A DNA stretch of 63,283 bases, counting the filler. It is 5 parts of 5 records of this genome, joined end to end, with 100 filler letters (N's around TTAATTAATTAA, not from the genome) between each part and the next. Parts side by side here need not be neighbours in the genome. Positions count along the whole stretch, not along the records: positions 52,516 to 63,283 come from SRR20825019_2697; 4 more parts are not named here. The stretch is one strand, 5' to 3'. Shown here piece by piece: positions 1 through 63,283 of the stretch. How positions within the stretch are numbered: position 1 is the stretch's first letter; each line of letters begins with the position of its first letter. Both the position numbers and the translations under genes were made by a program. The notes under the pieces were generated by a model, which was not told the origin of the DNA, made no database searches, and saw only the letters and a list, made by a program, of their open reading frames with translations.

Positions 1-1
1 T

Positions 2-892
2 TTAGCTGAGTTTAACGGATGTCCTGATACGGATAAAGACGGAATTCCAGATAAAGATGACGCGTGTCCAGAAGAAGCAGGAGATCTTGCATTCAACGGT
101 TGTCCAGATAGAGATAATGACAGCATTATTGATAAAAATGATGATTGTCCAGACGTTGCAGGTTTACCAGCATTCAGAGGATGTCCAGATACAGATGGTG
201 ACGGAATCAAAGATGAAGACGATGCTTGTCCAGATGTTCCAGGACCAGTTGTAAACAATGGTTGCCCTGATACAGATGGTGATGGATTGTTCGACTTTAT
301 CGATGGATGTCCAACAGAATTCGGACCGAAAGAAAATAATGGTTGTCCTTGGCCAGATACAGATGGTGACGGATTATTGGATAAAGATGATAAATGTCCA
401 AATACACCTGGACCGATCAAAAATGATGGTTGCCCTTACCAAGATACCGACAATGACGGTGTACTTGATAAAGACGATAAATGTCCAAACACACCAGGAC
501 CAGTATCGAACGAAGGATGTCCAGAAATTGAGAAAGAAGTAGCAGAAATTTTGAAAACAGCCTTCGAGAACTTAGAGTTCGAAACAGGAAAAGATGTTAT
601 CAAACAAGCTTCTCTTCCATCATTAACTGAACTTGCAGAAGTGTTATTGAAGAAACCAGAGTGGAAACTTCAAATTGCAGGTCACACGGATAATGTCGGA
701 AATGATCAATCGAACTTGATTCTTTCTAAGAAACGATCTGAATCAGTGAAAGCGTTTATGATTTCAAAAGGAATCGATGCTTCAAGATTAAACGCACTTT
801 ACTTCGGTGAAACTCAACCGATCGGTGACAACAATACACCAGAAGGTCGTCAGAAAAACAGACGTGTAGAGATGACTATTGTATTTGAATAA
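2..892 (+). CDS. OmpA-family protein with thrombospondin type-3 (Ca-binding) repeats, 5' truncated
   Basis: Frame open from base 2; repeated GCPDxDxDGxxDxxDxCP units; C-terminal OmpA domain (GHTDNVG, LSKKRSESV, GRQKNRRVE). Confidence 0.9.
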   Translation, partial: LAEFNGCPDTDKDGIPDKDDACPEEAGDLAFNGCPDRDNDSIIDKNDDCPDVAGLPAFRGCPDTDGDGIKDEDDACPDVPGPVVNNGCPDTDGDGLFDFIDGCPTEFGPKENNGCPWPDTDGDGLLDKDDKCPNTPGPIKNDGCPYQDTDNDGVLDKDDKCPNTPGPVSNEGCPEIEKEVAEILKTAFENLEFETGKDVIKQASLPSLTELAEVLLKKPEWKLQIAGHTDNVGNDQSNLILSKKRSESVKAFMISKGIDASRLNALYFGETQPIGDNNTPEGRQKNRRVEMTIVFE

Positions 893-911
893 TCTCACAC
901 AATAATTTGAG

Positions 912-944
912 AAAGGGTCGGTTGAATTCAATCGACCCTTTTTT
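912..944 (+). terminator. Rho-independent terminator
   Basis: AAAGGGTCGGTTGAA/TTCAATCGACCCTTT hairpin plus T run after the OmpA stop. Confidence 0.8.
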
Positions 945-1043
945 GTTTATGTTCGTCGAATCGATTGCTACCTCTGCCGAATGTTGATCTTAAAAGTTTG
1001 ATCTTAAGCAGTCAATGGGTAACTTACCGCCAAGTTAACTCCC

Positions 1044-1589
1044 ATGAAACTTATATTTAAACTACTCTTTGTGTTCATTTCTATCGCTACGATGATTCTC
1101 ATCACGGCGTTGTTCGTACAGAAAGAAATTTCGGTAAAAGAAGCACTAACCATCAACAAACCAATCGACGAAGTTTTCAATTACGTAAGGCTTATCAATA
1201 ATCAAAAAGATTACGTTGTTTGGGAATCCAAAAATCAATCAAAAAAAATACTCAAAAACACTTCTGATGGAACTGTGGGATACATCTCAACGGATGAATT
1301 TTGCATCGAATCAGTAGGCAAAGGCAGATTTAAAATTGTTGAAATCGTCCCTGATGAATTGATTAGATGCATTCTTGTAAATAGTTCAGGACAGCCACTG
1401 AGCGCGGAATTAATCATATCAACCGAATTCTTTGAAGAATCGATCACTTTATGTTCGTTTGAACTTTCAGTAAAAGAATCCTACCCGTATAACATTAAAC
1501 TGCTCTTTTCAGAAATGCCCTCCAAAGGATCAACAAGTTTACAACAAAGTGTTAAAAACCTGAAAACCATTTTAGAATCCCAAGAATAA
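1044..1589 (+). CDS. SRPBCC/polyketide-cyclase-like protein with N-terminal membrane anchor
   Basis: Hydrophobic N-terminus; INKPIDEVFNYV and DGTVG motifs; C-terminal helix NLKTILE. Confidence 0.6.
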   Translation: MKLIFKLLFVFISIATMILITALFVQKEISVKEALTINKPIDEVFNYVRLINNQKDYVVWESKNQSKKILKNTSDGTVGYISTDEFCIESVGKGRFKIVEIVPDELIRCILVNSSGQPLSAELIISTEFFEESITLCSFELSVKESYPYNIKLLFSEMPSKGSTSLQQSVKNLKTILESQE

Positions 1590-1636
1590 GTCTTCGTAAC
1601 TTGTGCTGAACGAAATTTTTACTTTAATTTTAGACA

Positions 1637-3244
1637 GTGATTCAACTAGCAAAAAAACATCGCTTTTTTTTAAGTATTCTTTCTGGAATTCTAATGGTTA
1701 TTTCCTTCCCGTTTTCAGGAAGTTTAACCCCCGTAATTTTCATCTCATGGGTACCACTTCTGCTCCTTGAAAGTTATATTTCAGAGAAAAATTATCGTTC
1801 ACGAAAAGTCTTCACGCACGCTTACCTCACTTTTTTCATCTATAACATTGGTGCTACTTGGTGGGTTTGGAATGCGAGCATAGGCGGATCAATAATGGCA
1901 TTTTTTGCCAATACGCTCATAATGGCGCTTGCTTTTCAACTATTTCACCTAACCAAAAAACACGTTGGAAAAAAGGAAGGCTATCTCTCCCTCCCAATTT
2001 ACTGGATCAGCTTTGAGTTCATGCACTATCATTGGGAAGCATCTTGGACTTGGTTAACGTATGGAAACGCCTTCAGTATCGTTCCTTCGTGGATTCAATG
2101 GTATGAGTATTCTGGAGTTCTCGGTGGAACTCTTTGGGTTTTGCTTATTAACCTTTTGGTTTTCAGAATCTATCAAAATGTGATCTTCAAAGGTGAAACG
2201 TGGAGAATTCAAACGCCTCTTATTTGGTTAGCAGTCATTACACTTGTTGTACCATTGTCCATTTCGATCACGACCTATTTAACTTACAACGAGAAGGTAA
2301 ACCCTGCGGAAATCGTTGTTGTCCAGCCAAACATCGATCCATACAACGAGAAGTTTACCTCCGACGTGAATACTCAAGTTGAAAAAGTAATGAACCTCGC
2401 GAAGACAAAAGTGACGCAGAAAACGGACCTTGTTTTGGCACCAGAGACTGCAATCAGCTTAGCTTTCGAAGAGAAAAATTTTCACATTCACACTTTTCAC
2501 AATATAATTTTACAAGCAAAACAGGAAATGTTTGAGGTTCCTATTTGCATTGGCGCATCTACTTGGAAACAATTTGATACGCGTCAATCCCGAGCTTCGT
2601 TCGAAATTGACGGAATGCCAGGGTATTTGGAGACGTACAATACAAGTTTGTTTATTTCGGAGAAGAACAATTTCTATTTCATACATAAATCGAAATTAGT
2701 TCCTGGCGTAGAAGCGATTCCTTTTTCCAATTGGTTTCCATTTTTAGAAGACCTTGCTGTTGATCTCGATGGAGCCAGTGGAACGTTAGGCATTGAATCT
2801 GGCCCAAAGATATTTCAAACGAAGAAACTAAAGTTTGCCCCAGTAGTTTGCTATGAATCCATTTATGGAGGTTGGGTTGCTCAACAATGTAAGAAAGGTG
2901 CTGAACTGATCTGTATTTCAACCAATGATGGTTGGTGGAAAGACACTCCTGGCTACAAACAACACATGAGTTTTGCTCGACTGCGCGCCATTGAGAATCG
3001 AAGATCAGTTGCACGATCAGCGAATACTGGAACAAGTGGATTTATTAACCAACGCGGAGATATTATCGAAGCGAGTGATTGGTGGGTTCCAGCAGTTATA
3101 AAAAGAACTGTCAACTTGAATGATGAGGAAACGTTTTACATGACCTACGGAGATGTTCTTGGAAGAAGCCTCTCATTTGTATCTGTTCTGCTTATCCTTT
3201 TTACATTTGTAAGACGATTTAAAAAACGATTCACCGCAAAATGA
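1637..3244 (+). CDS. lnt: Apolipoprotein N-acyltransferase
   Basis: Multi-TM N-terminus; nitrilase motifs VQPNID, PETA, KSKLVP, CYES, TNDGWW, RAIENRR, RSANTG. Confidence 0.93.
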   Translation: MIQLAKKHRFFLSILSGILMVISFPFSGSLTPVIFISWVPLLLLESYISEKNYRSRKVFTHAYLTFFIYNIGATWWVWNASIGGSIMAFFANTLIMALAFQLFHLTKKHVGKKEGYLSLPIYWISFEFMHYHWEASWTWLTYGNAFSIVPSWIQWYEYSGVLGGTLWVLLINLLVFRIYQNVIFKGETWRIQTPLIWLAVITLVVPLSISITTYLTYNEKVNPAEIVVVQPNIDPYNEKFTSDVNTQVEKVMNLAKTKVTQKTDLVLAPETAISLAFEEKNFHIHTFHNIILQAKQEMFEVPICIGASTWKQFDTRQSRASFEIDGMPGYLETYNTSLFISEKNNFYFIHKSKLVPGVEAIPFSNWFPFLEDLAVDLDGASGTLGIESGPKIFQTKKLKFAPVVCYESIYGGWVAQQCKKGAELICISTNDGWWKDTPGYKQHMSFARLRAIENRRSVARSANTGTSGFINQRGDIIEASDWWVPAVIKRTVNLNDEETFYMTYGDVLGRSLSFVSVLLILFTFVRRFKKRFTAK

Positions 3245-3795
3245 CAGCAAAAAACAGCATCGATTCCGAAGAACTCATTGAAGAGCACAGCGATTACCTG
3301 CTTTCATTCGCTTTAACAAAGTTAAGTGATCGTGAGGTAGCCAAAGATCTCGTTCAGGACACTTTCGTTTCTGCTTTAACAAAACTGCATACTTTCGAAG
3401 AACGAAGCAAGCTAAGAACATGGCTTACAAGTATTCTCAACAGAAAAATCATTGATTATTGGCGAAAAGCCGAGACGCGCTATACGGATCCTGTTTCTAG
3501 TTTTTTTAGCCAAGACGAAAAAAAAGGTCACTGGCTCGATAGTCAGAAAGGGAATGCTACTTTAGAAACTGTTTTGGACAAGATCTCAGAAAGTGAGACG
3601 ATCCAAGAACTGAGCGATTGCTTGGACACGCTTCCAGAAAAATGGCGTGGAATTGTTGCACAGAAATACTTAGAAGAACAAAACACTGATGAGATTTGTA
3701 AGGAGTTCGAAATAACGCCGTCGAATTTGTGGGTAATTATTCATCGCGCTAAACTCGTTTTGAGAGATTGCCTACAACACAAATGGGAATTATGA
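3241..3795 (+). CDS. ECF sigma-70 factor
   Basis: AKDLVQDTF and RTWLTSILNRKIID region 2; region 4 ITPSNLWVIIHRAK. Confidence 0.9.
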   Translation: MTAKNSIDSEELIEEHSDYLLSFALTKLSDREVAKDLVQDTFVSALTKLHTFEERSKLRTWLTSILNRKIIDYWRKAETRYTDPVSSFFSQDEKKGHWLDSQKGNATLETVLDKISESETIQELSDCLDTLPEKWRGIVAQKYLEEQNTDEICKEFEITPSNLWVIIHRAKLVLRDCLQHKWEL

Positions 3796-4028
3796 AGCGC
3801 TGTCAAGACTACACAGAGGGGATGGAAAAGATGAAGGTTCAACGCCTTTCAATTTCTGAAAGAATTGGAATTCGTTTTCATTTGGCAATTTGCCCTAGAT
3901 GCCGCAAGTATTTTCATGACAGTGAGCAATTAGACAAATGGCTCAAAAAGCGTTTCAAAGATTACTCGAAAAAGGATCGTTTTACTAGAGAAGAGAAAGA
4001 ATTACTTAAGGAGCGTCTTCGTTCTTAG
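3792..4028 (+). CDS. Small zinc-binding (ZAS/zf-HC2) anti-sigma factor
   Basis: HLAICPRC (HxxxCxxC) plus N-terminal Cys; ATG at 3792 overlaps the sigma stop. Confidence 0.75.
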   Translation: MKRCQDYTEGMEKMKVQRLSISERIGIRFHLAICPRCRKYFHDSEQLDKWLKKRFKDYSKKDRFTREEKELLKERLRS

Positions 4029-5610
4029 GTTTTCTAAATCGGACTATTCCCATTTTCTCCTTCTTCCAGGCGACTGAGTACAAGAGCATTTCTCCCGTTT
4101 TATAGCTTACGTTAAAAAGCTTTGGAATGGCAAGAGTTTTGGTTTCTGCTCGATCAAAAAAGACACTTCTGTTAATGGAACCATCCAGTAGATCGATTCC
4201 TGCAATGCCAACCACATTTCTCTTTCGACTAAAATTTGCTGTGTAAATATCTTCTCTCTCTATAAAAACTCCGGTACTATCATAGTTACGTCTGTCATCG
4301 TTGAATACGAAATGGAGCATTCCTTCATCTAAAAAGCTCTCATAACTGCTATATGGTCCACCATCATTGACGGAAACTTGATATTTACGAATCTTTTTTA
4401 CCCAATCAAACGCCCCTGAAGGATTCACTCGATATACAATGATGTCGTTATAATAGTAATAATACGCACTTGACGTTTGTCCAACCCGCATATCTGGATT
4501 GGCCCGCATTTGAACATAATACTGCTCCATTGTCCCCACAATTGAACCGTCTTCTAGAAAAACAGCATTCCGCATTCGATAATTGTAAAGATAAGGCTCT
4601 CCTTTTCCAGCATCCTTCTTTCGTTGGAATCGTCTTACTGCGTGATCAGACCAATTTTCAGTAATGAAATCCTCATCAAACTTCTGGAATCCTTCACTGA
4701 TCATTTTCCCAGTTCGCAACTCAGCCTTTCGATAAAAAATCCCACTCACACCACTTACATCCTTCTCGCCGTAGACACCTGTTAGTGTAAATACATCAGA
4801 AGAATCGGAGGTTAATGCTAGTGCAACAACTCTCTTTCCATTCAGTTGTAATTCAAAATCTTGCAGTCCTTCATTTTCGGTGATGTGGTAGATATGCAGC
4901 GCTTTGTAGTCGCTCGGTTTTTTAAATAAACCACCTCTTTCTGGCGTCGAAAACTCAGTCACACATAAAAAATAATCTCCTTGATCAGAAATATGATGTT
5001 CATGAATCGTAGATAAATCAGGTTCAAAAGGCAACGGATACTCTCCTTCTTGAATCAAGTTTAATGAATTATCGTAAACCTTAAACCCATACAAATGGCG
5101 CATTTCCTTTTTTCCTAGAACGCTCCAAACAACAGCAAAGTACTTTCCATTTTTGGAGATTTTCACATCAAAGCTCCCCTTTCCTCTTTTTCTATCTAAA
5201 TCAAAATCAGCTAAATGAATCGCCTCACCATCCTTCTCAAGATTTGCCGTGTAGCGTTGCATGTAATAGTGATTCTTTTCATCCTTTTTGTCCGATAAAA
5301 ACACCACGGGTAAATCTCCAATGATGCGCGCACCTTCAAACGTAGAAATACTTCGATCAGCGATTGGTTTGATTCGAATCGTTTCCTTTATTTTTAACTC
5401 TTGATGATGCGACAGCTGATATGAGCCAAATGAACGTCCACCAGACCATCGGAGTGCATAAAAATCATTCTCCGAACTCGGCAGTAAATACAGAAGATTC
5501 CCTCTTTTGCGTTCGAGTTCACCCCATTCAACGGAATAATCTTGTGAGAAAACCGATTGAACAAAACCAAGAATAAAAAACAATAAGCAATAATGCGCTG
5601 CTCTAAGCAT
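4006..5610 (-). CDS. Secreted hypothetical protein (paralogue A)
   Basis: 534 aa ORF with signal peptide; colinear similarity to 5698-7278. Confidence 0.75.
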   Translation of the reverse strand: MLRAAHYCLLFFILGFVQSVFSQDYSVEWGELERKRGNLLYLLPSSENDFYALRWSGGRSFGSYQLSHHQELKIKETIRIKPIADRSISTFEGARIIGDLPVVFLSDKKDEKNHYYMQRYTANLEKDGEAIHLADFDLDRKRGKGSFDVKISKNGKYFAVVWSVLGKKEMRHLYGFKVYDNSLNLIQEGEYPLPFEPDLSTIHEHHISDQGDYFLCVTEFSTPERGGLFKKPSDYKALHIYHITENEGLQDFELQLNGKRVVALALTSDSSDVFTLTGVYGEKDVSGVSGIFYRKAELRTGKMISEGFQKFDEDFITENWSDHAVRRFQRKKDAGKGEPYLYNYRMRNAVFLEDGSIVGTMEQYYVQMRANPDMRVGQTSSAYYYYYNDIIVYRVNPSGAFDWVKKIRKYQVSVNDGGPYSSYESFLDEGMLHFVFNDDRRNYDSTGVFIEREDIYTANFSRKRNVVGIAGIDLLDGSINRSVFFDRAETKTLAIPKLFNVSYKTGEMLLYSVAWKKEKMGIVRFRKPKNEDAP

Positions 5611-5640
5611 AAATGGGGCTTTCTATAAAGCTACTAAATA

Positions 5641-5673
5641 AAAAAGTTCCGTACGTTATTGCACGGAACTTTT
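5641..5673 (-). terminator. Rho-independent terminator between the paralogues
   Basis: Minus strand AAAAGTTCCGTGC-AATAAC-GTACGGAACTTTTT. Confidence 0.75.
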
Positions 5674-5697
5674 GAAATAAATAGATTCAATGGTCGA

Positions 5698-7278
5698 TTA
5701 TTCTCCAATTTTCATAACCCCGAATTTTTCCTTCTTACCCATTATCGCGTAAAGAAGGACCTCTCCTGAACTATAATCTACATTAAATAGTTTGGGAACT
5801 GCAACTGCCCCAAGATCAGCGCGTTTAAAGAATGACTCTCGGCTTAAATCTCCTGTTTCCAAGTCAATTTCTACTAATCCAACTACATTTTTTCGTTTAG
5901 ACACTCTAGCGCTACTCACCTTTTCATCGTCAAGAAACGCTCCTGATTCATCATAGTTTGCGGCATTATCGTTAAAAATGAAATAAAGTTTACCGTTAGA
6001 AACAAATCGCTCATAAGAACTATAGTATCCACCATCATTTGTCGAAACTTGGTACTTATCGATTTTCTTCAACCAATCAAATCCTCCATCTTCTCCAACG
6101 CGGAATGTAACAATGTCATTGTAATAATACGTGTACGTTGTTGTTGTGGCTCCAGTTCTAGGGTCGGTACGAGTTGTAACCACCACATAGTATTGCTCCA
6201 TCGAACCAACTACGCTTCCATCAGGTAGAACCTCCAATTGGCGCATTACATAGCGAAAAAGTGCTGGCTCAACATCCTTTCCTTTGGCCTTTTTCTTTTC
6301 CATTTTCTCCTTTGCACGATCAGACCAGTCTTGTGTAATAAAATCAGCTCCAAATTCTTCGAACCCTTCCGTTAAGATCTCTTGGTTTTTGAAATCAGCT
6401 TTTAAGTAGAACATTCCTTTCACACCAGATTTCCCTTTTTCTCCGTACGTACCTGCAATTGTGAAGATTTTCGCGTTGTCTGAACTAAAGGTCATCGCCT
6501 CTACTCGTTTACCCGCTAGATCAATAACCATGTCCTCCAATCCATTTTCAGAAATATGAAAAATGTGCGTTGCGACAAAATCCTTGTAATTTCTAAAGAT
6601 TCTTTTTTTATCTGTATTCTTCTCGTATTCAGTCACAGTGAGAAATAAATCACCCGTATTTGAAAGGTAAAATCCGTTGAGCGAAACATATTGCTGTTCA
6701 AAAGGCATTTCGTATTCACCTTCTGTGACCATGCTCAACTCCTTATCAAAAATCTTATAGCCATACGTCGGCTCTTCAGATTTCTTTCCAGGAATAGACC
6801 AAACAACAGCAAAATAATCTCTTCCTCGAGAAGTAATAATGGAAAAATCTCCTTGGAAACGTCCGCGCTTACCGTCAATGGAATAACTTGCCAACTCCAT
6901 CGCATCTCCATTTGGAGTAACGTCATCGTTATATTCAGTCATGAAGAATTTATTCTCTCCATCCTTTTTGTCAGATAAGAAAACTACGAAGCGATTTCCA
7001 ACAATAGCAGATCCTTCATAAGTAGCCATGCTTCCTTGAGCTCTCAATTCCAATGCCTCATTCGCTGTTTGCATAAGGTTTTCGTGGTGCGTTGCTTTTA
7101 GCTTTCCCAAAAGTGCTCCACCCGACCAACGTAGCGCGAAAAAATCATTCGAATTTCTTGCGATAATATCTCTGAGCCTTCCATTTTGACGCTCTAAATC
7201 GCTCCATTCAACACTAAAAGGTTGACTTAATGCTTGAAAAGCAAATACGGTAAATAGTACTATTAACGTGTTTTTCAT
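5698..7278 (-). CDS. Secreted hypothetical protein (paralogue B)
   Basis: 526 aa ORF with signal peptide; shares ALRWSGG, MEQYYV, YYYNDI, KYQVSxNDGG and PKLFNV with 4006-5610. Confidence 0.75.
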   Translation of the reverse strand: MKNTLIVLFTVFAFQALSQPFSVEWSDLERQNGRLRDIIARNSNDFFALRWSGGALLGKLKATHHENLMQTANEALELRAQGSMATYEGSAIVGNRFVVFLSDKKDGENKFFMTEYNDDVTPNGDAMELASYSIDGKRGRFQGDFSIITSRGRDYFAVVWSIPGKKSEEPTYGYKIFDKELSMVTEGEYEMPFEQQYVSLNGFYLSNTGDLFLTVTEYEKNTDKKRIFRNYKDFVATHIFHISENGLEDMVIDLAGKRVEAMTFSSDNAKIFTIAGTYGEKGKSGVKGMFYLKADFKNQEILTEGFEEFGADFITQDWSDRAKEKMEKKKAKGKDVEPALFRYVMRQLEVLPDGSVVGSMEQYYVVVTTRTDPRTGATTTTYTYYYNDIVTFRVGEDGGFDWLKKIDKYQVSTNDGGYYSSYERFVSNGKLYFIFNDNAANYDESGAFLDDEKVSSARVSKRKNVVGLVEIDLETGDLSRESFFKRADLGAVAVPKLFNVDYSSGEVLLYAIMGKKEKFGVMKIGE

Positions 7279-7315
7279 GTTTATATATGATGTAAATATA
7301 AGGAAGAGTTCGTGT

Positions 7316-8671
7316 CTATTTCACGAGTTGAATTCCTGTATAATTCTGTGGGGTTATTTTCTTCAATTCATCTTTTAAAATCTCAGAAATATCCAATGTA
7401 TCTACAAAAGCATGAACTGTCTCTTTGGTAACAGCTTCATTCTTTCTCGTCAATCCCTTCAATGCTTCGTACGGTTTTGGATAACCTTCTCTTCGAAGAA
7501 TGGTTTGAATTGCTTCTGCAACCACTGCCCAGTTGTTTTCCAAATCACGCTCGAATGCATCTACGTTTAACAATAGTTTTTCTATTCCTTTTAGTGTAGA
7601 CTTGAATGCGATAAATGTGTGCGCTAATGGCATTCCAATCGTTCTTAACACGGTAGAATCCGTTAAATCTCTCTGTAAACGAGAAACCGGAAGCTTCGCA
7701 GATAAGTGTTCGAAAAGTGCATTTGCAATTCCAATATTCCCTTCTGAGTTTTCAAAATCGATTGGGTTTACTTTGTGTGGCATTGCTGAAGAACCAACTT
7801 CTCCCTCTTTCAATTTTTGCTTGAAATACTCCATGGAAATATATGTCCACATATCTCGATCTAAATCGAGAATAATCGTATTGATTCGCTTTAAACCATC
7901 AAAAAGTGCTGCCAAATTATCGTAGTGCTCTATTTGCGTTGTTGTTTGACTTCTTGAAAGACCAAGAATGTCATTTACAAAATTGTTCGCAAAACTCACC
8001 CAGTCATTTTCACTGTACGCAACGTGATGTGCATTGAAGTTTCCTGTTGCTCCACCGAACTTTGCTGAAAATGGTACATTCAAGAGTTGATCGCGTTGAA
8101 CAGTTAATCGCTCAACAAAAACTTGAATTTCTTTTCCTAAACGCGTTGGCGAAGCAGGCTGACCGTGTGTTTTAGCTAGCATTGAAATATCCTTCCAATC
8201 TTGACTCAAACCAGCCAATGTGTCAATCAATTCGTTTAGTAATGGAAGATATGCTTCTGAAATCGCATCTTTCAACGAAAGTGGAATCGACGTATTGTTA
8301 ATGTCTTGTGACGTTAACCCGAAGTGAACGAACTCTAGATGTTTCTCAAGTCCAAGTTGAGTCATTCTATCTTTCAAGAAATACTCAACGGCTTTCACAT
8401 CGTGATTTGTTGTTTTCTCAATATTCTTAATCCAAAGTGCATCCTCTTCAGAGAAGTTCGTGCAAATTGCTCTTAAATCTTCATAACTCGCCTTCGGAAA
8501 ATCAGCAAGTGCGCTAACACCGCTTTCAACCATTGCGATAAAATATTCCACTTCAACAATTACTCGGTAGCGAATAAGTCCGAATTCGGAAAAATATTTT
8601 TGTAGCTCTTTTGTCTTTGATTCGTATCTTCCGTCGATCGGAGAAATGGCTGTGAGTGGACTAAAGTTCAT
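7316..8671 (-). CDS. purB: Adenylosuccinate lyase
   Basis: SPIDGRY, TNHDVKAVEY and GSSAMPHKVNPIDFENSEGN signature. Confidence 0.97.
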   Translation of the reverse strand: MNFSPLTAISPIDGRYESKTKELQKYFSEFGLIRYRVIVEVEYFIAMVESGVSALADFPKASYEDLRAICTNFSEEDALWIKNIEKTTNHDVKAVEYFLKDRMTQLGLEKHLEFVHFGLTSQDINNTSIPLSLKDAISEAYLPLLNELIDTLAGLSQDWKDISMLAKTHGQPASPTRLGKEIQVFVERLTVQRDQLLNVPFSAKFGGATGNFNAHHVAYSENDWVSFANNFVNDILGLSRSQTTTQIEHYDNLAALFDGLKRINTIILDLDRDMWTYISMEYFKQKLKEGEVGSSAMPHKVNPIDFENSEGNIGIANALFEHLSAKLPVSRLQRDLTDSTVLRTIGMPLAHTFIAFKSTLKGIEKLLLNVDAFERDLENNWAVVAEAIQTILRREGYPKPYEALKGLTRKNEAVTKETVHAFVDTLDISEILKDELKKITPQNYTGIQLVK

Positions 8672-8766
8672 GTTTTATTTATTGAACGCTTGAAAAATGA
8701 AAGTGCAAAGATACAAAAGCCATCATTAAATATTCGATTTGGAATTGCTTTGATTAATTTTGGTTC

Positions 8767-9621
8767 ATGCGCCTCTTGAAGAATGTATTATTTGGACTCC
8801 GTGCTTATTGGAAAGCCATCCGATTTATTATTGATAATCGTCTTTATTGGTACTTGATCATTCCTGCGATCCTTATGCTGGTGATTTATTCCATTGGAGC
8901 GAGTATCCAAGCGCACAAGTTCACAACGAATGCCTCCAACATGAACGAGATTATTTGGTACATTCTCAGTCTATTACTGGAAATATCCATCGCTATTCTC
9001 CTCATGAAATTCGCGAAGTACCTTGTCGTTACAATTCTTTCTCCCTTGCTCGCTCACTTGAGTCAAAAATGCGAGTACATCCTCACAGGAAACTCTTATC
9101 CATGGAATTGGGATCAACTTGTTTCTGATGTGAAACGCGCTATGAAAATTGTAGTCCGAAACTTAATGTGGGAGTATTTTTTCTTCATGATCATTTTAAT
9201 TGTCTCTTTTTTAGGATGGGAAAATCCAACCGCCTCTCCTATTTTCTATTTGTCCTTTGTGATTGGTTTTTATTACTACGGCTTTTCATTCATGGATTAT
9301 ATTAATGAACGTAGAAGACTTTCCGTAGATGAAAGCATCATGTTTATGCGGAAAAATCGCGGTCTCGCTATCGTGATTGGCGGCATCTATTCTATTATGA
9401 TTCTTGTTCCTGTGGATATTGAGGTTCTTTTTAACTTTTCGTCGTTTTCAACTGATTTCTGGGGAAGTTTAGCGCGATTCAGCTTAAACTTAGTACTTTG
9501 GATAAGTGCGTCAACAGCACCCATTCTGGCCATTGTAGCAGCAACAATCGCTATGCACGACCTCGTTGATCTTGGAACGAATAAACATTCAATTAAACCC
9601 GAGCAACACTCATCCGAATAA
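8767..9621 (+). CDS. EI24/CysZ-like membrane protein
   Basis: Multi-TM; LSPLLAHLSQKCE and YYGFSFMDYINERR motifs. Confidence 0.7.
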   Translation: MRLLKNVLFGLRAYWKAIRFIIDNRLYWYLIIPAILMLVIYSIGASIQAHKFTTNASNMNEIIWYILSLLLEISIAILLMKFAKYLVVTILSPLLAHLSQKCEYILTGNSYPWNWDQLVSDVKRAMKIVVRNLMWEYFFFMIILIVSFLGWENPTASPIFYLSFVIGFYYYGFSFMDYINERRRLSVDESIMFMRKNRGLAIVIGGIYSIMILVPVDIEVLFNFSSFSTDFWGSLARFSLNLVLWISASTAPILAIVAATIAMHDLVDLGTNKHSIKPEQHSSE

Positions 9622-9689
9622 AAAATAACTACTTTTTTACTTCCTTTTTAATACTTTTAGCTATTCAGTAAAAAAAGAAAAACATTACT

Positions 9690-11063
9690 ATGAAAAAAAT
9701 ACTACCTCTGCTATTTGGCCTGCTTGCCATTCTTTGTGTTTCATTTGATGCAAGATCAGAGACTTTTCCACCAGACACAACAACCAATGTAATGGATAAA
9801 GCCTCGGCAGCTTATATGATTGAAGAAGGCAGAATGCTTTTTTCTGAGGGACGTGTAAAAGACGCACTTATCAAGTTTCGTCAGGCAGCAATTAAAGATC
9901 CGAATAGTTGGAAAGCTTCGTATTGGGTAAGTCAATGTCACTATAAATTAAACAACTACGGTTATGCAATGCGCTATGCGAAGGAAGCCGTTTCTCAGAG
10001 TAACGACAAAATAGATCCTGAAGTGTACTATGTGCTCGGTTGCATTTATCATAGATTAGGAAACTTAGACACTGCTACGATAAATTACAATTTAGCGATA
10101 GAATTGCTTCCAAAAAGACGATCTAAAGAATTAAGAATCGAGCATTTCGTGCTAGAATGTGAATTTGCGCGAGAAGAACTTAATAAAGAAACTTCCTACA
10201 CCCGCGCTAAACCAAAGGGAGATATTAATTCTGGATATGACGATTACAACATTGTACTAACGAAAGACGGAAAAGAAATGTATTTCACTTCAAGACGAAG
10301 TAATACAACTGGCGGAGGAATGAATCCCGATGATCAACAGTATTTCGAAGATGTTTACCGTGCGATTTGGAATCCAATTTCAAATTCTTGGGATAGTATT
10401 ACAAACGACCTTGGACGATTAAACTCAGACGGTTTTGATGCAATCAACTACATCTCTCCAGATGGGCTTAACGCTGTGATGACGGTTAATAATACTGCGA
10501 TAGACATGCGGAAAACCACCAGAGGATCGGATATTTGCGAAACAAAGCTTAGTAATAAAGGTCTTTGGGGCACACCAAAAGCAATTAAGAATAAATCCAT
10601 AAATACTTCATATTTCGAAGGTGCTGCGAGCTTAACTGCTGACGGAAACACCATGTACTTCGTATCTGATCGCAAGGGAGAAAAAAGTTCCACAGATATC
10701 TACGTAGTTCACAAATCTGGAAAGGCTTGGGGCGATGCAAAACCGCTTCCTATGACAGTTAACACGGAAGCTCGTGAAACGACACCTTATATCACTCCAG
10801 ATGGACGTTACTTGTTTTTTAGTTCAAACGGTCACGTTGGAATGGGTGGATTAGATATTTACGTTGTTGAAAATTTAGGAAGCACTTGGGGAACTCCTAT
10901 CAATTTAGGTAATGGAATTAACACTGTTAATGACGACACACATTTTGTGTATTTCGAAGCTTTGAAACGTGCATACATCGCAGGAGCTGAGATCATTGGA
11001 GACAAATCAAGTATTGATGCATACGAAGTAGACATGAGTAATTTCTCCTTTCCAGAAAAATAA
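9690..11063 (+). CDS. Secreted TPR + PD40 (WD40-like propeller) protein
   Basis: Signal peptide, TPR helices, repeated DGxxMYFxSxR / GMGGLDIY units. Confidence 0.8.
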   Translation: MKKILPLLFGLLAILCVSFDARSETFPPDTTTNVMDKASAAYMIEEGRMLFSEGRVKDALIKFRQAAIKDPNSWKASYWVSQCHYKLNNYGYAMRYAKEAVSQSNDKIDPEVYYVLGCIYHRLGNLDTATINYNLAIELLPKRRSKELRIEHFVLECEFAREELNKETSYTRAKPKGDINSGYDDYNIVLTKDGKEMYFTSRRSNTTGGGMNPDDQQYFEDVYRAIWNPISNSWDSITNDLGRLNSDGFDAINYISPDGLNAVMTVNNTAIDMRKTTRGSDICETKLSNKGLWGTPKAIKNKSINTSYFEGAASLTADGNTMYFVSDRKGEKSSTDIYVVHKSGKAWGDAKPLPMTVNTEARETTPYITPDGRYLFFSSNGHVGMGGLDIYVVENLGSTWGTPINLGNGINTVNDDTHFVYFEALKRAYIAGAEIIGDKSSIDAYEVDMSNFSFPEK

Positions 11064-11147
11064 GTGCCCTGCTTTTATGGAATACTAATTTTCGTGCATC
11101 TTTATTACGCTGCCTCGGTAGCTTTCTAGTAGTTAAAATTATTCCGT

Positions 11148-13097
11148 ATGAAAGCAATTATCACACTGTTTTGTTTAGCGATTACATCTTCGTTCTTCGC
11201 TCAAAAAGAAATTAATGTAAGTTCATCTATTAAAGATGTCACCGTGTTCTTTCAAGGAGCACAAGTCTTCCAATCCCAGAAAGCGGCAGTTCCAAAAGGT
11301 CGCCAATTCATTGTATTTGAAAAGCTAACTGATTTCATTGATCCGAACTCCGTTCAAGTAAAAGCAACGGGAGATTTGACCATCCTTTCGGTGAAGACTA
11401 GAAAAAACTTCGAAGACCTCAAAATGTCTACTTCTGAAATCAACGAGTTGACCGAACGAAGAAAGAAATTGGAAACCCGTGAATCGCTTTTGTCGAATGA
11501 ATACGGAATTCTCTCTTTGGACAGCGACTTACTTATGCGAAATCGCGATCTAAAAGGAAATGAAAAAGGACTTTCCGTTGCAGAATTGAAGGAAGCATTT
11601 TCCTTCATGCATACAAAAATTGCCGAAATTGTCAGTCGCCAAACGGAAATTGAAACCGAATTGGAAGCGCTTTCGAAAGAAATTAATCGAATCGATCAAG
11701 AAATCTCAAGTGTTCGAACAAAACCTGTTGTCAATTACACAGAAGTAGTCATTGAGATTGAAGCCGACAAACAAACAAATGCCGAGTTTTTCATTTCATA
11801 CATTACTCCAAAAGCATCATGGACGCCTTACTACGATTTGCGAAGTGATGGAATTGGACAACCGATTCTCCTACAAGCTAAGGCAAATGTGAGTCAAACA
11901 ACGGGTATAGAATGGAACGACGTGCGTTTAGTACTTTCGACCAACGATCCTTACGAAAACACCAAAGAACCAGAAATAAAGCCTTGGGGAATTTTCTATT
12001 ACAATCAACCTCAGCAAAAGCAGCATTATTCGCGACAAGTGCCAACCTATGATTATTCTGGGGAAAAATTGCGAGGTGAAGCCATCGATGCGGCGACAAG
12101 TGAATCATTACCATTTACGAAAATCACTTTTCCTGGATTCCCAAATGTAGGGACCGTAACAGACTTTGACGGAAAATTTGAAATCGTGATTCCAAAAGGT
12201 GCAACAACAGTGAAAGCAGAGTACATTGGGTACGGAAGTCAAACATTGTCGATTACTTCTCCTTATTTGAAATTCTTCTTAGCACCAGATCAGCAGCAAA
12301 TTCAAGAAGTAGTTATTTCAAGTAAATCCATTGACCGACTGCCGACTATAGCATCAGAAAATGATATCTCGGGTGTTTATAGTATGAGAAGCAAAAGAAA
12401 AGACCGATCTCTCGCCGAATCCAGATATAAGAGTGCGTCTATCGATGCTAATTACGCAACTACCGTTGCAACAACGGTAGTTCAAAAAGACTTACGTGTG
12501 GAGTACACTATTGAATCTACATTTACGATTCCATCCAACGGACAGCAACAGAGGGTTTCTATCGCTGAATACAAATTACCTGCTCAATACGAATACCATT
12601 CTGTCCCGAAACTCGATCCAACGGTGTATTTAGTCGCTAACACATCGGGTTGGGAAAAGCTGAATTTACTCAACGGAGAATCGAACCTTTACTTTGACGG
12701 AACGTACATTGGAAAAACGTATGTTGATGCAAATTCATTGAAAGATACACTTACATTTTCGCTTGGAAAAGACAGCAAAATGCAAATTGAACGAACTCGG
12801 ATTTCCGAGAAAAGTTCGAACCGCGTGTTTGGATCGCGTCGAAAATTTGATGTTGCTTGGGAAATCAACGTAAAAAACAACGGAGGGGCTTCCATTCCGC
12901 TTATTATTAAAGATCAATTCCCGTATTCAACGGATTCTGACATCAAAATAAAGTATGGTGAGTATGTTGGCGCAACGCTTAATGATAAAACGTTTATTCT
13001 AACGTGGAAAACGACCACATCGCCTTCTACGAAACAATCATTTACATTCGACTACAGAGTGGACTATGATGCTTCGAAGGCGCTGTACTTGGAATAA
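11148..13097 (+). CDS. DUF4140/DUF4139 protein with carboxypeptidase-regulatory-like domain
   Basis: VTVFFQGAQV N-terminus, coiled coil, ASWTPYYDLR, VSQTTGIEW, TDFDGKFEI, FDGTYIGKT. Confidence 0.8.
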   Translation: MKAIITLFCLAITSSFFAQKEINVSSSIKDVTVFFQGAQVFQSQKAAVPKGRQFIVFEKLTDFIDPNSVQVKATGDLTILSVKTRKNFEDLKMSTSEINELTERRKKLETRESLLSNEYGILSLDSDLLMRNRDLKGNEKGLSVAELKEAFSFMHTKIAEIVSRQTEIETELEALSKEINRIDQEISSVRTKPVVNYTEVVIEIEADKQTNAEFFISYITPKASWTPYYDLRSDGIGQPILLQAKANVSQTTGIEWNDVRLVLSTNDPYENTKEPEIKPWGIFYYNQPQQKQHYSRQVPTYDYSGEKLRGEAIDAATSESLPFTKITFPGFPNVGTVTDFDGKFEIVIPKGATTVKAEYIGYGSQTLSITSPYLKFFLAPDQQQIQEVVISSKSIDRLPTIASENDISGVYSMRSKRKDRSLAESRYKSASIDANYATTVATTVVQKDLRVEYTIESTFTIPSNGQQQRVSIAEYKLPAQYEYHSVPKLDPTVYLVANTSGWEKLNLLNGESNLYFDGTYIGKTYVDANSLKDTLTFSLGKDSKMQIERTRISEKSSNRVFGSRRKFDVAWEINVKNNGGASIPLIIKDQFPYSTDSDIKIKYGEYVGATLNDKTFILTWKTTTSPSTKQSFTFDYRVDYDASKALYLE

Positions 13098-13319
13098 ACA
13101 CTTTCGTCACAATAGTGAGTATTAATCACAACAATGTGTTTGAGATTTTCCTCACATAAAATTCATCATCAATCCTAATTCTTTGTAAAGAATTTAAATC
13201 CCTCTTGCGTACTTGTGAGAGGGATTGCGGTTTTAAACAGAAACTAGTCGCGAGAACGCATCCTTTTATTTTTAGTGGCACTTCTATTGAAGCATATTCA
13301 GAGAAAAAACTATGAAAAT

Positions 13320-14021
13320 ATGATGTTAACGAATAAAATATCCGGGAAAATTATAGCAACTACGCTTATTGGTGGATTACTGATTTCAGCAGGACTTCCT
13401 TCATGCGGGTTAAGCAACAAGGCAAAAGGAGGAATCATTGGAGGTACCACAGGCGGAGTGATTGGCGGACTCATCGGTCATCAGTCGGACAACACAGCTG
13501 TTGGAATTCTTATCGGAACAGCGGTAGGAGGAACAGCGGGTGTACTCATCGGTAGACACATGGACAAGCAAGCCGAAGAACTTCAAAAAGATTTGAAAGG
13601 AGCGACGGTTCAACGCGTTGGAGAAGGAATTTTAATCACTTTTAATGAGGGGATGAACTTTGAAGTCGATTCTTATTCTGTTCCTTCCAATGGAACAACA
13701 AACCTCAAAGAACTCTCTGAGGTTCTTCAGAAATACGAGGATACAGAAATTCTAATCGAAGGTCATACAGATGATACTGGTGCTGATGATTACAATCAAG
13801 AGCTTTCCGAAAAAAGAGCCAATTCAGTGAAGAGGTATTTGATATCTCAAGGAGTAAAGGCAAGTAGACTTACTTCAATTGGTTATGGTGAAGAGCAACC
13901 GATAAGTGACAACACTACGGCAAATGGAAGAAAAGAAAACCGACGAGTGGAAGTTGCCATCTATGCGAATGATAAAATGGCAAAGGCCGCTAAGAAAGGT
14001 GAACTTGGTTCTGTTGAATAA
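13320..14021 (+). CDS. OmpA-family lipoprotein with glycine zipper (YiaD-like)
   Basis: LPSC lipobox, GGxxGGxxG zipper, EGHTDDTG, LSEKRA, NRRVE; start uncertain. Confidence 0.88.
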   Translation: MMLTNKISGKIIATTLIGGLLISAGLPSCGLSNKAKGGIIGGTTGGVIGGLIGHQSDNTAVGILIGTAVGGTAGVLIGRHMDKQAEELQKDLKGATVQRVGEGILITFNEGMNFEVDSYSVPSNGTTNLKELSEVLQKYEDTEILIEGHTDDTGADDYNQELSEKRANSVKRYLISQGVKASRLTSIGYGEEQPISDNTTANGRKENRRVEVAIYANDKMAKAAKKGELGSVE

Positions 14022-14052
14022 CCAAAACTTCAATTATTAAATTTTAATATTC

Positions 14053-14083
14053 AAAGGAATGGGCGTTAGTTCATTCCTTTTTT
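14053..14083 (+). terminator. Rho-independent terminator
   Basis: AAAGGAATG...CATTCCTTT plus T run. Confidence 0.75.
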
Positions 14084-14111
14084 CATTTCAGAATATCTCA
14101 TTCGAGAAATG

Positions 14112-14119
14112 TATCTTTG
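14112..14119 (+). promoter_or_regulatory. Bacteroidota -7 promoter element TAnnTTTG (also 8755-8762, 18064-18071, 24509-24516, and 8706-8713 on the minus strand)
   Basis: TATCTTTG 4 nt before the truA ATG; same consensus before several other genes. Confidence 0.65.
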
Positions 14120-14123
14120 ACAA

Positions 14124-14858
14124 ATGCAACGGTATTTGATTGAACTCTCTTACAACGGTTCCACATTTAATGGATGGCAACGACAGCCAAATGCTCCATC
14201 TGTGCAGCAGTGCATCGAAGAGTGTTTGTCGAAAGTTCATTCACATCAAAAAATAACCGTTTTTGGTTGCGGGAGAACAGATACTGGTGTACATGCTAAG
14301 CATTATGTGTTACACGTTCACCTTCCCGAAGTGGCTGATCCTGAAAACTTCATCTTTAGGATGAATAAATTACTTCCCGAGCAGATTGCGTTGCACACTA
14401 TTCAAGAAGTAACGGAAAGTTTCCATGCACGTTTTGATGCCACACTTCGGACGTATCGCTATTTTGTTCATCGCAAAAAAGATCCCTTTCGATTTGAACA
14501 AAGCTGGTATGTTCCGAAAGAACTTGACCTTGATAAAATGAATGAAGCGGCGAAGCATTTACTCGGAAAACAGGATTTCACTTCGCTTTCTAAACTTCAC
14601 ACAGATGTGAAAACGAATATCTGCGATGTCTCGGTTGCTAGATGGGTCCAGGTTGATGAACATTCACTTTACTTCGAAATTTCAGCTGATCGTTTTTTAA
14701 GAAACATGGTTCGCGCAACTGTAGGAACACTCGTTGATGTTGGTCTCGGAAAAATTGCTCCAGAAGAAATTCTTAACATTCTGGCGGCAAAAGATCGCCA
14801 GGCTGCCTCGATTTCGGTTCCAGCGCATGGGTTGTTTTTGTGGGAAGTGGAGTATTGA
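14124..14858 (+). CDS. truA: tRNA pseudouridine(38-40) synthase
   Basis: GWQRQP, GRTDTGVHA, FHARF, FLRNMVR, PAHGLFL. Confidence 0.96.
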   Translation: MQRYLIELSYNGSTFNGWQRQPNAPSVQQCIEECLSKVHSHQKITVFGCGRTDTGVHAKHYVLHVHLPEVADPENFIFRMNKLLPEQIALHTIQEVTESFHARFDATLRTYRYFVHRKKDPFRFEQSWYVPKELDLDKMNEAAKHLLGKQDFTSLSKLHTDVKTNICDVSVARWVQVDEHSLYFEISADRFLRNMVRATVGTLVDVGLGKIAPEEILNILAAKDRQAASISVPAHGLFLWEVEY

Positions 14859-14941
14859 AAACTACCGAGCAAAATCTTCTTCCTCCGAAAGCTGAGCGAA
14901 GTCGAAGTCGAGGAGGGATTGATCAAATGACTTCTACGCAG

Positions 14942-16216
14942 TTACTCAACAATAATAACGTAGTTGTCTTTCTTTCCTTTACTTAGCAATACTGCTTTTC
15001 CGTGCAACAAATCTGTTTCAGAAAGCGTATAATCAACCTTCACCTTCACCTTGTTCACAGCAACTGCATTTCCTTGAATCAATTTTCTCGCTTCACCGTT
15101 AGACCTCACAAATCCCGTTTTCGCAGACATTGCATCTATGATCCCTACCCCTTCGAAATCTGTCTTGGACATCTTCACTGTTGGTAGCTCTTCAATTACA
15201 TCATCAAAATCCTTTACTGGAAGTTTCGCTATTGCGTCAATCGATTTATCAAACATGGCAGCAGAAGCACGAATTGCTCCTTCCAATGCATCTTTTCCAT
15301 GAACACGCTCAGTAATATCTTCCGCCAACGCTTTTTGCAACACTCTCATATCAGGAGCAGGTCTGTGCTCTTCGATCAACGCTTCAATCTCTTCTTTTCC
15401 TTTTAATGTGAAAATTCGGATATAGTTTTCTGCGTCAGAATCTGAAGCATTCAACCAAAACTGGTAGAATTTGTATGGTGACGTTCTATTTGGATCCAAC
15501 CAAACACTTCCTCCTTCTGTTTTTCCGAATTTTGTTCCGTCCGCTTTCTTGATCAACGGCGTAGTAACAGCATACGCTTCTCCTCCCCCCTTTCTTCGGA
15601 TAAGTTCTGTTCCAGTTACAATGTTTCCCCATTGATCAGATCCGCCCAATTGAATGATGCAATTTTTATGCTTATTCAAATGGTAAAAATCGTATCCTTG
15701 AACCAATTGGTAAGAGAACTCGGTAAAGGACATTCCTGTTTCTAAACGCGATTTTACAGAATCCTTTGCCATCATGTAGTTGACAGAAAGATGCTTTCCA
15801 ATGTCTCTGATGAAGTCTAAAAACGACATTTCTTTGAACCAATCGTAATTGTTCACCATTTCGGCAGAGTTCGCTCCTCCATCAAAATCCAGAAACTGTT
15901 CCAATTGTTTTTTAACACACGCTACATTATGATTGAGTGTTTCTGCATCCAGTAAATTTCGTTCTTGCGATTTTCCAGATGGATCTCCCACCATTCCTGT
16001 TGCTCCACCAACCAACGCAAACGGTTTATGTCCCGCACGCTGAAAGTGAACCAATGTCATTATTTGCACTAAATGTCCAACGTGAAGTGAATCCGCTGTT
16101 GGATCAAACCCAATATATCCGGCAGAAACTTGCTTGTTCAACGCTTCTTCTGTTCCTGGCATTATGTCGTGGATCATTCCTCTCCACGTTAACTCTTCAA
16201 TAAAATTCTTTGGCAT
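14942..16216 (-). CDS. tyrS: Tyrosine--tRNA ligase
   Basis: GFDPTADSLHVGH, GGSDQWGN, KFGKT; C-terminal S4 domain. Confidence 0.97.
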   Translation of the reverse strand: MPKNFIEELTWRGMIHDIMPGTEEALNKQVSAGYIGFDPTADSLHVGHLVQIMTLVHFQRAGHKPFALVGGATGMVGDPSGKSQERNLLDAETLNHNVACVKKQLEQFLDFDGGANSAEMVNNYDWFKEMSFLDFIRDIGKHLSVNYMMAKDSVKSRLETGMSFTEFSYQLVQGYDFYHLNKHKNCIIQLGGSDQWGNIVTGTELIRRKGGGEAYAVTTPLIKKADGTKFGKTEGGSVWLDPNRTSPYKFYQFWLNASDSDAENYIRIFTLKGKEEIEALIEEHRPAPDMRVLQKALAEDITERVHGKDALEGAIRASAAMFDKSIDAIAKLPVKDFDDVIEELPTVKMSKTDFEGVGIIDAMSAKTGFVRSNGEARKLIQGNAVAVNKVKVKVDYTLSETDLLHGKAVLLSKGKKDNYVIIVE

Positions 16217-16221
16217 TGTCT

Positions 16222-17124
16222 TTACTTATTTGTCAAGCGCTTAAACGCTTCTTCAAGAGATTCTTGTTCTTTTCTTAATGTTAAAATCAATAGGTCCTGA
16301 TCTTGGGCGAATTTTGAAATTGCCTTCCGTAGATCTATCGTTCCTCGGGATTCTAATAACCAACCTTCGTGCAATTTCTCCACTTTGCTCACACCATTGA
16401 TCTTCGATAATTGATTTTTATTCACTGTTCCTTCCAACTCAACGTAAATCGTTTGGATTTTGCTATCAAACTGGATGTCTTTTGCTTTATTATCGGCAAC
16501 AATCTCACCTTTATTAATAATCACTACACGGTCGCAAATAGCTTCCACTTCTTGCATAATGTGCGTAGAAAGCATTACTGTTTTTTCCTTTCCAATTTTT
16601 CGAATCAACTCTCTGATCTCGGCCAATTGATTTGGATCTAACCCAGAAGTAGGCTCATCTAAAATAAGCACTTCAGGATCGTGAATAATCGCCTGTGCTA
16701 ATCCAACACGTTGACGATAACCTTTGGAAAGTGCACCAATTTTCTTGTTCTGTTCAATGTCCAGACCAACAGCTTTCACCATGTCCGAAACTCGGTCTTT
16801 TACATCAGAAACTTTGTAAATCTTTCCAACAAAGGCGAGATATTCTTTCACGTACATGTCCAGATAAAGCGGATTATTCTCAGGCAAATACCCGATTTTT
16901 CGGCGTGTATCTAAACTATCGACTGTTACAGGCATTCCACAAACTGTCACCTTTCCTGATGACGATGGAATATACCCCGTTAAAATCTTCATTGTAGTTG
17001 ACTTACCCGCACCGTTTGGACCAAGAAAAGCTAAAATTTCTCCTTTATTGACTTTGAAAGAAATATCCTTCACCGCCGCTTGATCTCCGTAATACTTGAA
17101 TAGGTTTTTTACCTCAATTGACAT
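16222..17124 (-). CDS. gldA: Gliding-motility ABC transporter ATPase
   Basis: GPNGAGKST, LSKGYRQRVG, LDEPTSGLDPNQL, GYLPENNPLYLDMYV; Flavobacteriales context. Confidence 0.82.
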   Translation of the reverse strand: MSIEVKNLFKYYGDQAAVKDISFKVNKGEILAFLGPNGAGKSTTMKILTGYIPSSSGKVTVCGMPVTVDSLDTRRKIGYLPENNPLYLDMYVKEYLAFVGKIYKVSDVKDRVSDMVKAVGLDIEQNKKIGALSKGYRQRVGLAQAIIHDPEVLILDEPTSGLDPNQLAEIRELIRKIGKEKTVMLSTHIMQEVEAICDRVVIINKGEIVADNKAKDIQFDSKIQTIYVELEGTVNKNQLSKINGVSKVEKLHEGWLLESRGTIDLRKAISKFAQDQDLLILTLRKEQESLEEAFKRLTNK

Positions 17125-17320
17125 GACACTCTGTTTGAACCACGAATTTAAGCAATATTCAAAGAAGCTGGTCGCAGATGGGTCGCTTTTGCTCTAAAAA
17201 GCCAATCTTGTGTACTTAGGAACCTTGAATGAAGAGCAAAATGCAATTTATCACGAGAGATCCAACGATTTACAGACTTGATTCGTTAGATTTACTGGAA
17301 CTAACTCCACGAATTCAGTT

Positions 17321-17998
17321 ATGAAAAAAATCATTCTTCTCTTTCTGTTACTTTCAAGTCAAGCCATTGGTCAACAACGAATTGGAATAGACTTAAGCAC
17401 GCGAATGTCTAATTTGAATCTGACTGTTCACTACCAGCGAGTTCTCAAAGGTAATTTGTTGTTTTCTGGCGGATTGTTTTACGGGAGTATGGGACAGGGG
17501 TATCATCTAGGCGACACTCTTCAAATTCTCTCTGGATTCCCCGTATTATCTCCTTACGACAATGTAAACCAACCGATTATCGATAGTGCTGGCACGTCTT
17601 CATTAATCGAATATATTCAGAAAGGTCGCACAGGTGGAATTCAATTTGGATTGGGCTATTTTCACGAGTTTGATGTTCAACATGGTATTCGTTTCAACGT
17701 GAATACACGTTTTGGCTATGCTCAACAAAGAACAACAGGATTTTATTGGAGTGAAGACACAAGAAAAAATCGAGCAAAGCAATTTTACAATGGAAATTTA
17801 TTTGGTGGTGTGACGATGGAGGCATATCATACCATTCGCACTTCAGGACGGCTAACATTTTACTATGGCGTAAAAGTTCCGTATTATTTCTCGCTAGATA
17901 AATCCAAGTTTAATCCACGACACACTACAGACGTTCTTTATGGCTTTGAACCTGAACTTTCGATTGGCTTTACACGTGTGATTGGCAAGTGTGAATAA
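17321..17998 (+). CDS. Hypothetical exported protein, probable beta-barrel
   Basis: Signal peptide; alternating aromatic/Gly beta strands. Confidence 0.55.
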   Translation: MKKIILLFLLLSSQAIGQQRIGIDLSTRMSNLNLTVHYQRVLKGNLLFSGGLFYGSMGQGYHLGDTLQILSGFPVLSPYDNVNQPIIDSAGTSSLIEYIQKGRTGGIQFGLGYFHEFDVQHGIRFNVNTRFGYAQQRTTGFYWSEDTRKNRAKQFYNGNLFGGVTMEAYHTIRTSGRLTFYYGVKVPYYFSLDKSKFNPRHTTDVLYGFEPELSIGFTRVIGKCE

Positions 17999-18076
17999 GC
18001 GATATTCAACATCAATGGTTCATTGAGAAGCTTAAACAATTTCTCACTTTCAAATTATCCAAGTATCTTTGAATCA

Positions 18077-19021
18077 ATGAATGGAAAAGTCCTAAAATCT
18101 ACAGGAAAATGGTATCACGTTGAATTGGAAGATGGTTCAATCGTAAATTGCAGAATTCGCGGGCGATTGCGACTTGACGGTCTCAAAACAACGAATCCAG
18201 TCGCTGTGGGAGATATTGTTGTTCTTTCGGATAAAATTGATGAAGAAGGAAATCGTGTTATTGACGACTTTCTTCCACGAACAAATTATATCGTTCGAAA
18301 ATCGACGAATTTATCGAAGCAAAAACAAATGTTGGCGGTGAATATTGATCGCGCATACTTGCTTGTCACACTTCGATCTCCAGATACGCATTTAGCATTT
18401 ATTGATCGCTTCTTAGTTTCGGCTGAATCTTTTCGAATTCCGACTACCTTGCTTTTCAATAAAATGGATTTGTACACCGAAGATGAGCGGGAATACGTTG
18501 ATGCTTTATGCGATATGTACGAGCGAATTGGATATAAGTGCGTACAAATATCGGCTTCCAATAAAGAGAATATAGCATTTCTGAAAGATGAAATTGCGGG
18601 GAATCAGGTAATGATTTCAGGTCACAGCGGTGTTGGAAAAAGTACATTGGTAAACGCATTGGATCCGAACTTGACTATTAAAACAGGCGCCATTTCTAAT
18701 GCTCATCAACAAGGGCAGCATACAACCACGTTTGCGGAAATGCATAAACTTGAATCAGGAGGTTACATTGTTGACACCCCTGGAATTCGTGCGTTTGGCA
18801 TAGTGGATTTAGAAAAAGAAGTGATGTCACATTATTTTCCAGAAATGCGTGAGCGAATGGATGGATGTAAGTTCAACAATTGCCAACACATGAACGAACC
18901 GAAATGCGCTATTAAAGACGCTTTGGAGACAGGAGAAATTGATGAGAGTAGATATATTACTTATCGACAATTGATGCTCGAAGACCAATCGGAAACGTAT
19001 AGAAAAAATGAATTCGCATGA
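18077..19021 (+). CDS. rsgA: Ribosome small subunit-dependent GTPase A
   Basis: OB fold, NKMD, GHSGVGKST, HTTT, DTPG, CKFNNCQH-EPKC zinc finger. Confidence 0.96.
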   Translation: MNGKVLKSTGKWYHVELEDGSIVNCRIRGRLRLDGLKTTNPVAVGDIVVLSDKIDEEGNRVIDDFLPRTNYIVRKSTNLSKQKQMLAVNIDRAYLLVTLRSPDTHLAFIDRFLVSAESFRIPTTLLFNKMDLYTEDEREYVDALCDMYERIGYKCVQISASNKENIAFLKDEIAGNQVMISGHSGVGKSTLVNALDPNLTIKTGAISNAHQQGQHTTTFAEMHKLESGGYIVDTPGIRAFGIVDLEKEVMSHYFPEMRERMDGCKFNNCQHMNEPKCAIKDALETGEIDESRYITYRQLMLEDQSETYRKNEFA

Positions 19022-19470
19022 GAGTTCTAATTCAGCGGGTGAGTGAAGCATCGGTTAAAATTGATGACCAAATTAAGGGTTCGATACCTCGTGGGATGCT
19101 CATTTTAGTTGGAATTGAAACGGAAGATACAGAAGATGATCTTAATTGGCTCATTCAAAAAATAGCAGGATTGCGCATTTTCTCAGATTCTGAAGGGAAA
19201 ATGAATTTATCCTATAAAGAAGTAAATGGACGATTTTTAGTCATCAGCCAATTTACACTCCACGCTTCCACTAAAAAAGGAAACAGACCAAGTTATATTC
19301 GTGCTGCGAGACCAGAGCAAGCGATTCCTCTCTATGAGCTGTTTGTAGAAAAATTGGGGAATGAAACGAGTACCAAAATTGAAACAGGAGAGTTTGGAGC
19401 TGACATGAAGGTTTCGTTAGTAAATGACGGTCCTGTTACCATTTGGATGGACTCAAAAAACCGAGAATAA
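19018..19470 (+). CDS. dtd: D-aminoacyl-tRNA deacylase
   Basis: MRVLIQRV, SQFTL, NDGPVT. Confidence 0.96.
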   Translation: MRVLIQRVSEASVKIDDQIKGSIPRGMLILVGIETEDTEDDLNWLIQKIAGLRIFSDSEGKMNLSYKEVNGRFLVISQFTLHASTKKGNRPSYIRAARPEQAIPLYELFVEKLGNETSTKIETGEFGADMKVSLVNDGPVTIWMDSKNRE

Positions 19471-19796
19471 TGCAGATAAAACAAGCCCAAGAAATCGTTG
19501 ATAAATGGATCAAGGAATATGGAGTAAGGTATTTCGATGAACTAACCAATACTGCCATGTTGATGGAAGAAGTGGGTGAAGTTGCGCGAATAATGGCACG
19601 CAGATACGGAGAGCAAAGCGAAAAAGAGAGTGACAAAAACAAAGATTTGGGAGACGAACTCGCTGACGTGATGTTTGTGCTCATCTGCCTTGCGAATCAG
19701 ACAGGAATAAATCTTGAAGAAGCATTAACGAAAAATCTTGAAAAGAAAACCAACCGCGATTTCGACCGTCACAAGAATAATCAGAAATTGAGTTAA
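19470..19796 (+). CDS. MazG-like nucleotide pyrophosphohydrolase (YpjD-like)
   Basis: EEVGEVAR...DELADV motif. Confidence 0.88.
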   Translation: MQIKQAQEIVDKWIKEYGVRYFDELTNTAMLMEEVGEVARIMARRYGEQSEKESDKNKDLGDELADVMFVLICLANQTGINLEEALTKNLEKKTNRDFDRHKNNQKLS

Positions 19797-19813
19797 CTAA
19801 ATTCAAAAACGCT

Positions 19814-20293
19814 ATGACACCTGTTTTTAAGAAGTTGAATTTCAAAGATCAACCAAGTATAGTTGCAATAAATGCCCCTGATTCATTTCAAGATGAATTG
19901 AAAGCAATGAGCAAACTTGCGGCGATTTCGAATAATTTGTCGGATGTAAAAGAGATTGATTTTGCGATCGCTTTCGTAACGAAAAAACAGGAAATTGAAA
20001 CTGTAATTAAAGAACTTTTCCCAAAAATGAAAGGCGATCCAACTGTTTGGTTCTGCTATCCAAAAGGAACATCCAAGAAATACAAATGTGACTTTAATCG
20101 CGACCACGGTTGGGGAGAATTAGGAAATTACGAGTTGGAGCCAGTCCGTCAGGTTGCAATTGACGAAGATTGGAGTGCGTTGCGTTTCCGAAAGATTGAG
20201 TTTATTAAAAACTTCACGCGAAGGAAAGAAATGGTTCTCTCGGAGAAAGGAAAAACCAGGGTTTCGGCTCCGAACAGCTCGCTAGGGAAATAG
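19814..20293 (+). CDS. Conserved hypothetical protein
   Basis: YPKGTSK...NRD...VAIDEDWSALRF motif. Confidence 0.7.
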   Translation: MTPVFKKLNFKDQPSIVAINAPDSFQDELKAMSKLAAISNNLSDVKEIDFAIAFVTKKQEIETVIKELFPKMKGDPTVWFCYPKGTSKKYKCDFNRDHGWGELGNYELEPVRQVAIDEDWSALRFRKIEFIKNFTRRKEMVLSEKGKTRVSAPNSSLGK

Positions 20294-20312
20294 AAGGTGG
20301 GCTTCGGCTCCG

Positions 20313-21641
20313 CTATTTTAACTCATTCACCCATTCATAATAACGATCATGCTTAGTGCTTTCTTCTAGCAAGTCCAATTCGGGGTCGAAAATGTACGTT
20401 GCTGGTTCTCCATTGAACTTCACTTTTACTTTCGATTTCACCATGCATTTTTTGATTCTAGCCTTTTCTGCTGCTACTTTTTCTAAGTAAAACGCGAACT
20501 GAACAATCATGTGAGGTGAATTCGCCATTTGTTGAATTTCGTCGGGATACAAATGTTCATTTGGGTTGAGATCATAGACTTCTTTCGTTGCGAAATCCCA
20601 GATCGAAAATTGCATCTCCTCCACTTCTCTTGTTTGAATTTTCATCCTCCAAGAAAAACGTTGTGCATCACCTGTCCAATCTGTATATCCAGGAATGAAA
20701 AAGTGTCGAAGTGGTAAAATAAGCTGAATGATAACGTAGACTACAACGATTCCAACTCCCCACGTTTTCAATCCAAGTGGTTTAAGAACAATTTCTTTTG
20801 GAACTTGATTTTTTACGTTTTTCTTGACTTCTTCTTTCTTCTTAAATTTTGATCCTAACCATTCTTGATCTATAAATAAAATACTCGCTCCAATCATAAA
20901 AAATGGGAAGATATAGATGTCATCGAAGAGATACGTATTGGTTAAACTAAACAGAACAGCCGCAACAATCGCGACTTTTCTAGTTTTCTTAATCCAAAGT
21001 AAAAACCCGATGAATAGATCAAACAACAAACCTCCGTATGCGACAAAATACTGCATTCCTTGACTCGATAAAAAAGGTGTTCCTGATTTCTCGGCACGCG
21101 CCTGTAGTAACTCCTGAACTGGATGCATATCGAACCAATATGAGTTCATTTTGGAAATCGCACCAAAGAAATACACGACCACTATCTGAAATTGTAAGAC
21201 TCGATAACTCCATTGAGGAATCGTTGCTCTGTGTCGCTTCTTACTCACACTTAATGCTGCATCAGCTGGCATGAAAATCATCATGAAACTGATCAGGCAA
21301 ATTAAGTAGAGATGATTATTGTAAAGCGTTTGATCCAAGAAGAAGAAATAGCTGAAGAAGAGCGCGAAAAATCCCATCGCAAATCGATACATGATTCCCA
21401 ACGTGATTAGAATAGCGCTGATTCCAAGTCCAAACAAAATAACTTTCATCGTTTCCTGCTCAGGAAGAGGAAGATTTAAATCATACGGAAAAACGATCCC
21501 GCGAGGATAAAAACTGTCGATAAGTCCGATATTATTTATTCGGAGAATGTCCCAAAGCATAATCACCCCGAAAAGAATTCGAAAGATTCCTAAGCCGTAA
21601 GGAGCCGTTGGCTTGTTCAACCAAGTAGTGAGTTGATTCAT
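20313..21641 (-). CDS. HTTM / vitamin K-dependent gamma-carboxylase-like membrane protein
   Basis: GIFRILFG, YNNHLYL, YFFGAISK, RFSWRMK. Confidence 0.85.
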   Translation of the reverse strand: MNQLTTWLNKPTAPYGLGIFRILFGVIMLWDILRINNIGLIDSFYPRGIVFPYDLNLPLPEQETMKVILFGLGISAILITLGIMYRFAMGFFALFFSYFFFLDQTLYNNHLYLICLISFMMIFMPADAALSVSKKRHRATIPQWSYRVLQFQIVVVYFFGAISKMNSYWFDMHPVQELLQARAEKSGTPFLSSQGMQYFVAYGGLLFDLFIGFLLWIKKTRKVAIVAAVLFSLTNTYLFDDIYIFPFFMIGASILFIDQEWLGSKFKKKEEVKKNVKNQVPKEIVLKPLGLKTWGVGIVVVYVIIQLILPLRHFFIPGYTDWTGDAQRFSWRMKIQTREVEEMQFSIWDFATKEVYDLNPNEHLYPDEIQQMANSPHMIVQFAFYLEKVAAEKARIKKCMVKSKVKVKFNGEPATYIFDPELDLLEESTKHDRYYEWVNELK

Positions 21642-21697
21642 GTTCTAAACTTAGAAAATTTAATCTGAACTAAAGTAACTTACTGCCCAAAGGAGAA

Positions 21698-23503
21698 CTA
21701 ATACACCTCATGAACAACGTCCATTTTTTTAACATTTACCGCCTTCCCCGATTGATTCCACACATACACTTTGAGGATCGCTTTATGATCACCCACTGGT
21801 TGCATTGGAGATTTAATTGAGAATGATTTCCACTTGTTCGGTAATATGGAATCACTAGATACTGACCATGTTTGATAGAGGTAAGAAATATCAGACTCAT
21901 AATTGTGCAATGAAACAACCACAGTGATCTGCTCATCCTCCTTGAGCAAGGAATCAATACTTAGTTCTCCGTCTACGAGTATTTCACTATATGTAGCATA
22001 TTTGAAGAAGGTTTTCGCATCAATTTCGAAGAATGGAGATGGAAATTCCGTAGTATCCAAAACCGTATTCTCAATCGAAAAATAATTTGTCACTAATGGC
22101 TCATCTTCACTTTTTCCCTGTTGTCTACTTGCGGTACAAGGTCGTTCGAGTAAATCCCAATATTCCCCCGTTAACTGAGAGTTGGTCATCAACTCCCAAT
22201 ACGCAGCTTTTGTCATACTATCATAGTGTAAGAACGTATAAATAAACTTCTCTTCATAAAAGAAATTTAGTCGTGTTGCAAATACAACAATTACAACAAT
22301 CGGTACGAAGGTAAATTTTGAGATTATCCGATCAATGAGAATCGTAAACGTGAGAGCAAAAAGCGCATAACTTTCCACAAGAGGACGTGCACCAAGACTT
22401 CCTCCATACCACCAGCACCACCAACTGGCGATCACATAAATATTAAGTCCCGTGAAAATAATAATCGGTACCTGGAGATGTTTATATTTTCTCAGGCTCA
22501 CAAACATTCCCACGAATGCCAGAACTAGTATAGGATAATACAAGAATGCTCCTTTTCTGTAGCTGAACAAGAACTTGTAAATTTGGGGATCGTTAAAGAA
22601 CAACTTTTCTTCATTATAGGAATAAACAATCCATTCTCCTGTACCGAGTCTCCATAGTAACGGCTGAATAAATGCAAATACCCCAAAGCCCATTCCTGCA
22701 AAAAACAAGTATTTCCAATACACTTTGATCAATCGAAATTTTTCCTTAAATGTTTTCCAAGAATATACTCCGTACAGCATCGGAACCAATACAACCAGCA
22801 AGTTTGTAGGCCTGGTAATTGCCACTAAACCAATCGTTGCTCCGAGGGCGACCATCTTTAAGATCGTAACTTTAGAACTGATACTTACCGTTAAGTAAAG
22901 GACTAATGCAAATAAGAAGAAGCTGTAAATATGACTTACTCCAGGTTCTAAGGCGGAGTAATGAAAAAGGTTGGTTCCTAATACAAGAATAAAAATGGTT
23001 AGTGCAATCGAAACGTCTTTGAACTTTAGCTTTCTAAGAAAACTTCGAATGAGCAGTAATCCCAAAAAGAGATAAACCCAGGCAGCCAAAGCAATTCCGT
23101 AATAATACGTTGGAGAATAACCATTTGCGAGTTCGCCCTTTGACTTTGCTATCCAATGCGACACTATGAAAAATGGAGCAATCATTACACTCTCTCCCGC
23201 AGGCATTTTCAAAAAATGCTTTCCATGCTCGTTTTTGCTTACCCAAATTTTAATCCCTTCTTTTCGGGGGTCATCTCCCGTTGTCAAAAAGTCAAAGGTT
23301 ATATCCTGAAAAACAAAAACAGCGGGTAGATACCCATAATACATGATGGCATCATCCACGACAATTTGATCTTTCGCCCACTTATTCGATTCATACGAAT
23401 GCTCAACCACGAAGATCATACATGTCAGTATAGCAACTAAGGAAAGTAATCCCCTCTTAGTAACTTGCTGGAAAAATGTACTAACGGGTTCAATAAAGCG
23501 CAT
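21698..23503 (-). CDS. Polytopic membrane protein, probable GT-C glycosyltransferase
   Basis: DDAIMYYGYLPAVF loop, many TM segments, RPTN, WWCWWYGGSLGAR. Confidence 0.6.
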   Translation of the reverse strand: MRFIEPVSTFFQQVTKRGLLSLVAILTCMIFVVEHSYESNKWAKDQIVVDDAIMYYGYLPAVFVFQDITFDFLTTGDDPRKEGIKIWVSKNEHGKHFLKMPAGESVMIAPFFIVSHWIAKSKGELANGYSPTYYYGIALAAWVYLFLGLLLIRSFLRKLKFKDVSIALTIFILVLGTNLFHYSALEPGVSHIYSFFLFALVLYLTVSISSKVTILKMVALGATIGLVAITRPTNLLVVLVPMLYGVYSWKTFKEKFRLIKVYWKYLFFAGMGFGVFAFIQPLLWRLGTGEWIVYSYNEEKLFFNDPQIYKFLFSYRKGAFLYYPILVLAFVGMFVSLRKYKHLQVPIIIFTGLNIYVIASWWCWWYGGSLGARPLVESYALFALTFTILIDRIISKFTFVPIVVIVVFATRLNFFYEEKFIYTFLHYDSMTKAAYWELMTNSQLTGEYWDLLERPCTASRQQGKSEDEPLVTNYFSIENTVLDTTEFPSPFFEIDAKTFFKYATYSEILVDGELSIDSLLKEDEQITVVVSLHNYESDISYLYQTWSVSSDSILPNKWKSFSIKSPMQPVGDHKAILKVYVWNQSGKAVNVKKMDVVHEVY

Positions 23504-23557
23504 AATTTCAGTATAAAATTGTCGTTGAAATTCTAAAAATACTCAAATTGGAGAAAG

Positions 23558-24013
23558 TTACTCGTCAATTAGTGGTTGCAAACCAAGAAGACGGCTTCCC
23601 ACTATTTTATCAATTGGAAAAGTGAATAAGGACTCTGAGAGTTCTGAGCGTTTCACCCAACGAAATTGCTCACCTTCAACACTCAATGGTACGTCATGTT
23701 GATTCGTTACAATCGTCCCATCTTTTAAAGACGCGAAATAATAAAAACTAAAAAGCTGATCTGAATCTCGAAATGCAGACTTCTGAAAGAAATCGTTGAC
23801 ATAAAACAGGTCTCCGATTTCGGTTTCAATTTCCAACTCTTCGCGTAATTCGCGTTTCAAGCAATCTTTTGGTCCTTCTCCCCATTCCAAACCACCTCCA
23901 GGAAACTTCGTAAACGAGTTCCCATTTCTTCGTTCGTCAGAAATTAGCACTTCATCATTTTCATTGATAATAAGTGCATAAACTCGAAGATTGTATCGTT
24001 TTTCCTGCGTCAC
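23558..24013 (-). CDS. NUDIX hydrolase
   Basis: Nudix box PGGGLEWGEGPKDCLKRELREELE. Confidence 0.92.
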   Translation of the reverse strand: MTQEKRYNLRVYALIINENDEVLISDERRNGNSFTKFPGGGLEWGEGPKDCLKRELREELEIETEIGDLFYVNDFFQKSAFRDSDQLFSFYYFASLKDGTIVTNQHDVPLSVEGEQFRWVKRSELSESLFTFPIDKIVGSRLLGLQPLIDE

Positions 24014-24406
24014 TTATTTCTCAATAATCGATTTGATATCTGGGCGGAAATAAAGATTTGACTTCAACACCTTTCCATCTTCACGGTAAATCGGATTTCC
24101 ATTTTCGTCAAGCTTGCTCATGTTAGAACGTTGAATTTCTTCGAAAACTTCCACAATTTTATCTTGAAGTCCGTGTTTAAGAATGGTTCCACACAAAATG
24201 TACAATTGATCACCAAGTGCATCTGCAACTTCCACTAAATCTCCATTTTTCGCAGCTTCCAAGTACTCGTCGTTTTCTTCCTGCATTAAACGATGTCTCA
24301 ATTCGATGTCCTGCGAAGACAACTCAACTGTGGGACTGTAATTATTGTCAATTTTGAATGCTTTATGGAACGACTCAACAGCCGAGATGGTTTCTTTTAG
24401 TGTCAT
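24014..24406 (-). CDS. Nucleoside-triphosphate pyrophosphohydrolase (MazG/PRA-PH-like)
   Basis: EENDEY, VADALGD, RSNMSK, DGKVLK; start set to the ATG at 24406. Confidence 0.85.
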   Translation of the reverse strand: MTLKETISAVESFHKAFKIDNNYSPTVELSSQDIELRHRLMQEENDEYLEAAKNGDLVEVADALGDQLYILCGTILKHGLQDKIVEVFEEIQRSNMSKLDENGNPIYREDGKVLKSNLYFRPDIKSIIEK

Positions 24407-24522
24407 GAAATAATGTTTAATACAAAGATGAGAAAAACCGATTGATTTCAACAATTGTTCCTTTTTAAGAATCATTTTGGAATCTGAAATATTCGAATTG
24501 ATTCTCGCTATATTTGCGATTA

Positions 24523-25389
24523 ATGAAGGATACAATCAAGCACTACTTGAAAAAATACTTAAAGTATTATAAGGTGAAACATCGCCTTTCATCTGTTGCC
24601 GGTGATCATCAGAGGAAATTGCTTCAACTCTATTTAGATCAAAAGGAAAAAGGAACATCTCCTCCGATTTCGGAAACGGGACTTCAACTTTTTTCGCAGT
24701 TTGAGGAAGATGGAAAGATTTTGTTTGCTTTGGCAATGGTCGGAATGACCAACAAAACGTTCATTGAGTTTGGCTCGGACGATGGTATCAACAGTAATTC
24801 GGCGAATTTCTTTTATCACCATAACTTCACTGGACTTTTCATGGATGGAAACGAAAAGGCACTTGATCGAGGAAGGTACTTTTTCAAGCGTCACGGAAAT
24901 CCAACTACAAAGGCACCGATTTTCAAACAAGCAATGATCACTGCAGAAAACATCAATGAGTTGATTGAAAGTGCAGGTTTTAAAGGCGAAATTGGACTTC
25001 TTTCTATCGATATAGATGGCAACGATTATTGGGTTTGGAAAGCACTCAAGGTTGTGGAGCCACAGGTCGTAATTATTGAAACACACAACGAGTTTGGAAT
25101 GAACGACATAATTGTTCCTTACGATCCAACTTATTTTTATCCGGGCAAGCATCCAACTTATCACGGTGCGTCACCCGTAGCCATGACAAAATTGGCAAAG
25201 CATAAAGGCTATCGTTTGGTGGGATCGAACGACTTAGGGTTTAATTTCATCTACGTGAAAAACGGTCTTGCAGAAAAAGAACTTCCTGAAGTTTCGGTAG
25301 AATCGTTGCTTCAACATCCCTCAAACAGCGAGGCTCAAGCACGATTTGAAGCTGTGAAAGATTGGGAATTTGTAACTGATTTCAATTAA
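24523..25389 (+). CDS. SAM-dependent methyltransferase-like protein (FkbM-related)
   Basis: SQFEEDG, FIEFG, LSIDIDGNDYWVW, GASPVAM. Confidence 0.7.
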   Translation: MKDTIKHYLKKYLKYYKVKHRLSSVAGDHQRKLLQLYLDQKEKGTSPPISETGLQLFSQFEEDGKILFALAMVGMTNKTFIEFGSDDGINSNSANFFYHHNFTGLFMDGNEKALDRGRYFFKRHGNPTTKAPIFKQAMITAENINELIESAGFKGEIGLLSIDIDGNDYWVWKALKVVEPQVVIIETHNEFGMNDIIVPYDPTYFYPGKHPTYHGASPVAMTKLAKHKGYRLVGSNDLGFNFIYVKNGLAEKELPEVSVESLLQHPSNSEAQARFEAVKDWEFVTDFN

Positions 25390-25400
25390 ATACAACAGGT

Positions 25401-26132
25401 ATGAAACTACTTTTTTTTCTTACTCTACTTCCTGCGTTGATGAGTTGTTCTTCGCTTATGTCAACCTATTCGTATGAATCAGAGACGTTGAAAATAGATC
25501 GACTTACCAAAAACACCTTTATCCATACCTCATATCTCAATACAGACGATTTTGGTAAGGTTCCATGCAACGGAATGATTGTTATTAGTAAAGGAGAAGC
25601 CCTAATTGTGGAAACTCCAACAAATGACACGGATTCAAAAGAGCTTTTGGATTGGATAGAGAATACGCTGAAATGTAAAACAATCGGAGTGGTTGTGGAC
25701 CATTTTCATGCAGATTGTTTAGGCGGTCTAGCTGAATTTCACGCGCGAGGAATTCCATCTTATGCGCATTCGTTAACGCTTGAATTTGCTAAACGAGACG
25801 GTGTTACCGTTCCTCAGAATGGGTTCGAGAACAGGCTGGAACTCACCCTAGGAAAAAAAATCGTGGTCAACGAATTTTTAGGCGAAGGGCATACACAAGA
25901 TAATATTGTGAATTATGTTCCAAACGATCGCATCTTGTTTGGCGGTTGTTTGGTAAAAGCGATGGATGCTAGCAAAGGATATTTAGGCGATGCAAACATA
26001 AACGATTGGTCAAAAACCGTTGAGGCAGTTAAATTAAACTACAGAAAAGCGAGAGTCGTGATTCCTGGACACGGTGATTACGGTGGCTCGGAACTTCTCG
26101 ATTATACGATTGAGTTGTTTCGCTCCGAATAG
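25401..26132 (+). CDS. Subclass B1 metallo-beta-lactamase, probable lipoprotein
   Basis: HFHADC (H116/H118/D120), GHTQDN (H196), GGCLVK (C221), GYLGDAN, PGHG (H263); LMSC lipobox. Confidence 0.88.
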   Translation: MKLLFFLTLLPALMSCSSLMSTYSYESETLKIDRLTKNTFIHTSYLNTDDFGKVPCNGMIVISKGEALIVETPTNDTDSKELLDWIENTLKCKTIGVVVDHFHADCLGGLAEFHARGIPSYAHSLTLEFAKRDGVTVPQNGFENRLELTLGKKIVVNEFLGEGHTQDNIVNYVPNDRILFGGCLVKAMDASKGYLGDANINDWSKTVEAVKLNYRKARVVIPGHGDYGGSELLDYTIELFRSE

Positions 26133-26171
26133 TATATTCTTGACTTTGTTCGGACCTATTCGCTAGTTCGA

Positions 26172-26900
26172 CTATAATTTTTGCTCAATGATCATTTTCG
26201 CAGTTTCGATCGCTTTTTTGTCGTTGTATGCAGCATCATCTTTTAGGTCAACACTCAAGGTAAAAGACAATCCTTTGTAAAACACTTTTAAGTCTCTCAT
26301 TGATACTCCCATAATTCCGCTGTTCACAAAAACTGAATAAGTACCAAGACCTGGCACTTCTTCTACGTTGAACTTAGAAAGTGATCCTTTTGCAATGCTA
26401 TTTGCTGCATCCGTTTGCTCTTTTGTCGCTTTTCCATCTGCGCTTAATTCATCCGCTTTTCTCTTCATTACAGCTTCAGCATTTTTTAGTTCTTCCGCAG
26501 TTGGATTGTGATAATCGTGCTTAAACTGCTCCAGCGTAGTGTTTTTTACCCAACTCAATTCTATCGTATTTTTCAAGGGGATGCTCATCGATTGTCCTCC
26601 AATGGCTATTTTTCTTGTTCGATCAGATTTCCACTCATACTTCACGCTTTCTAGTGATGAAAGTTTTGAATGCTCTTTTTCAGCCTCACTTGCTGGCAAT
26701 CCGGATGCTTTTGATGCGATCTCCAAAGTTAGTAGTTCATCTATTTTACTTTTAAAATCTTCGGCTTTTAATCCAGCTGCCTCTGTCGCCTCCATTAGCT
26801 CTTTTTCAAGGCCATTTAATTGTTCGTTTCCTTTGCTCTCATCCCCGCATGAATAAATAAACAGGGAAATACTTGCTAATGCTATTAGTGTTGCCTTCAT
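26172..26900 (-). CDS. Hypothetical lipoprotein
   Basis: MK...LFIYSC lipobox; starts 1 nt after the upstream stop. Confidence 0.7.
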   Translation of the reverse strand: MKATLIALASISLFIYSCGDESKGNEQLNGLEKELMEATEAAGLKAEDFKSKIDELLTLEIASKASGLPASEAEKEHSKLSSLESVKYEWKSDRTRKIAIGGQSMSIPLKNTIELSWVKNTTLEQFKHDYHNPTAEELKNAEAVMKRKADELSADGKATKEQTDAANSIAKGSLSKFNVEEVPGLGTYSVFVNSGIMGVSMRDLKVFYKGLSFTLSVDLKDDAAYNDKKAIETAKMIIEQKL

Positions 26901-26901
26901 C

Positions 26902-28557
26902 TTATTTTTGGTTTTTTATCGTTTGAATTTCAGTTTTTAATTCTTCAATCATTTCTTGTTGCTCTTGAATCGCTTTTATCAAAGGTGCGATTAAGTCATT
27001 GTATCTAACACTGTACATTCCTTCATCATCTATAGTAATGATTCCGTTAGCGTTAGCTCCGTGTTTCATTAACGATTCTTCCAATTCCTGAGCGATTATT
27101 CCATATTCCACTTTTTGGGTATCATCATTTTTGCGCGTGTAGAGAACAGGATTTAAATCATTAATGAAATTCAATCCTAAATTAGATGGTTGAATATTCT
27201 CTTTCCAACGTCTATCTGAAGTAACCGACCAAGCAACTTGCACTCCAGCATAGGTGATTGCTGTATTTCCAAGACGAATTTGATTCGAACCAGAAGATGA
27301 AGGCACTTGTGCATTGTTTCCCATCCCAATGTTATTTGAACCACTACTCATGTTGAGTAATGCTTGGTAACCTACAGCGGTATTGCTTGCTCCAGACCCA
27401 TTTGATGCAAGCGCAGCTGAGCCTATAGCAGTATTGTTGTACCCAGTTGAGCTCGAAAACAATGCTGCATTACCGATCGCAGTATTGTTGTAACCATTGA
27501 TATTATATGCTAAAGCATCTGTTCCTGTTGCTGTATTACCTGTTCCAATTGTATTTGCATATAATGCATTTCGGCCAAGAGCTGTGTTGTCATAGCCGGA
27601 AGTGTTTGAATAAAGTGCCTCGTATCCATTTGCAGTATTAAAGTTTCCGGTCGTGTTAGAATACAACGAAGACACACCCGTGGCAACATTGTAACTTCCT
27701 GATGTGTTCAAGTACAACGCTAGAACCCCGCTCGCAGTGTTCAGAGAACCAGTGGTATTTAATCCTAAGGAAGATGTTCCCGAAGCGGTATTCGAATCGC
27801 CAGTTGTGTTTGAACCTAAGGAACCACCTCCATTTGCAGTATTGGCGTATCCGGTTGTATTAACGTTCAAAGCCAATGAACCTAATGCCGTATTGTTGTT
27901 TCCTGTAGTGTTTGCATTTAATGCTCCTTTGCCAAGCGCTGTATTGGAAATACCTGAAGTATTGGAGTACAATGTAGATTCCCCGACTGCTGTATTGTTA
28001 TACCCTGAAGTGTTAGAATACAATCCTTGGTAACCAAGTGCTGTATTGTTGTATCCTGTTGTGTTGCTCTGCATAGAGTACGTTCCAATTCCAGTGTTTT
28101 TATTTCCAGTGGTATTTGCGTACAAGGAACCTGAACCGTAAGCTGTATTTCCACTAGTGGTAGTACTTGAATACAAAGCAGCGAAGCCAGTCGCTGTATT
28201 ATCACTTCCTGTTGTGTTGGAGCGAAGCGCTTCATGTCCATTCACAACGTTGTTGATTCCAGAAGTCGTATTTAGCATACTATTCACTCCAACGCTTGTA
28301 TTATTTGTTGCTATTCGACCCGCTTTTACGTTGTTACGCTTTAGAACTAAATCTTGGTTGTCGGTTGTTCCAATAAAGTGTGTTGTGGGTGAAGTCCCTG
28401 CATTACCTCCAATTCCCCAACCGTTTGATGTAATTACATAAGGTGATCCTGCAGTTCCTGATCCTGATATTGAGATTCCTGTCCCCGCTGTTGATACTCC
28501 ACCTTGACCATTTGCACCTGCTGGTCCTGTTAAACCGATTGGTCCTTGAGGTCCTGT
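26902..28557 (-). CDS. Trimeric fibre-like protein: collagen repeats, 14-aa beta-helix repeats, S74 intramolecular chaperone; 5' truncated
   Basis: Frame open to the contig end (GPQGPIGLTGPAGANG); NTAxGxxALxxNTTG repeats; TSDRRWKENI, GIIAQE, VRYNDLIAPLIKAIQEQ. Confidence 0.85.
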   Translation of the reverse strand, partial: TGPQGPIGLTGPAGANGQGGVSTAGTGISISGSGTAGSPYVITSNGWGIGGNAGTSPTTHFIGTTDNQDLVLKRNNVKAGRIATNNTSVGVNSMLNTTSGINNVVNGHEALRSNTTGSDNTATGFAALYSSTTTSGNTAYGSGSLYANTTGNKNTGIGTYSMQSNTTGYNNTALGYQGLYSNTSGYNNTAVGESTLYSNTSGISNTALGKGALNANTTGNNNTALGSLALNVNTTGYANTANGGGSLGSNTTGDSNTASGTSSLGLNTTGSLNTASGVLALYLNTSGSYNVATGVSSLYSNTTGNFNTANGYEALYSNTSGYDNTALGRNALYANTIGTGNTATGTDALAYNINGYNNTAIGNAALFSSSTGYNNTAIGSAALASNGSGASNTAVGYQALLNMSSGSNNIGMGNNAQVPSSSGSNQIRLGNTAITYAGVQVAWSVTSDRRWKENIQPSNLGLNFINDLNPVLYTRKNDDTQKVEYGIIAQELEESLMKHGANANGIITIDDEGMYSVRYNDLIAPLIKAIQEQQEMIEELKTEIQTIKNQK

Positions 28558-28558
28558 T

Positions 28559-28658
28559 NNNNNNNNNNNNNNNNNNNNNNNNNNNNNNNNNNNNNNNNNN
28601 NNTTAATTAATTAANNNNNNNNNNNNNNNNNNNNNNNNNNNNNNNNNNNNNNNNNNNN
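28559..28658. other. Artificial contig linker
   Basis: 44 N + TTAATTAATTAA (stops in all six frames) + 44 N. Confidence 0.98.
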
Positions 28659-28682
28659 GAACCCGTCCTGACAGATAAGACA

Positions 28683-29399
28683 ATGCGCAACAGCAACCGC
28701 CCGCTACCAACTCCGGATCGTCCAAATTTTTATGGCCGTCGTGGCAGCCGTCCTCTTAAGGATTCGCGCCGGGCGCTGGTCGACGAACTGTTGCCGAAAA
28801 TCGGTATTACCTATCCCGATCAGGCTGATGTCGATCCGAATAGCTATTTCGCGGAGAAACCGGAACAGCTTTGGCTCGAGATCGGCTTTGGCGGGGGGGA
28901 ACATCTGGCGGGCCAGGCTCAGGCCAACCCGCAGACGGGGATTATCGGGGCTGAACCGTTTATGGACGGGGTTGGCAGCCTGTTACGCCATATCGATGAG
29001 CGTGGACTGACCAATGTTCGGGTTATTGCGGACGATTCCCGACCACTGCTTTATAAGCTGGTTGATGCCTGCTTTGATCGCGCATTCCTGCTGTTCCCGG
29101 ATCCGTGGCCGAAAAAGCGTCATGCCGAACGTCGATTCATTGGCCCCAAAAACCTTGCATTGCTGGCGCGACTTCTCAAAGATGGGGCCGAGTTCCGGGT
29201 GGCCAGCGACGATATGCAGTATATTTCCTGGACACTGCAACATATGCACAATCATCCGGATTTCGAATGGCTTGCTGAAAGCCCCGAAGACTGGCGCAAT
29301 CCGCCCGTTGATTGGGTCAAAACCCGTTATGAACAAAAAGCACTCCGTCAGGGCAAAAAGTGCAATTATTTGCGGTTCCGTCGTAAAAAGCGTTCCTGA
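28683..29399 (+). CDS. trmB: tRNA (guanine-N7)-methyltransferase
   Basis: LEIGFGGGEH, FPDPWPKKRH, TRYEQK. Confidence 0.95.
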   Translation: MRNSNRPLPTPDRPNFYGRRGSRPLKDSRRALVDELLPKIGITYPDQADVDPNSYFAEKPEQLWLEIGFGGGEHLAGQAQANPQTGIIGAEPFMDGVGSLLRHIDERGLTNVRVIADDSRPLLYKLVDACFDRAFLLFPDPWPKKRHAERRFIGPKNLALLARLLKDGAEFRVASDDMQYISWTLQHMHNHPDFEWLAESPEDWRNPPVDWVKTRYEQKALRQGKKCNYLRFRRKKRS

Positions 29400-29425
29400 T
29401 CTGCACGGTTTTGTATTGTTATCTG

Positions 29426-29466
29426 ACCCGCACCAAAGGCTTTTCGCTGTGTGCGGGTTTTCTTTT
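29426..29466 (+). terminator. Rho-independent terminator after trmB
   Basis: ACCCGCAC...GTGCGGGT followed by TTTCTTTT. Confidence 0.7.
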
Positions 29467-29512
29467 GCGTGAACGACATAACGGCACAATTTCAATAAGT
29501 TGAAATTTTAAT

Positions 29513-29527
29513 TGAGAATGATTGTCA
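29513..29527. promoter_or_regulatory. Fur-box-like site upstream of the ECF sigma gene
   Basis: TGAGAAT-G-ATTGTCA 7-1-7 near-palindrome. Confidence 0.65.
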
Positions 29528-29631
29528 TGTGCGATATTCATGTTATTCCACTGATATGACATTGTCGCAAAATCGCTTGTACCAAATGCCGGTAACAACA
29601 ATTTTTGCACATAATTCCAAAGGTCCGAACC

Positions 29632-30141
29632 GTGACACACTGGGATGTCAACATACTGTTCCGAACCTATCGCTCCCGGTTGCTGCATTTTGTGCAGCGG
29701 CGGAAGTTGTCGTGGCACATGGCCGACGACATCGTGCAGGACACCTTCCTTCGGGTTGTGGCCACACCATCGCTACCCGATCCGCAATTTGCCCAGTCCT
29801 ATCTTTTTAGGACGGCCCAAAATCTGGTGATCGATCATTTCCGGCGGGAACGAATACTGACCTTCGTTCAGGAACCCGATAAAGCATTTGAATTCGTTGC
29901 CGATGACGCTCCGTCCCCCGAACAGATCGCATGGTCTCGTCAGGAACTGCGCCATCTACAGGCTTCACTGAATGCTTTGCCAAAAAACCTTCGGACTGTT
30001 TTCATTCTTGCCCGGCTTGAAGGCAAAACATACGTCGAAATCGGCGAACAACTTGGCATTCCAACACAAACCGCGTTTAGCCGCATGGTCCGTGCCCTGA
30101 AACTTGTCAAAGAGGCAATGGATAAATCGGAAAAAAATTGA
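29632..30141 (+). CDS. FecI/HasI-type ECF sigma factor
   Basis: ADDIVQDTFLR, YLFRTAQNLVIDH, LEGKTYVEIG; adjacent to FecR and a TonB receptor. Confidence 0.9.
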   Translation: MTHWDVNILFRTYRSRLLHFVQRRKLSWHMADDIVQDTFLRVVATPSLPDPQFAQSYLFRTAQNLVIDHFRRERILTFVQEPDKAFEFVADDAPSPEQIAWSRQELRHLQASLNALPKNLRTVFILARLEGKTYVEIGEQLGIPTQTAFSRMVRALKLVKEAMDKSEKN

Positions 30142-30150
30142 ATGTTGGAT

Positions 30151-30175
30151 CAGAAATATGCGCTTCAGGTTCGTC
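30151..30175 (+). promoter_or_regulatory. Putative ECF-sigma promoter, copy 1
   Basis: CAGAAATATGCGCTTCAGGTTCGTC; 18/25 identical to 31270-31294; ends in CGTC. Confidence 0.55.
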
Positions 30176-30245
30176 CCAATAGTTGGGGTGTTTGTGTGAT
30201 ACGCCCAAAGACCATCTGATCAATGACGCACGGAACCCGGCATTC

Positions 30246-31172
30246 ATGGCTATGACAGGTGAAAATCACCTCGCAAATCTGCCCGATACGGTGTCGGAGC
30301 AGGCGATCTATTGGTTTGCACTATTGCTTGATGGCAGTGAAACCGAAGAAGACCGTCGGGCATTCGCCCGCTGGGTCGAGGCTGATGCGGCGCATCTTGA
30401 GGCCTTTGGCGAGATAGAAAGGCTTTGGAGTGGCAGTACTAGCCTTAATCTTTCAACAGGCAATAAGGTCGGTCGACGTGCCTTTATGACGGGAACGGCG
30501 GCAGCGCTTGTCATCAGTGCGGGTTGGGCATTCTCCCCGCGTCACCCTTTTGCCGATATCCGGACTGTAACCGGCGAACGGCATAGTTTTTCCCTTCCCG
30601 GCGGTGTTGAGGCCGAACTGGCGAGCGATACCGTTATGTCCTACGCCGCGCGTGACGGGATAAACGGTGTCGAACTCCATAGCGGCGAAGCATGGTTCAA
30701 TCATTCGGCAACAGGTAACGCCTTTTTTGTTGCTGCTGCCCATGGCGCAAGCTGGTCGTGGGGCGGAAGGCTCGACGTGGCTGCTTATGATGGGGATGTC
30801 ACGGTAATCGCCGAACAAAATCCGTTGATTGTTCGTGTTGGCGGCGCGCAAACCCAAGTGGCTGCGGGAAATGCCGTGCGCTATCGAGATGTGCAAATCG
30901 GGCGGCCTTACGAGGTTGATCTTTCGGCAGAGCTGGCCTGGCGGAACGGTCAGCTCGTCTTTATGGGGAGGCCGCTCGGCGAAGTCGTTCGCGTTTTGCA
31001 GCGCTGGCAGAACGGCAAGATCATGATCATCGGCGAAGAACTCAAATCCCGCCCGGTAACCCTTGTGGTCGACCTTGAACGGTCAAAGGATGTTCTGCCG
31101 GTTCTGGCCCGTGTTCTATCGATCAATGTGCATCGGTTTACAGATTACCTGACCGTCATTCGCGCCGCCTGA
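30246..31172 (+). CDS. FecR/HasS-type anti-sigma transmembrane sensor
   Basis: EQAIYWF...FARWVEAD..HLEAF N-domain, RRAF + TM helix, TVTGE, AWRNGQLVF. Confidence 0.9.
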   Translation: MAMTGENHLANLPDTVSEQAIYWFALLLDGSETEEDRRAFARWVEADAAHLEAFGEIERLWSGSTSLNLSTGNKVGRRAFMTGTAAALVISAGWAFSPRHPFADIRTVTGERHSFSLPGGVEAELASDTVMSYAARDGINGVELHSGEAWFNHSATGNAFFVAAAHGASWSWGGRLDVAAYDGDVTVIAEQNPLIVRVGGAQTQVAAGNAVRYRDVQIGRPYEVDLSAELAWRNGQLVFMGRPLGEVVRVLQRWQNGKIMIIGEELKSRPVTLVVDLERSKDVLPVLARVLSINVHRFTDYLTVIRAA

Positions 31173-31269
31173 CCCTCTCAAATTCCAAAATCACCAATCG
31201 ATATGATCCTTCGGATCGGTCAGAGTATTTTCATAATAAAAATTATTATCAAAAAAATGCAATGAATAT

Positions 31270-31294
31270 CAGATATCTGAATTTCAGCCTCGTC
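31270..31294 (+). promoter_or_regulatory. Putative ECF-sigma promoter, copy 2, followed by Fur-like ATGAGACGCAATCTCAT (31317-31333)
   Basis: CAGATATCTGAATTTCAGCCTCGTC upstream of the receptor gene. Confidence 0.55.
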
Positions 31295-31345
31295 TAACTG
31301 AGTAACGAAATAAAGAATGAGACGCAATCTCATAGGTATGCATTC

Positions 31346-34093
31346 GTGACTCAGGAGACAAAAAGAATGCTCTCGAACGGGGTGGGTCGCATTGTCGACA
31401 CCAACAAAATAATTCGTAAATCCAGTACACCTATTGGGGGTGTTCGCACAATTGCCCTGACAGCCGTTGGCAGTGGCATGATTGCTTTGATGCCGCTTGC
31501 CGTGGAGGCTCAAACCCGGGGCGCAGAAATATTGCAACAGGCTAACAAGGCTGAAATTGCGCAGGTCGCTGAAGAGGACGTGACCTTGTCAAATGATATG
31601 CTCTCATTTGACATATCCGCACAACCGCTTGCCATGGCATTGGTCGATTTTTCGCGTGTATCAGGGATTGATGTTGCCGTGGACGGGACATTGCCCGACG
31701 GTACACAAAGCGTTGCCGTACAGGGGAATATGACGGCTGGCGCAGCCCTTGATCGCATGTTGTCGCAAAGCGGTTTGATCTGGAATGCCGTCCATCCGAC
31801 AACCATTTCCATCATTGATCCTGTATGGGGAGATGCCGGGAACGCCTCAATCATAACCGTTCCGGTCACCGTAACGGCGACTGAAAGGACGCTTGGTCCT
31901 AATGGGGTACCGGACAAAGTGTATGAAACGCCGGGCTCGGTAGCGGTAATTACCCAGGAAAGTATGCGCAAGTCGCCCGTACGCGAAGCGCGCGAGATTT
32001 TCAACAATGTTGCCGGTGTGGATATTTCCAATGACGCGCGTGACCCCGGTTTGACAGTCAACGTTCGCGGTCAGCAGGAAATGGGGCGTGTGAACGTCAA
32101 TATCGACGGCGCGCGTCAGAACTATAATCAGATGACACATGGCACATCTTCTCGTGTGTATCTGGACCCTGCTTTGTTGGCAGAAGTGGAGATCGAGAAA
32201 TCCAATCTCAACCAGAATGGTGGTGCCGGATCTTCTGCAGGTATCGTCACAATGCGTACCCTCAATACACAAGACATTCTGGATGATGGCGAAAAATGGG
32301 GCGGCAAGGTGAATGTCAGCCACGGCACGAATGAGTACGAATTTGCGGGCGATGCTGCTGCAGGTGTTAGGCTTGCGCCAAGGTTTGACATCTCAGCTGC
32401 GGTAAGCCGGAAGGTCATTGGTGACTATAGTCCGGGGAAACGCAATCCAGCCCTGTTTACTAGCGGAAATGGCACTTACTACGATGTATACAGTTCGCGA
32501 CCGGACTACACTTTCCTTCGCCAGACATCCGGTTTGGTGAAAGCCAATGTCCACCTGACAGATGATCAGGAACTGAATCTTGGGTATGTTGGCTCAAAAA
32601 GCAATTACACCAAAACCAACGACGTCACGAATACAAGGCCGGATCTGAACGAAACCAAAACCCATACCCTAACCGCCAAGCACAACTGGAATCCGTCGAC
32701 TGATTTGGTCGATCTGGATACGCACGTTTATTGGACCCGAACAGAGAGTAGCCAGTACAGGCCAACCAGATTTAACACCAGTGGATCAGTTAGCCAAAAC
32801 CCCTACGACACGGACTATACGCTTGATACGGCAGGGCTTGATTTGGCCAACAGTAGCAAGTTCGAGCTATATTCAGTGGGTGATGGCCTGAGCAAGGTTA
32901 GCTTTGACTATGGTACCGAGTTCTTTCACGACCGGGCAAAGACAACCTCTGAGGTCGAGGACCTTGGAGGATCAGGTTCTGCCTATCAGGCAGAAGGAAC
33001 AACCCCATCCGGGGAGCGTGATGTCTATGGTGGGCATGTAACGGCGACGTATGGCTGGAACGACGTGTTTCAAATCAGTGGTGGTTTTCGCTACGACCGT
33101 TACGAATTGACAGGTGACTCGTATTGGTGTGAAGCGTTACCCGGCGGTTTTACATCACAGCAGTGCGGGAGCGGCAATGACGTACCTTTGGACGTTGATT
33201 TGTCGGAGGACCGGGTTTCGCCATCTTTTGGTGCAAGCGTGACGCCATTCCCCGGTCTGCAACTCTTTGCCAATTACCGCGAAAACCTGCGGGCGCCGAC
33301 AGTTATGGAAGCCATGTTCAAGGGGATGCATATCGGTGATCAGCCGGTCACCTATTTTTCGAACGCCAATCTCAAGGCTGAGGAAGTTGAAACCAAAGAA
33401 GTTGGTGTCAACTTCATGTTCGACAACGTCATAAAGCAGGGCGACGGATTCAGAGCCAAACTGTCCTACTACCGTTCAACAATCGACAATTATACGACTG
33501 TTGGTTTTGTGCCTTTGCCGTCACTGCCGTCAGTGAACTGGCCATCGGTTGGGGCGGGCATGGTCAACCTTAGTGACCCTGTCTATATGACCGGTACGGA
33601 GCTTGAGGCCTTCTATGATGCTGGTGAGTACTATTTTGGCGGTACGTTGACGACATCGGACATTGATCTGATCGGGAATTATAATCAGTTCATTCTTGAT
33701 ACCACCTATTCTACTGCAGCGCAGAACGCAGCTACTTACGGTACAGTTGGCGGATTGTTTGGCATTTATGCGCCGCCCAAACGCAAATACACGCTTGACG
33801 GCGGGTTCCGTCTTTTCGATCAGGATCTTGTCTTGGGAATGCGGGCGACATTCGTTTATCCGGAAGAAAACTATGGTTCCCAGGTCGGGTCGGTAAGTCT
33901 CTCGACCGTTGGTGGCGAATATTACAAGTACCGCGTATTCGACTTTTACAGTTCCTATGACATCAACGATGCCGTGAAACTGCGGTTCGCCGTCAATAAC
34001 CTTTTCGATGAGGGATATGTCCAAGGAAGCGGGGGAACGTATGCCCCGGCACCGGGACGTACCGCGATCATAAGTCTCAGCGGCAACTTCTAG
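31346..34093 (+). CDS. TonB-dependent heme/hemophore receptor with N-terminal signalling (STN) domain, HasR-like
   Basis: FDISAQPLAMAL STN domain, plug GRVNVNIDGARQ, LRAP...H...NANL heme-receptor motif, C-terminal Phe. Confidence 0.88.
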   Translation: MTQETKRMLSNGVGRIVDTNKIIRKSSTPIGGVRTIALTAVGSGMIALMPLAVEAQTRGAEILQQANKAEIAQVAEEDVTLSNDMLSFDISAQPLAMALVDFSRVSGIDVAVDGTLPDGTQSVAVQGNMTAGAALDRMLSQSGLIWNAVHPTTISIIDPVWGDAGNASIITVPVTVTATERTLGPNGVPDKVYETPGSVAVITQESMRKSPVREAREIFNNVAGVDISNDARDPGLTVNVRGQQEMGRVNVNIDGARQNYNQMTHGTSSRVYLDPALLAEVEIEKSNLNQNGGAGSSAGIVTMRTLNTQDILDDGEKWGGKVNVSHGTNEYEFAGDAAAGVRLAPRFDISAAVSRKVIGDYSPGKRNPALFTSGNGTYYDVYSSRPDYTFLRQTSGLVKANVHLTDDQELNLGYVGSKSNYTKTNDVTNTRPDLNETKTHTLTAKHNWNPSTDLVDLDTHVYWTRTESSQYRPTRFNTSGSVSQNPYDTDYTLDTAGLDLANSSKFELYSVGDGLSKVSFDYGTEFFHDRAKTTSEVEDLGGSGSAYQAEGTTPSGERDVYGGHVTATYGWNDVFQISGGFRYDRYELTGDSYWCEALPGGFTSQQCGSGNDVPLDVDLSEDRVSPSFGASVTPFPGLQLFANYRENLRAPTVMEAMFKGMHIGDQPVTYFSNANLKAEEVETKEVGVNFMFDNVIKQGDGFRAKLSYYRSTIDNYTTVGFVPLPSLPSVNWPSVGAGMVNLSDPVYMTGTELEAFYDAGEYYFGGTLTTSDIDLIGNYNQFILDTTYSTAAQNAATYGTVGGLFGIYAPPKRKYTLDGGFRLFDQDLVLGMRATFVYPEENYGSQVGSVSLSTVGGEYYKYRVFDFYSSYDINDAVKLRFAVNNLFDEGYVQGSGGTYAPAPGRTAIISLSGNF

Positions 34094-34120
34094 ACTGCTT
34101 AAAAGGAAAAATGCCAATCA

Positions 34121-34145
34121 CCGGTCAGGTCATCGACCTGACCGG
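34121..34145 (+). terminator. Stem-loop after the receptor gene
   Basis: CCGGTCAGGTC-ATC-GACCTGACCGG, perfect 11-bp stem. Confidence 0.65.
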
Positions 34146-34204
34146 ATAGGTCTGTCTTTCTTTCAATTAAGTATTTGATTTTAAACATTATTTTGTTGAC
34201 TCAT

Positions 34205-34223
34205 GATGATAATAATAGTCATC
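34205..34223. promoter_or_regulatory. Fur-box-like site upstream of the hemophore gene
   Basis: GATGATAATAATAGTCATC, just downstream of a TTGACT -35-like hexamer (34196-34201). Confidence 0.65.
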
Positions 34224-34275
34224 CTCATCATGTTGCTCCAATGGTTGGGGCGGAAACAAACCAGGAGATGTCTAA

Positions 34276-35004
34276 ATGACTATTACAATTGATCTGAACG
34301 CAGATGGTTCCGGAAACGGTGTTGATCTGCATGGTCTGTTGGAAGATTTCGACGCCAACTTTTCCAAGGGATTGTTCAACTACGGCGAGTTTCTGAATGG
34401 TGGGCTCTTTGACGGTCCGCAATACTATCTCAGCGATGAAGACAGTTCATCAAGCTACACCGATGGCTTCCTTGCAACGACCGGTGGTGGAGATGACTTC
34501 ACCTATGACATCAGCACCCATCAGATTGTCGGAAATCTTGATCAGCTTTCATTCGGGGAAACGTTGGTTCAGGATTCTAGCGGCGACTACAATCTTAGCG
34601 ACTCGTCGGTCGATATTTCTGGCCTTGACCTCAGCAGCAGCAAGACTGGTATGGTCCTGACCGCGCTTTTTGGTGGTGACAGTTCAGAATTGCAGTCTGT
34701 TTTTGCCTCCGAAGGTGTCGAAATCAACGGCAGTTCCGGCGCGGATGTGATCGGCGGTTTTGCAGGTGACGACGTCCTGACTGGCAATGGCGGGGCAGAC
34801 ACTTTCGAGTTCGATACTTCGGCATCGTTCGGTGATGACACCGTTACCGACTTCACCGATGGCACCGATCTTCTCGATATCGATTACAACTCGGTCACGA
34901 TTGGAGATGATGGTGCTGGCAATGCGCTCATTACCCATGCCAACGGCACCATCACCCTGACTGGTGTTGACTTCAACGACCTTGACGCAAGCGACTTCGT
35001 TTAA
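34276..35004 (+). CDS. HasA-like hemophore fused to a C-terminal RTX Ca-binding / T1SS secretion module
   Basis: GPQY, FTYDISTHQIVGNLDQLSFGETL resembles HasA LTYTL..HTLYGQLDSLSFGDGL; GFAGDDVLTGNGGADTF and GDDTVTDF RTX tail; AGGAG RBS. Confidence 0.75.
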   Translation: MTITIDLNADGSGNGVDLHGLLEDFDANFSKGLFNYGEFLNGGLFDGPQYYLSDEDSSSSYTDGFLATTGGGDDFTYDISTHQIVGNLDQLSFGETLVQDSSGDYNLSDSSVDISGLDLSSSKTGMVLTALFGGDSSELQSVFASEGVEINGSSGADVIGGFAGDDVLTGNGGADTFEFDTSASFGDDTVTDFTDGTDLLDIDYNSVTIGDDGAGNALITHANGTITLTGVDFNDLDASDFV

Positions 35005-35120
35005 CGAAGACGGCCCGCTCCGCAGGCGGCGGAACGGGCACAAGGTCTTTGATTGCAGGGCACCGCGGAACAGCGGTGCCCACCCCATCCTATCTTTTTC
35101 TTTTCCGGAATGGAAACAGC

Positions 35121-36869
35121 GTGTTCGAACAGGTCCATTCGCAACATTTGTCCAAATCGTCCGTATTCTCGCCGTTGACGGCCGCCATTCGATCCGTGCG
35201 CGGAGCGTTCCTGTCGGTCGCGGCGTTAAGCGGCGTGTCAAATATCCTGATGCTGACCGGGCCGCTTTTCATGCTGCAGGTTTATGATCGGGTTCTGGCG
35301 AGCCGCAGTGTGCCGACGCTGGTCGCGCTCGTTGTTCTGATGCTGGCGCTATATCTGTTTCTGGGAACTGTCGATGCGCTTCGCGCGCGGATGCTGGTGC
35401 GGATTGGCTGGCGGGTGGATGAGCAAGTTGTGCCGATGGCACTGGCAACTACCCTCGATCAGGCGCTGCGAAATGATAATGCAACCTTAAGGCCGCTCAA
35501 CGATCTTGATCAAATCCGACAGTTTCTGAGTGGTGCGGGTCCTATTGCGATTTGCGATATGCCTTGGATGCCGCTGTTTCTGGGGATCGTTTTTGCTTTT
35601 CATCCCTGGCTTGGTTTTCTTGCCCTTATTGGCGGTATGATTCTGGTGATTTTGACATTGATCAGCGAGCTTGCCACCCGTCGCCAGGTTGAACGGATGA
35701 ACTGCCAAGCCGTTTCACGTGCAAATCTTGTCGAAGCTGGGCGTCGAAATGCCGAAGCCATTCGTGCGATGGGTATGCTGGCGAGTTTCACGGACTATTG
35801 GGCACGTCTGAATCACAGGTACTTACGCGACAATACCAGTGTCGGTGACATCAATTCGACCTTCTCGGCCTATATCAAGGTCATTCGCCTTGCGATGCAG
35901 TCCGGCGTTCTGGCACTTGGCGCCTATCTGGCGATCCTGCAGGAAGTCACACCGGGTGTGATGGTTGCCGCCTCAATCCTGACAGCGCGGGCATTATCCC
36001 CGGTCGAACAGGCGATTGGCAACTGGCGCGGATTTGTTGGTGCCCGTCAATCGCGCCAACGTCTTGAACGCTGCTTTGCCGACACACAAAAAACGTCTGA
36101 ACGCCTCGAGCTGCCTGCCCCGCAACAAAGCCTGCATGTTTCCAATCTGATCGTTCGGGCCTCTGCAAAGCGGGTGGAAGGAAAGCTGGCCGCACCGGGG
36201 CGCGTATTGCTGCGCATCAACGACGTGTTCCTGAAAGCAGGCGACGGGCTTGGCATTATTGGGCCAAGCGGATCGGGGAAATCGACATTCGGTCGCGCAC
36301 TGGTCGGGATTGGTGCGATCCAGAATGGCACCATCCGCCTGGATGGGGCGGAGCTTGATCACTGGGAGCCGGATCGGCTGGGGGCGCATGTCGGTTATTT
36401 GCCGCAGGACGTCGATCTGTTTGACGATACTGTTGCCCGCAATATTGCGAGGCTACGTAGCGATGTGGACTCTGCGGCAATCGTTAAGGCCGCGCAAATG
36501 GCCGGGGTGCATGACATGGTCCTGTCTCTGCCCAAGGGATATGACACGCTGATCGGAAGTGGCGGGCTTATTTTGTCGGGTGGGCAGCGCCAACGGATCG
36601 GGCTGGCGCGTGCCCTGTTTGGTGATCCGTTCCTGATTGTCCTTGATGAACCCAATTCCAGTCTCGACAGTGCCGGGGAACAGGCCCTGATCGAAGCGGT
36701 CCGTCTGGCCCGGCAACGCGGGGCGATTGTTGTCATGATTGCCCATCGCCCCGGCGCACTGGCAACGGTCAATCTGGCGATGGTTATTCAGGATGGACGC
36801 CAGATTGCCTTTGGTGCGCGTGACGACATTCTGCGCAAAACCATGCGCCAGGTCGGAGAAAGCGCATGA
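35121..36869 (+). CDS. Type I secretion ABC permease/ATPase (PrtD/HasD family)
   Basis: MLQVYDRVL, GPSGSGKST, LSGGQRQRIGLARA, LDEPNSSLD. Confidence 0.93.
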   Translation: MFEQVHSQHLSKSSVFSPLTAAIRSVRGAFLSVAALSGVSNILMLTGPLFMLQVYDRVLASRSVPTLVALVVLMLALYLFLGTVDALRARMLVRIGWRVDEQVVPMALATTLDQALRNDNATLRPLNDLDQIRQFLSGAGPIAICDMPWMPLFLGIVFAFHPWLGFLALIGGMILVILTLISELATRRQVERMNCQAVSRANLVEAGRRNAEAIRAMGMLASFTDYWARLNHRYLRDNTSVGDINSTFSAYIKVIRLAMQSGVLALGAYLAILQEVTPGVMVAASILTARALSPVEQAIGNWRGFVGARQSRQRLERCFADTQKTSERLELPAPQQSLHVSNLIVRASAKRVEGKLAAPGRVLLRINDVFLKAGDGLGIIGPSGSGKSTFGRALVGIGAIQNGTIRLDGAELDHWEPDRLGAHVGYLPQDVDLFDDTVARNIARLRSDVDSAAIVKAAQMAGVHDMVLSLPKGYDTLIGSGGLILSGGQRQRIGLARALFGDPFLIVLDEPNSSLDSAGEQALIEAVRLARQRGAIVVMIAHRPGALATVNLAMVIQDGRQIAFGARDDILRKTMRQVGESA

Positions 36870-38203
36870 GCCGAAAAAAGTCGCACACGTCGTCAAAAAC
36901 TCCATTCGTCAGCCCCGCAATGCATAGTTTGCGTCGACATACCCTGTTTGGCGTATCCGTGATGCTGGCATTGTTTGCTGGTCTGGGAAGCTGGATGGCG
37001 TTGGCCAATCTTTCCGGGGCGGTGGTTGCCACCGGCAAACTGGTGGTCGAAAGCAATGTCAAGGATGTGCAGCACCCTGACGGAGGCATTATTGGTGAAA
37101 TCCACGTGCGTGACGGGGATCGGGTGCAGGCCGGTGATCTTCTGATCCGGCTGGACGATACGATGGCACGCGCAAGCCTTGGCATTGTCGATAGCCAGAT
37201 CGATGCCTTGCGGGCGCGCAAAATGCGTCTGGTTGCTGAACGGAACGAAGCGAAAATCGTTGCCGTGCCCGATTTGTTCGCGGCCCGTATGCAGGACCTG
37301 GCAATCGTTGAGCTGGTTGCGGCCGAGACAAAACTATTCGAAGCAAGGCGTAAAAGTCTGGAGGGTGAAAAGGCCCAGCTTGAGCAAAAACTGTTGCAGC
37401 TTTCGGAGACGATCATCGGGCTTGAGGCCCAGAAAGCTGCCAATGAAGAAGAAAGCCGCCATATTCGCGATGAACTTGACGGGCTTGAAATGCTTTACAA
37501 AAAGCAGCTTGTACCGATTACCCGTGTTGCGGCATTGCGTCGTGAACGCGCCAGTCTGAGGGGCAAACACGGGGAGTTGACGGCACAGATTGCCGCGACC
37601 GGCATGCAAATCTCGGAAACAGAAATGTCGATCCTGCAGCTTGACCGGAACCGCCAAACCGAAGTCCTGACGGAACTGGGTGACATTGATCAACAATTGG
37701 CTGAATTGATGCAAAAGCAGGTTGCGTTGCGCGATCAACTGCGTCGTGTCGACATCCGTGCCCCCTATGACGGGACGGTCTATCAGATGACGGTACATAC
37801 GATTGGCGGCGTGGTTGCGGGCGGGGACCGGATCATGGGGATTGTGCCTGATCAGGATGAGCTGGTGATCGAAGCCCGAACCAACCCGCGCGATATTGAC
37901 CAGGTCCATCCAGGGCAAAAGGCGATGCTGCGTTTTACTGCCTTTAATCAGCGCACAACGCCGGAACTTTCCGGGACGGTGTCCTTTGTGGCAGCGGACC
38001 TGTCACGCGATGAACTGACAGGCGAAACCTACTATAATGTCCGGGTGAAAATTGCCGGTGGCGAGATGGAAAAACTTGATGGGCAAGGTCTGATGCCCGG
38101 CATGCCGGTTGAAACCTTTATCGCAACGGGGGATCGCACCGCACTTAGCTATCTTGCCAAACCGCTTACCGATCAGTTTGCCCGCGCGTTCCGCGAAGAA
38201 TAA
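36866..38203 (+). CDS. Type I secretion membrane fusion protein (PrtE/HasE, HlyD family)
   Basis: VQHPDGG, IRAPYDG, HTIGGVV, LMPGMPVE, LSYLAKPL; overlaps the ABC stop. Confidence 0.93.
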   Translation: MSRKKSHTSSKTPFVSPAMHSLRRHTLFGVSVMLALFAGLGSWMALANLSGAVVATGKLVVESNVKDVQHPDGGIIGEIHVRDGDRVQAGDLLIRLDDTMARASLGIVDSQIDALRARKMRLVAERNEAKIVAVPDLFAARMQDLAIVELVAAETKLFEARRKSLEGEKAQLEQKLLQLSETIIGLEAQKAANEEESRHIRDELDGLEMLYKKQLVPITRVAALRRERASLRGKHGELTAQIAATGMQISETEMSILQLDRNRQTEVLTELGDIDQQLAELMQKQVALRDQLRRVDIRAPYDGTVYQMTVHTIGGVVAGGDRIMGIVPDQDELVIEARTNPRDIDQVHPGQKAMLRFTAFNQRTTPELSGTVSFVAADLSRDELTGETYYNVRVKIAGGEMEKLDGQGLMPGMPVETFIATGDRTALSYLAKPLTDQFARAFREE

Positions 38204-38303
38204 TTTTTCACCGGTTTCGGATATCGAACGCCCCGAATCGTTTCTGGTTTAAAGGGCTGCGAATTCATGCGGCATTTGCGGACAGGGACGAAAGGTAATC
38301 GGG

Positions 38304-38906
38304 ATGACTTTGGATATAACAGCAGACGGTGTGATAAAAAACCGCCTTCAGAACCTCAAACAGGCAACAACCGGCGACCATCAGCACATCGATGACATGG
38401 TGATGGAAATGGCACCGTTTGAAAGCCGCGATAACTACGCCCGGTTTGTCGGGATGCAGTATGTGTTTCACCGCGCTGTAAAACCGCTTTATGACGCCAG
38501 TGACCTGAACGACCTGATACCCGGGCTTTCGACGCGCAGTCGGTTCGATCATGTCTGTGCAGATCTTGCAGACCTGCAATGCAGCCTACCTGAAAATACC
38601 AAACCATTTCCTGTTCCCCAAACCGGAATGGGTCGTCTGGGATGGTTATATGTTTGTGAAGGTTCGTCGCTTGGGGCGGCATTTTTGCTGAAAGCAGCCG
38701 GAAATATCGGGCTGAATGCCGAGTTTGGTGCCCGTCACCTGGTTGGGCACGAAGACGGTCGCGGCAAGCATTGGCGCGAATTTGTTGATCAGGTCAATGG
38801 CTTGGCTTTAAGCGCTAAACAAGAACAGGAAGTGATTGATGGTGCTATTGCTGCCTTTGACTTTTTCCGAACCCTTTTGATCGAAGATCGCAAGCTTGCC
38901 GCATAG
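38304..38906 (+). CDS. Biliverdin-producing heme oxygenase (HemO/PigA/BphO-like)
   Basis: LKQATTGDH proximal His; GWLYVCEGSSLGA signature. Confidence 0.9.
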   Translation: MTLDITADGVIKNRLQNLKQATTGDHQHIDDMVMEMAPFESRDNYARFVGMQYVFHRAVKPLYDASDLNDLIPGLSTRSRFDHVCADLADLQCSLPENTKPFPVPQTGMGRLGWLYVCEGSSLGAAFLLKAAGNIGLNAEFGARHLVGHEDGRGKHWREFVDQVNGLALSAKQEQEVIDGAIAAFDFFRTLLIEDRKLAA

Positions 38907-39013
38907 GCGCAAATCCCTTGGTTGAAAGGCTTGCAGAGACAGGATCGTGACTTGATTTCTGGCAAAGTCGGCTGTATAAAGCCGCCAAGCTTTTTGTAAA
39001 TTCTGACAAAGAG

Positions 39014-39113
39014 NNNNNNNNNNNNNNNNNNNNNNNNNNNNNNNNNNNNNNNNNNNNTTAATTAATTAANNNNNNNNNNNNNNNNNNNNNNNNNNNNNNN
39101 NNNNNNNNNNNNN
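39014..39113. other. Artificial contig linker
   Basis: 44 N + TTAATTAATTAA + 44 N. Confidence 0.98.
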
Positions 39114-39114
39114 C

Positions 39115-39576
39115 ATCCGCATGATGGTTGGCATGGATATGCTACAGGAAATCGATGGCGAAATACAGACCATCATTGAACAGCATGCCGACGAAGAAGA
39201 TGAATTGCGTGATCCGACAGATTACTGGGATCACCTCGCCGAAGAGCCACAGGTCGCCAACCGGCTTAATCTGGTCTTCTCGCGCATGGCCCTGCATTTC
39301 AAGGATTACGAGCGGCGTAAAAACTGGATGATCCAGTTGGTCAATGACAACATGCCGCATGGCGATCATGCATGGACCTTTACCGAGGAACATTGTGTGC
39401 GATTGCTGCGCGCCCTGTTCCGCGATGTACGTTCCGCCCTGTCCAAGCCGGAACGTTCGGCCGAACTGGTTGCCAAGCTTGGCAGCGAGAATGTCGAGAC
39501 GCTACGCAATGTCATGGCATCGCTTGATCGCGACGTCGCGACCCTCCACATCCGCGAAGCCGAAAACTGGGAATAG
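39115..39576 (+). CDS. Hypothetical protein, 5' truncated
   Basis: Open frame from the contig start; followed by an ACCGCGG/CCGCGGT-TTTT hairpin (39615-39642). Confidence 0.6.
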   Translation: MRMMVGMDMLQEIDGEIQTIIEQHADEEDELRDPTDYWDHLAEEPQVANRLNLVFSRMALHFKDYERRKNWMIQLVNDNMPHGDHAWTFTEEHCVRLLRALFRDVRSALSKPERSAELVAKLGSENVETLRNVMASLDRDVATLHIREAENWE

Positions 39577-39776
39577 GCATTCGATAATTCCTGAATTTCC
39601 TGACAGATAGAAACACCGCGGCGGATATTTCCCGCGGTTTTTCTGATGTCATCTGACGGAAAGGTGATGATTTCATCACAAATCGGGGTGGCCAAATCAA
39701 TCCCCCCTGTGCCAAAGTCGAACTTGCGCACTACATAGCGTTTCCAGACCAATAAACAGAAACAAGCGCCGCCGCC

Positions 39777-40775
39777 ATGACCAGACCGCTGATTGACAAA
39801 TATGGCCGCCATGTATCGTACCTTCGGGTATCGGTGACGGATCGCTGTGACTTCCGCTGCACCTATTGCATGGCCGAAAGCATGATCTTTCTGCCAAAAT
39901 CCGAAGTCCTGACACTTGAAGAACTCGATCAGCTCTGTTCGGCCTTCATTGCGCGCGGTGTACGCAAACTGCGCTTGACCGGGGGCGAGCCACTGGTGCG
40001 CCGTGGCATCATGGACCTGATCAGGGATTTGTCGCGTCATCTTAAATCCGGTGCGCTTGACGAACTTACCATGACGACCAATGGCAGCCAGCTTGCGACC
40101 TACGCCGATGATCTGGCACGTCTTGGCGTCAAACGGCTCAACATCTCGCTTGATAGCCTTGATCATCAGAAATTCGCCGAAATCACCCGCCGTGGCCGCC
40201 TTGAACAAGTACTAAGCGGGCTTGAAGCTGCCAAACAGGCGGGGCTCAAGATCAAGATCAACACGGTCGCCCTTCGCAATTTCAACGAAGACGAAATTTC
40301 CCGTCTTGTCGCCTGGTGCGGCAAGGAAGGCTTTGATCTTTGCCTGATTGAAACCATGCCGCTTGGCGATATTGACGGGGATCGCACCGATCAATATCTG
40401 CCGCTGACCGCCGTTCGTGAACGGCTGGAACAGGAATATACCTTGGTACCCAGCAACCATGTCACCCCCGGCCCGGCACGCTATGTCACGGTTGCCGAAA
40501 CCGGCGGGCGTCTTGGTTTCATAACACCGCTTACCCATAATTTCTGTGAGGGCTGCAACCGCGTGCGCGTGACCTGTACCGGTACGCTTTACATGTGCCT
40601 TGGTCAGGAAGACCACGTTGATCTGCGCGCGGCCCTCCGCTCGGGCGCGCCCGAAACCCTTGACCGTCTACTTGACGAAGCCATGCTGCTGAAACCCAAG
40701 GGTCATGATTTCGTCATCGACCGCAAGGGCCAGAAACCTGCAGTCGGTCGCCATATGAGCATGACGGGCGGCTGA
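39777..40775 (+). CDS. moaA: GTP 3',8-cyclase (molybdenum cofactor biosynthesis)
   Basis: [24 protein letters not shown]-terminal GG. Confidence 0.97.
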
Positions 40776-40810
40776 TCCGAACATCACCCCATTCCAGTTA
40801 CAGGCATAAA

Positions 40811-41947
40811 ATGAACATTCTGATTGTCGGCGGCGGCATCGCCGGTTTGTCTGCGGCCATTGCCCTGCAAGGCGACGGACATGACATTACGATTGCCGAA
40901 ACCCTTGATGGCTGGAAACCGGCCGGGGCAGGGTTGCACCTGCCCGGCAATGCGGTGACGGCCCTTCGGGACCTTGGCATTGATCAGGATGTTGCCGACA
41001 AATCCTGTGCCTTTCCAAGGCTTGATTATTTCGATCATCGTGACCGAAAACTGTTTGCGCTTGAAACCGAACAGCTCGGCTGGCCGACATTTCAGGCCCT
41101 GACCCGCAGCGACTTTCACGAAATCCTGTGCGCCAGACTAACAACACCGACCATCCGGTTTGGTCTTTCCGTATCCGACATCAGTAACGCACCCGATCAG
41201 GCACAGGTTCGTTTTACCGACGGCACGACCGGCAGCTTTGATCTTGTGATCGGTGCGGACGGGATCAATTCAGCCGTTCGACGCCTGGTTTTTGGCCCGG
41301 AACATGTCCCGCAGCCGACTGGTTATATCTGCTGGCGCTGGATCACGGATTATCCCTTCGGCCTGACAGCGCCCAAATTCATCATCGGTCACGGGCAGGT
41401 TATTCTGCTGATGCCGTTGGGTGATAGCCGGTTTTATATCTATGCCAGCACCTATGATCCGGGCGAAAGAATACACGACTTGCCGACAAGCGAACTTGCC
41501 GCGCATTTTGCCCGGTTTGATGGATCGGTGTGCGATATGCTAGGCACAATCGGAACGGACACCGTCATTCACGAAGGCCGTCTTCAGCAAATGGTCATGC
41601 CCGAATGGGTTGCGGGGCGTGTGGTACTGATCGGGGATGCGGCACATGGCACCCTTCCGACCATGGCACAGGGGGCAACGCAATCGATCAAGGATGGCTT
41701 GGCACTGGCCAATGCCCTTCACAAACAACCCGACATCACAATCGCGCTTGCCGACTGGCAGGCCGCCCGACTGCCCGAAGCACACTGGGTCCAGCAACAA
41801 TCCCTGCAACGCATGGGTTTCGCCAAAATCCGCGGCAAGACCGGTGTCTGGTTGCGCAATACCCTTATGCGCAGGATCGGCCCAAAGATTGTTGCATCGG
41901 GCTTCCGTCCGCTGATTGACGGCACGGCAGGCAACCGCAAGGACTAG
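40811..41947 (+). CDS. FAD-dependent monooxygenase
   Basis: GGGIAG, GADGINS, LIGDAAH, QGA. Confidence 0.9.
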   Translation: MNILIVGGGIAGLSAAIALQGDGHDITIAETLDGWKPAGAGLHLPGNAVTALRDLGIDQDVADKSCAFPRLDYFDHRDRKLFALETEQLGWPTFQALTRSDFHEILCARLTTPTIRFGLSVSDISNAPDQAQVRFTDGTTGSFDLVIGADGINSAVRRLVFGPEHVPQPTGYICWRWITDYPFGLTAPKFIIGHGQVILLMPLGDSRFYIYASTYDPGERIHDLPTSELAAHFARFDGSVCDMLGTIGTDTVIHEGRLQQMVMPEWVAGRVVLIGDAAHGTLPTMAQGATQSIKDGLALANALHKQPDITIALADWQAARLPEAHWVQQQSLQRMGFAKIRGKTGVWLRNTLMRRIGPKIVASGFRPLIDGTAGNRKD

Positions 41948-42414
41948 GTGAACGCCTTTCGGACCTGCTCGATTGCCGTCATCGCGACGGCATGGCTTTC
42001 CGCCGCCAGCAGATGAGCAGGGCAACGCGCGCAATCCGAACTGCCAAACCCGGCAATCGGAATGGAAATGCCCGGCACCATACCCAAAGCAGCACGCAAA
42101 TCGCATTCACACCCATCGGGCATGACAAGCATCGCAACCACGTGCCCGGTGCCGTTGGTCAGTTCATCGACATGCCAATGCTGTTTTTTCTCCGTCCGGC
42201 AATGACGTTTGACACGGGCCGCAATGCCACCCGATCCGTTGGCAGAACCGCAATAAAGATAAGTGCCCCGGCGCAGGATGGCCCCGGCGAAGCGTTTGTT
42301 CCGTAAAACCAGATCAGCAGAAAGATCAATCACGAGAATGTAGGCTCCGGCAACTTTGGGAAGCTGCCGGAGGGTTTCATTATTTATGTCAGCAACAAGC
42401 TGCGTCAAAGTCAC
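41944..42414 (-). CDS. DUF123 / GIY-YIG (Uri) superfamily nuclease
   Basis: GAYIL, YLYCGSA, RVKRH, HWHVD, GFGSSDC..C.AHL. Confidence 0.78.
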   Translation of the reverse strand: MTLTQLVADINNETLRQLPKVAGAYILVIDLSADLVLRNKRFAGAILRRGTYLYCGSANGSGGIAARVKRHCRTEKKQHWHVDELTNGTGHVVAMLVMPDGCECDLRAALGMVPGISIPIAGFGSSDCARCPAHLLAAESHAVAMTAIEQVRKAFT

Positions 42415-42926
42415 AGCAGCAGATCAACCGAAAGACCGGGGCCGCGCGTGCCATTGGCAAGCACGGGTTCACAATCCTCGTTGATCCGTGACGCGATGCG
42501 CTGTCGCAAAGCACTGAAACGTTCCGACGTCACGACATCAACAGGCTGATCCAGATGAACCTCGATCCGGTAAACACCGCCAACCGGGGTTCTGGTGACA
42601 CCGCGGATTTGGCCGCACACCGCATGGCCGAGATAGGACCCGGCAAAGCGTTTGCCGATACCAAGATCGGCAATCCGGACCGGTTCGCGTTTGCGCGTCA
42701 TGGCAATCGCGGTGTTCCAGTCACGAAATCCGTGGCTTTGCGCCAGAAGCTCCAGGCTTCCGGTGTGGGAAACCGTCATCTTGCGGCTGGCCAGTGCCTT
42801 GCGCAGGCGCTTTGCCTGCTGCTTAAGTATTTCCGCCGGATCGCCCGATGCGATTATCGCAAAATCGGCAAGCTCGACCGGTGTCTGTTCAGGCTTTTCG
42901 GGCGGGTTATGAACGGGTTGGGTCAT
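42411..42926 (-). CDS. Glyoxalase-superfamily (Glyoxalase_8-type N-domain) protein
   Basis: LKQQAKRLR...SHTGSLELLAQSHGFRDWNT; AGGAG RBS before the ATG at 42926. Confidence 0.7.
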   Translation of the reverse strand: MTQPVHNPPEKPEQTPVELADFAIIASGDPAEILKQQAKRLRKALASRKMTVSHTGSLELLAQSHGFRDWNTAIAMTRKREPVRIADLGIGKRFAGSYLGHAVCGQIRGVTRTPVGGVYRIEVHLDQPVDVVTSERFSALRQRIASRINEDCEPVLANGTRGPGLSVDLLL

Positions 42927-43255
42927 TTTCGTCTCCTGACAGGAGGCCGGGTGTCCGCATTGCCGGTCCGACGTCACAAGAAGACGGGGAACCGATAAAA
43001 TCGTCTGCATCACTTTACCATGAGCCAAAGCCCCGCGAACGGCCGGTGTGTGCAACCGCGCATTTCGTAGCGCAATGTGCCGCAAAACACAAGCACCACC
43101 ATATCTTTGACCGCGCGAAGCGCATTACCGCTTGCAGAAATTGACAGCCCCTACAGGGACAACATATACCAGAATTAACAAATATCGCCGGGCACCCGGA
43201 TGAATGCGCCAAACAGGGCGCAAGGGTATTCGACCAATTATAAGGAATTAGCGCC

Positions 43256-43489
43256 ATGGCCATGGAAGCCCACGAAATCGAAACGATGATCAAGGAAGCC
43301 CTTCCCGATGCACAGGTCCGCATCGAGGACCTTCGCGGTGATGGCGATCATTATGCGGCAATCGTTGTGTCCGAGTCCTTCCGCGGTAAAACCCGCGTGA
43401 TGCAGCACCAGATGATCTATTCGGCCCTCAAAGGCAAAATGGGCGGTGACCTGCACGCCCTTGCGCTTCAGACTTCCGCACCGGAATAA
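43256..43489 (+). CDS. bolA: BolA family protein
   Basis: GDGDHY, FRGKTRVMQHQMIY, LHALALQT. Confidence 0.92.
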   Translation: MAMEAHEIETMIKEALPDAQVRIEDLRGDGDHYAAIVVSESFRGKTRVMQHQMIYSALKGKMGGDLHALALQTSAPE

Positions 43490-43728
43490 GTTCCGGCCGC
43501 ACGCACGGGACCGCCTTGCGTTTGCCACCATCCTTGCAAGGCCGCCAGAAAATTACGGGCACCGATCAGCTTCGGTGCCCTTGATAATTCCCGACCCAGA
43601 CCAGAATGACTACCCGTATTCGAACCCGGATCAATATCCGGGTTTCCGCTCCGGTTCAGGCTTGAATATCGTTCCGCCCATCGGGCACCTGCCGTTTGGC
43701 CCCACAAAATGACCATGGTTCAATAACG

Positions 43729-44637
43729 ATGTCCTCATCCCAAAAACCGGCTTTGATCGGTGCCGGACCGCTAGCGGGGCTTGGTGCCTTTGTCATCTGG
43801 GGCTTTCTGGGCTTCTATTTCAAAATCATCGATTTCGCGAGCCCGTTTGAAATTCTCGCCCATCGCATCCTATGGTCGGCGATCCTGACATTGACACTGG
43901 TTTTTGTCCTGAAACGTCGTGCGCGATTGTGGGACCTGCTGTCGTCTAGGCGCACCATGGGACTGTTATTCATAAGCAGCCTGCTGATCGCCGGGAACTG
44001 GGTGATCTATATCTGGTCGGTTCATATCGGACATGCGCTTGAAGCCAGCCTTGGCTATTACATCATGCCGCTGATCATGCTGATCCTTGGTCGCATCTTC
44101 TTTGGCGAGAAGCTTAATCGCATTCAGATCGTCTCGGTACTGATCTGCTTTGCCGGGGTTCTGAACCTTCTGGTGTTTTTCGGATCACTGCCGTGGATTG
44201 CGCTTAGCCTGTCGTTGCTGTTCGGCTTTTATGGCGTCATCCGCAAATTTGTTCCGGCCGATCCGATTGCCGGTCTGTTTGTCGAATGCCTGCTGCTGTC
44301 GCCGGTGGCATTTGGCTATCTGGTCTGGCTGAATGCATCGGGCACCATGGCCTTCACCAATCTGGGGATTGGCCATGATGCCCTGCTGGTGTCGCTGGGC
44401 GCTGTCACAACCATTCCGCTGGTGCTGTTTGCCTTTGCTGCCCGGAACATGAAATTTTCCGCGCTTGGCCTGATGCAGTATCTGAATCCGACGATCCAGT
44501 TCTTTGTTGCGGTTCTCTTGCTCGGCGAAACTTTTACCCAGGCGCATATGATAACTTACGCGCTGGTCTGGATCGGACTTGGCATTTTCACCTGGGATAA
44601 TTTGCGGACTGCACGGCAATTACGCCGCAAGAGTTGA
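43729..44637 (+). CDS. rarD: EamA-family transporter RarD
   Basis: EILAHRILWS, EASLGYYI, GLMQYLNPT. Confidence 0.9.
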   Translation: MSSSQKPALIGAGPLAGLGAFVIWGFLGFYFKIIDFASPFEILAHRILWSAILTLTLVFVLKRRARLWDLLSSRRTMGLLFISSLLIAGNWVIYIWSVHIGHALEASLGYYIMPLIMLILGRIFFGEKLNRIQIVSVLICFAGVLNLLVFFGSLPWIALSLSLLFGFYGVIRKFVPADPIAGLFVECLLLSPVAFGYLVWLNASGTMAFTNLGIGHDALLVSLGAVTTIPLVLFAFAARNMKFSALGLMQYLNPTIQFFVAVLLLGETFTQAHMITYALVWIGLGIFTWDNLRTARQLRRKS

Positions 44638-44734
44638 CAGAACCGCCCCTTCCAGCCATATCTTCGGCCATAAAACCATAACCTGAAATATCGCGGCAGA
44701 GAGATCGCCGCCTTTGCAGCCAAGGACAACCAAC

Positions 44735-44931
44735 ATGACCGACAATCCGGTTTTTGATCGCATCCAGAAAGACATCAACGACAACGACGTCGTTCTGTTC
44801 ATGAAGGGCACCTCGATGTTCCCGCAATGCGGTTTCTCGGCCGCAGTCGTTCAGGTCCTTGCCGAACTCGGCGCGCCTTTCAAGGACATCAACGTTCTGG
44901 TCGACCCGGCAATCCGTCAGGGCATCAAGGA
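44735..44931 (+). CDS. grxD: Monothiol glutaredoxin Grx4, 3' truncated
   Basis: VLFMKGT..FPQCGFS. Confidence 0.92.
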
Positions 44932-45031
44932 NNNNNNNNNNNNNNNNNNNNNNNNNNNNNNNNNNNNNNNNNNNNTTAATTAATTAANNNNNNNNNNNNN
45001 NNNNNNNNNNNNNNNNNNNNNNNNNNNNNNN
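44932..45031. other. Artificial contig linker
   Basis: 44 N + TTAATTAATTAA + 44 N. Confidence 0.98.
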
Positions 45032-45391
45032 GCGGTCCTTGCCGGCCTTGTCCTTGAACTGGGTCATCCGGTTCATCCAGCCGATCCGGGCGACGCAGTT
45101 GAAAATCCAGGCCAGCTCGGCATGCTGCGGCACGGCAGACTGATTGAACACGATGTGCTTTTCGGGGTCGATACCAGACGCCAGATAGGCGGCGGTAATC
45201 GCGCGGGTCTGTCCCTTCAGGTCCTCATGGACAAGCTGGGCGGTGATCGAATGCATGTCGACCACGCAATAGATGCAGTCCATCTTGTCCTGAAGCGCCA
45301 CGAACTTCCGGAGCGCGCCCAGATAATTGCCGAGATGCAGATTGCCGGTCGGCTGGACGCCGGAGAAGATTTGCGGCTTGAATTCACTCAT
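45032..45391 (-). CDS. trpS: Tryptophan--tRNA ligase, 3' truncated
   Basis: [25 protein letters not shown]. Confidence 0.95.
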
Positions 45392-45485
45392 GTCATTTCT
45401 CTTTCGGACGGGTGGAGGGCCCGGTTGGTTGGACTTTGCTGGCAGCGCTTATGCACCGCAGCGCGCAGCGCGTCAAACGGAGAAC

Positions 45486-47045
45486 TCAGCGGCGTTTGAC
45501 AAGCCGTTTGATCAGCGTCCGGTTGACGCCGCCAGTGACAAGCACGAGGCCGAAATAGACCGCCATGGCAATCGCGAGCAGGATCAGAACGCCGCCGAGC
45601 TGCTGCAGGAAAGGCGCACCCGGCGCAAACCAGGCCGACAGTTTCACCGCCGTGAATTTTACCGCCGCCGCCATCGCCGCCGCACTCATAACGATCAGCG
45701 GCACCCGGCGCACCAGCAGGCTATCGAACTTCAACTGGCCGGATATCAGCAGCGTGGTCGCCAGCAGCACCACATTGGTCCAGCCCGACACGACTTCGGC
45801 CAGCGCGATACCGCGTTCGGCGAGGATCGGAAACAGCGAGATCGCCAGAACCGAATTGATCGCCACGGCAATCATCGTGAAACGCATCGGCAGCTTGGTG
45901 TTTTCACGCGCATAAAAGGCCGGTTGCAGCGCCTTGGTGAGCGCGAAGGCCGGCAGCCCGAAGGCGTAGACCGTCATGATCGCGGCCACCAGCGTCGTGG
46001 TCTCGGGGGTAAAGGCGCCGCGCTCATAAAGCACGCGGGTGATCTCGGTCGAGATCATCATCAGCCCGAACGCCGCCGGAACGGTGAGGAAAAGCACAAA
46101 CTCGATGGTGCGGTTCTGAATATGCCCGGCCTCGGAAAAATTGCCGGCCTTCAGCGCGCGCGACAGTTCCGGCAGCAGCACCACGCCACCCGCAACGCCA
46201 ACGACGCCGAGAGGAAGCTGATAGAGCCGATCGGCATATTGCAGCGACGAGATCGCGCCATCCTTGCCGGACGCCACCGCCTGACCGATCAGCTGATTGA
46301 TCTGGATGACGCCGCCTGTGATCGCCGCCGGCACGGCCAGCGCCACCAGCCGCCTGATCTTCGGCGTGATCTTCGGCCACCGGAAGGTGAAGCGGATTCC
46401 GGCGCGCCGCACATCGAACCAGACGACGGCGAGTTGGATGATACCTGCGCCAAGCACCCCCCAGGACAGATATTCCGCCATCATCACGGGATCCGCGCTG
46501 ACCCAGACGCCGTAGCCAAGAACGGCGATCAGCACCACATTGAGAAACACCGGCGCGATCGCCGCGGCGAAATAGCGGTGCAGCGAGTTCAGCATCCCGC
46601 TCATCATCGCCATCAGCGACATGCAGATCAGATAGGGAAACATCACCGATGACAGCCGCACCGTCATCTCGAATTTCTCGGCGTCGTCGGCAAAGCCCGG
46701 CGCGATGACGAAGCGCACGATCAGCGGCATCGCCAGTTCCATCGCCACGGTGATGAGAAACAGCGCCGTGAACAACACGCCGAAAACCTGCTCGGAAAAG
46801 CGCTTGGCGCCGTCGATCCCGCTTTCCTCGATCTCTTTCGAGAACAGCGGCACGAAGGCGGCGTTGAACGCGCCTTCGGCAAACAGCCGCCGGAACAGGT
46901 TGGGAAAGCGGAAGGCGGCGTAGAACACGTCGGCCATCGGGCCGTTGCCGAGCGCCGCCGCCATCATGGTTTCGCGCGCAAAGCCGAACAGCCGGCTTGC
47001 AAACGTCGCGCCGCCAACGGTGGCGAACTTGCCGACGAGGCTCAT
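45486..47045 (-). CDS. murJ: Lipid II flippase
   Basis: [34 protein letters not shown]. Confidence 0.95.
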
Positions 47046-49966
47046 TTGTCGCGCCCGTCCTTTGCATCGACGCGCCGGGCCCGCGTACCGTTTTCGGCCG
47101 GCAGCAGCATGCCCGGCGGCATGCCCTTGCGGTAGTCGTCGCCCTTGTCCTCGAGCACGGCCTTCATCCTTTCGACGATCGCAGCCTGCCGGCTTTCACT
47201 GGTGATCTTCGCGCCGATCAGATCGGTCACGTAGAAACTGTCGATCACCTTCTCGCCGAATGTTGTGATCCGCGCGGTCTGGATATCGAGCGAAAGCTCC
47301 GACAGCGTCTGGGTCACATCGGCCAGCAGGCCGGTGCGGTCGAGGCACTCGATCTCGATGACGGTGAAGATGTTGGAGAGCTTGTTGGAAACGGAGACAT
47401 GGGTCGGCACCGAAAATGGCCGCACCGAACGGCGCTCGCGCTTGCGCGCCGCGATCAGCTCGTTGAGGTGCTTGCGGCCGGCAAGCAGGTCCTCGATCAG
47501 CTTGCCGATGGTGTTTGCGCGCCGCAATTCATCGGCGTCATCGTCAAACGCCCGGTTCAGGAGGATGGTGTCGAGCGCGCGGCCGTCGGTGGTCGTGAAT
47601 ATCTGGGCATCGGCAATGTTCGCGCCGGTCGCAGCGCAGGCGCCGGCGATGATCGACAGCAAACGCGGATGATCGGGCGCCAGCAGCGTGATTTCGGTAA
47701 TATCGTGAAACGCATTGGTGCGCACCATTGTCGAGAACAAGTGCCGCGCCTTGTCGGCCTCGCGGATGAAACGGGCATGGCGGACCTGATCTTCCAGCGG
47801 CACCGAGAGAAGATAGTTCTGGTAATGCAGATTGGCATATTTGTGCCGTGCGGCATCTTCCCAGCCGGTAAGTGAATCCTCCAGCACCTCGATCGCGCGC
47901 TCGGTTCGCGCCTTGCGGGAAACCGCCGAGAAACCGCCGGACAGCAGGATCTCGGTTTCGTAATAGAGCGTGCGCAGCAACTGCCCCTTCCAGCCGTTCC
48001 AAACATCGGGCCCGACGGCGCGGATATCGCAGACGGTGAGGATCAGCAGGAGGTTGAGCTGGTCGAGCGACTGGACCTTGTCGACGAAATCGACCACGGT
48101 CTTGCGGTCGTTGAGGTCGCGCGTCTGTGAGGTCATCGACATCAGCAGGTGATATTCGATCAGCCAGGCGACGAGTTCGGTCTGCTTTGCCGTCATTCCG
48201 AAGCGCGGGCACAGCTTGCGCGCAACCCGGGCGCCGGCGATCGAATGGTCTTCCTTGCGGCCCTTGGCGATATCGTGCAGCAGCACCGCGACGTAAAGCA
48301 CGGTCCGGTCCTCGACCGACTGGATCAGCCTTGCGGCAAGCGGATGAAGCTCCGACTGCCCGCCGGCATTGTCGATCTCCGACAGCACGGCGACCGAGCG
48401 GATCAGATGCTCGTCGACCGTGAAATGATGATACATGTTGAACTGCATCATCGACACGATACGCCCGAATTCCGGGATGAACCGGCCAAGCACGCCGGCC
48501 TCGTTCATGCGCCTCAGATAAAGCGCCGGATCGTTGCGCGAGGTCAGGATCGACAGGAACAGCCGGTTGGCCTCCTCGTTTTCCCTCAGTTCGGCATTGA
48601 TCAGCGACAGCGAACGCGTCACCACCTTCAACGCGTCGGGATGGAATTCGAGGTCGTTGATCACCGCGACGTAGAAGAAGCGGATGAGGGCGACCGGGTC
48701 CTTCTTGAACACGTCCGGTTCAGCCAGCGCAATCCGGCCGCTGTCGGAGACGAATTCGAGCGAGCCCGGTATCTTGCGCTGGCGCTTGTAGAGCTTCGAC
48801 CAGACCACCTGCCCGATCGACGGCGAGGCCTTGGCCTGCTGCTCCTCAAGGTCGGAACAGAAGATGCGGGTCAGGTCGCCGACATCCTTGGCGACCAGAA
48901 AATAATGCTTCATGAACCTTTCGACCGCCGAAAGGCCGGGCCGGTCCTGATAGTCGAGGGCGGCGGCGATTTCGGCCTGGACGTCGAAGGACAGCCGTTC
49001 CTCGGCCTTGCCGGTCAGGAAATGCAGATGGCAGCGCACCGTCCACAGGAAATCCTCGGCCCGCAGGAACAGCTTCAGTTCCTGGCGCGACAGCACGCCC
49101 AGTTCCACAAGCTGGGAAGTGTCGCGCACCCGGTAGTAATATTTGGCGATCCAGAACAGCGTGTTGAGATCGCGCAAGCCGCCCTTGCCCTCCTTGACAT
49201 TGGGAACCACGAGATAGCGGGTATCGAAGGATTTCTGGTGACGCTGGTCGCGTTCGGCGAGCTTGGCGGCGATGAAATCCGGACCGGTATCGGCCACCAC
49301 CTCCTTGTCGAAACGCCGCTCCAGCGCATTGGCAAGCGCCTTGCGCCCGATGATGTAGCGCATTTCCAGGATCGAGGTGCGGATGGTCATGTCCGCCTTG
49401 GAAAGCTTGATGCACTCCGTCACGCTGCGGGTCGCATGGCCGACCTTCTGGCCCATATCCCAGAGCATGTAGAGAATATATTCGATCGCCTTCAGGGTGT
49501 CTTCCCGGTCGGAATCATCGATCAGGAACAGGAGGTCGATATCGGAGCCCGGCGCCAGCGTGTCACGTCCGTAGCCGCCGACGGCGGTGATCGCGAATTC
49601 CTTGCGGGTATCGGGGAAAATCGAGCGGGTGACGAGGTCATGCAGCGCGATCAGCATCTGGTCTTCGAGCCAAGAGATCCGCCGGGCGCATTCCAGCCCG
49701 CCGCCATCGGCCTTCAGCAGTTCGTAGGCACGATTGCGGCCTGCGGTATTGACTTCCTTCAAGCGCGCAAGGATCGCCTGGCGCACCGTATCCGCACTGC
49801 CGGCATGCCTGCGCGCGATCGCGCGCAGTTCGCTGCGCAGCGCCGAGGGCTCGAACACCTCCGTCATGGCATAGAGATCGGCCGGCGGCGCAGCACCCTT
49901 GACTGTCTGCTGCGCGGTACGCTCGCGCTGCTCTGGCCCGCGCTGTTCTGGCCTTCGTGTCTGCAT
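47042..49966 (-). CDS. glnD: [Protein-PII] uridylyltransferase
   Basis: [32 protein letters not shown], two ACT domains. Confidence 0.96.
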
Positions 49967-50020
49967 AGACCTGCCTTTTCATCCGCGGTTCTCGCGCCGC
50001 CGGAGGTTTCTTAAAGCAAA

Positions 50021-52414
50021 TCACTCGCCAATGGAAACGGCATCATGCATTTTCCGCTTCAGGGCGTAGAGCGTTTCCAGCGCTTCGCGCGGCGTCATGT
50101 CGTCGGGCCGGATGTCGGCAAGCATGGCTTCGACCCCGGAGGTTCTGGGCGAGGGCTCGGGCGCGCGCATGGCGGACTGGAACAGCGGCAGGTCGTCGAT
50201 CAGGCTCGCCGCCGGGTTCTTGCGGTCGGCATCCTCCAGCCGCGTGAGAACGTTCTTCGCCCGCTTGACCACGGCCGCGGGCAGACCCGCGAGGCGAGCG
50301 ACCTGGATACCGTATGAGCGATCCGCCGCCCCCGGCCCGACCTCGTGCAGAAACACCACGTCGCCCTTCCATTCCTTGACCCGCATGGTCGCGTTCACCA
50401 GCCGCGAAAGCTTTTCGGAAAGCACGGTCAGCTCATGAAAATGGGTCGCGAACAGGCCCCGGCAGCAATTGACGTCGTGCAGATGCTCGACCGCCGCCCA
50501 GGCGATCGACAGCCCGTCGAAGGTCGCCGTGCCCCGGCCGATCTCATCGAGAATCACCAGCGAGCGAGGCCCGGCCTGATTGAGGATCGCCGCCGTCTCG
50601 ACCATCTCGACCATGAAGGTCGAACGCCCGCGCGCCAGATCGTCGGAGGCGCCGACCCGCGAAAACAGCCGGTCGACAATGCCGATATGCGCCTTGGCCG
50701 CAGGGACATAGGCCCCGATCTGGGCGAGGATCGCAATCAGCGCATTCTGGCGCAGGAAGGTCGATTTACCGCCCATATTGGGGCCGGTCAGAAGCCAGAG
50801 GCAGCCGCTTTCGCCGGTGACCGGTGACAGCGTGCAGTCATTGGCGACGAACGGGCCCGACGATTGCCGGCGCAGCGCCTGCTCGACCACGGGGTGACGT
50901 CCGCCCTCGATTTCGAACGCCGTCGTTTCGTCAACCAGCGGCCGGCAATAGGCCTCCGCCTCTGCCAGCACGGCAAAACCGGCCGAGACATCGAGGACGG
51001 CAAGCGCGAGCGCGCCCTTCTTCAGGCTCTCGGCAGCCGCCACGACATTGCGGCGCAGGGTTTCGAAGGTCTGGAGTTCGATCACCAGCGCCTCGCCGGC
51101 GGCATTGGCGATCCGGCTTTCGAGATCGGCAAGCTCGGCGGTGGTGAACCGCATCGCATTGGCCATGGTCTGGCGGTGGATGTACTTGGCCTTCGCCGCA
51201 TCGCCTTCGGTCAGCGCGCGGGCATTGCCGGCGGTGACCTCGATGAAATAGCCGAGCACGTTGTTGTGCTTGATCTTCAGCGCCTTGACGCCGGTCTCCT
51301 CGGCATATTGCGCCTGAAGCCCGGCAATCACGCGCCGCGACTTGTCGCGAAGCCCCCTTGCCTCATCAAGCGCATTATCAGCGCCTTCGCGCACGAAGCC
51401 GCCATCGCGCTTCAGCAGCGGCAACTCATCGGCAAGAGTGGCAGCGAGTTGCTGCTCGAGCTCGCGCGGCAGCGCCTGGAGCGATGCCAGTGCCGCTGCC
51501 AGTTCCGCCGGCAGTTCGGCGCCCGAAAGCACATCGGCAATCGAGCGGGCAACGGCAAGGCCGTTCTGGATCGCGCCGAGATCGCGCGGGCCACCGCGAT
51601 CGAGCGCCAGACGCGACAGCGCGCGCGGCATATCGGGAAGCTGCTTCAGGTGGTCGCGAACGGCATCCGAACGCGCCACATCGGCCAGAAAAAAACCCAC
51701 GGAATCCAGACGGGCGAGGATGATTTCAGGGTCAGTCAGCGGCGACATCAACCGTTCGCCGAGAAGGCGCGCGCCGCTGCCGGTGACCGTCCGGTCGACC
51801 GCCTTTAAGAGCGACCCGTCGCGTCCGCCCGCCATGGTGCGCACCAGTTCGAGATTGGCGCGGGTGGCGGGATCGATGAACATCGCGCTCGAAGCGCCGT
51901 CCTGCTCGGGAATGCCGAGCGGCGGACGCTCGTTGATCTGGGTCTTTTCGACATAGGCGACGGCGGCGGCGGCGGCGGAAAGCTCCGGCCGCGAAAACCG
52001 CCCGAAGCCATCGAGCGTGGCAACGCCGAAGAAGCGGCCGAGACGGTCCTGGGCGGTGGCGCCATCGAACAGCACGGCCGGCTGCGGAGAGACCGCGCGG
52101 CCTAGAAGATCGAAGACCGGGCGCAGTTTCTCATCGGAAAACACGGTGTCGGCAACGAGCAATTCGCGCGGCTCGACGCGCATGATATCGGCGGCGAGCC
52201 TGCCTTCGGAGGAAGCGCACACCCGAAAGACGCCGGTGGAGATATCGATCCAGGCCAGACCGTAATTGTTCTCCCCCTCGCCCTTCACCCGCGACATCGC
52301 CATCAGATAATTGCTTTCGCCGGGCGCAAGCAGCTTGTCCTCGGTGATCGTTCCTGCCGTCACCAGCCGGGTGACATCGCGCCGGACCACGGATTTCGAG
52401 CCGCGCTTCTTGGC
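50021..52414 (-). CDS. mutS: DNA mismatch repair protein MutS, 5' truncated
   Basis: [38 protein letters not shown]. Confidence 0.97.
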
Positions 52415-52415
52415 C

Positions 52416-52515
52416 NNNNNNNNNNNNNNNNNNNNNNNNNNNNNNNNNNNNNNNNNNNNTTAATTAATTAANNNNNNNNNNNNNNNNNNNNNNNNNNNNN
52501 NNNNNNNNNNNNNNN
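52416..52515. other. Artificial contig linker
   Basis: 44 N + TTAATTAATTAA + 44 N. Confidence 0.98.
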
Positions 52516-52771
52516 TGCTGATGAGATCTCCGACCCTGAGGCCCGCGGAGGTTGCCGAGCGCGTCCTGAGGCCCAGCTTCAGGGCAGCGGGGCGGCTCAG
52601 GTCACGGCAAGGGATTGTCCTTGGGTTCCACCTTTGAGTTCGGTGCCTGGCCCGTGAAACGGTTGCAAAAAATTCAAAGATTGTACTGAGGTTACAATAA
52701 TCAATTAATGTAGCAAACTTTAATAATAAATTGCCACTGGAGTGTACACATTCGCGCTGCTCGCCGCGAAC

Positions 52772-55723
52772 TCACTGATCCATTCTTGATGACTGCGTAG
52801 GGGCCTGCGCGCCGGTCGGAGGAACGGTCTCCTCTTCCTCAGGTTTCACACCGACCACGCCAGAACCCACAACCGGAACAGCGTCCTGAGCGGCCATCGC
52901 TGTGGCTGCAGCAGGGACCGCTTGGGCCGCCGCGGGGGCTGGCGCTGGCGCTGGGGTTGGTGCGTAAGAGACTGCACCTGGTGGCGGTGCCATGGATGCC
53001 GCAGGGGCGACAGCGGGAGAAGGCGCTGGCGACGGGACCTTAGAACCAGACCGGGCGGTCGGTGGTCGAGCGGCCGGTGATCGGGCGGCCGGTGGCGAGG
53101 CGGCCGGTGGCGAGGCGGCGGGGGCGGGTGACGGCTGCCTCACCTTCGGCACTGGACGAGAATGTCAGCATGTCAGCACTGCCTACAGCCTGGCCAGATC
53201 ATCCCACTCACCAGCACGAGTCGAAAGGTTCCACGTCAGCACGTTGTAGTTGTAACGGGACATGAACGCCATTTCTTGAGCGGCGGCGACGGAATCGCTG
53301 CCGTATCGGCTTAGGAAGGCGTCCTCGAAATAGACATTGACCTTCCTCACAACGTTCTTGAGCTGAATCGCATCCACACTGTCGATGCCATCACAGTCAG
53401 CGGGCCCACCGACCTCCAATGCATCCACAAGACACCTCACCTATTGGTCTCGAGCAGCTCGCGGTCAACGAACCTCTCTAAGGACTTCAGCCCATTAGCC
53501 TCCTTAGGAGCGATGAACCAGCGCACAATGATCCAGCGGGCGTTGTCTACACGCAGCATGCTTTCAATGCGGCCAATCCACGAGCCCTGGTCGACTGTCA
53601 CATAGTCGAAGAGCTCAAACTGGGTGCCCCGAACTGAGGCGGCGCGATGCTGGCAGGCACGAACAATGTTGGACTCGATCCATGCCCCTGTATCAACAAA
53701 GCGGTCCCCATCGCCCGAATCGTTCAGGGTAACGGCGGCGCCCGACACCGCCCACTGAAGCAGGGTAAGCAACTATTGTGCGAACAGATTGCGGTTCCAG
53801 CACACACACCCCAACCAGCCCGACCACAGATACAGCACGGCAGAGTACCACCGCCCTCCGTCAGACCCGCGCTTCCTCAAACCACGCTACTTACTGTGCG
53901 CTCCGCCATCTTCTTAGCATCCTCATGCGGGATGCTAGGGTACTGATCCCGGGCGGCCTTGATCGCCCTGGCCGCGGAGAGGGCAAACTCCTTGTCGGAT
54001 GCCACCAGTTTGTTGTACACCCGCTTCATCATCGACGGTGTGTCACGCACCGGGGCCGGAGGAGCGGTAGGCTTGGTCGTTGGCTTGTGAATACTGCCCG
54101 TGCCTGGGGACTTCTTTGCGGGAGGGGGCGATGAGACCGCAGTCCGGGGGGCCATGCTCATGCTCGACGGTGTATTTGACTTCCGTGCGGCCTTGCGCTG
54201 CTCAATCAGCATCTTCTGCTGCCGGTACTCCTCCTGGGCCTTCCGAAGGCGGGCCTGCTCCGCCGCCTTCTCCTTCATTTCTTCCTGGGTCAGCTGGCGC
54301 AGCTGGGGGCTCCACTTCGAGGCCTCGTGAGAATACCTGAACGCCGACTCGCTCCCGGCATATACGTCGTCCTGTGCGAGGTTCCCACCGACCGCTTCCT
54401 TTGTCAACACCTGGAGCTGGTTGTAGATGGATTGAGATATCAAACTCACCATCGCTGCGGAATATACCACAAGGTCAGAGGGTGAGAGCATCCCGGTTAA
54501 GTTGGTTGGTGCGTACCCCTGTCCAGCCCCAGATCGGCGCAGATCACCTCCGCAAACTCATCCGGGTTATTCCGTTTGTCACTAATATCCCACCAGAACT
54601 GGTCTTTTAGCGCCATACTGCCATGGCTAATGTCAATCTTGATCCGCACTAGCCGCTCCTGGCCGGCCACGGTTAGGTAGCTACGGTAGGCGCTGACCTG
54701 CCCCCGGATTTGCTGTGCGACCTTGGCGGCAAAATGGCCCGGAACCTTGAAGTCCTCGCACACCACCGCAGCGAAGTCCTCTGGTGTAGTTTGCGTTTCT
54801 GTTTGAAGAACCGAAACTGGTCAGTTCCTCCCAAAAAAGAGGAGAGGTCAACAAGAAGAACCACAGCCACGCTACCATTGAGGTTCCAGCTGAACGTGTC
54901 CTTGAGCATGTATTTTCCTTCAGATATATTGAGGGTGATGGGCACCAGGCAGTCGTTCACCGAGCGGCCTGGTCTTTAGTCAGAGCGGACACGCCATAGC
55001 AAGAGCTCCCTGTACTCACAGTATCCCCGCTCGAGGTGCTCCGCCACATGAGGCGGCACGCAGTCATCCCCTTTCTTCGACTGTGAACCGTGGGGGGCGA
55101 ACTTTGCTGCCTGCAGTTCCTTGACTTGCCGGGAACCGCGCGGCCGCCCAGGGCCCCTCCTCTCGCCTTCAGGCCGCGGCTTGCGCTCTGGCTTTGGTGC
55201 ACGCGGCCGCGGCCCCGTCTGCATAGAGCGGGAGAGCACCTGGTTGATGTCGATCGAGCCCTCCCTGCCACTAATGTCAGCGCGCATTACAATCTCGAGT
55301 ATGTCCTGGGAACGTACTTCATTCGCGAGATGAAGTCCCGCACAACTTCAACCATTCGATCGGTGGTGTACTTGTTGTTAAGGAACATGGACATCATCGA
55401 CTGCGGGCATCCCAGATACTTTGCAAGCTACGCAGGCGCAAGTCAGCGCACCAACGAGCCAACAAACCAGAACCACCACGGGCACTCACCGATGTTTGGT
55501 TAATGTGGCGGTCCAAAATGAGCTTCCAGCCCCACTTGCGAAGGTCATCGACTTTGAGTTTATCAGGATCCACATCTACAAGCATGGGGTCCGGCCCTCC
55601 AGTGTATGGCTTGTCCTCTGGAATCATACCAGGCTTCCGAGGCTCTTCTTCGAGCTCCTCCTTGTGCTTCTTAGAGGCAGGTGCGGCGTCGCTACCGTCT
55701 TCTTCCCTCTCCCTCTTCGTCAT
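52772..55723 (-). CDS. Eukaryotic SNF5/SMARCB1-like chromatin remodeller subunit with HTH, AT-hook and BAH domains (9 exons, 800 aa)
   Basis: Exons 55723-55490, 55427-55318, 55264-55020, 54968-54876, 54798-54517, 54454-53895, 53772-53441, 53378-53212, 53151-52772 splice in frame via GT-AG introns; SNF5 repeats LVPITL..KDTFSWNLNE..TPEDFA and KDQFWWDI...PDEFAEVICADLGL; WSPQLRQLTQEEM tail. Confidence 0.8.
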
Positions 55724-55915
55724 GGCTGCACGAAATGCTACGCCTTCCTAGACCACTATACTTATGAGTCTCGCTCCATGAGAGTTGTGTCGTGGGTGCC
55801 GGGAACAACAAAGGGGCATACCGGCCAGTGGATAGTAGGCCCATTATCGCGCGGCCAGCCGCCGACGCGAACCTCGGAGACACGACATTGGGGCGGTGCT
55901 CGGACGGGCGTGGCG

Positions 55916-56082
55916 GCCCGACCTGGCGACCGCAGTGGCGGGCCGGGCGGGCCAGCGGCGGGCGGCCCGTGCCGCGGCCAGGGCGGCGGCGGCCCGCCCA
56001 GCCAGTGCGCCCCGGCGGGCCAGCCCGGCCGGGGGAGGCCACCGGGCGGCCCCGCTGGGCTGAGTTACGTGCCAGGTCGGGC
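55916..56082. repeat. Very GC-rich tract bounded by a 12-bp perfect inverted repeat
   Basis: GCCCGACCTGGC (55916-55927) / GCCAGGTCGGGC (56071-56082). Confidence 0.55.
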
Positions 56083-56637
56083 GGCCGCCGGGCGCCTGAC
56101 TGGGAGCCGGGTTTCCCGCGTTTTCATTCACTCAATCAGCCGGTCCGGGGTGTGGCTCGCTCGCAGTCGGACCAGTCCAGTCGGCGGGCCGGCCCCCGCC
56201 AATTGGTGGCGTGGGCAGACGGCCCAGCGGGGGCATGTTGTCGACGCTGCACAAGCGTCAAGTTTGATTTGTGAGAAATCTCAATTGAATATCCGATATG
56301 CTTCTATAAATATCTGAAAATAGAGATGTATGGTGTTTCTCTTAACCAACTTGTGAGTAGTGCCAGACAAGCACTGCGGAGACACTATGTGTAGTTAGTT
56401 CGTTTCATCGTATAACACTGATGAAGTTACATCCTGTAGAAGAAGCAACATCGCATATGGAAGCATAGAGCATTTTCGATAGGGACACAATAAACTGTAC
56501 ACCATACATGAAACCAAAATGAGCCCCTTTCCATCAACAATGCACAACATACTCTCTTCTTCTTTTTTTTTTTTTTTGTATTTACTATTCCCCCTAAACG
56601 CACACCAAGGAGAAGATGTGGGCACAGAGAACTATGC

Positions 56638-57628
56638 TTATTCCTTCTTGCCACCCTTCTTGGACATCTTCTTAACGTAGAACTCGAGCTCCTTACCCTC
56701 AAGAACGTATCCGTCGCAGCGGCCGGACTGACCGGGGCGGGAAGAGATACGGGCGTAGAGACGGCCAGTCTGGAACTGGTGAGCGATCTCCTGGTCGATG
56801 ACACGGGTGGTCTGGCGCTCCTTCAACTTGCGCTCGACGTGGTTGGACTTCTTGACCTCAGCAGTCTCCTCCTTCTTGGCGCCCTTCTTCTTACCGAGGG
56901 CAACACCGTAGTGCTGGTTGTACCACTGCCTGAAAGGAGCAGCATCGATCTGCACAATAGCACCCTTCACGAGGGTCTTGGTACGGACCAACTCGTTGTT
57001 GGAGGCGTTGTACACGACATCCAACACACGGGTCTTGCGGGTGGTGGCTGGAATACTTATGTCAGACCAAAATCACCACGCCTGCGACCACTTTCCCAAA
57101 CTTACTCTCAGAGCCCCAGCTGAAGTTACCAGTGTCCAAACGGAGGGCACGGAACTTCTCGTTACCACCACGAGTGCGGACAGTCCTGATACGCTTGGTG
57201 CCGAGCTTGGTCATGGCAGCAGGGCGGCCGAGCTCGAATTTCCTCTTCTTGCGGTAGTGGGGGCGCTTACCACCAGTAGCGCGGCGCTTGTGCCGGGAGT
57301 CCCGAGAAATACCTATTACCCTTGTTAGCATAAATGCCCTTTACACTCCACGTCCTTAGCCATGCCCCAAACAAACACTAAACATAAATCATTGAAAAGT
57401 GTGGGTCATATCCAACATTTACCACCAACACAGTGGTGCAGGCCGGAAGAAGCACGCACAATATGTAGGCGAGTCCTGTGATAACCTCTCGACATTTTCC
57501 TATCACGTAGCGCTTCTCGCACGTGATACCCCACTCAAGCCCGCACCGCCCGACTTAATCATTCCCAACCCAGCCCACACAAATCCGGCACCAACAACAC
57601 AAAGCTGCATATTATAATACTCACCCAT
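56638..57628 (-). CDS. RPS8: 40S ribosomal protein S8 (eS8), 3 exons, 206 aa
   Basis: Exons 57628-57625 (ATGG), 57312-57106, 57047-56638 give [16 protein letters not shown]...[13 protein letters not shown]...[19 protein letters not shown]. Confidence 0.95.
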
Positions 57629-58820
57629 GGTGTGTGTGCGAGGGGTCTAGGGTATCTTTGTGGATAATGTGCGACAACCATATATACAGAGGAGGCGATA
57701 GGTTGGGCGCAGGGGAAGGCGGGTCTTGGGGCCGGGACTGATTGGACGTGGACGCGTGATGAGCGGTGGCGGCGAGCCCGGCCGGCTACGACAGGATGCT
57801 AGGACCCTCGGTGCTCAACGCAGAGCCCAGAGGAGGCAGGCAATAGGGCATGGCTGACCCGGGTGACCGAAAAAACCGATCGGACAGAGAAAGCACCCCA
57901 GGTCACGAACACGAGAGTCAAGGAATGTCAATAGGCAGTCACATGATTCCCCATGCGAGGTGTGTTCAGGGAACCACATCAAAATGTGCGCCATGTGAGC
58001 GCACATGCCGAGGGGCCATGCTTTCGGACGGGGGGCGTCCGATCTTACCAACCACTAGATATACCGCATTATTTGACCATTACGAACGAGGCTGTTAAAA
58101 GATTAACCGCACACTTTGTCATATTTATTTGTGACCTTTAAATTGTGATGACTAAATGCGACCGATTGTTGGGGCCATGCTCTGGCCCCCAATCAGCCTG
58201 TTCGGGACGTCGGATTGATGAGTGGCCCGATCCGAACCCGGCAGCCGGGCGACAAGCCTGACGGATGACCGCCGCCGAGGCGGCCACGGTCCGGTGAGAT
58301 GGCCGCGGAATTGGCCAATCACTGAAGTACACCACCCGGAACGTTTGTGGGCGGAACTTCCGGCTGAACAGCCGGAGTGACATCCGAGTGGAGGGGCGCA
58401 CTGGTCATGCATGATGATTCATGACCGCTACGGTGAAGTGGCGCCACAGCCCCCCAAAGAAACTTGGGCGCGGGATCACGGCCGGGGGCACCGCGCCGAG
58501 CCTCCTCCGAACCATCGCGGTTGGGCGTTCTCCCTTCAGTGGTCAAGGGCCGGCCGCAGCGTCCTGCCGCCCGACCTCGAGGGGCTCGGCACATGGAAGA
58601 AAGCGTGAGAGTGTGTCCCTGTGGCCGTGGCGTCACTACCATACCGGCCGTCCAGCGTCTGAGCCGCGCCACGCCCGGCGTGGCGAGGTGAGCGTGCACC
58701 CCAACCACCTAGAACACACCAACATATATATCTGCCATCCAGTTCCATCAGCTATTCCAACTATTCGAACTTGAACGATTGGTTGCCGGTCAGTGGCTGC
58801 CGGGAACCTACCTCCATAAT

Positions 58821-60626
58821 ATGGAAGCAGCAATACGTAAGAAACGCGTAAACGTTACTGTTATTGCATGCTTGAGATGTCGAAGCAAGAAGAGGAAGTG
58901 TGATGGGGGCTCCCCGTGCTCCAGTTGTGTTGCGGCGGGGTTGGGAAAGGAGGACTGCGTAAAAGGCACCCGTGACTTCTCACGAAAGAATAGGCGGCGA
59001 CGGGTGCTCCAGAAGACTTCAGAGACGGACTCTGCTGAGACTTCTGAAGAGTCCGCACAATATTGTAGTATGGTTCAATGGGACGGGGCTAGGATTAGTC
59101 GGGAGCAGATGAGATTCGCATCACAGGCTGCGATGACATGGGAACGGACAGAGCTTCTGAGTTGGTATGCTGAATACCTTCCCACCTGCACTGCTCCGCA
59201 GTGGAAGCGTGCAAGGCGAATGCACACTATTCTCTTCCACAACATCAACGACAGGATTGCAGATGGCTCGCTGCACACGATGGAGGGTATTGGAGTCCGC
59301 TACTGTAATGCCATGTACCTCGGGTGTGCGCTAACATTCTACGGAAGGCACGAGCTAGGCATCATGCAAGTCAAGAATTTATTGAACTCTTCAAACGAGT
59401 TGCGTAAGATTCTGAGCCCGGAGAACTACTTCGATATTGGATTAGCTGGAGTTTCAATGTGCTCCCTCCTTTGGGATGAGCACCCAGTCATTGTACACGA
59501 TGCAATCACAGAGATCAAGGACATCTTGTTTGAGGCCGGCAATGCCTTTGGTCCCAATTTCCTCCATGAGTCATTACACATGACAACTGTCCTCATCTTC
59601 ATGAGCCTCATGACCGACATCAACTCTACCATAGTGGAGCGCACTCAAGCCTTCGCCTTTATGCAGTTTCCTATAATCCCCACTGATCCCGCTGCATTCT
59701 CGGTGGAGATACTTGACCCTGTGTTGCCGGACATGCGTGTGTATATTTGGGTAACGTTATATGAGATACTGGGGCGGCTGGGAGGGCGTCGGGCCGCAGG
59801 ATCAGTGGATCACTTCGTCCGCAATGGGGGTTATGGTTATCCATGTGATATGGTGGGGGTGTTCCGCATGAGCCAGGAAACATTTGCGCGTAGTAACATT
59901 GGGGCTGATAATAAGTTCAGTCTTCCTAAGGAGAAGGTTACAAATCTCTACCGTGCCTGGGAGGTTGTGACTTTTGCGCAGGAGGCTCTGAAGTCATTTC
60001 TGGATCGGAACATGATTTTCCGATATGAGGTCTTTGTTACCACCGTTCTACCATTGATTTTAATGGCGCTATTCATAGCGTACACGTGGTTAGGAGAGCG
60101 GAAGAAGGCAATGACGGTAGGTGAAACCCATATGTTGTTCTTGTATGTGTGTCTTTTGTGCAAGATGGGTGTGCCATGACTTGTGGATAGCTCTTCTTGG
60201 ATATGCGACAACTGGCCAAGTGTCCTCTAATCGCCATTATTGACAAACACTGCGCAGATATTCAATATTTTTAAGATGGAGTGCAAACACATCGCCATGG
60301 TGGGATGGCTTCCCTCACTTTACGATTGGGGATTGGTGGGTATGGTCGAGTGTGTCTACACCCAGTATCAGTCAGAGGAAATGTTGGCTGATGTACGTGA
60401 GGTTGTGGTGAAGGTACGGGATGCTAAGTCCATCAATGTCAATCCGGTGAGAGCAGCCCTAGTGGACGCGATTGACAAGTTCATATCGGACATAGAGAAT
60501 ACTCAGCTGCCAATAATGTTAGTGCAGAAGGAGGAGGCTTCTGGCAACCTGGGCCTCACTATACAAGAGAATCAGTCGTCAGAGCATGACTCGGGGGGTA
60601 GCGATATCATCTTTAAGATCCCGTGA
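58821..60626 (+). CDS. Zn(II)2Cys6 binuclear-cluster transcription factor (2 exons, about 554 aa)
   Basis: ACLRCRSKKRKCDGGSPCSSC-x9-C; phase-0 intron 60117-60257 (GTAGGT...TTGAC...CAG) joins the two ORFs. Confidence 0.78.
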
Positions 60627-61366
60627 GAATATGGGTTGTTTATGTACACTAGAGATGGTAACGCACCAAGACGGACCTCGATCCACGGCCGGTAGCCCTG
60701 CGCGGATGCTTGTTTGCTGGGAAATGCCAAGACTGTTAGCTCGGGCGAAGATTAGGCTGTGAGCCCTGTTGGGCGACGCGGTACCCCCGTAGGCACGGAT
60801 AAGTGTATCGTTCGTAGCAGGATTCAGGCGTCACGCACCACACCTAGGGACCGACCGGCGGTACTCAGACCTTACTCAGACCGCGTCAACAATAAATCCT
60901 GCTCAAGACCAAACTGATCAGTTAGTATGGACAGGTACTGTATGCTACTATTATTAGCACAACAAGTTGCGTCGACTGCCGTGAGTCGGGCTGCGGCGCG
61001 GCGCGCGGGGCCGGTCCGCCCACCCCCGGCTCTGTCACCGGGACCCCCCGTTGCGGCCCCGCGGGCGCACCGGCGCGGCCCCCGCCCCCGCCGGGCGTGA
61101 CCGGACTGCAGGGCGGGTTGCTCATGGTGGTAAGCCCCGGCCGCCGGCCCAGGTTGACTGCGACTGAGGGTTGTCAGCGTGCAATAGATGTCTGCAGCCT
61201 CTTGGTTCACGCCCTGGAGACACGTCGATGAGTGGATGGATCAAGCCAGGCCCTTTCGCAATCAGTCGGCCAGTCAGTCCTGTTGACATTGGTGTCTCGG
61301 AAACGACTCCTTAGGCCTGGTCGACGCCTCGCCTCAACCCGCAATAAATAAACCCTTGCCAGACAC

Positions 61367-61372
61367 TATAAA
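61367..61372 (+). promoter_or_regulatory. TATA box
   Basis: TATAAA 33 nt upstream of the ATG at 61400. Confidence 0.5.
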
Positions 61373-61399
61373 GGGCATCTCCGCCTTGCTAGGAACAAT

Positions 61400-63109
61400 A
61401 TGAAGTCGTCCCTCGCGTTTGTTGCGGTGTGTGTCCTTGCTTGCACGACCACTCTGGCATGGGCTCAAGACTCCGACGCGGTGTCACTCACCGCCGATGG
61501 CTTTGACGGTGACACACAGACTGGCGCGTGGTTCGTGATGTTCAAGGCGTTCTGGTGCGGTCATTGTAAGGTGTGTGGCGGCGGTGCCTTAGTTGTGCTT
61601 GGAGTGCCTTGTGAACTGACCTCCTCCTTGCGCATTTCTTTTTTCGTTACATCATCTTGTGCGTCACTGTGCTTGCTGCTCGCCTCGTTACCAACCTTTC
61701 ATTCCGATTCCCTTCATCTGTAACTCCATGGTGGCCTGCTCCGCATCAACGCCTCTTCTCCTTCGACACCACGTCTGTCTCACCGTCACAGGCCTTGACC
61801 CCTAAATGGGACGTCTTGGCCACTAAGACCAAGGGCCACGTCAACATCGGGGTGGTAGAGTGCACTGAGCAGAGGAGCCTATGTCAAGATATGGGCATCC
61901 GCGGCTTCCCAACACTGAGATTGTTTAAGGATGGCGAGCTCGCCGGTGAGTACCGTGGCCCTCGGACGGTGGAAGCGCTGGAGGAGTTCATTCGGGACAA
62001 CGGGGCGTATGACTACCACCTCCCCGACAACGAGGTGGAGACAGAGGCCGCTAACGCCGCGCCCGCTCCAACCCCGGAGCCGGAGGTCCACGCGGACCAG
62101 CCTCCGGCCCCGCCCAAGCAAGACTCTCCGGCTAGCCCGCCCGCTGACCACAAGAATTCTGACGGTAGGTGACGGTGTTTCTATTTATAGTTCCGTTTGG
62201 TTTGGTTTTGGGCTGTGGCGCGGAGGTTTGTTGGCGCTGAGAAGACCCCGACGCTCACTGTGGTACACGCAGTTGTGCTGCGCTATTTTGGGGCGCAGGG
62301 CCGGGCGGAGGCCGTCCGCCTCGCCCTGGAGGAACGTGGAATCGAGTACCAAGACATCCGCTTCAACCGCGACACGTGGCCGGATGAGAAGCAGAAGGGA
62401 ACCGAAGCGGGCATCTACACCTTCGGGCAGCTCCCTGAGCTCAGCATCGACGGCAAGCATATTGTCCAGAGCGGCGCGATCTTGCGGCACCTTGCCCGTA
62501 GAGAGGGGCTCTATGGGTCTGCCGGAGAGGAGACCATGGTGGACGTGGTGTTTGACGGTGCCGAGGACATGCGCAAGGCGTACGGGAAGCTGGTGTACTC
62601 ATCAGGCTTCGACGCTGATAGGTTGGTGTGCGGAGAGAGGTCGACTGAACGTCATCGATACTAACGCCCGTGGTAACTCAGGCCCGCGTATGTCAACGAG
62701 TATCTTCCCCTGTGGCTAGGCCACATGGAGCGGCTCAAGGCCAAGTCTCCCCATGCGGAGTTCTTCGTTGGAGAGCAGCTGACCATCGCCGATATTTCAA
62801 TGTTTAACATCCTCGACGTCAATACCCGCCTCGAGCCGAGCTGCCTCGACGCATACCCGAACCTCAAGGTAATGTGCGAAACATGGGAAGTTGGCGGCGG
62901 GGAGGCCACTGTGTAGTAGGATAGTGAATGCGGAACTGCTCCGCCAGCCAGGTGCTAATGAATCCCTGCAGGTTTTTAAGGAACGCTTCGCCGCCCGGCC
63001 ACGGATCGCGAGCTACCTCAGCTCACAGAGGCGCCCTGTCCATGCTAATGGGCCAACGTCGTTCTACGACAATGAGAACCGGCCAGCCAAGGGCAACCTC
63101 CGCAAGTAG
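61400..63109 (+). CDS. Signal peptide + PDI-type thioredoxin domain + Pro-rich linker + glutathione S-transferase (5 exons, 405 aa)
   Basis: Exons 61400-61570, 61792-62164, 62273-62621, 62682-62868, 62972-63109 splice in frame; WCGHCK, GIRGFPTL; GST YF..QGRAEAVR, FGQLP, QSGAILRHL, VGEQLTIAD, RPRIASYL. Confidence 0.8.
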
Positions 63110-63283
63110 TCATTTGCAGGGCGCTTCACGGTGCCCTTGCGGGGCATGGATGTGAAGATATCTTCGATAGTGGAGCACAAGCACAAGAGAAAGCATAGAT
63201 TCTGATATATAAATACCTTTGAATTCACTTGGTACCATGTATTATTTGAAGGCGGTTTCATTCTCCAACTCAACCAGATCAAC

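Follow-up and report, generated by a model that had tools for sequence, protein, structure and literature searches.

The data are best explained, in our view with good likelihood, by an expressed nuclear gene of nine exons whose 794-aa product is a SMARCB-family subunit of SWI/SNF type carrying a BAH-like domain. The elements of this reading are not equally firm. The locus is one real, spliced and expressed eukaryotic gene with nine exons. Its product is a member of the SMARCB (SNF5/INI1/Sfh1) family with a bona fide SNF5 domain, as judged from profile and pairwise comparisons, from which we infer membership in a SWI/SNF complex. The extra C-terminal domain encoded by exons 7 and 8 is probably a BAH histone-reader domain.

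The gene structure was established with a single contig of 2475 nt from a public run (X1), which maps to the locus as nine separate blocks, leaving out eight segments (Table 1), all of them bounded by CT..AC on the plus strand and hence by GT..AG on the minus strand. X1 is a single data set whose kind is unrecorded; it was read as cDNA because its contig is devoid of any of the introns. The mRNA of the nine-exon model (2456 nt) together with 19 loose adaptor-like letters amounts exactly to the length of this contig, which shows 1 mismatch with the locus in 2456 nt and has a depth of 34.5. The 19 letters, which in reverse complement seem to correspond to the 3' end of a template-switching oligo of SMART type, adjoin the 5' end of the match (55731). 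The match ends at 52709 on the 3' side, 10 nt past an ATTAAA hexamer (52719-52724) that presumably serves as the poly(A) signal. Translation would start at the ATG located at 55723, the first Met past an in-frame stop on the minus strand (55748-55750), and the stop codon occupies 52772-52774.

An earlier, sequence-only reading of this DNA had proposed a single spliced gene with eight GT-AG introns, and all eight are indeed removed in the X1 contig. The intron size range given there (51-122 nt) was right at its lower end and is extended by the transcript to 51-140 nt. Intron 6, previously placed at 53773-53894 (122 nt), extends in the transcript by another 18 nt, to an acceptor at 53755. Either acceptor preserves the frame, and the coding sequence is of 2385 nt (794 aa) instead of the 2403 nt first predicted because the transcript uses the one at 53755. 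CTGAC branch sites had been reported for most introns; the motif is present in all eight and, in seven of these, is found at a distance of 11-22 nt from the 3' splice site. All peptide strings quoted in that reading were found in the spliced translation.

Table 1. Features of the SNF5 gene, with positions along the window
Feature	Position	Strand	Description
Whole transcribed unit	52709..55731	-	extent of the X1 cDNA contig; length check in text
5' UTR	55724-55731	-	X1 contig
Exon 1, coding (aa 1-78)	55490..55723	-	charged N-terminus, first half of putative helical/HTH-like region
Intron (skipped segment)	55428-55489	-	62 nt, X1 contig
Exon 2 (aa 79-115)	55318..55427	-	second half of HTH-like region (LAKYLGCPQSMMSMFLNNKY...)
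Intron (skipped segment)	55265-55317	-	53 nt, X1 contig
Exon 3 (aa 115-197)	55020..55264	-	basic Pro/Arg-rich linker
AT-hook-like motif, in exon 3 (aa 150-159)	55132..55161	-	RRGPGRPRGS, read from sequence
Intron (skipped segment)	54969-55019	-	51 nt; listed as 52 with one T between
Exon 4 (aa 197-228)	54876..54968	-	start of SNF5 repeat 1
Intron (skipped segment)	54799-54875	-	77 nt, X1 contig
Exon 5 (aa 228-322)	54517..54798	-	remainder of repeat 1, most of repeat 2
Intron (skipped segment)	54455-54516	-	62 nt, X1 contig
Exon 6 (aa 322-508)	53895..54454	-	end of repeat 2, basic C-terminal "finger" helix region, Ser/Pro/Thr linker, helical stretch
Intron 6, phase 0	53755-53894	-	140 nt; X1 joint 53754/53895; between SNF5 and BAH-like parts
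Exon 7 (aa 509-613)	53441..53754	-	N-terminal two thirds of BAH-like domain (FELFDYVTV, WIGRIESM, VRWF, RELLETN)
Intron (skipped segment)	53379-53440	-	62 nt, X1 contig
Exon 8 (aa 613-669)	53212..53378	-	presumed C-terminal third of BAH-like domain; X1 joints
Intron (skipped segment)	53152-53211	-	60 nt, X1 contig
Exon 9 (aa 669-794 + stop)	52772..53151	-	Pro/Ala-rich tail
3' UTR	52709..52771	-	X1 contig

The window, i.e. the whole 63,283-nt stretch of DNA analysed, is composed of five unrelated contigs joined by N-linkers, with GC contents of 0.39-0.63, and a search of its full length against Rfam gave 0 matches and no rRNA. Four of the contigs are bacterial and the one carrying the SNF5 gene is the sole eukaryotic one, a chimeric composition that could suggest an assembly or contamination artefact with no biological meaning. 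We consider this extremely improbable: the gene lies entirely within one contig (52516-63283; 10.8 kb), its neighbours are typical eukaryotic genes (encoding eS8, a Zn2Cys6 protein, a thioredoxin-domain protein and a GST), and the independent spliced cDNA contig agrees with the locus almost letter for letter. Well-supported eukaryotic genes from a poorly sampled organism can thus lie concealed in a mixed, mostly bacterial record.

Intron 6 deserves particular attention in that it separates the SNF5 and BAH-like parts. It is the longest of the eight and its CTGAC lies as far as 106 nt from the 3' splice site. Its retention would end the frame at a stop (53877-53879) once five more codons had been read. 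Two units could then be imagined, with a 513-aa SNF5 protein translated from intron-6-retaining transcripts as the main product and the fused form as a minor read-through or conjoined isoform. This would also be compatible with the behaviour of Logan contigs, which drop rare or alternative forms and cannot give isoform proportions. Against such a situation, the only matching contig corresponds to the spliced form, no X1 contig covers intron 6, and this intron has a GTAAGT donor and a CAG acceptor. The downstream exons have neither a separate start codon nor room for a promoter, and the BAH-like reading frame contains no Met ahead of its own motifs. As to the transcript check across intron 6 that had been proposed with the earlier reading, the downstream exons follow those for SNF5 in the X1 contig without a break in frame, and therefore the arrangement that would contradict a fusion, with transcripts terminating at the 53877 stop and the BAH exons in a separate gene, does not hold. 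Overall, we find the two-unit interpretation very unlikely, and a single fused product is retained below.

The assignment to the SNF5 family, already made in the sequence-only reading, was confirmed by profile searches. The Pfam SNF5 family (PF04855; cut-off 21.8 bits) was detected in exons 4, 5 and 6 with 25.1, 71.5 (E 1.1e-19) and 26.6 bits, respectively. These matches, which cover positions 4-31, up to 157, and 161-222 of the 225-position profile, are colinear across the three exons and span two confirmed introns. When exon 5 was compared to the PDB, all 15 sequences with E<=0.01 were SMARCB1, Snf5, Sfh1 or a protein from a remodelling complex. The best solved relative is SMARCB1 (6kag_A, E 6.8e-21; 6ltj_M and 6lth_M, E ca. 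1e-20), and the others include Snf5 (6l9j_A, E 6.1e-14) and Sfh1 (6k15_G, E 8.9e-12). Both SNF5 repeats and the C-terminal helix announced in the earlier reading could be recognised as well: residues 46-92 of exon 5 align with both repeat stretches of SMARCB1 (6kag_A 15-61 and 64-135), repeat 1 begins in exon 4, and the region following repeat 2 (exon 6 residues 2-75) aligns with Sfh1 325-405 (E 0.012). An Arg/Lys-rich stretch is found at aa ca. 385-413 of the translation. A word-indexed protein search with exon 5 returned no match, and no relative was detected in JGI metagenome contigs with either exon 7 or exon 5 as query, the 582 and 124 pattern matches, respectively, having all failed in tblastn.

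Upstream of the SNF5 domain, the XRE-like HTH that had been predicted was not recovered. No HTH family emerged from exon-wise Pfam scans of exon 1, its 27-aa tail and exon 2; exon 1 gave no family at E<=1, and the weak matches seen in this region were to HeH/LEM (E 0.15) and, for exon 2, to DUF5601 only (E 0.017). This is a weak negative because intron 1 splits the region. In the PDB, exon 1 matched designed TIM barrels only, through a repeated short match, and exon 2 matched BCH1 only (E 1.6); both were discarded as irrelevant. The AT-hook claimed in the same reading is a putative one, read from the motif: RRGPGRPRGS in exon 3 has a GRP core with flanking R/P residues, and exon 3 as a whole matches no Pfam family. 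When compared to the AT-hook consensus, a Pro replaces the usual Arg before the glycine of the core. At the other end of the protein, exon 9 also matches no Pfam family and encodes a tail of 126 residues, 34 of them Ala and 30 Pro, which is probably disordered.

The BAH-like domain is split by intron 7 and was scanned exon by exon. BAH (PF01426) was the sole family, out of 24,736, reported for all four trimmed slices of exon 7, which overlap and therefore are not independent tests, with scores of 11.6-13.3 bits (E 0.079-0.26) over positions 14-63 of the 121-position profile. The BAH domain of the earlier reading is supported in part, with further leads in the PDB and in the Atlas; its best score of 13.3 bits falls below the Pfam cut-off of 30.8. 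A PDB search with an exon-7 slice retrieved only two matches at E<=10 among 177,635 sequences, ORC1B (E 0.99) and TNRC18 (E 1.5); the matched chains are BAH domains in both cases. The alignments extend over ca. 31 residues in the block WIGRIESMLRV..ARWIIVRWFIAPKEA (WIGRI...VRWF..PKE). In the Atlas, which compares language-model features, BAH clusters ranked 1 and 3 for exon 7 with a score of 0.89, and the best 10 family-bearing matches all fell into one family or clan. The recognition value (1921) is below the level reached by most known families, and 0.89 is rated as a lead only. The BAH family had been named by the sequence-only reading ahead of any test.

Other searches returned no BAH signal. 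With the full exon 7, neither of two Pfam scans output any family, BAH included, and the PDB search gave 0 matches. Exon 8 gave nothing in five of five Pfam scans, 0 matches in the PDB and no usable match in the Atlas. AF2 predictions from single sequences were of low confidence, both for exon 7 (104 aa; pLDDT 46.4) and for a 68-aa slice of it (pLDDT 60.7), the latter being modelled as all-beta with five strands. Foldseek of this 68-aa model against the PDB listed no BAH among its matches, none of which had E<=0.001; the folds matched (best E 0.73) are unrelated and the result was taken as uninformative. When exon 7 was compared exhaustively to 1.84 billion representative proteins with phmmer, no true relative was detected. 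The single match, P0001 (E 6e-6), is a protein made of immunoglobulin repeats, four of which were matched, and it was rejected as spurious for this reason. Word-indexed protein searches with exon 7 returned no match at E<=0.001 or E<=10. PF01426 itself was absent from the bacterial genomes scanned (0/1 and 0/401) and from control genomes (0/14).

The C-terminal globular region might be something other than BAH: a different beta-rich fold, already known or new, or else a rapidly evolving extension particular to this lineage, with a "hydrophobic strand - VRWF - PxE" motif in common with BAH domains by chance. The protein would then be an unremarkable SNF5 orthologue whose tail is lineage-specific. 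The fact that all BAH signals are sub-threshold and originate from one block of ca. 35 residues in exon 7 argues in this direction, as do the silence of exon 8, the lack of a relative among the 1.84 billion proteins and the absence of BAH among the Foldseek matches listed. On the other hand, a profile HMM, a pairwise PDB search and language-model features each point to BAH alone for the exon-7 block. The later blocks RELLETNSVDAIQLKNVVRKVNV and FMSRYNYN, compared by eye with the BAH consensus, seem to follow the BAH motif order, which is a lead. We therefore regard a non-BAH domain as rather unlikely and favour a BAH domain.

In SWI/SNF remodellers, the nucleosome is anchored by the conserved subunit SMARCB/SNF5, which is a tumour suppressor in human. 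Human SMARCB1 (INI1/BAF47/SNF5), a protein of 385 aa with an N-terminal winged-helix domain, shares with the present protein the pair of SNF5 repeats and, past these, a basic C-terminal helix. SMARCB1 ends shortly past this helix, whereas the protein described here reaches 794 aa, differs in its N-terminus, possesses a GRP motif and has ca. 380 additional C-terminal residues comprising a linker, the BAH-like domain and the Pro/Ala tail. The SNF5 repeats are likewise common to the fungal proteins Sfh1 (RSC) and Snf5 (SWI/SNF), and the region past repeat 2 is closest to the Sfh1 segment mentioned above. In C. thermophilum, Sfh1 bears a C4 zinc finger at its C-terminus, which shows that a SMARCB protein can have a further folded domain past the finger helix, and the N- and C-terminal auxiliary domains of SMARCB proteins are reported to be lineage-specific, to diverge between species and to adjoin the nucleosome (PMC13580576). 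The extra domain is a zinc finger in CtSfh1 but BAH-like here, and the long N-terminal coiled coil described for CtSnf5 has no counterpart in the present protein.

BAH domains are otherwise carried, in the SWI/SNF family, by Rsc1/Rsc2 of yeast RSC and PBRM1 of PBAF, the SMARCH class, with Rsc1/2 also having an AT hook (PMC9170682). The same pairing is encountered here in the form of a BAH-like domain and an AT-hook-like motif. Rsc1, Rsc2 and PBRM1 are however defined by bromodomains and are devoid of SNF5 repeats; the present protein has SNF5 repeats, and no bromodomain was found in its nine exon translations (Pfam, E<=1), so that it does not belong to the SMARCH class. It may nevertheless work like Rsc1/Rsc2/PBRM1. 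The BAH readers ORC1 and TNRC18, the sole PDB matches of the exon-7 slice, are replication or silencing factors, in contrast to the remodeller-type subunit proposed here. The earlier statement that no SNF5-BAH fusion is known agrees with a search of the published literature, in which none was found.

By analogy with SMARCB1, Snf5 and Sfh1, the SNF5 repeats would dock the protein on the SWIRM domain of a SMARCC subunit in the nucleosome-binding lobe, and the basic helix (aa ca. 368-413) would contact the H2A-H2B acidic patch. Sub-threshold similarities further suggest that aa ca. 545-668, as a BAH domain, could give the subunit another point of contact, with the nucleosome or with a histone tail, and that linker DNA could be contacted in addition by the basic GRP motif and the helical N-terminal region. 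The core SMARCB subunit itself would thus bear the AT-hook and BAH modules of Rsc1/Rsc2 or PBRM1. More tentatively, and with somewhat less than even confidence, one may propose that a eukaryotic lineage not sampled so far has moved a BAH module and an AT-hook onto SMARCB/SNF5, so that a single polypeptide would anchor to the acidic patch, read histones or nucleosomes and bind DNA in the minor groove, and that retention of intron 6, with its stop, could switch the reader on or off. The domain, if BAH, would represent a very divergent branch because it has no detectable relative in the proteins searched. If true, a natural SNF5-BAH fusion would offer a "Rosetta-stone" hint that BAH nucleosome reading takes place right beside the SNF5 finger helix, and would provide a compact protein for testing the action of BAH near this helix.

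The window (63,283 bases) is composed of five unrelated contigs and does not represent one genome stretch; these are joined by linkers, each made up of two runs of 44 N around a 12-letter six-frame stop word, across which gene neighbourhood is meaningless. Contigs 1 to 4 are bacterial, as indicated by their dense long ORFs and by the proteins that they encode (see Table). In contig 4, a MutS gene truncated by the linker displays 73% identity to Rhizobium-group loci and this contig was therefore assigned to an alphaproteobacterium. Contig 5, which carries the SNF5 gene, is the only one of the five that looks eukaryotic. An Rfam search of the whole window detected no RNA gene.

Table. Location of features in the window; introns are those of the SNF5 gene, as given by the joints of the X1 contig.
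Feature	Position	Strand	Remark
Contig 1	1-28558		GC 0.39
SusC/MuiA-like protein	11148-13094		contigs 1-3
Linker	28559-28658		
Contig 2	28659-39013		GC 0.53
TonB heme receptor	31346-34090		contigs 1-3
Type I secretion ATPase	35049-36866		contigs 1-3
Linker	39014-39113		
Contig 3	39114-44931		GC 0.56
FAD monooxygenase	40811-41944		contigs 1-3
RarD	43696-44634		contigs 1-3
Linker	44932-45031		
Contig 4	45032-52415		GC 0.63
MutS	50021-52415	-	
Linker	52416-52515		
Contig 5	52516-63283		GC 0.57
Intron 8	53152-53211	-	
Intron 7	53379-53440	-	
Intron 6	53755-53894	-	
Intron 5	54455-54516	-	
Intron 4	54799-54875	-	
Intron 3	54969-55019	-	
Intron 2	55265-55317	-	
Intron 1	55428-55489	-	
GC-rich segment	55840-56230		
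Ribosomal protein eS8	56638-57340	-	just upstream of SNF5 gene
Zn2Cys6 protein	58713-60179	+	488-aa open frame; Pfam Zn_clus E 2.4e-7
Thioredoxin-domain gene	61615-62172	+	
Glutathione S-transferase	62191-62664 + 62677-62916	+	intron-split

The nine-exon model of the sequence-only reading, once rebuilt, resulted in a single open frame that begins with the ATG at 55723 (minus strand), the first Met downstream of an in-frame stop (55748-55750), and that ends with the stop codon at 52772-52774. A public sequencing run, X1, which contains 70% of the words sampled from the stretch, yielded a single contig on the window (2475 nt, depth 34.5) that skips eight segments, each running from GT to AG on the minus strand. 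With the exons set by these joints, the mRNA is 2456 nt long, and 19 loose letters on its 5' side bring it to exactly 2475 nt. These letters correspond, in reverse complement, to the 3' end of a SMART-type template-switching oligo and X1, the kind of which is not recorded, was thus considered as a cDNA data set. The mRNA begins near 55731, 8 nt ahead of the ATG. All eight GT-AG introns proposed earlier were recovered, except that the acceptor of intron 6 had been placed at 53773 while the contig uses 53755; the joints correspond to a CDS of 2385 nt (794 aa) instead of 2403 nt, and to introns of 51-140 nt instead of 51-122 nt. CTGAC, read earlier as the branch site of most introns, occurs in all eight and, in seven, at a distance of 11-22 nt to the 3' splice site. 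A single base differs between contig and window (55700 T>A on the plus strand, changing Glu8 to Asp); it sits 32 letters from the contig end and could reflect either strain variation or an error. An ATTAAA hexamer (52719-52724, minus strand), 10 nt short of the 3' terminus of this contig, may represent a poly(A) signal.

Intron 6 separates the SNF5 part (exons 4-6) from the BAH-like part (exons 7 and 8); it is the longest of the eight, has no CTGAC near its acceptor and contains an in-frame stop five codons in. The cDNA contig joins 53895 to 53754 in phase 0 (...AERT to WAVSG...), skipping the stop at 53877-53879, at which the sequence-only reading had noted that the SNF5 frame could end instead, and both parts are therefore carried by the same RNA molecules. 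Because of this splice, of the lack of a Met ahead of the conserved motifs in the downstream frame and of a gap of only 140 nt, a separate downstream gene for the BAH-like part is very unlikely. A transcript retaining intron 6 may occur as a minor isoform which, owing to the stop found five codons in, would encode an SNF5-only protein; minor forms are not visible in contigs, the one recovered here being spliced, and retention could be a regulatory switch.

Membership of the SMARCB family, as proposed from the sequence, is supported by both Pfam and PDB. PF04855 matched all three of exons 4, 5 and 6 above the gathering score, with 25.1, 71.5 (E 1.1e-19) and 26.6 bits respectively. Exon 4 covers profile positions 4-31 and exon 6 positions 161-222 of 225, and the three matches are colinear across two confirmed introns. 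With exon 5, 15 PDB sequences were found at E<=0.01, all SMARCB1, Snf5, Sfh1 or a remodelling-complex protein, the best solved relative being human SMARCB1 (6.8e-21) in an alignment that shows both repeats. Exon 6 matched residues 325-405 of yeast Sfh1 (E 0.012), in an alignment that takes in the W.P...LT.EE block as well as the basic helix after it. The SNF5-family gene is real and expressed, and its in-frame C-terminal extension is confirmed.

In exon-by-exon scans of the extension, full exons 7 and 8 had no Pfam family at E<=1 and no PDB match at E<=10, and neither word-indexed protein searches nor metagenome scans returned relatives of exon 7. An exhaustive phmmer search with exon 7 against 1.84 billion representatives gave as sole match a spurious immunoglobulin-repeat protein. 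Once exon 7 was cut down to the part that bears the motifs, BAH and nothing else was returned by three methods. Pfam BAH (PF01426) was the only family for all four slices of 48-68 aa (E 0.079-0.26; profile positions 14-63 of 121), with 11.6-13.3 bits, far below the cut-off of 30.8 bits, these scores relating to exon-7 slices of a domain that is split by intron 7. In PDB, only two sequences were found at E<=10, ORC1B (5hh7_A, 0.99) and TNRC18 (8ds8_A, 1.5), both aligned over WIGRIESM...VRWFIAPKE; both chains are presumably BAH domains. The protein-atlas feature search gave 0.89, BAH-bearing clusters ranking first and third and the ten best family-bearing matches all lying in one family or clan. 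BAH had been named beforehand by the sequence-only reading; with 24,736 families scanned, an E of about 0.1 amounts to a chance of roughly 4e-6 per family and slice, a figure limited by the overlap of the slices and by the choice of the region for its BAH-like look. Like the low Pfam scores, two further results count against BAH. Exon 8 had no match in five of five Pfam scans, in PDB or in the protein atlas. Single-sequence AF2 models were poor (pLDDT 46.4 and 60.7); the better one was all-beta and gave nothing meaningful with Foldseek. Overall, the BAH signal comes from trimmed exon 7, below threshold and with exon 8 silent; residues ca. 545-668 are quite likely to form a BAH domain, and the extension is probably a very divergent one.

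At the N-terminus, RRGPGRPRGS (aa 150-159) resembles, with its GRP core, the AT-hook consensus; the motif is present as described and had no profile match. The putative XRE-like HTH region crosses the exon 1/2 junction and, scanned in pieces, gave weak unrelated matches only (DUF5601, E 0.017; HeH/LEM, E 0.15 on 12 residues). PDB matches of these pieces were irrelevant.

Next to the SNF5 gene, the eS8 gene is split into two overlapping ORF pieces, indicating that it holds an intron. Its fragment matched top PDB entries, presumably plant ribosomes, at 190 bits versus about 162-166 for the chains ranked next, which we assume to be from yeast, Candida, nematode and other non-plant organisms. The Zn2Cys6 protein has a fungal-type binuclear cluster and no other recognised domain. 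Intron style and this protein are fungus-like, yet eS8 scores best against the presumed plant entries. No close relatives of the SNF5 or BAH-like exons were found in any collection searched. The segment between the SNF5 gene 5' end and eS8 is very GC-rich, with repeated GGCGG/CCGCC-like words that produce long spurious ORFs on both strands.

According to the available text of PMC13580576, SMARCB auxiliary domains vary among lineages and, in the Sfh1 of C. thermophilum, a C-terminal zinc finger packs against the repeats. Extra domains at the C-terminus are thus a known theme in SMARCB, but there it is a zinc finger whereas here it is BAH-like, and a BAH domain in this position is not known. In yeast and animals, BAH sits on the Rsc1/Rsc2/PBRM1 class, with an AT hook also in Rsc1/2 (PMC9170682, available text); no bromodomain was found by Pfam scan of the exon translations, which places the present protein outside this class. 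As the sequence-only reading had stated, no description of an SNF5-BAH fusion was found in the literature searched, including for protists and the last eukaryotic common ancestor; SNF5 is unmentioned in the accessible part of a preprint on how eukaryotic chromatin evolved.

As in the homologous SMARCB1, Snf5 and Sfh1, the SNF5 repeats would dock onto the SWIRM domain of a Swi3-type subunit, in the nucleosome-binding lobe, and the basic helix would contact the histone acidic patch; this SWIRM docking and acidic-patch helix are established for the family, as restated in the available text of PMC13580576. The BAH-like domain may then provide an extra grip on the nucleosome or a histone tail, and the GRP motif, perhaps with a small helical domain, an extra grip on DNA.

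Follow-up and report, generated by a model that had tools for sequence, protein, structure and literature searches.

A candidate exported fusion of a PDI-type thioredoxin domain and a Pi-like glutathione S-transferase encoded by a five-exon eukaryotic gene

Soluble Tyr-type glutathione S-transferases (GSTs) are treated as cytosolic enzymes, and debate continues both on how disulfide reduction and isomerisation in the ER are supplied with glutathione and on the effects of GSTs on protein disulfide isomerase (PDI). Human and mouse GSTP1 and the pi GST of Wuchereria bancrofti (5d73) are the best solved relatives of the GST described here, sharing with it the catalytic Tyr and residues of the glutathione site. 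GSTP1 is a cytosolic, stand-alone protein with no signal peptide, whereas the GST encoded in the window (the whole stretch of DNA that was analysed, 63,283 nucleotides long) is predicted to be exported behind a thioredoxin domain.

Secretory soluble GSTs have been described in Onchocerca. In the excerpt of PMC6939172 available, the sigma-class enzymes OvGST1 and OoGST1 carry a signal peptide that is cleaved off and a 25-residue N-terminal extension and act as prostaglandin D synthases, OoGST1 is N-glycosylated, and the Onchocerca enzyme is counted, as of 2019, as only the second glycosylated GST characterised. They are similar to the window protein as soluble Tyr-type GSTs with an N-terminal extension and a signal peptide, cleaved in the Onchocerca enzymes, but differ from it in their sigma class, N-glycosylation and lack of a thioredoxin domain (PMC6939172, same excerpt), the window protein having no N-X-S/T sequon.

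The thioredoxin part of the window protein resembles the a-type domains of the PDI family (TXNDC5/ERp46, ERdj5, PDIA1/A3/A6) in its predicted signal peptide, the CGHC motif and the cis-Pro loop, and its Cys81/Cys88 pair matches the CX6C pair of the TXNDC5 and ERdj5 domains. In contrast to the PDI family, the protein has a single catalytic domain and lacks both a KDEL/HDEL tail and the substrate-binding b/b' domains; where further thioredoxin-fold domains would stand, it has a GST. A mammalian link between the two enzyme types, mentioned in the original prediction, is in print, as GSTP1 modifies the CXXC motif of PDIA1 by S-glutathionylation, with an inhibitory effect under stress (PMC12172305, in the part available). 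There, too, a Pi GST is functionally paired with a PDI CXXC site (PMC12172305, same part), but the partners are separate proteins and GSTP1 is by its sequence no luminal resident.

Gene structure and spliced transcript

The gene occupies positions 61400–63109 of the plus strand, starting with the ATG at 61400 and ending with the last letter of the stop codon at 63109, and its product is 405 aa long (Table 1). The 405 codons form an open frame only once all four GT..AG introns are removed. Intron 2 was present exactly as originally proposed, with a GTAGGT start, a CAG end and, 18 nt ahead of the acceptor, CTCAC; the intron is of phase 1, since exons 1 and 2 together count 544 nt. The apparent stop noted at 62172 turned out to be an in-frame TGA (62170–62172), which is spliced out with this intron. 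Intron 2 contains no ATG, and the GST part indeed lacks a start of its own because residue 269 is its first in-frame Met. The C-terminus reads NLRK, with neither KDEL nor HDEL, in agreement with the same prediction. Introns 1, 3 and 4 were absent from it.

A 1381-nt contig of sequencing run X1, the one run on record for the stretch, aligned in five pieces with the region 61373–63224, differing from it in one letter and carrying a 21-letter adaptor-like loose end before 61373. Its four joints skip 221, 108, 60 and 103 nt, which are exactly the predicted introns. The junction 62164/62273, for which junction reads had been suggested as a check, is crossed by this assembled contig. Because a single contig skips all four introns, the fused mRNA exists; the kind of run X1 is unrecorded (given as '?'), its RNA nature being inferred from the exact intron skips and the adaptor-like end. 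Contigs of this run cannot give transcript ends or abundance.

It could be argued from the unrecorded kind of the run, from the lack of any RNA run on record for the stretch and from contigs showing neither transcript ends nor abundance that two neighbouring genes were fused only through faulty assembly or read-through, or that X1 contains an intronless DNA copy, the fusion protein not being normally made. Such an artefact is extremely improbable and already close to refuted: besides the adaptor-like end and the precise removal of four introns at their GT..AG borders, the GST part lacks its own start codon and 17 other proteins share the same architecture, 12 of which (those with the size given) come from contigs of about 1.1–2.4 kb, with a further one, P0033, on a contig of 54 kb. 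The locus is almost certainly one five-exon eukaryotic gene with a fused product belonging to a family of thioredoxin-GST proteins. An Rfam scan of the region 52500–63283 returned nothing at gathering scores, and a repeat search of the same region found nothing linking the GC-rich islands.

Table 1. Positions of the features of the thioredoxin-GST gene in the window
Feature	Position	Strand	Content or basis
Spliced transcript contig, minimum mRNA extent	61373..63224	+	1381-nt contig of run X1, five pieces
Exon 1, coding part, residues 1-57	61400..61570	+	Signal peptide, then start of thioredoxin domain through WCGHCK; Pfam Thioredoxin model positions 3-34
Predicted signal peptide, residues 1-22	61400..61465	+	MK, hydrophobic core, AWA before QD
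WCGHC redox motif, Trp52 Cys53 Gly54 His55 Cys56	61553..61567	+	W, C and C invariant in 15/15 aligned fusion relatives
Intron 1, 221 nt, GT..AG	61571..61791	+	Skipped in X1 contig
Exon 2	61792..62164	+	Rest of thioredoxin domain (Cys81/Cys88, cis-Pro Pro97) and linker; Pfam Thioredoxin 3.7e-14
Pro/Ala-rich linker, residues 129-181	62005..62163	+	12 Pro and 10 Ala of 53
Intron 2, 108 nt, phase 1	62165..62272	+	Exactly at linker/GST border; contig joint 62163 to 62272, 108 nt skipped
Exon 3	62273..62621	+	GST N-terminal glutathione-binding domain and start of helical domain; Pfam GST_N 3.5e-11
Catalytic Tyr186 codon, in LRYF	62284..62286	+	Aligns with Tyr7 of mouse GSTP1
Intron 3, 60 nt, GT..AG, contains TACTAAC	62622..62681	+	Gene model and X1 contig
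Exon 4, GST C-terminal helical domain	62682..62868	+	Pfam GST_C_3 5.1e-12, GST_C 1.1e-10
Intron 4, 103 nt, GT..AG	62869..62971	+	Gene model and X1 contig
Exon 5	62972..63109	+	GST end, conserved RRP..ANG...DN tail, NLRK, stop codon

Thioredoxin and GST domains

The N-terminus reaches a hydropathy of 3.2 over residues 3–13 and has small residues at positions -3 and -1. By this heuristic, consisting of hydropathy and the -3/-1 rule only, secretory targeting of the window protein is very probable. The Pfam matches to the domains greatly exceed what chance would give. The thioredoxin domain was recognised by Pfam on exon 2, exon 1 alone scoring 0.0026, under the gathering score. It is of the PDI type in having CGHC, and its Pro97 (cis-Pro) falls on an invariant column of the fusion alignment. 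The closest solved relatives of this part in a PDB sequence search were domains of TXNDC5, ERdj5 and PDI, which are ER oxidoreductases. Pfam found in the window protein nothing beyond one thioredoxin domain and the GST, and no b-type domains.

Three Pfam models (GST_N, GST_C_3 and GST_C; Table 1) place the second part in the GST superfamily. In the PDB sequence search its best match was 5d73_A (8e-19), named in the structure search as the pi-class GST of Wuchereria bancrofti, followed by Pi-class GSTP1. Tyr186 is invariant in 18 of 18 relatives and, in a separate alignment, in all 15 fusions. The alignment to mouse GSTP1 revealed that Tyr186, Arg192, Trp217, Gln234-Leu-Pro236, Gln247-Ser248 and Asp280 are kept, with Lys221 opposite GSTP1 Lys44, a less sure match because of the 4-residue gap adjoining it; the glutathione-site residues of GSTP1 we take to be Arg13, Trp38, Lys44, Gln51-Leu52-Pro53, Gln64-Ser65 and Asp98. 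As judged from these comparisons, the window GST is complete, Tyr-type and Pi-like, with a predicted full glutathione site.

Identity within a GST class is customarily above about 40%. Pi chains are the best solved matches, yet the fusion relative P0170, whose AlphaFold model corresponds by fold to Pi-class structures with a TM-score of 0.90 on the target, is only 34–40% identical to them. In the trees, the window GST groups with a clade of signal-peptide GSTs and not with animal GSTP, and it is set apart from cytosolic Pi-class enzymes by the hydrophobic N-terminal signal, the AWA/QD cleavage pattern and the missing start of its own. The contig, Pfam, the PDB searches and the full-length relatives agree on the arrangement that had been proposed for a single secretory-pathway protein: behind a signal peptide come a PDI-type WCGHC thioredoxin domain and a linker rich in Pro, followed by a Tyr-type Pi-like GST that lacks a start of its own.

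Related thioredoxin-GST fusions

A total of 17 thioredoxin-GST proteins besides the window protein were found (P0170–P0176, P0178, P0012, P0018, P0019, P0036, P0079, P0033 and, from Mataza sp. D1, P0042, P0152 and P0153). For nearly all of them the source is a metatranscriptome or run assembly; Mataza sp. D1, a cercozoan, is the sole named source. The best ten of the 17 align nearly end to end with the window protein, from query residues 1–25 to 395–400, with 37–41% identity and E values of 1e-81 to 5e-96 (blastp, 285 stored proteins). The relatives have the same parts in the same order: a signal peptide, one WCxxC thioredoxin domain, a linker, a Pi-like GST and the RRP..NG..DN tail. They differ from the window protein in linker length (about 10–40 residues by eye counts on the alignment, P0019 being among the members with a short linker, versus the Pro-rich 53) and in the second cysteine pair, missing from the closest group and kept in the window protein as Cys81/Cys88; in addition, the window GST lies near the tree base, outside the main fusion group. 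In P0033, four WCGHC motifs (five Pfam thioredoxin stretches) precede the same GST.

Across 15 fusions, 33 columns are invariant, including WCxxC, cis-Pro and the GST Tyr, Trp, Lys, Gln, Pro and Asp columns (each in 15/15), and the window protein retains 31 of them. Both active sites are conserved in these alignments, which is taken to point to selection on both. A hydrophobic N-terminus was detected in 15 of the 18 fusions; of the three exceptions, two lack an initial Met and are apparently truncated at the 5' end, and in P0036 the N-terminus is aberrant. Most fusions probably leave the ER, since just one of the 18 has a KDEL-like tail.

The strict conservation of WCxxC argues for a catalytic thioredoxin domain, and it bears on another reading, in which the GST is a non-conjugating isomerase (e.g., of the prostaglandin type) or ligandin and the thioredoxin domain serves as a structural or folding aid for it. 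Such a role would be favoured by OvGST1 and OoGST1, which make prostaglandin D and are the only characterised secretory soluble GSTs found, but OoGST1 is N-glycosylated (PMC6939172, excerpt) whereas the window protein has no sequon, and the window GST is nearer to Pi than to Sigma structures. With the conserved redox motif also against it, this reading seems improbable.

The search for the same architecture, suggested with the original prediction, gave a divided answer. The fusion is not unique, as the 17 further proteins demonstrate, and the architecture is already in databases, where the JGI label of the relatives is only 'protein disulfide-isomerase-like protein'; no paper describing such a natural fusion was found. 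In the full-text literature open without subscription, neither a natural thioredoxin-GST fusion nor an ER-luminal Pi-like GST came up. PMC5447177, considered as a precedent, was rejected, covering in the part available cytosolic and microsomal GSTs only. Taken together, the sequences appear to constitute a small, unstudied family of thioredoxin-GST fusions in microbial eukaryotes.

Other searches added no member. A word-indexed search with the exon 3 GST gave no match at E <= 0.001 among 637 candidates, which is weak evidence, and searching with a profile built from 18 secretory GSTs brought 55 matches, few of them named, with no new fusion. In the ESM Atlas, P0178 scored 0.77 at best and none of the clusters combined the two domains, a result uninformative as to the architecture. 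When metagenomes were scanned with the fusion profile, 80 loci came back, almost all of them genes for PDI; tblastn of the window protein on these 80 loci detected a GST in L001 only and both domains in none.

Wider GST clade and proposed function

As the best overall explanation, to which we give an even chance, the window protein is proposed to be an exported fusion acting as a glutathione-coupled thiol-disulfide relay; the coupling between the GST and thioredoxin domains, inferred, is put forward tentatively, at rather below even chances. The protein would enter the ER and, having no KDEL/HDEL tail, would move on, probably to the cell exterior. The GST domain would bind glutathione, with Tyr186 lowering the pKa of its thiol, and the tethered CGHC could exchange with the activated glutathione, becoming reduced or (de)glutathionylated. 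The CGHC site would then hand the redox change to client proteins, at their disulfides or thiols, the net result being a self-recycling, glutathione-driven protein-disulfide reductase/isomerase. Against a relay, Tyr-type GSTs usually direct glutathione at small electrophiles, PDI is reduced by glutathione with no catalyst, and the supply of glutathione beyond the ER is uncertain.

The phylogenetic analysis placed the GST domains of the fusions inside a larger clade of predicted signal-peptide Pi-like GSTs of microbial eukaryotes. In the first tree, all 12 non-redundant fusions fell in one clade with signal-peptide GSTs (48 rows, support 93), and the second tree gave the same grouping, with all 12 fusions among 35 rows (SH-aLRT 85). 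The window GST is located at the base of the 35-row clade in a position that is not fixed, its sister being P0037 (94), which has a signal peptide only. On this tree, the fusion label requires six changes, three of them being forced by the starred branches. Many of the signal-peptide GSTs end in KDEL-like tails, the named ones coming from diplonemids and Palpitomonas; examples are P0015 (KNEL), P0065 of Palpitomonas bilix (SRDEL), P0068 of Rhynchopus euleeides and P0294 of Diplonema japonicum. They share with the window protein the GST clade, the conserved tail motif and the hydrophobic N-terminus, but have no thioredoxin domain, and most of them carry an ER-retrieval-like xxEL tail absent from the window protein.

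After redundancy filtering, 34 signal-peptide rows with no thioredoxin domain (16 SP+xEL and 18 SP) stood against the 12 fusions. Because so many close relatives lack the thioredoxin domain, a secretory GST probably has a job of its own that does not require coupling. The exported GST might accordingly detoxify electrophiles or lipid hydroperoxides while the thioredoxin domain works as a separate PDI-like foldase, the fusion merely securing co-export and equal amounts of two independent activities. The structural predictions are compatible with this: the AlphaFold model of P0170 consists of two confident domains with a disordered linker and shows no confident inter-domain packing (pTM 0.60), and the 53-residue tether of the window protein is long and flexible, so no fixed domain arrangement is predicted. 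A complex prediction of the P0170 thioredoxin and GST parts scored 0.00 but, run with neither alignments nor controls, is uninformative either way. Nevertheless, two independent activities are considered rather unlikely, although by no means negligible. The domain order is kept at 37–41% identity with both active sites invariant, which is easier to explain if the two domains cooperate, and P0033 adds further thioredoxin domains to the same GST. By analogy, the action of mammalian GSTP1 on the PDIA1 CXXC active site suggests a precedent for GST-PDI coupling and also speaks against independence (PMC12172305, in the part available).

A glutathione-coupled relay, if true, would give glutathione a dedicated enzymatic entry to oxidative folding or to the control of extracellular thiols, and the thioredoxin-GST fusions would be the evolutionary counterpart of the mammalian GSTP1-PDIA1 interaction. 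A whole clade of Pi-like GSTs has predicted export signals, with some members fused to a PDI-type active site. The broader view that Pi-like GSTs include an old, widespread and overlooked secretory branch, the thioredoxin-fused members of which are self-contained glutathione-driven disulfide reductases/isomerases, is speculative and at present unlikely to hold in full. As a test system the natural fusion is simple, being a single polypeptide in which Tyr186 and the CGHC cysteines can be mutated.

Adjacent to the gene lies a Zn2Cys6 ORF, the best ESM Atlas score of which was 0.83, a value regarded as a lead only.

Exon structure and transcript of the fusion gene

The gene encoding the thioredoxin–glutathione S-transferase (Trx-GST) fusion is located at 61400–63109 on the + strand and comprises five exons forming a single open frame of 405 codons. 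All four introns (221, 108, 60 and 103 nt) are of the GT..AG type. Intron 2 (62165–62272) starts with GTAGGT, carries CTCAC 18 nt upstream of its CAG end and is in phase 1; the TGA at 62170–62172 is spliced out with it and no ATG occurs within it. These features, as well as the NLRK end of the protein, confirmed the gene structure claimed in the original prediction. The earliest in-frame Met within the GST part is residue 269, therefore the GST cannot be made alone. Minus-strand ORFs across the gene were all short (43–91 aa).

The junctions were checked in X1, a public sequencing run of unrecorded kind containing 65% of the sampled words from 61300–63283. A single 1381-nt X1 contig aligned to 61373–63224 in five pieces, differing by one letter, and its four joints skipped exactly 221, 108, 60 and 103 nt, with GT..AG at each, including the anticipated joint across 62165–62272. 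A 21-letter loose end precedes 61373 and resembles the adaptor of template-switch cDNA kits. Because of this end, and because the size of X1 (137,369 contigs, 47 million letters) fits a transcriptome, the contig was taken as cDNA of the spliced fused mRNA. With the run kind unrecorded, X1 could also be read as a DNA run and the contig as an intronless copy of the gene, which is unlikely, the adaptor-like end speaking against it. Read as cDNA, the contig shows one mRNA encoding one polypeptide from the fusion gene; transcript abundance and intron retention are beyond what contigs can show. Both the fused mRNA and the Trx-GST family are considered solid. Since the contig starts at 61373, the 5' UTR is only about 27 nt long. 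The sequences AATAAATAAA (61343–61352) and TATAAA (61367–61372) are found directly upstream of this first base.

Features of the fusion gene, its protein and its surroundings
Feature	Position	Strand	Remarks
Exon 1	61400–61570	+	
Exon 2	61792–62164	+	
Exon 3	62273–62621	+	
Exon 4	62682–62868	+	
Exon 5	62972–63109	+	
Predicted signal peptide	residues 1–22		MK, hydrophobic core, AWA before QD; hydropathy and -3/-1 rule only
Redox motif	Trp52-Cys53-Gly54-His55-Cys56		thioredoxin domain
Second Cys pair	Cys81/Cys88		thioredoxin domain
cis-Pro candidate	Pro97		thioredoxin domain
Linker/tether	residues 129–181		12 Pro and 10 Ala in 53 residues
ORF-dense stretch	1–28.6 kb		38–40% GC, dense long ORFs
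Bacterial-type GlnD and MutS	47042–52459		62–66% GC
SNF5-like piece	53877–54557	-	weak SNF5/SMARCB1 match, Pfam 3.2e-06
Zn2Cys6 ORF, upstream neighbour of the fusion gene	58713–60179	+	488 aa, Pfam fungal Zn(2)-Cys(6) 2.4e-07
GC-rich islands	52900–53199, 55900–56199, 61000–61299		70–81% GC within the 50–60% GC eukaryote-like stretch

Domains of the fusion protein

Pfam Thioredoxin matched exons 1 and 2 (3.7e-14 on exon 2), GST_N matched exon 3 (3.5e-11), and GST_C_3 (5.1e-12) and GST_C (1.1e-10) matched exon 4. The first residues follow the classical signal-peptide pattern and are predicted to form an export-type N-terminus. In PDB sequence searches, the closest solved relatives of the thioredoxin domain were the ER oxidoreductases TXNDC5, ERdj5 and PDI, and the top match of exon 3 was 5d73_A (8e-19), by title a pi-class GST of Wuchereria bancrofti, followed by mouse and human GSTP1 at ~1e-15. 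Intron 2 sits exactly at the end of the linker and the GST domain begins at Val182. Tyr186, Arg192, Trp217, Gln234-Leu-Pro236, Gln247-Ser248 and Asp280 were kept in the alignment to mouse GSTP1; there Tyr186 falls on the catalytic Tyr7 of GSTP1. The protein has one additional Cys (Cys352) and lacks both an N-X-S/T sequon and a second hydrophobic segment.

The Pfam and PDB matches and the full-length relatives support the predicted structure of a putative signal peptide, WCGHC thioredoxin, Pro-rich linker and Tyr-type GST. The CGHC site of the protein is of the PDI type and its Tyr-type glutathione site is complete; the fusion family conserves the two sites.

The fold was predicted for a relative, P0170, from an alignment with 14 fusions, in place of the window protein. 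In the model (mean pLDDT 83.8, pTM 0.60) both domains were confident, with values below 50 pLDDT at the signal peptide (1–21) and the linker (131–142), and the two domains had no predicted fixed arrangement. In Foldseek, the GST half matched Pi-class structures at a TM-score of 0.90 on the target and 34–40% identity.

The fusion family and the clade of secretory GSTs

An HMMER search of a protein library with GST exon 3 gave 2984 matches at E ≤ 0.001, 314 at ≤ 1e-10 and 3 at ≤ 1e-30, the identity of representatives never exceeding 54%. Among the 150 listed of these 2984, at least seven also matched the window thioredoxin part, N-terminal to the GST (the relatives P0012, P0018, P0019, P0036, P0042, P0079 and the 796-aa P0033). 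P0033 extends the fusion into a PDI-like multi-domain protein, in which four WCGHC motifs and, according to Pfam, five thioredoxin stretches come before the same GST. In a second search, with a profile built from seven fusions, 11 of the 120 matches listed had PF00085 together with GST families, eight of them new, and the remaining 109 were ordinary PDI-family proteins. In all, at least 17 other Trx-GST fusions were found, two further Mataza cluster members included. The spliced window protein aligned with ten fusions along nearly the full length at 37–41% identity (for P0178, 41% over 383 columns, E 5e-96).

In an alignment of 15 fusions, invariant columns comprised the W and both C of WCxxC, the cis-Pro, and Tyr/Trp/Lys/Gln/Pro/Asp of the GST, and the window protein kept 31 of 33 family-invariant columns. 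A hydrophobic N-terminus was detected heuristically in 15 of 18 fusions, the window protein included; two of the other three start without Met and look 5'-truncated, and the remaining one, P0036, combines an unusual N-terminus with the only KDEL-like tail among the 18. In the Mataza sp. D1 cluster (P0042, P0152 and P0153), WCDHC replaces WCGHC and the GST helical domain has a Ser-rich insert. Near their C-termini, P0042 and P0153 additionally carry a hydrophobic segment with a basic tail behind it, and so may be membrane-anchored.

The fusions came from JGI or Logan assemblies, except for the P0042/P0152 cluster of Mataza sp. D1 (MMETSP, EukProt). The twelve with a listed contig size were on contigs of ~1.1–2.4 kb, and P0033 was on a 54-kb contig (JGI). 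Their sole JGI label was 'protein disulfide-isomerase-like protein'. As the fusions are already in databases under a generic label, the gene belongs to an unstudied family rather than being peculiar to this genome. At least 17 other proteins in databases share the architecture, but no paper on a natural thioredoxin-GST fusion or a luminal Pi-like GST was found in the full-text literature searched, subscription journals being outside its scope. Taken singly, the domains come from well-known families; what is unusual is their pairing and the fact that a Pi-like GST is exported. Among soluble GSTs of the secretory pathway, the literature searched yielded characterised examples only from Onchocerca; these are prostaglandin D synthases that are N-glycosylated and of sigma class (PMC6939172).

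Many of the GSTs closest to that of the fusion protein have a hydrophobic N-terminus, no thioredoxin domain and often KNEL, RDEL, KKEL or KSEL-like ends; named sources include Palpitomonas bilix, Rhynchopus euleeides and Diplonema japonicum. A tree was made from all collected proteins with exactly one near-complete GST domain (n = 166); those lacking such a domain or having several, tandem GSTs included, were left out. After P0042 had been added by hand and redundancy above 80% identity to a retained row filtered out, 137 rows remained. FastTree yielded a 48-row clade (support 93) with 12 of 12 fusions, 15 of 16 GSTs with a signal peptide and an ER-retrieval-like xEL tail and 11 of 18 other signal-peptide GSTs, the signal-peptide and tail labels being crude heuristics. 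Animal GSTP and most plain GSTs fell outside. The existence of such a secretory Pi-like clade is to a degree surprising. In a quick IQ-TREE run on the 48 clade rows and 10 outgroup rows, all 12 fusions were in a 35-row clade (SH-aLRT 85), ten of them in a 15-row clade (81), and the window GST was sister to the signal-peptide-only P0037 (94), with the base unresolved. The fusion label needed six changes, three forced by starred branches, and the tree is compatible with a single fusion origin and later losses.

The three best GST-exon matches (P0002, P0003 and P0004) were tandem GST-GST(-GST) proteins of 527–1186 aa, P0002 having a hydrophobic N-terminus and an HSEL end. In P0065 from Palpitomonas bilix, a signal peptide and a ~150-residue N-terminal region precede the same GST, and the protein ends in SRDEL. 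The N-terminal region had no Pfam match and may be another partner of the secretory GST.

Possible function and genomic surroundings

The function of the fusion protein can only be inferred from its sequence. The protein would enter the ER and, as it lacks an HDEL/KDEL tail, would travel onward; its Pro/Ser/Thr-containing tether resembles the linkers of secreted fungal enzymes. The GST domain would bind and activate glutathione, and the CGHC site would exchange first with the GST-bound glutathione and subsequently with disulfides or thiols of client proteins. Such a glutathione-coupled relay is the most economical function for the tethered pair and is put forward tentatively, its direction (reduction, isomerisation or (de)glutathionylation) being beyond what sequence can tell. 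The GSTP–PDI glutathionylation in mammals mentioned in the original prediction is in print: according to PMC12172305, GSTP1 S-glutathionylates PDIA1 at its CXXC motif, which provides a precedent for a GST–CGHC contact. Thioredoxin-free members of the clade, the variable linker length and the uncertain glutathione supply beyond the ER count against a relay. Independent, co-exported activities of the two domains are rated only a little less probable than the relay. The fusion makes the glutathione–PDI link directly testable.

The window is made up of dissimilar pieces, with eukaryote-like ORFs from ~52.5 kb onward. The SNF5-like piece probably represents a single exon of a gene for chromatin remodelling. 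For the Zn2Cys6 ORF, which perhaps continues in 60276–60626, the closest Atlas clusters were Ascomycota Zn_clus proteins (scores 0.81–0.83, a lead only). The short introns of the fusion gene with CTAAC/CTCAC-type branch signals look fungal, and a fungal assignment of the gene is tentatively suggested. Rfam added no further annotation in 52500–63283. The GC-rich islands were not repeats of one another at the repeat-search sensitivity used, and one of them lies ~250–400 bp upstream of the transcript start of the fusion gene.
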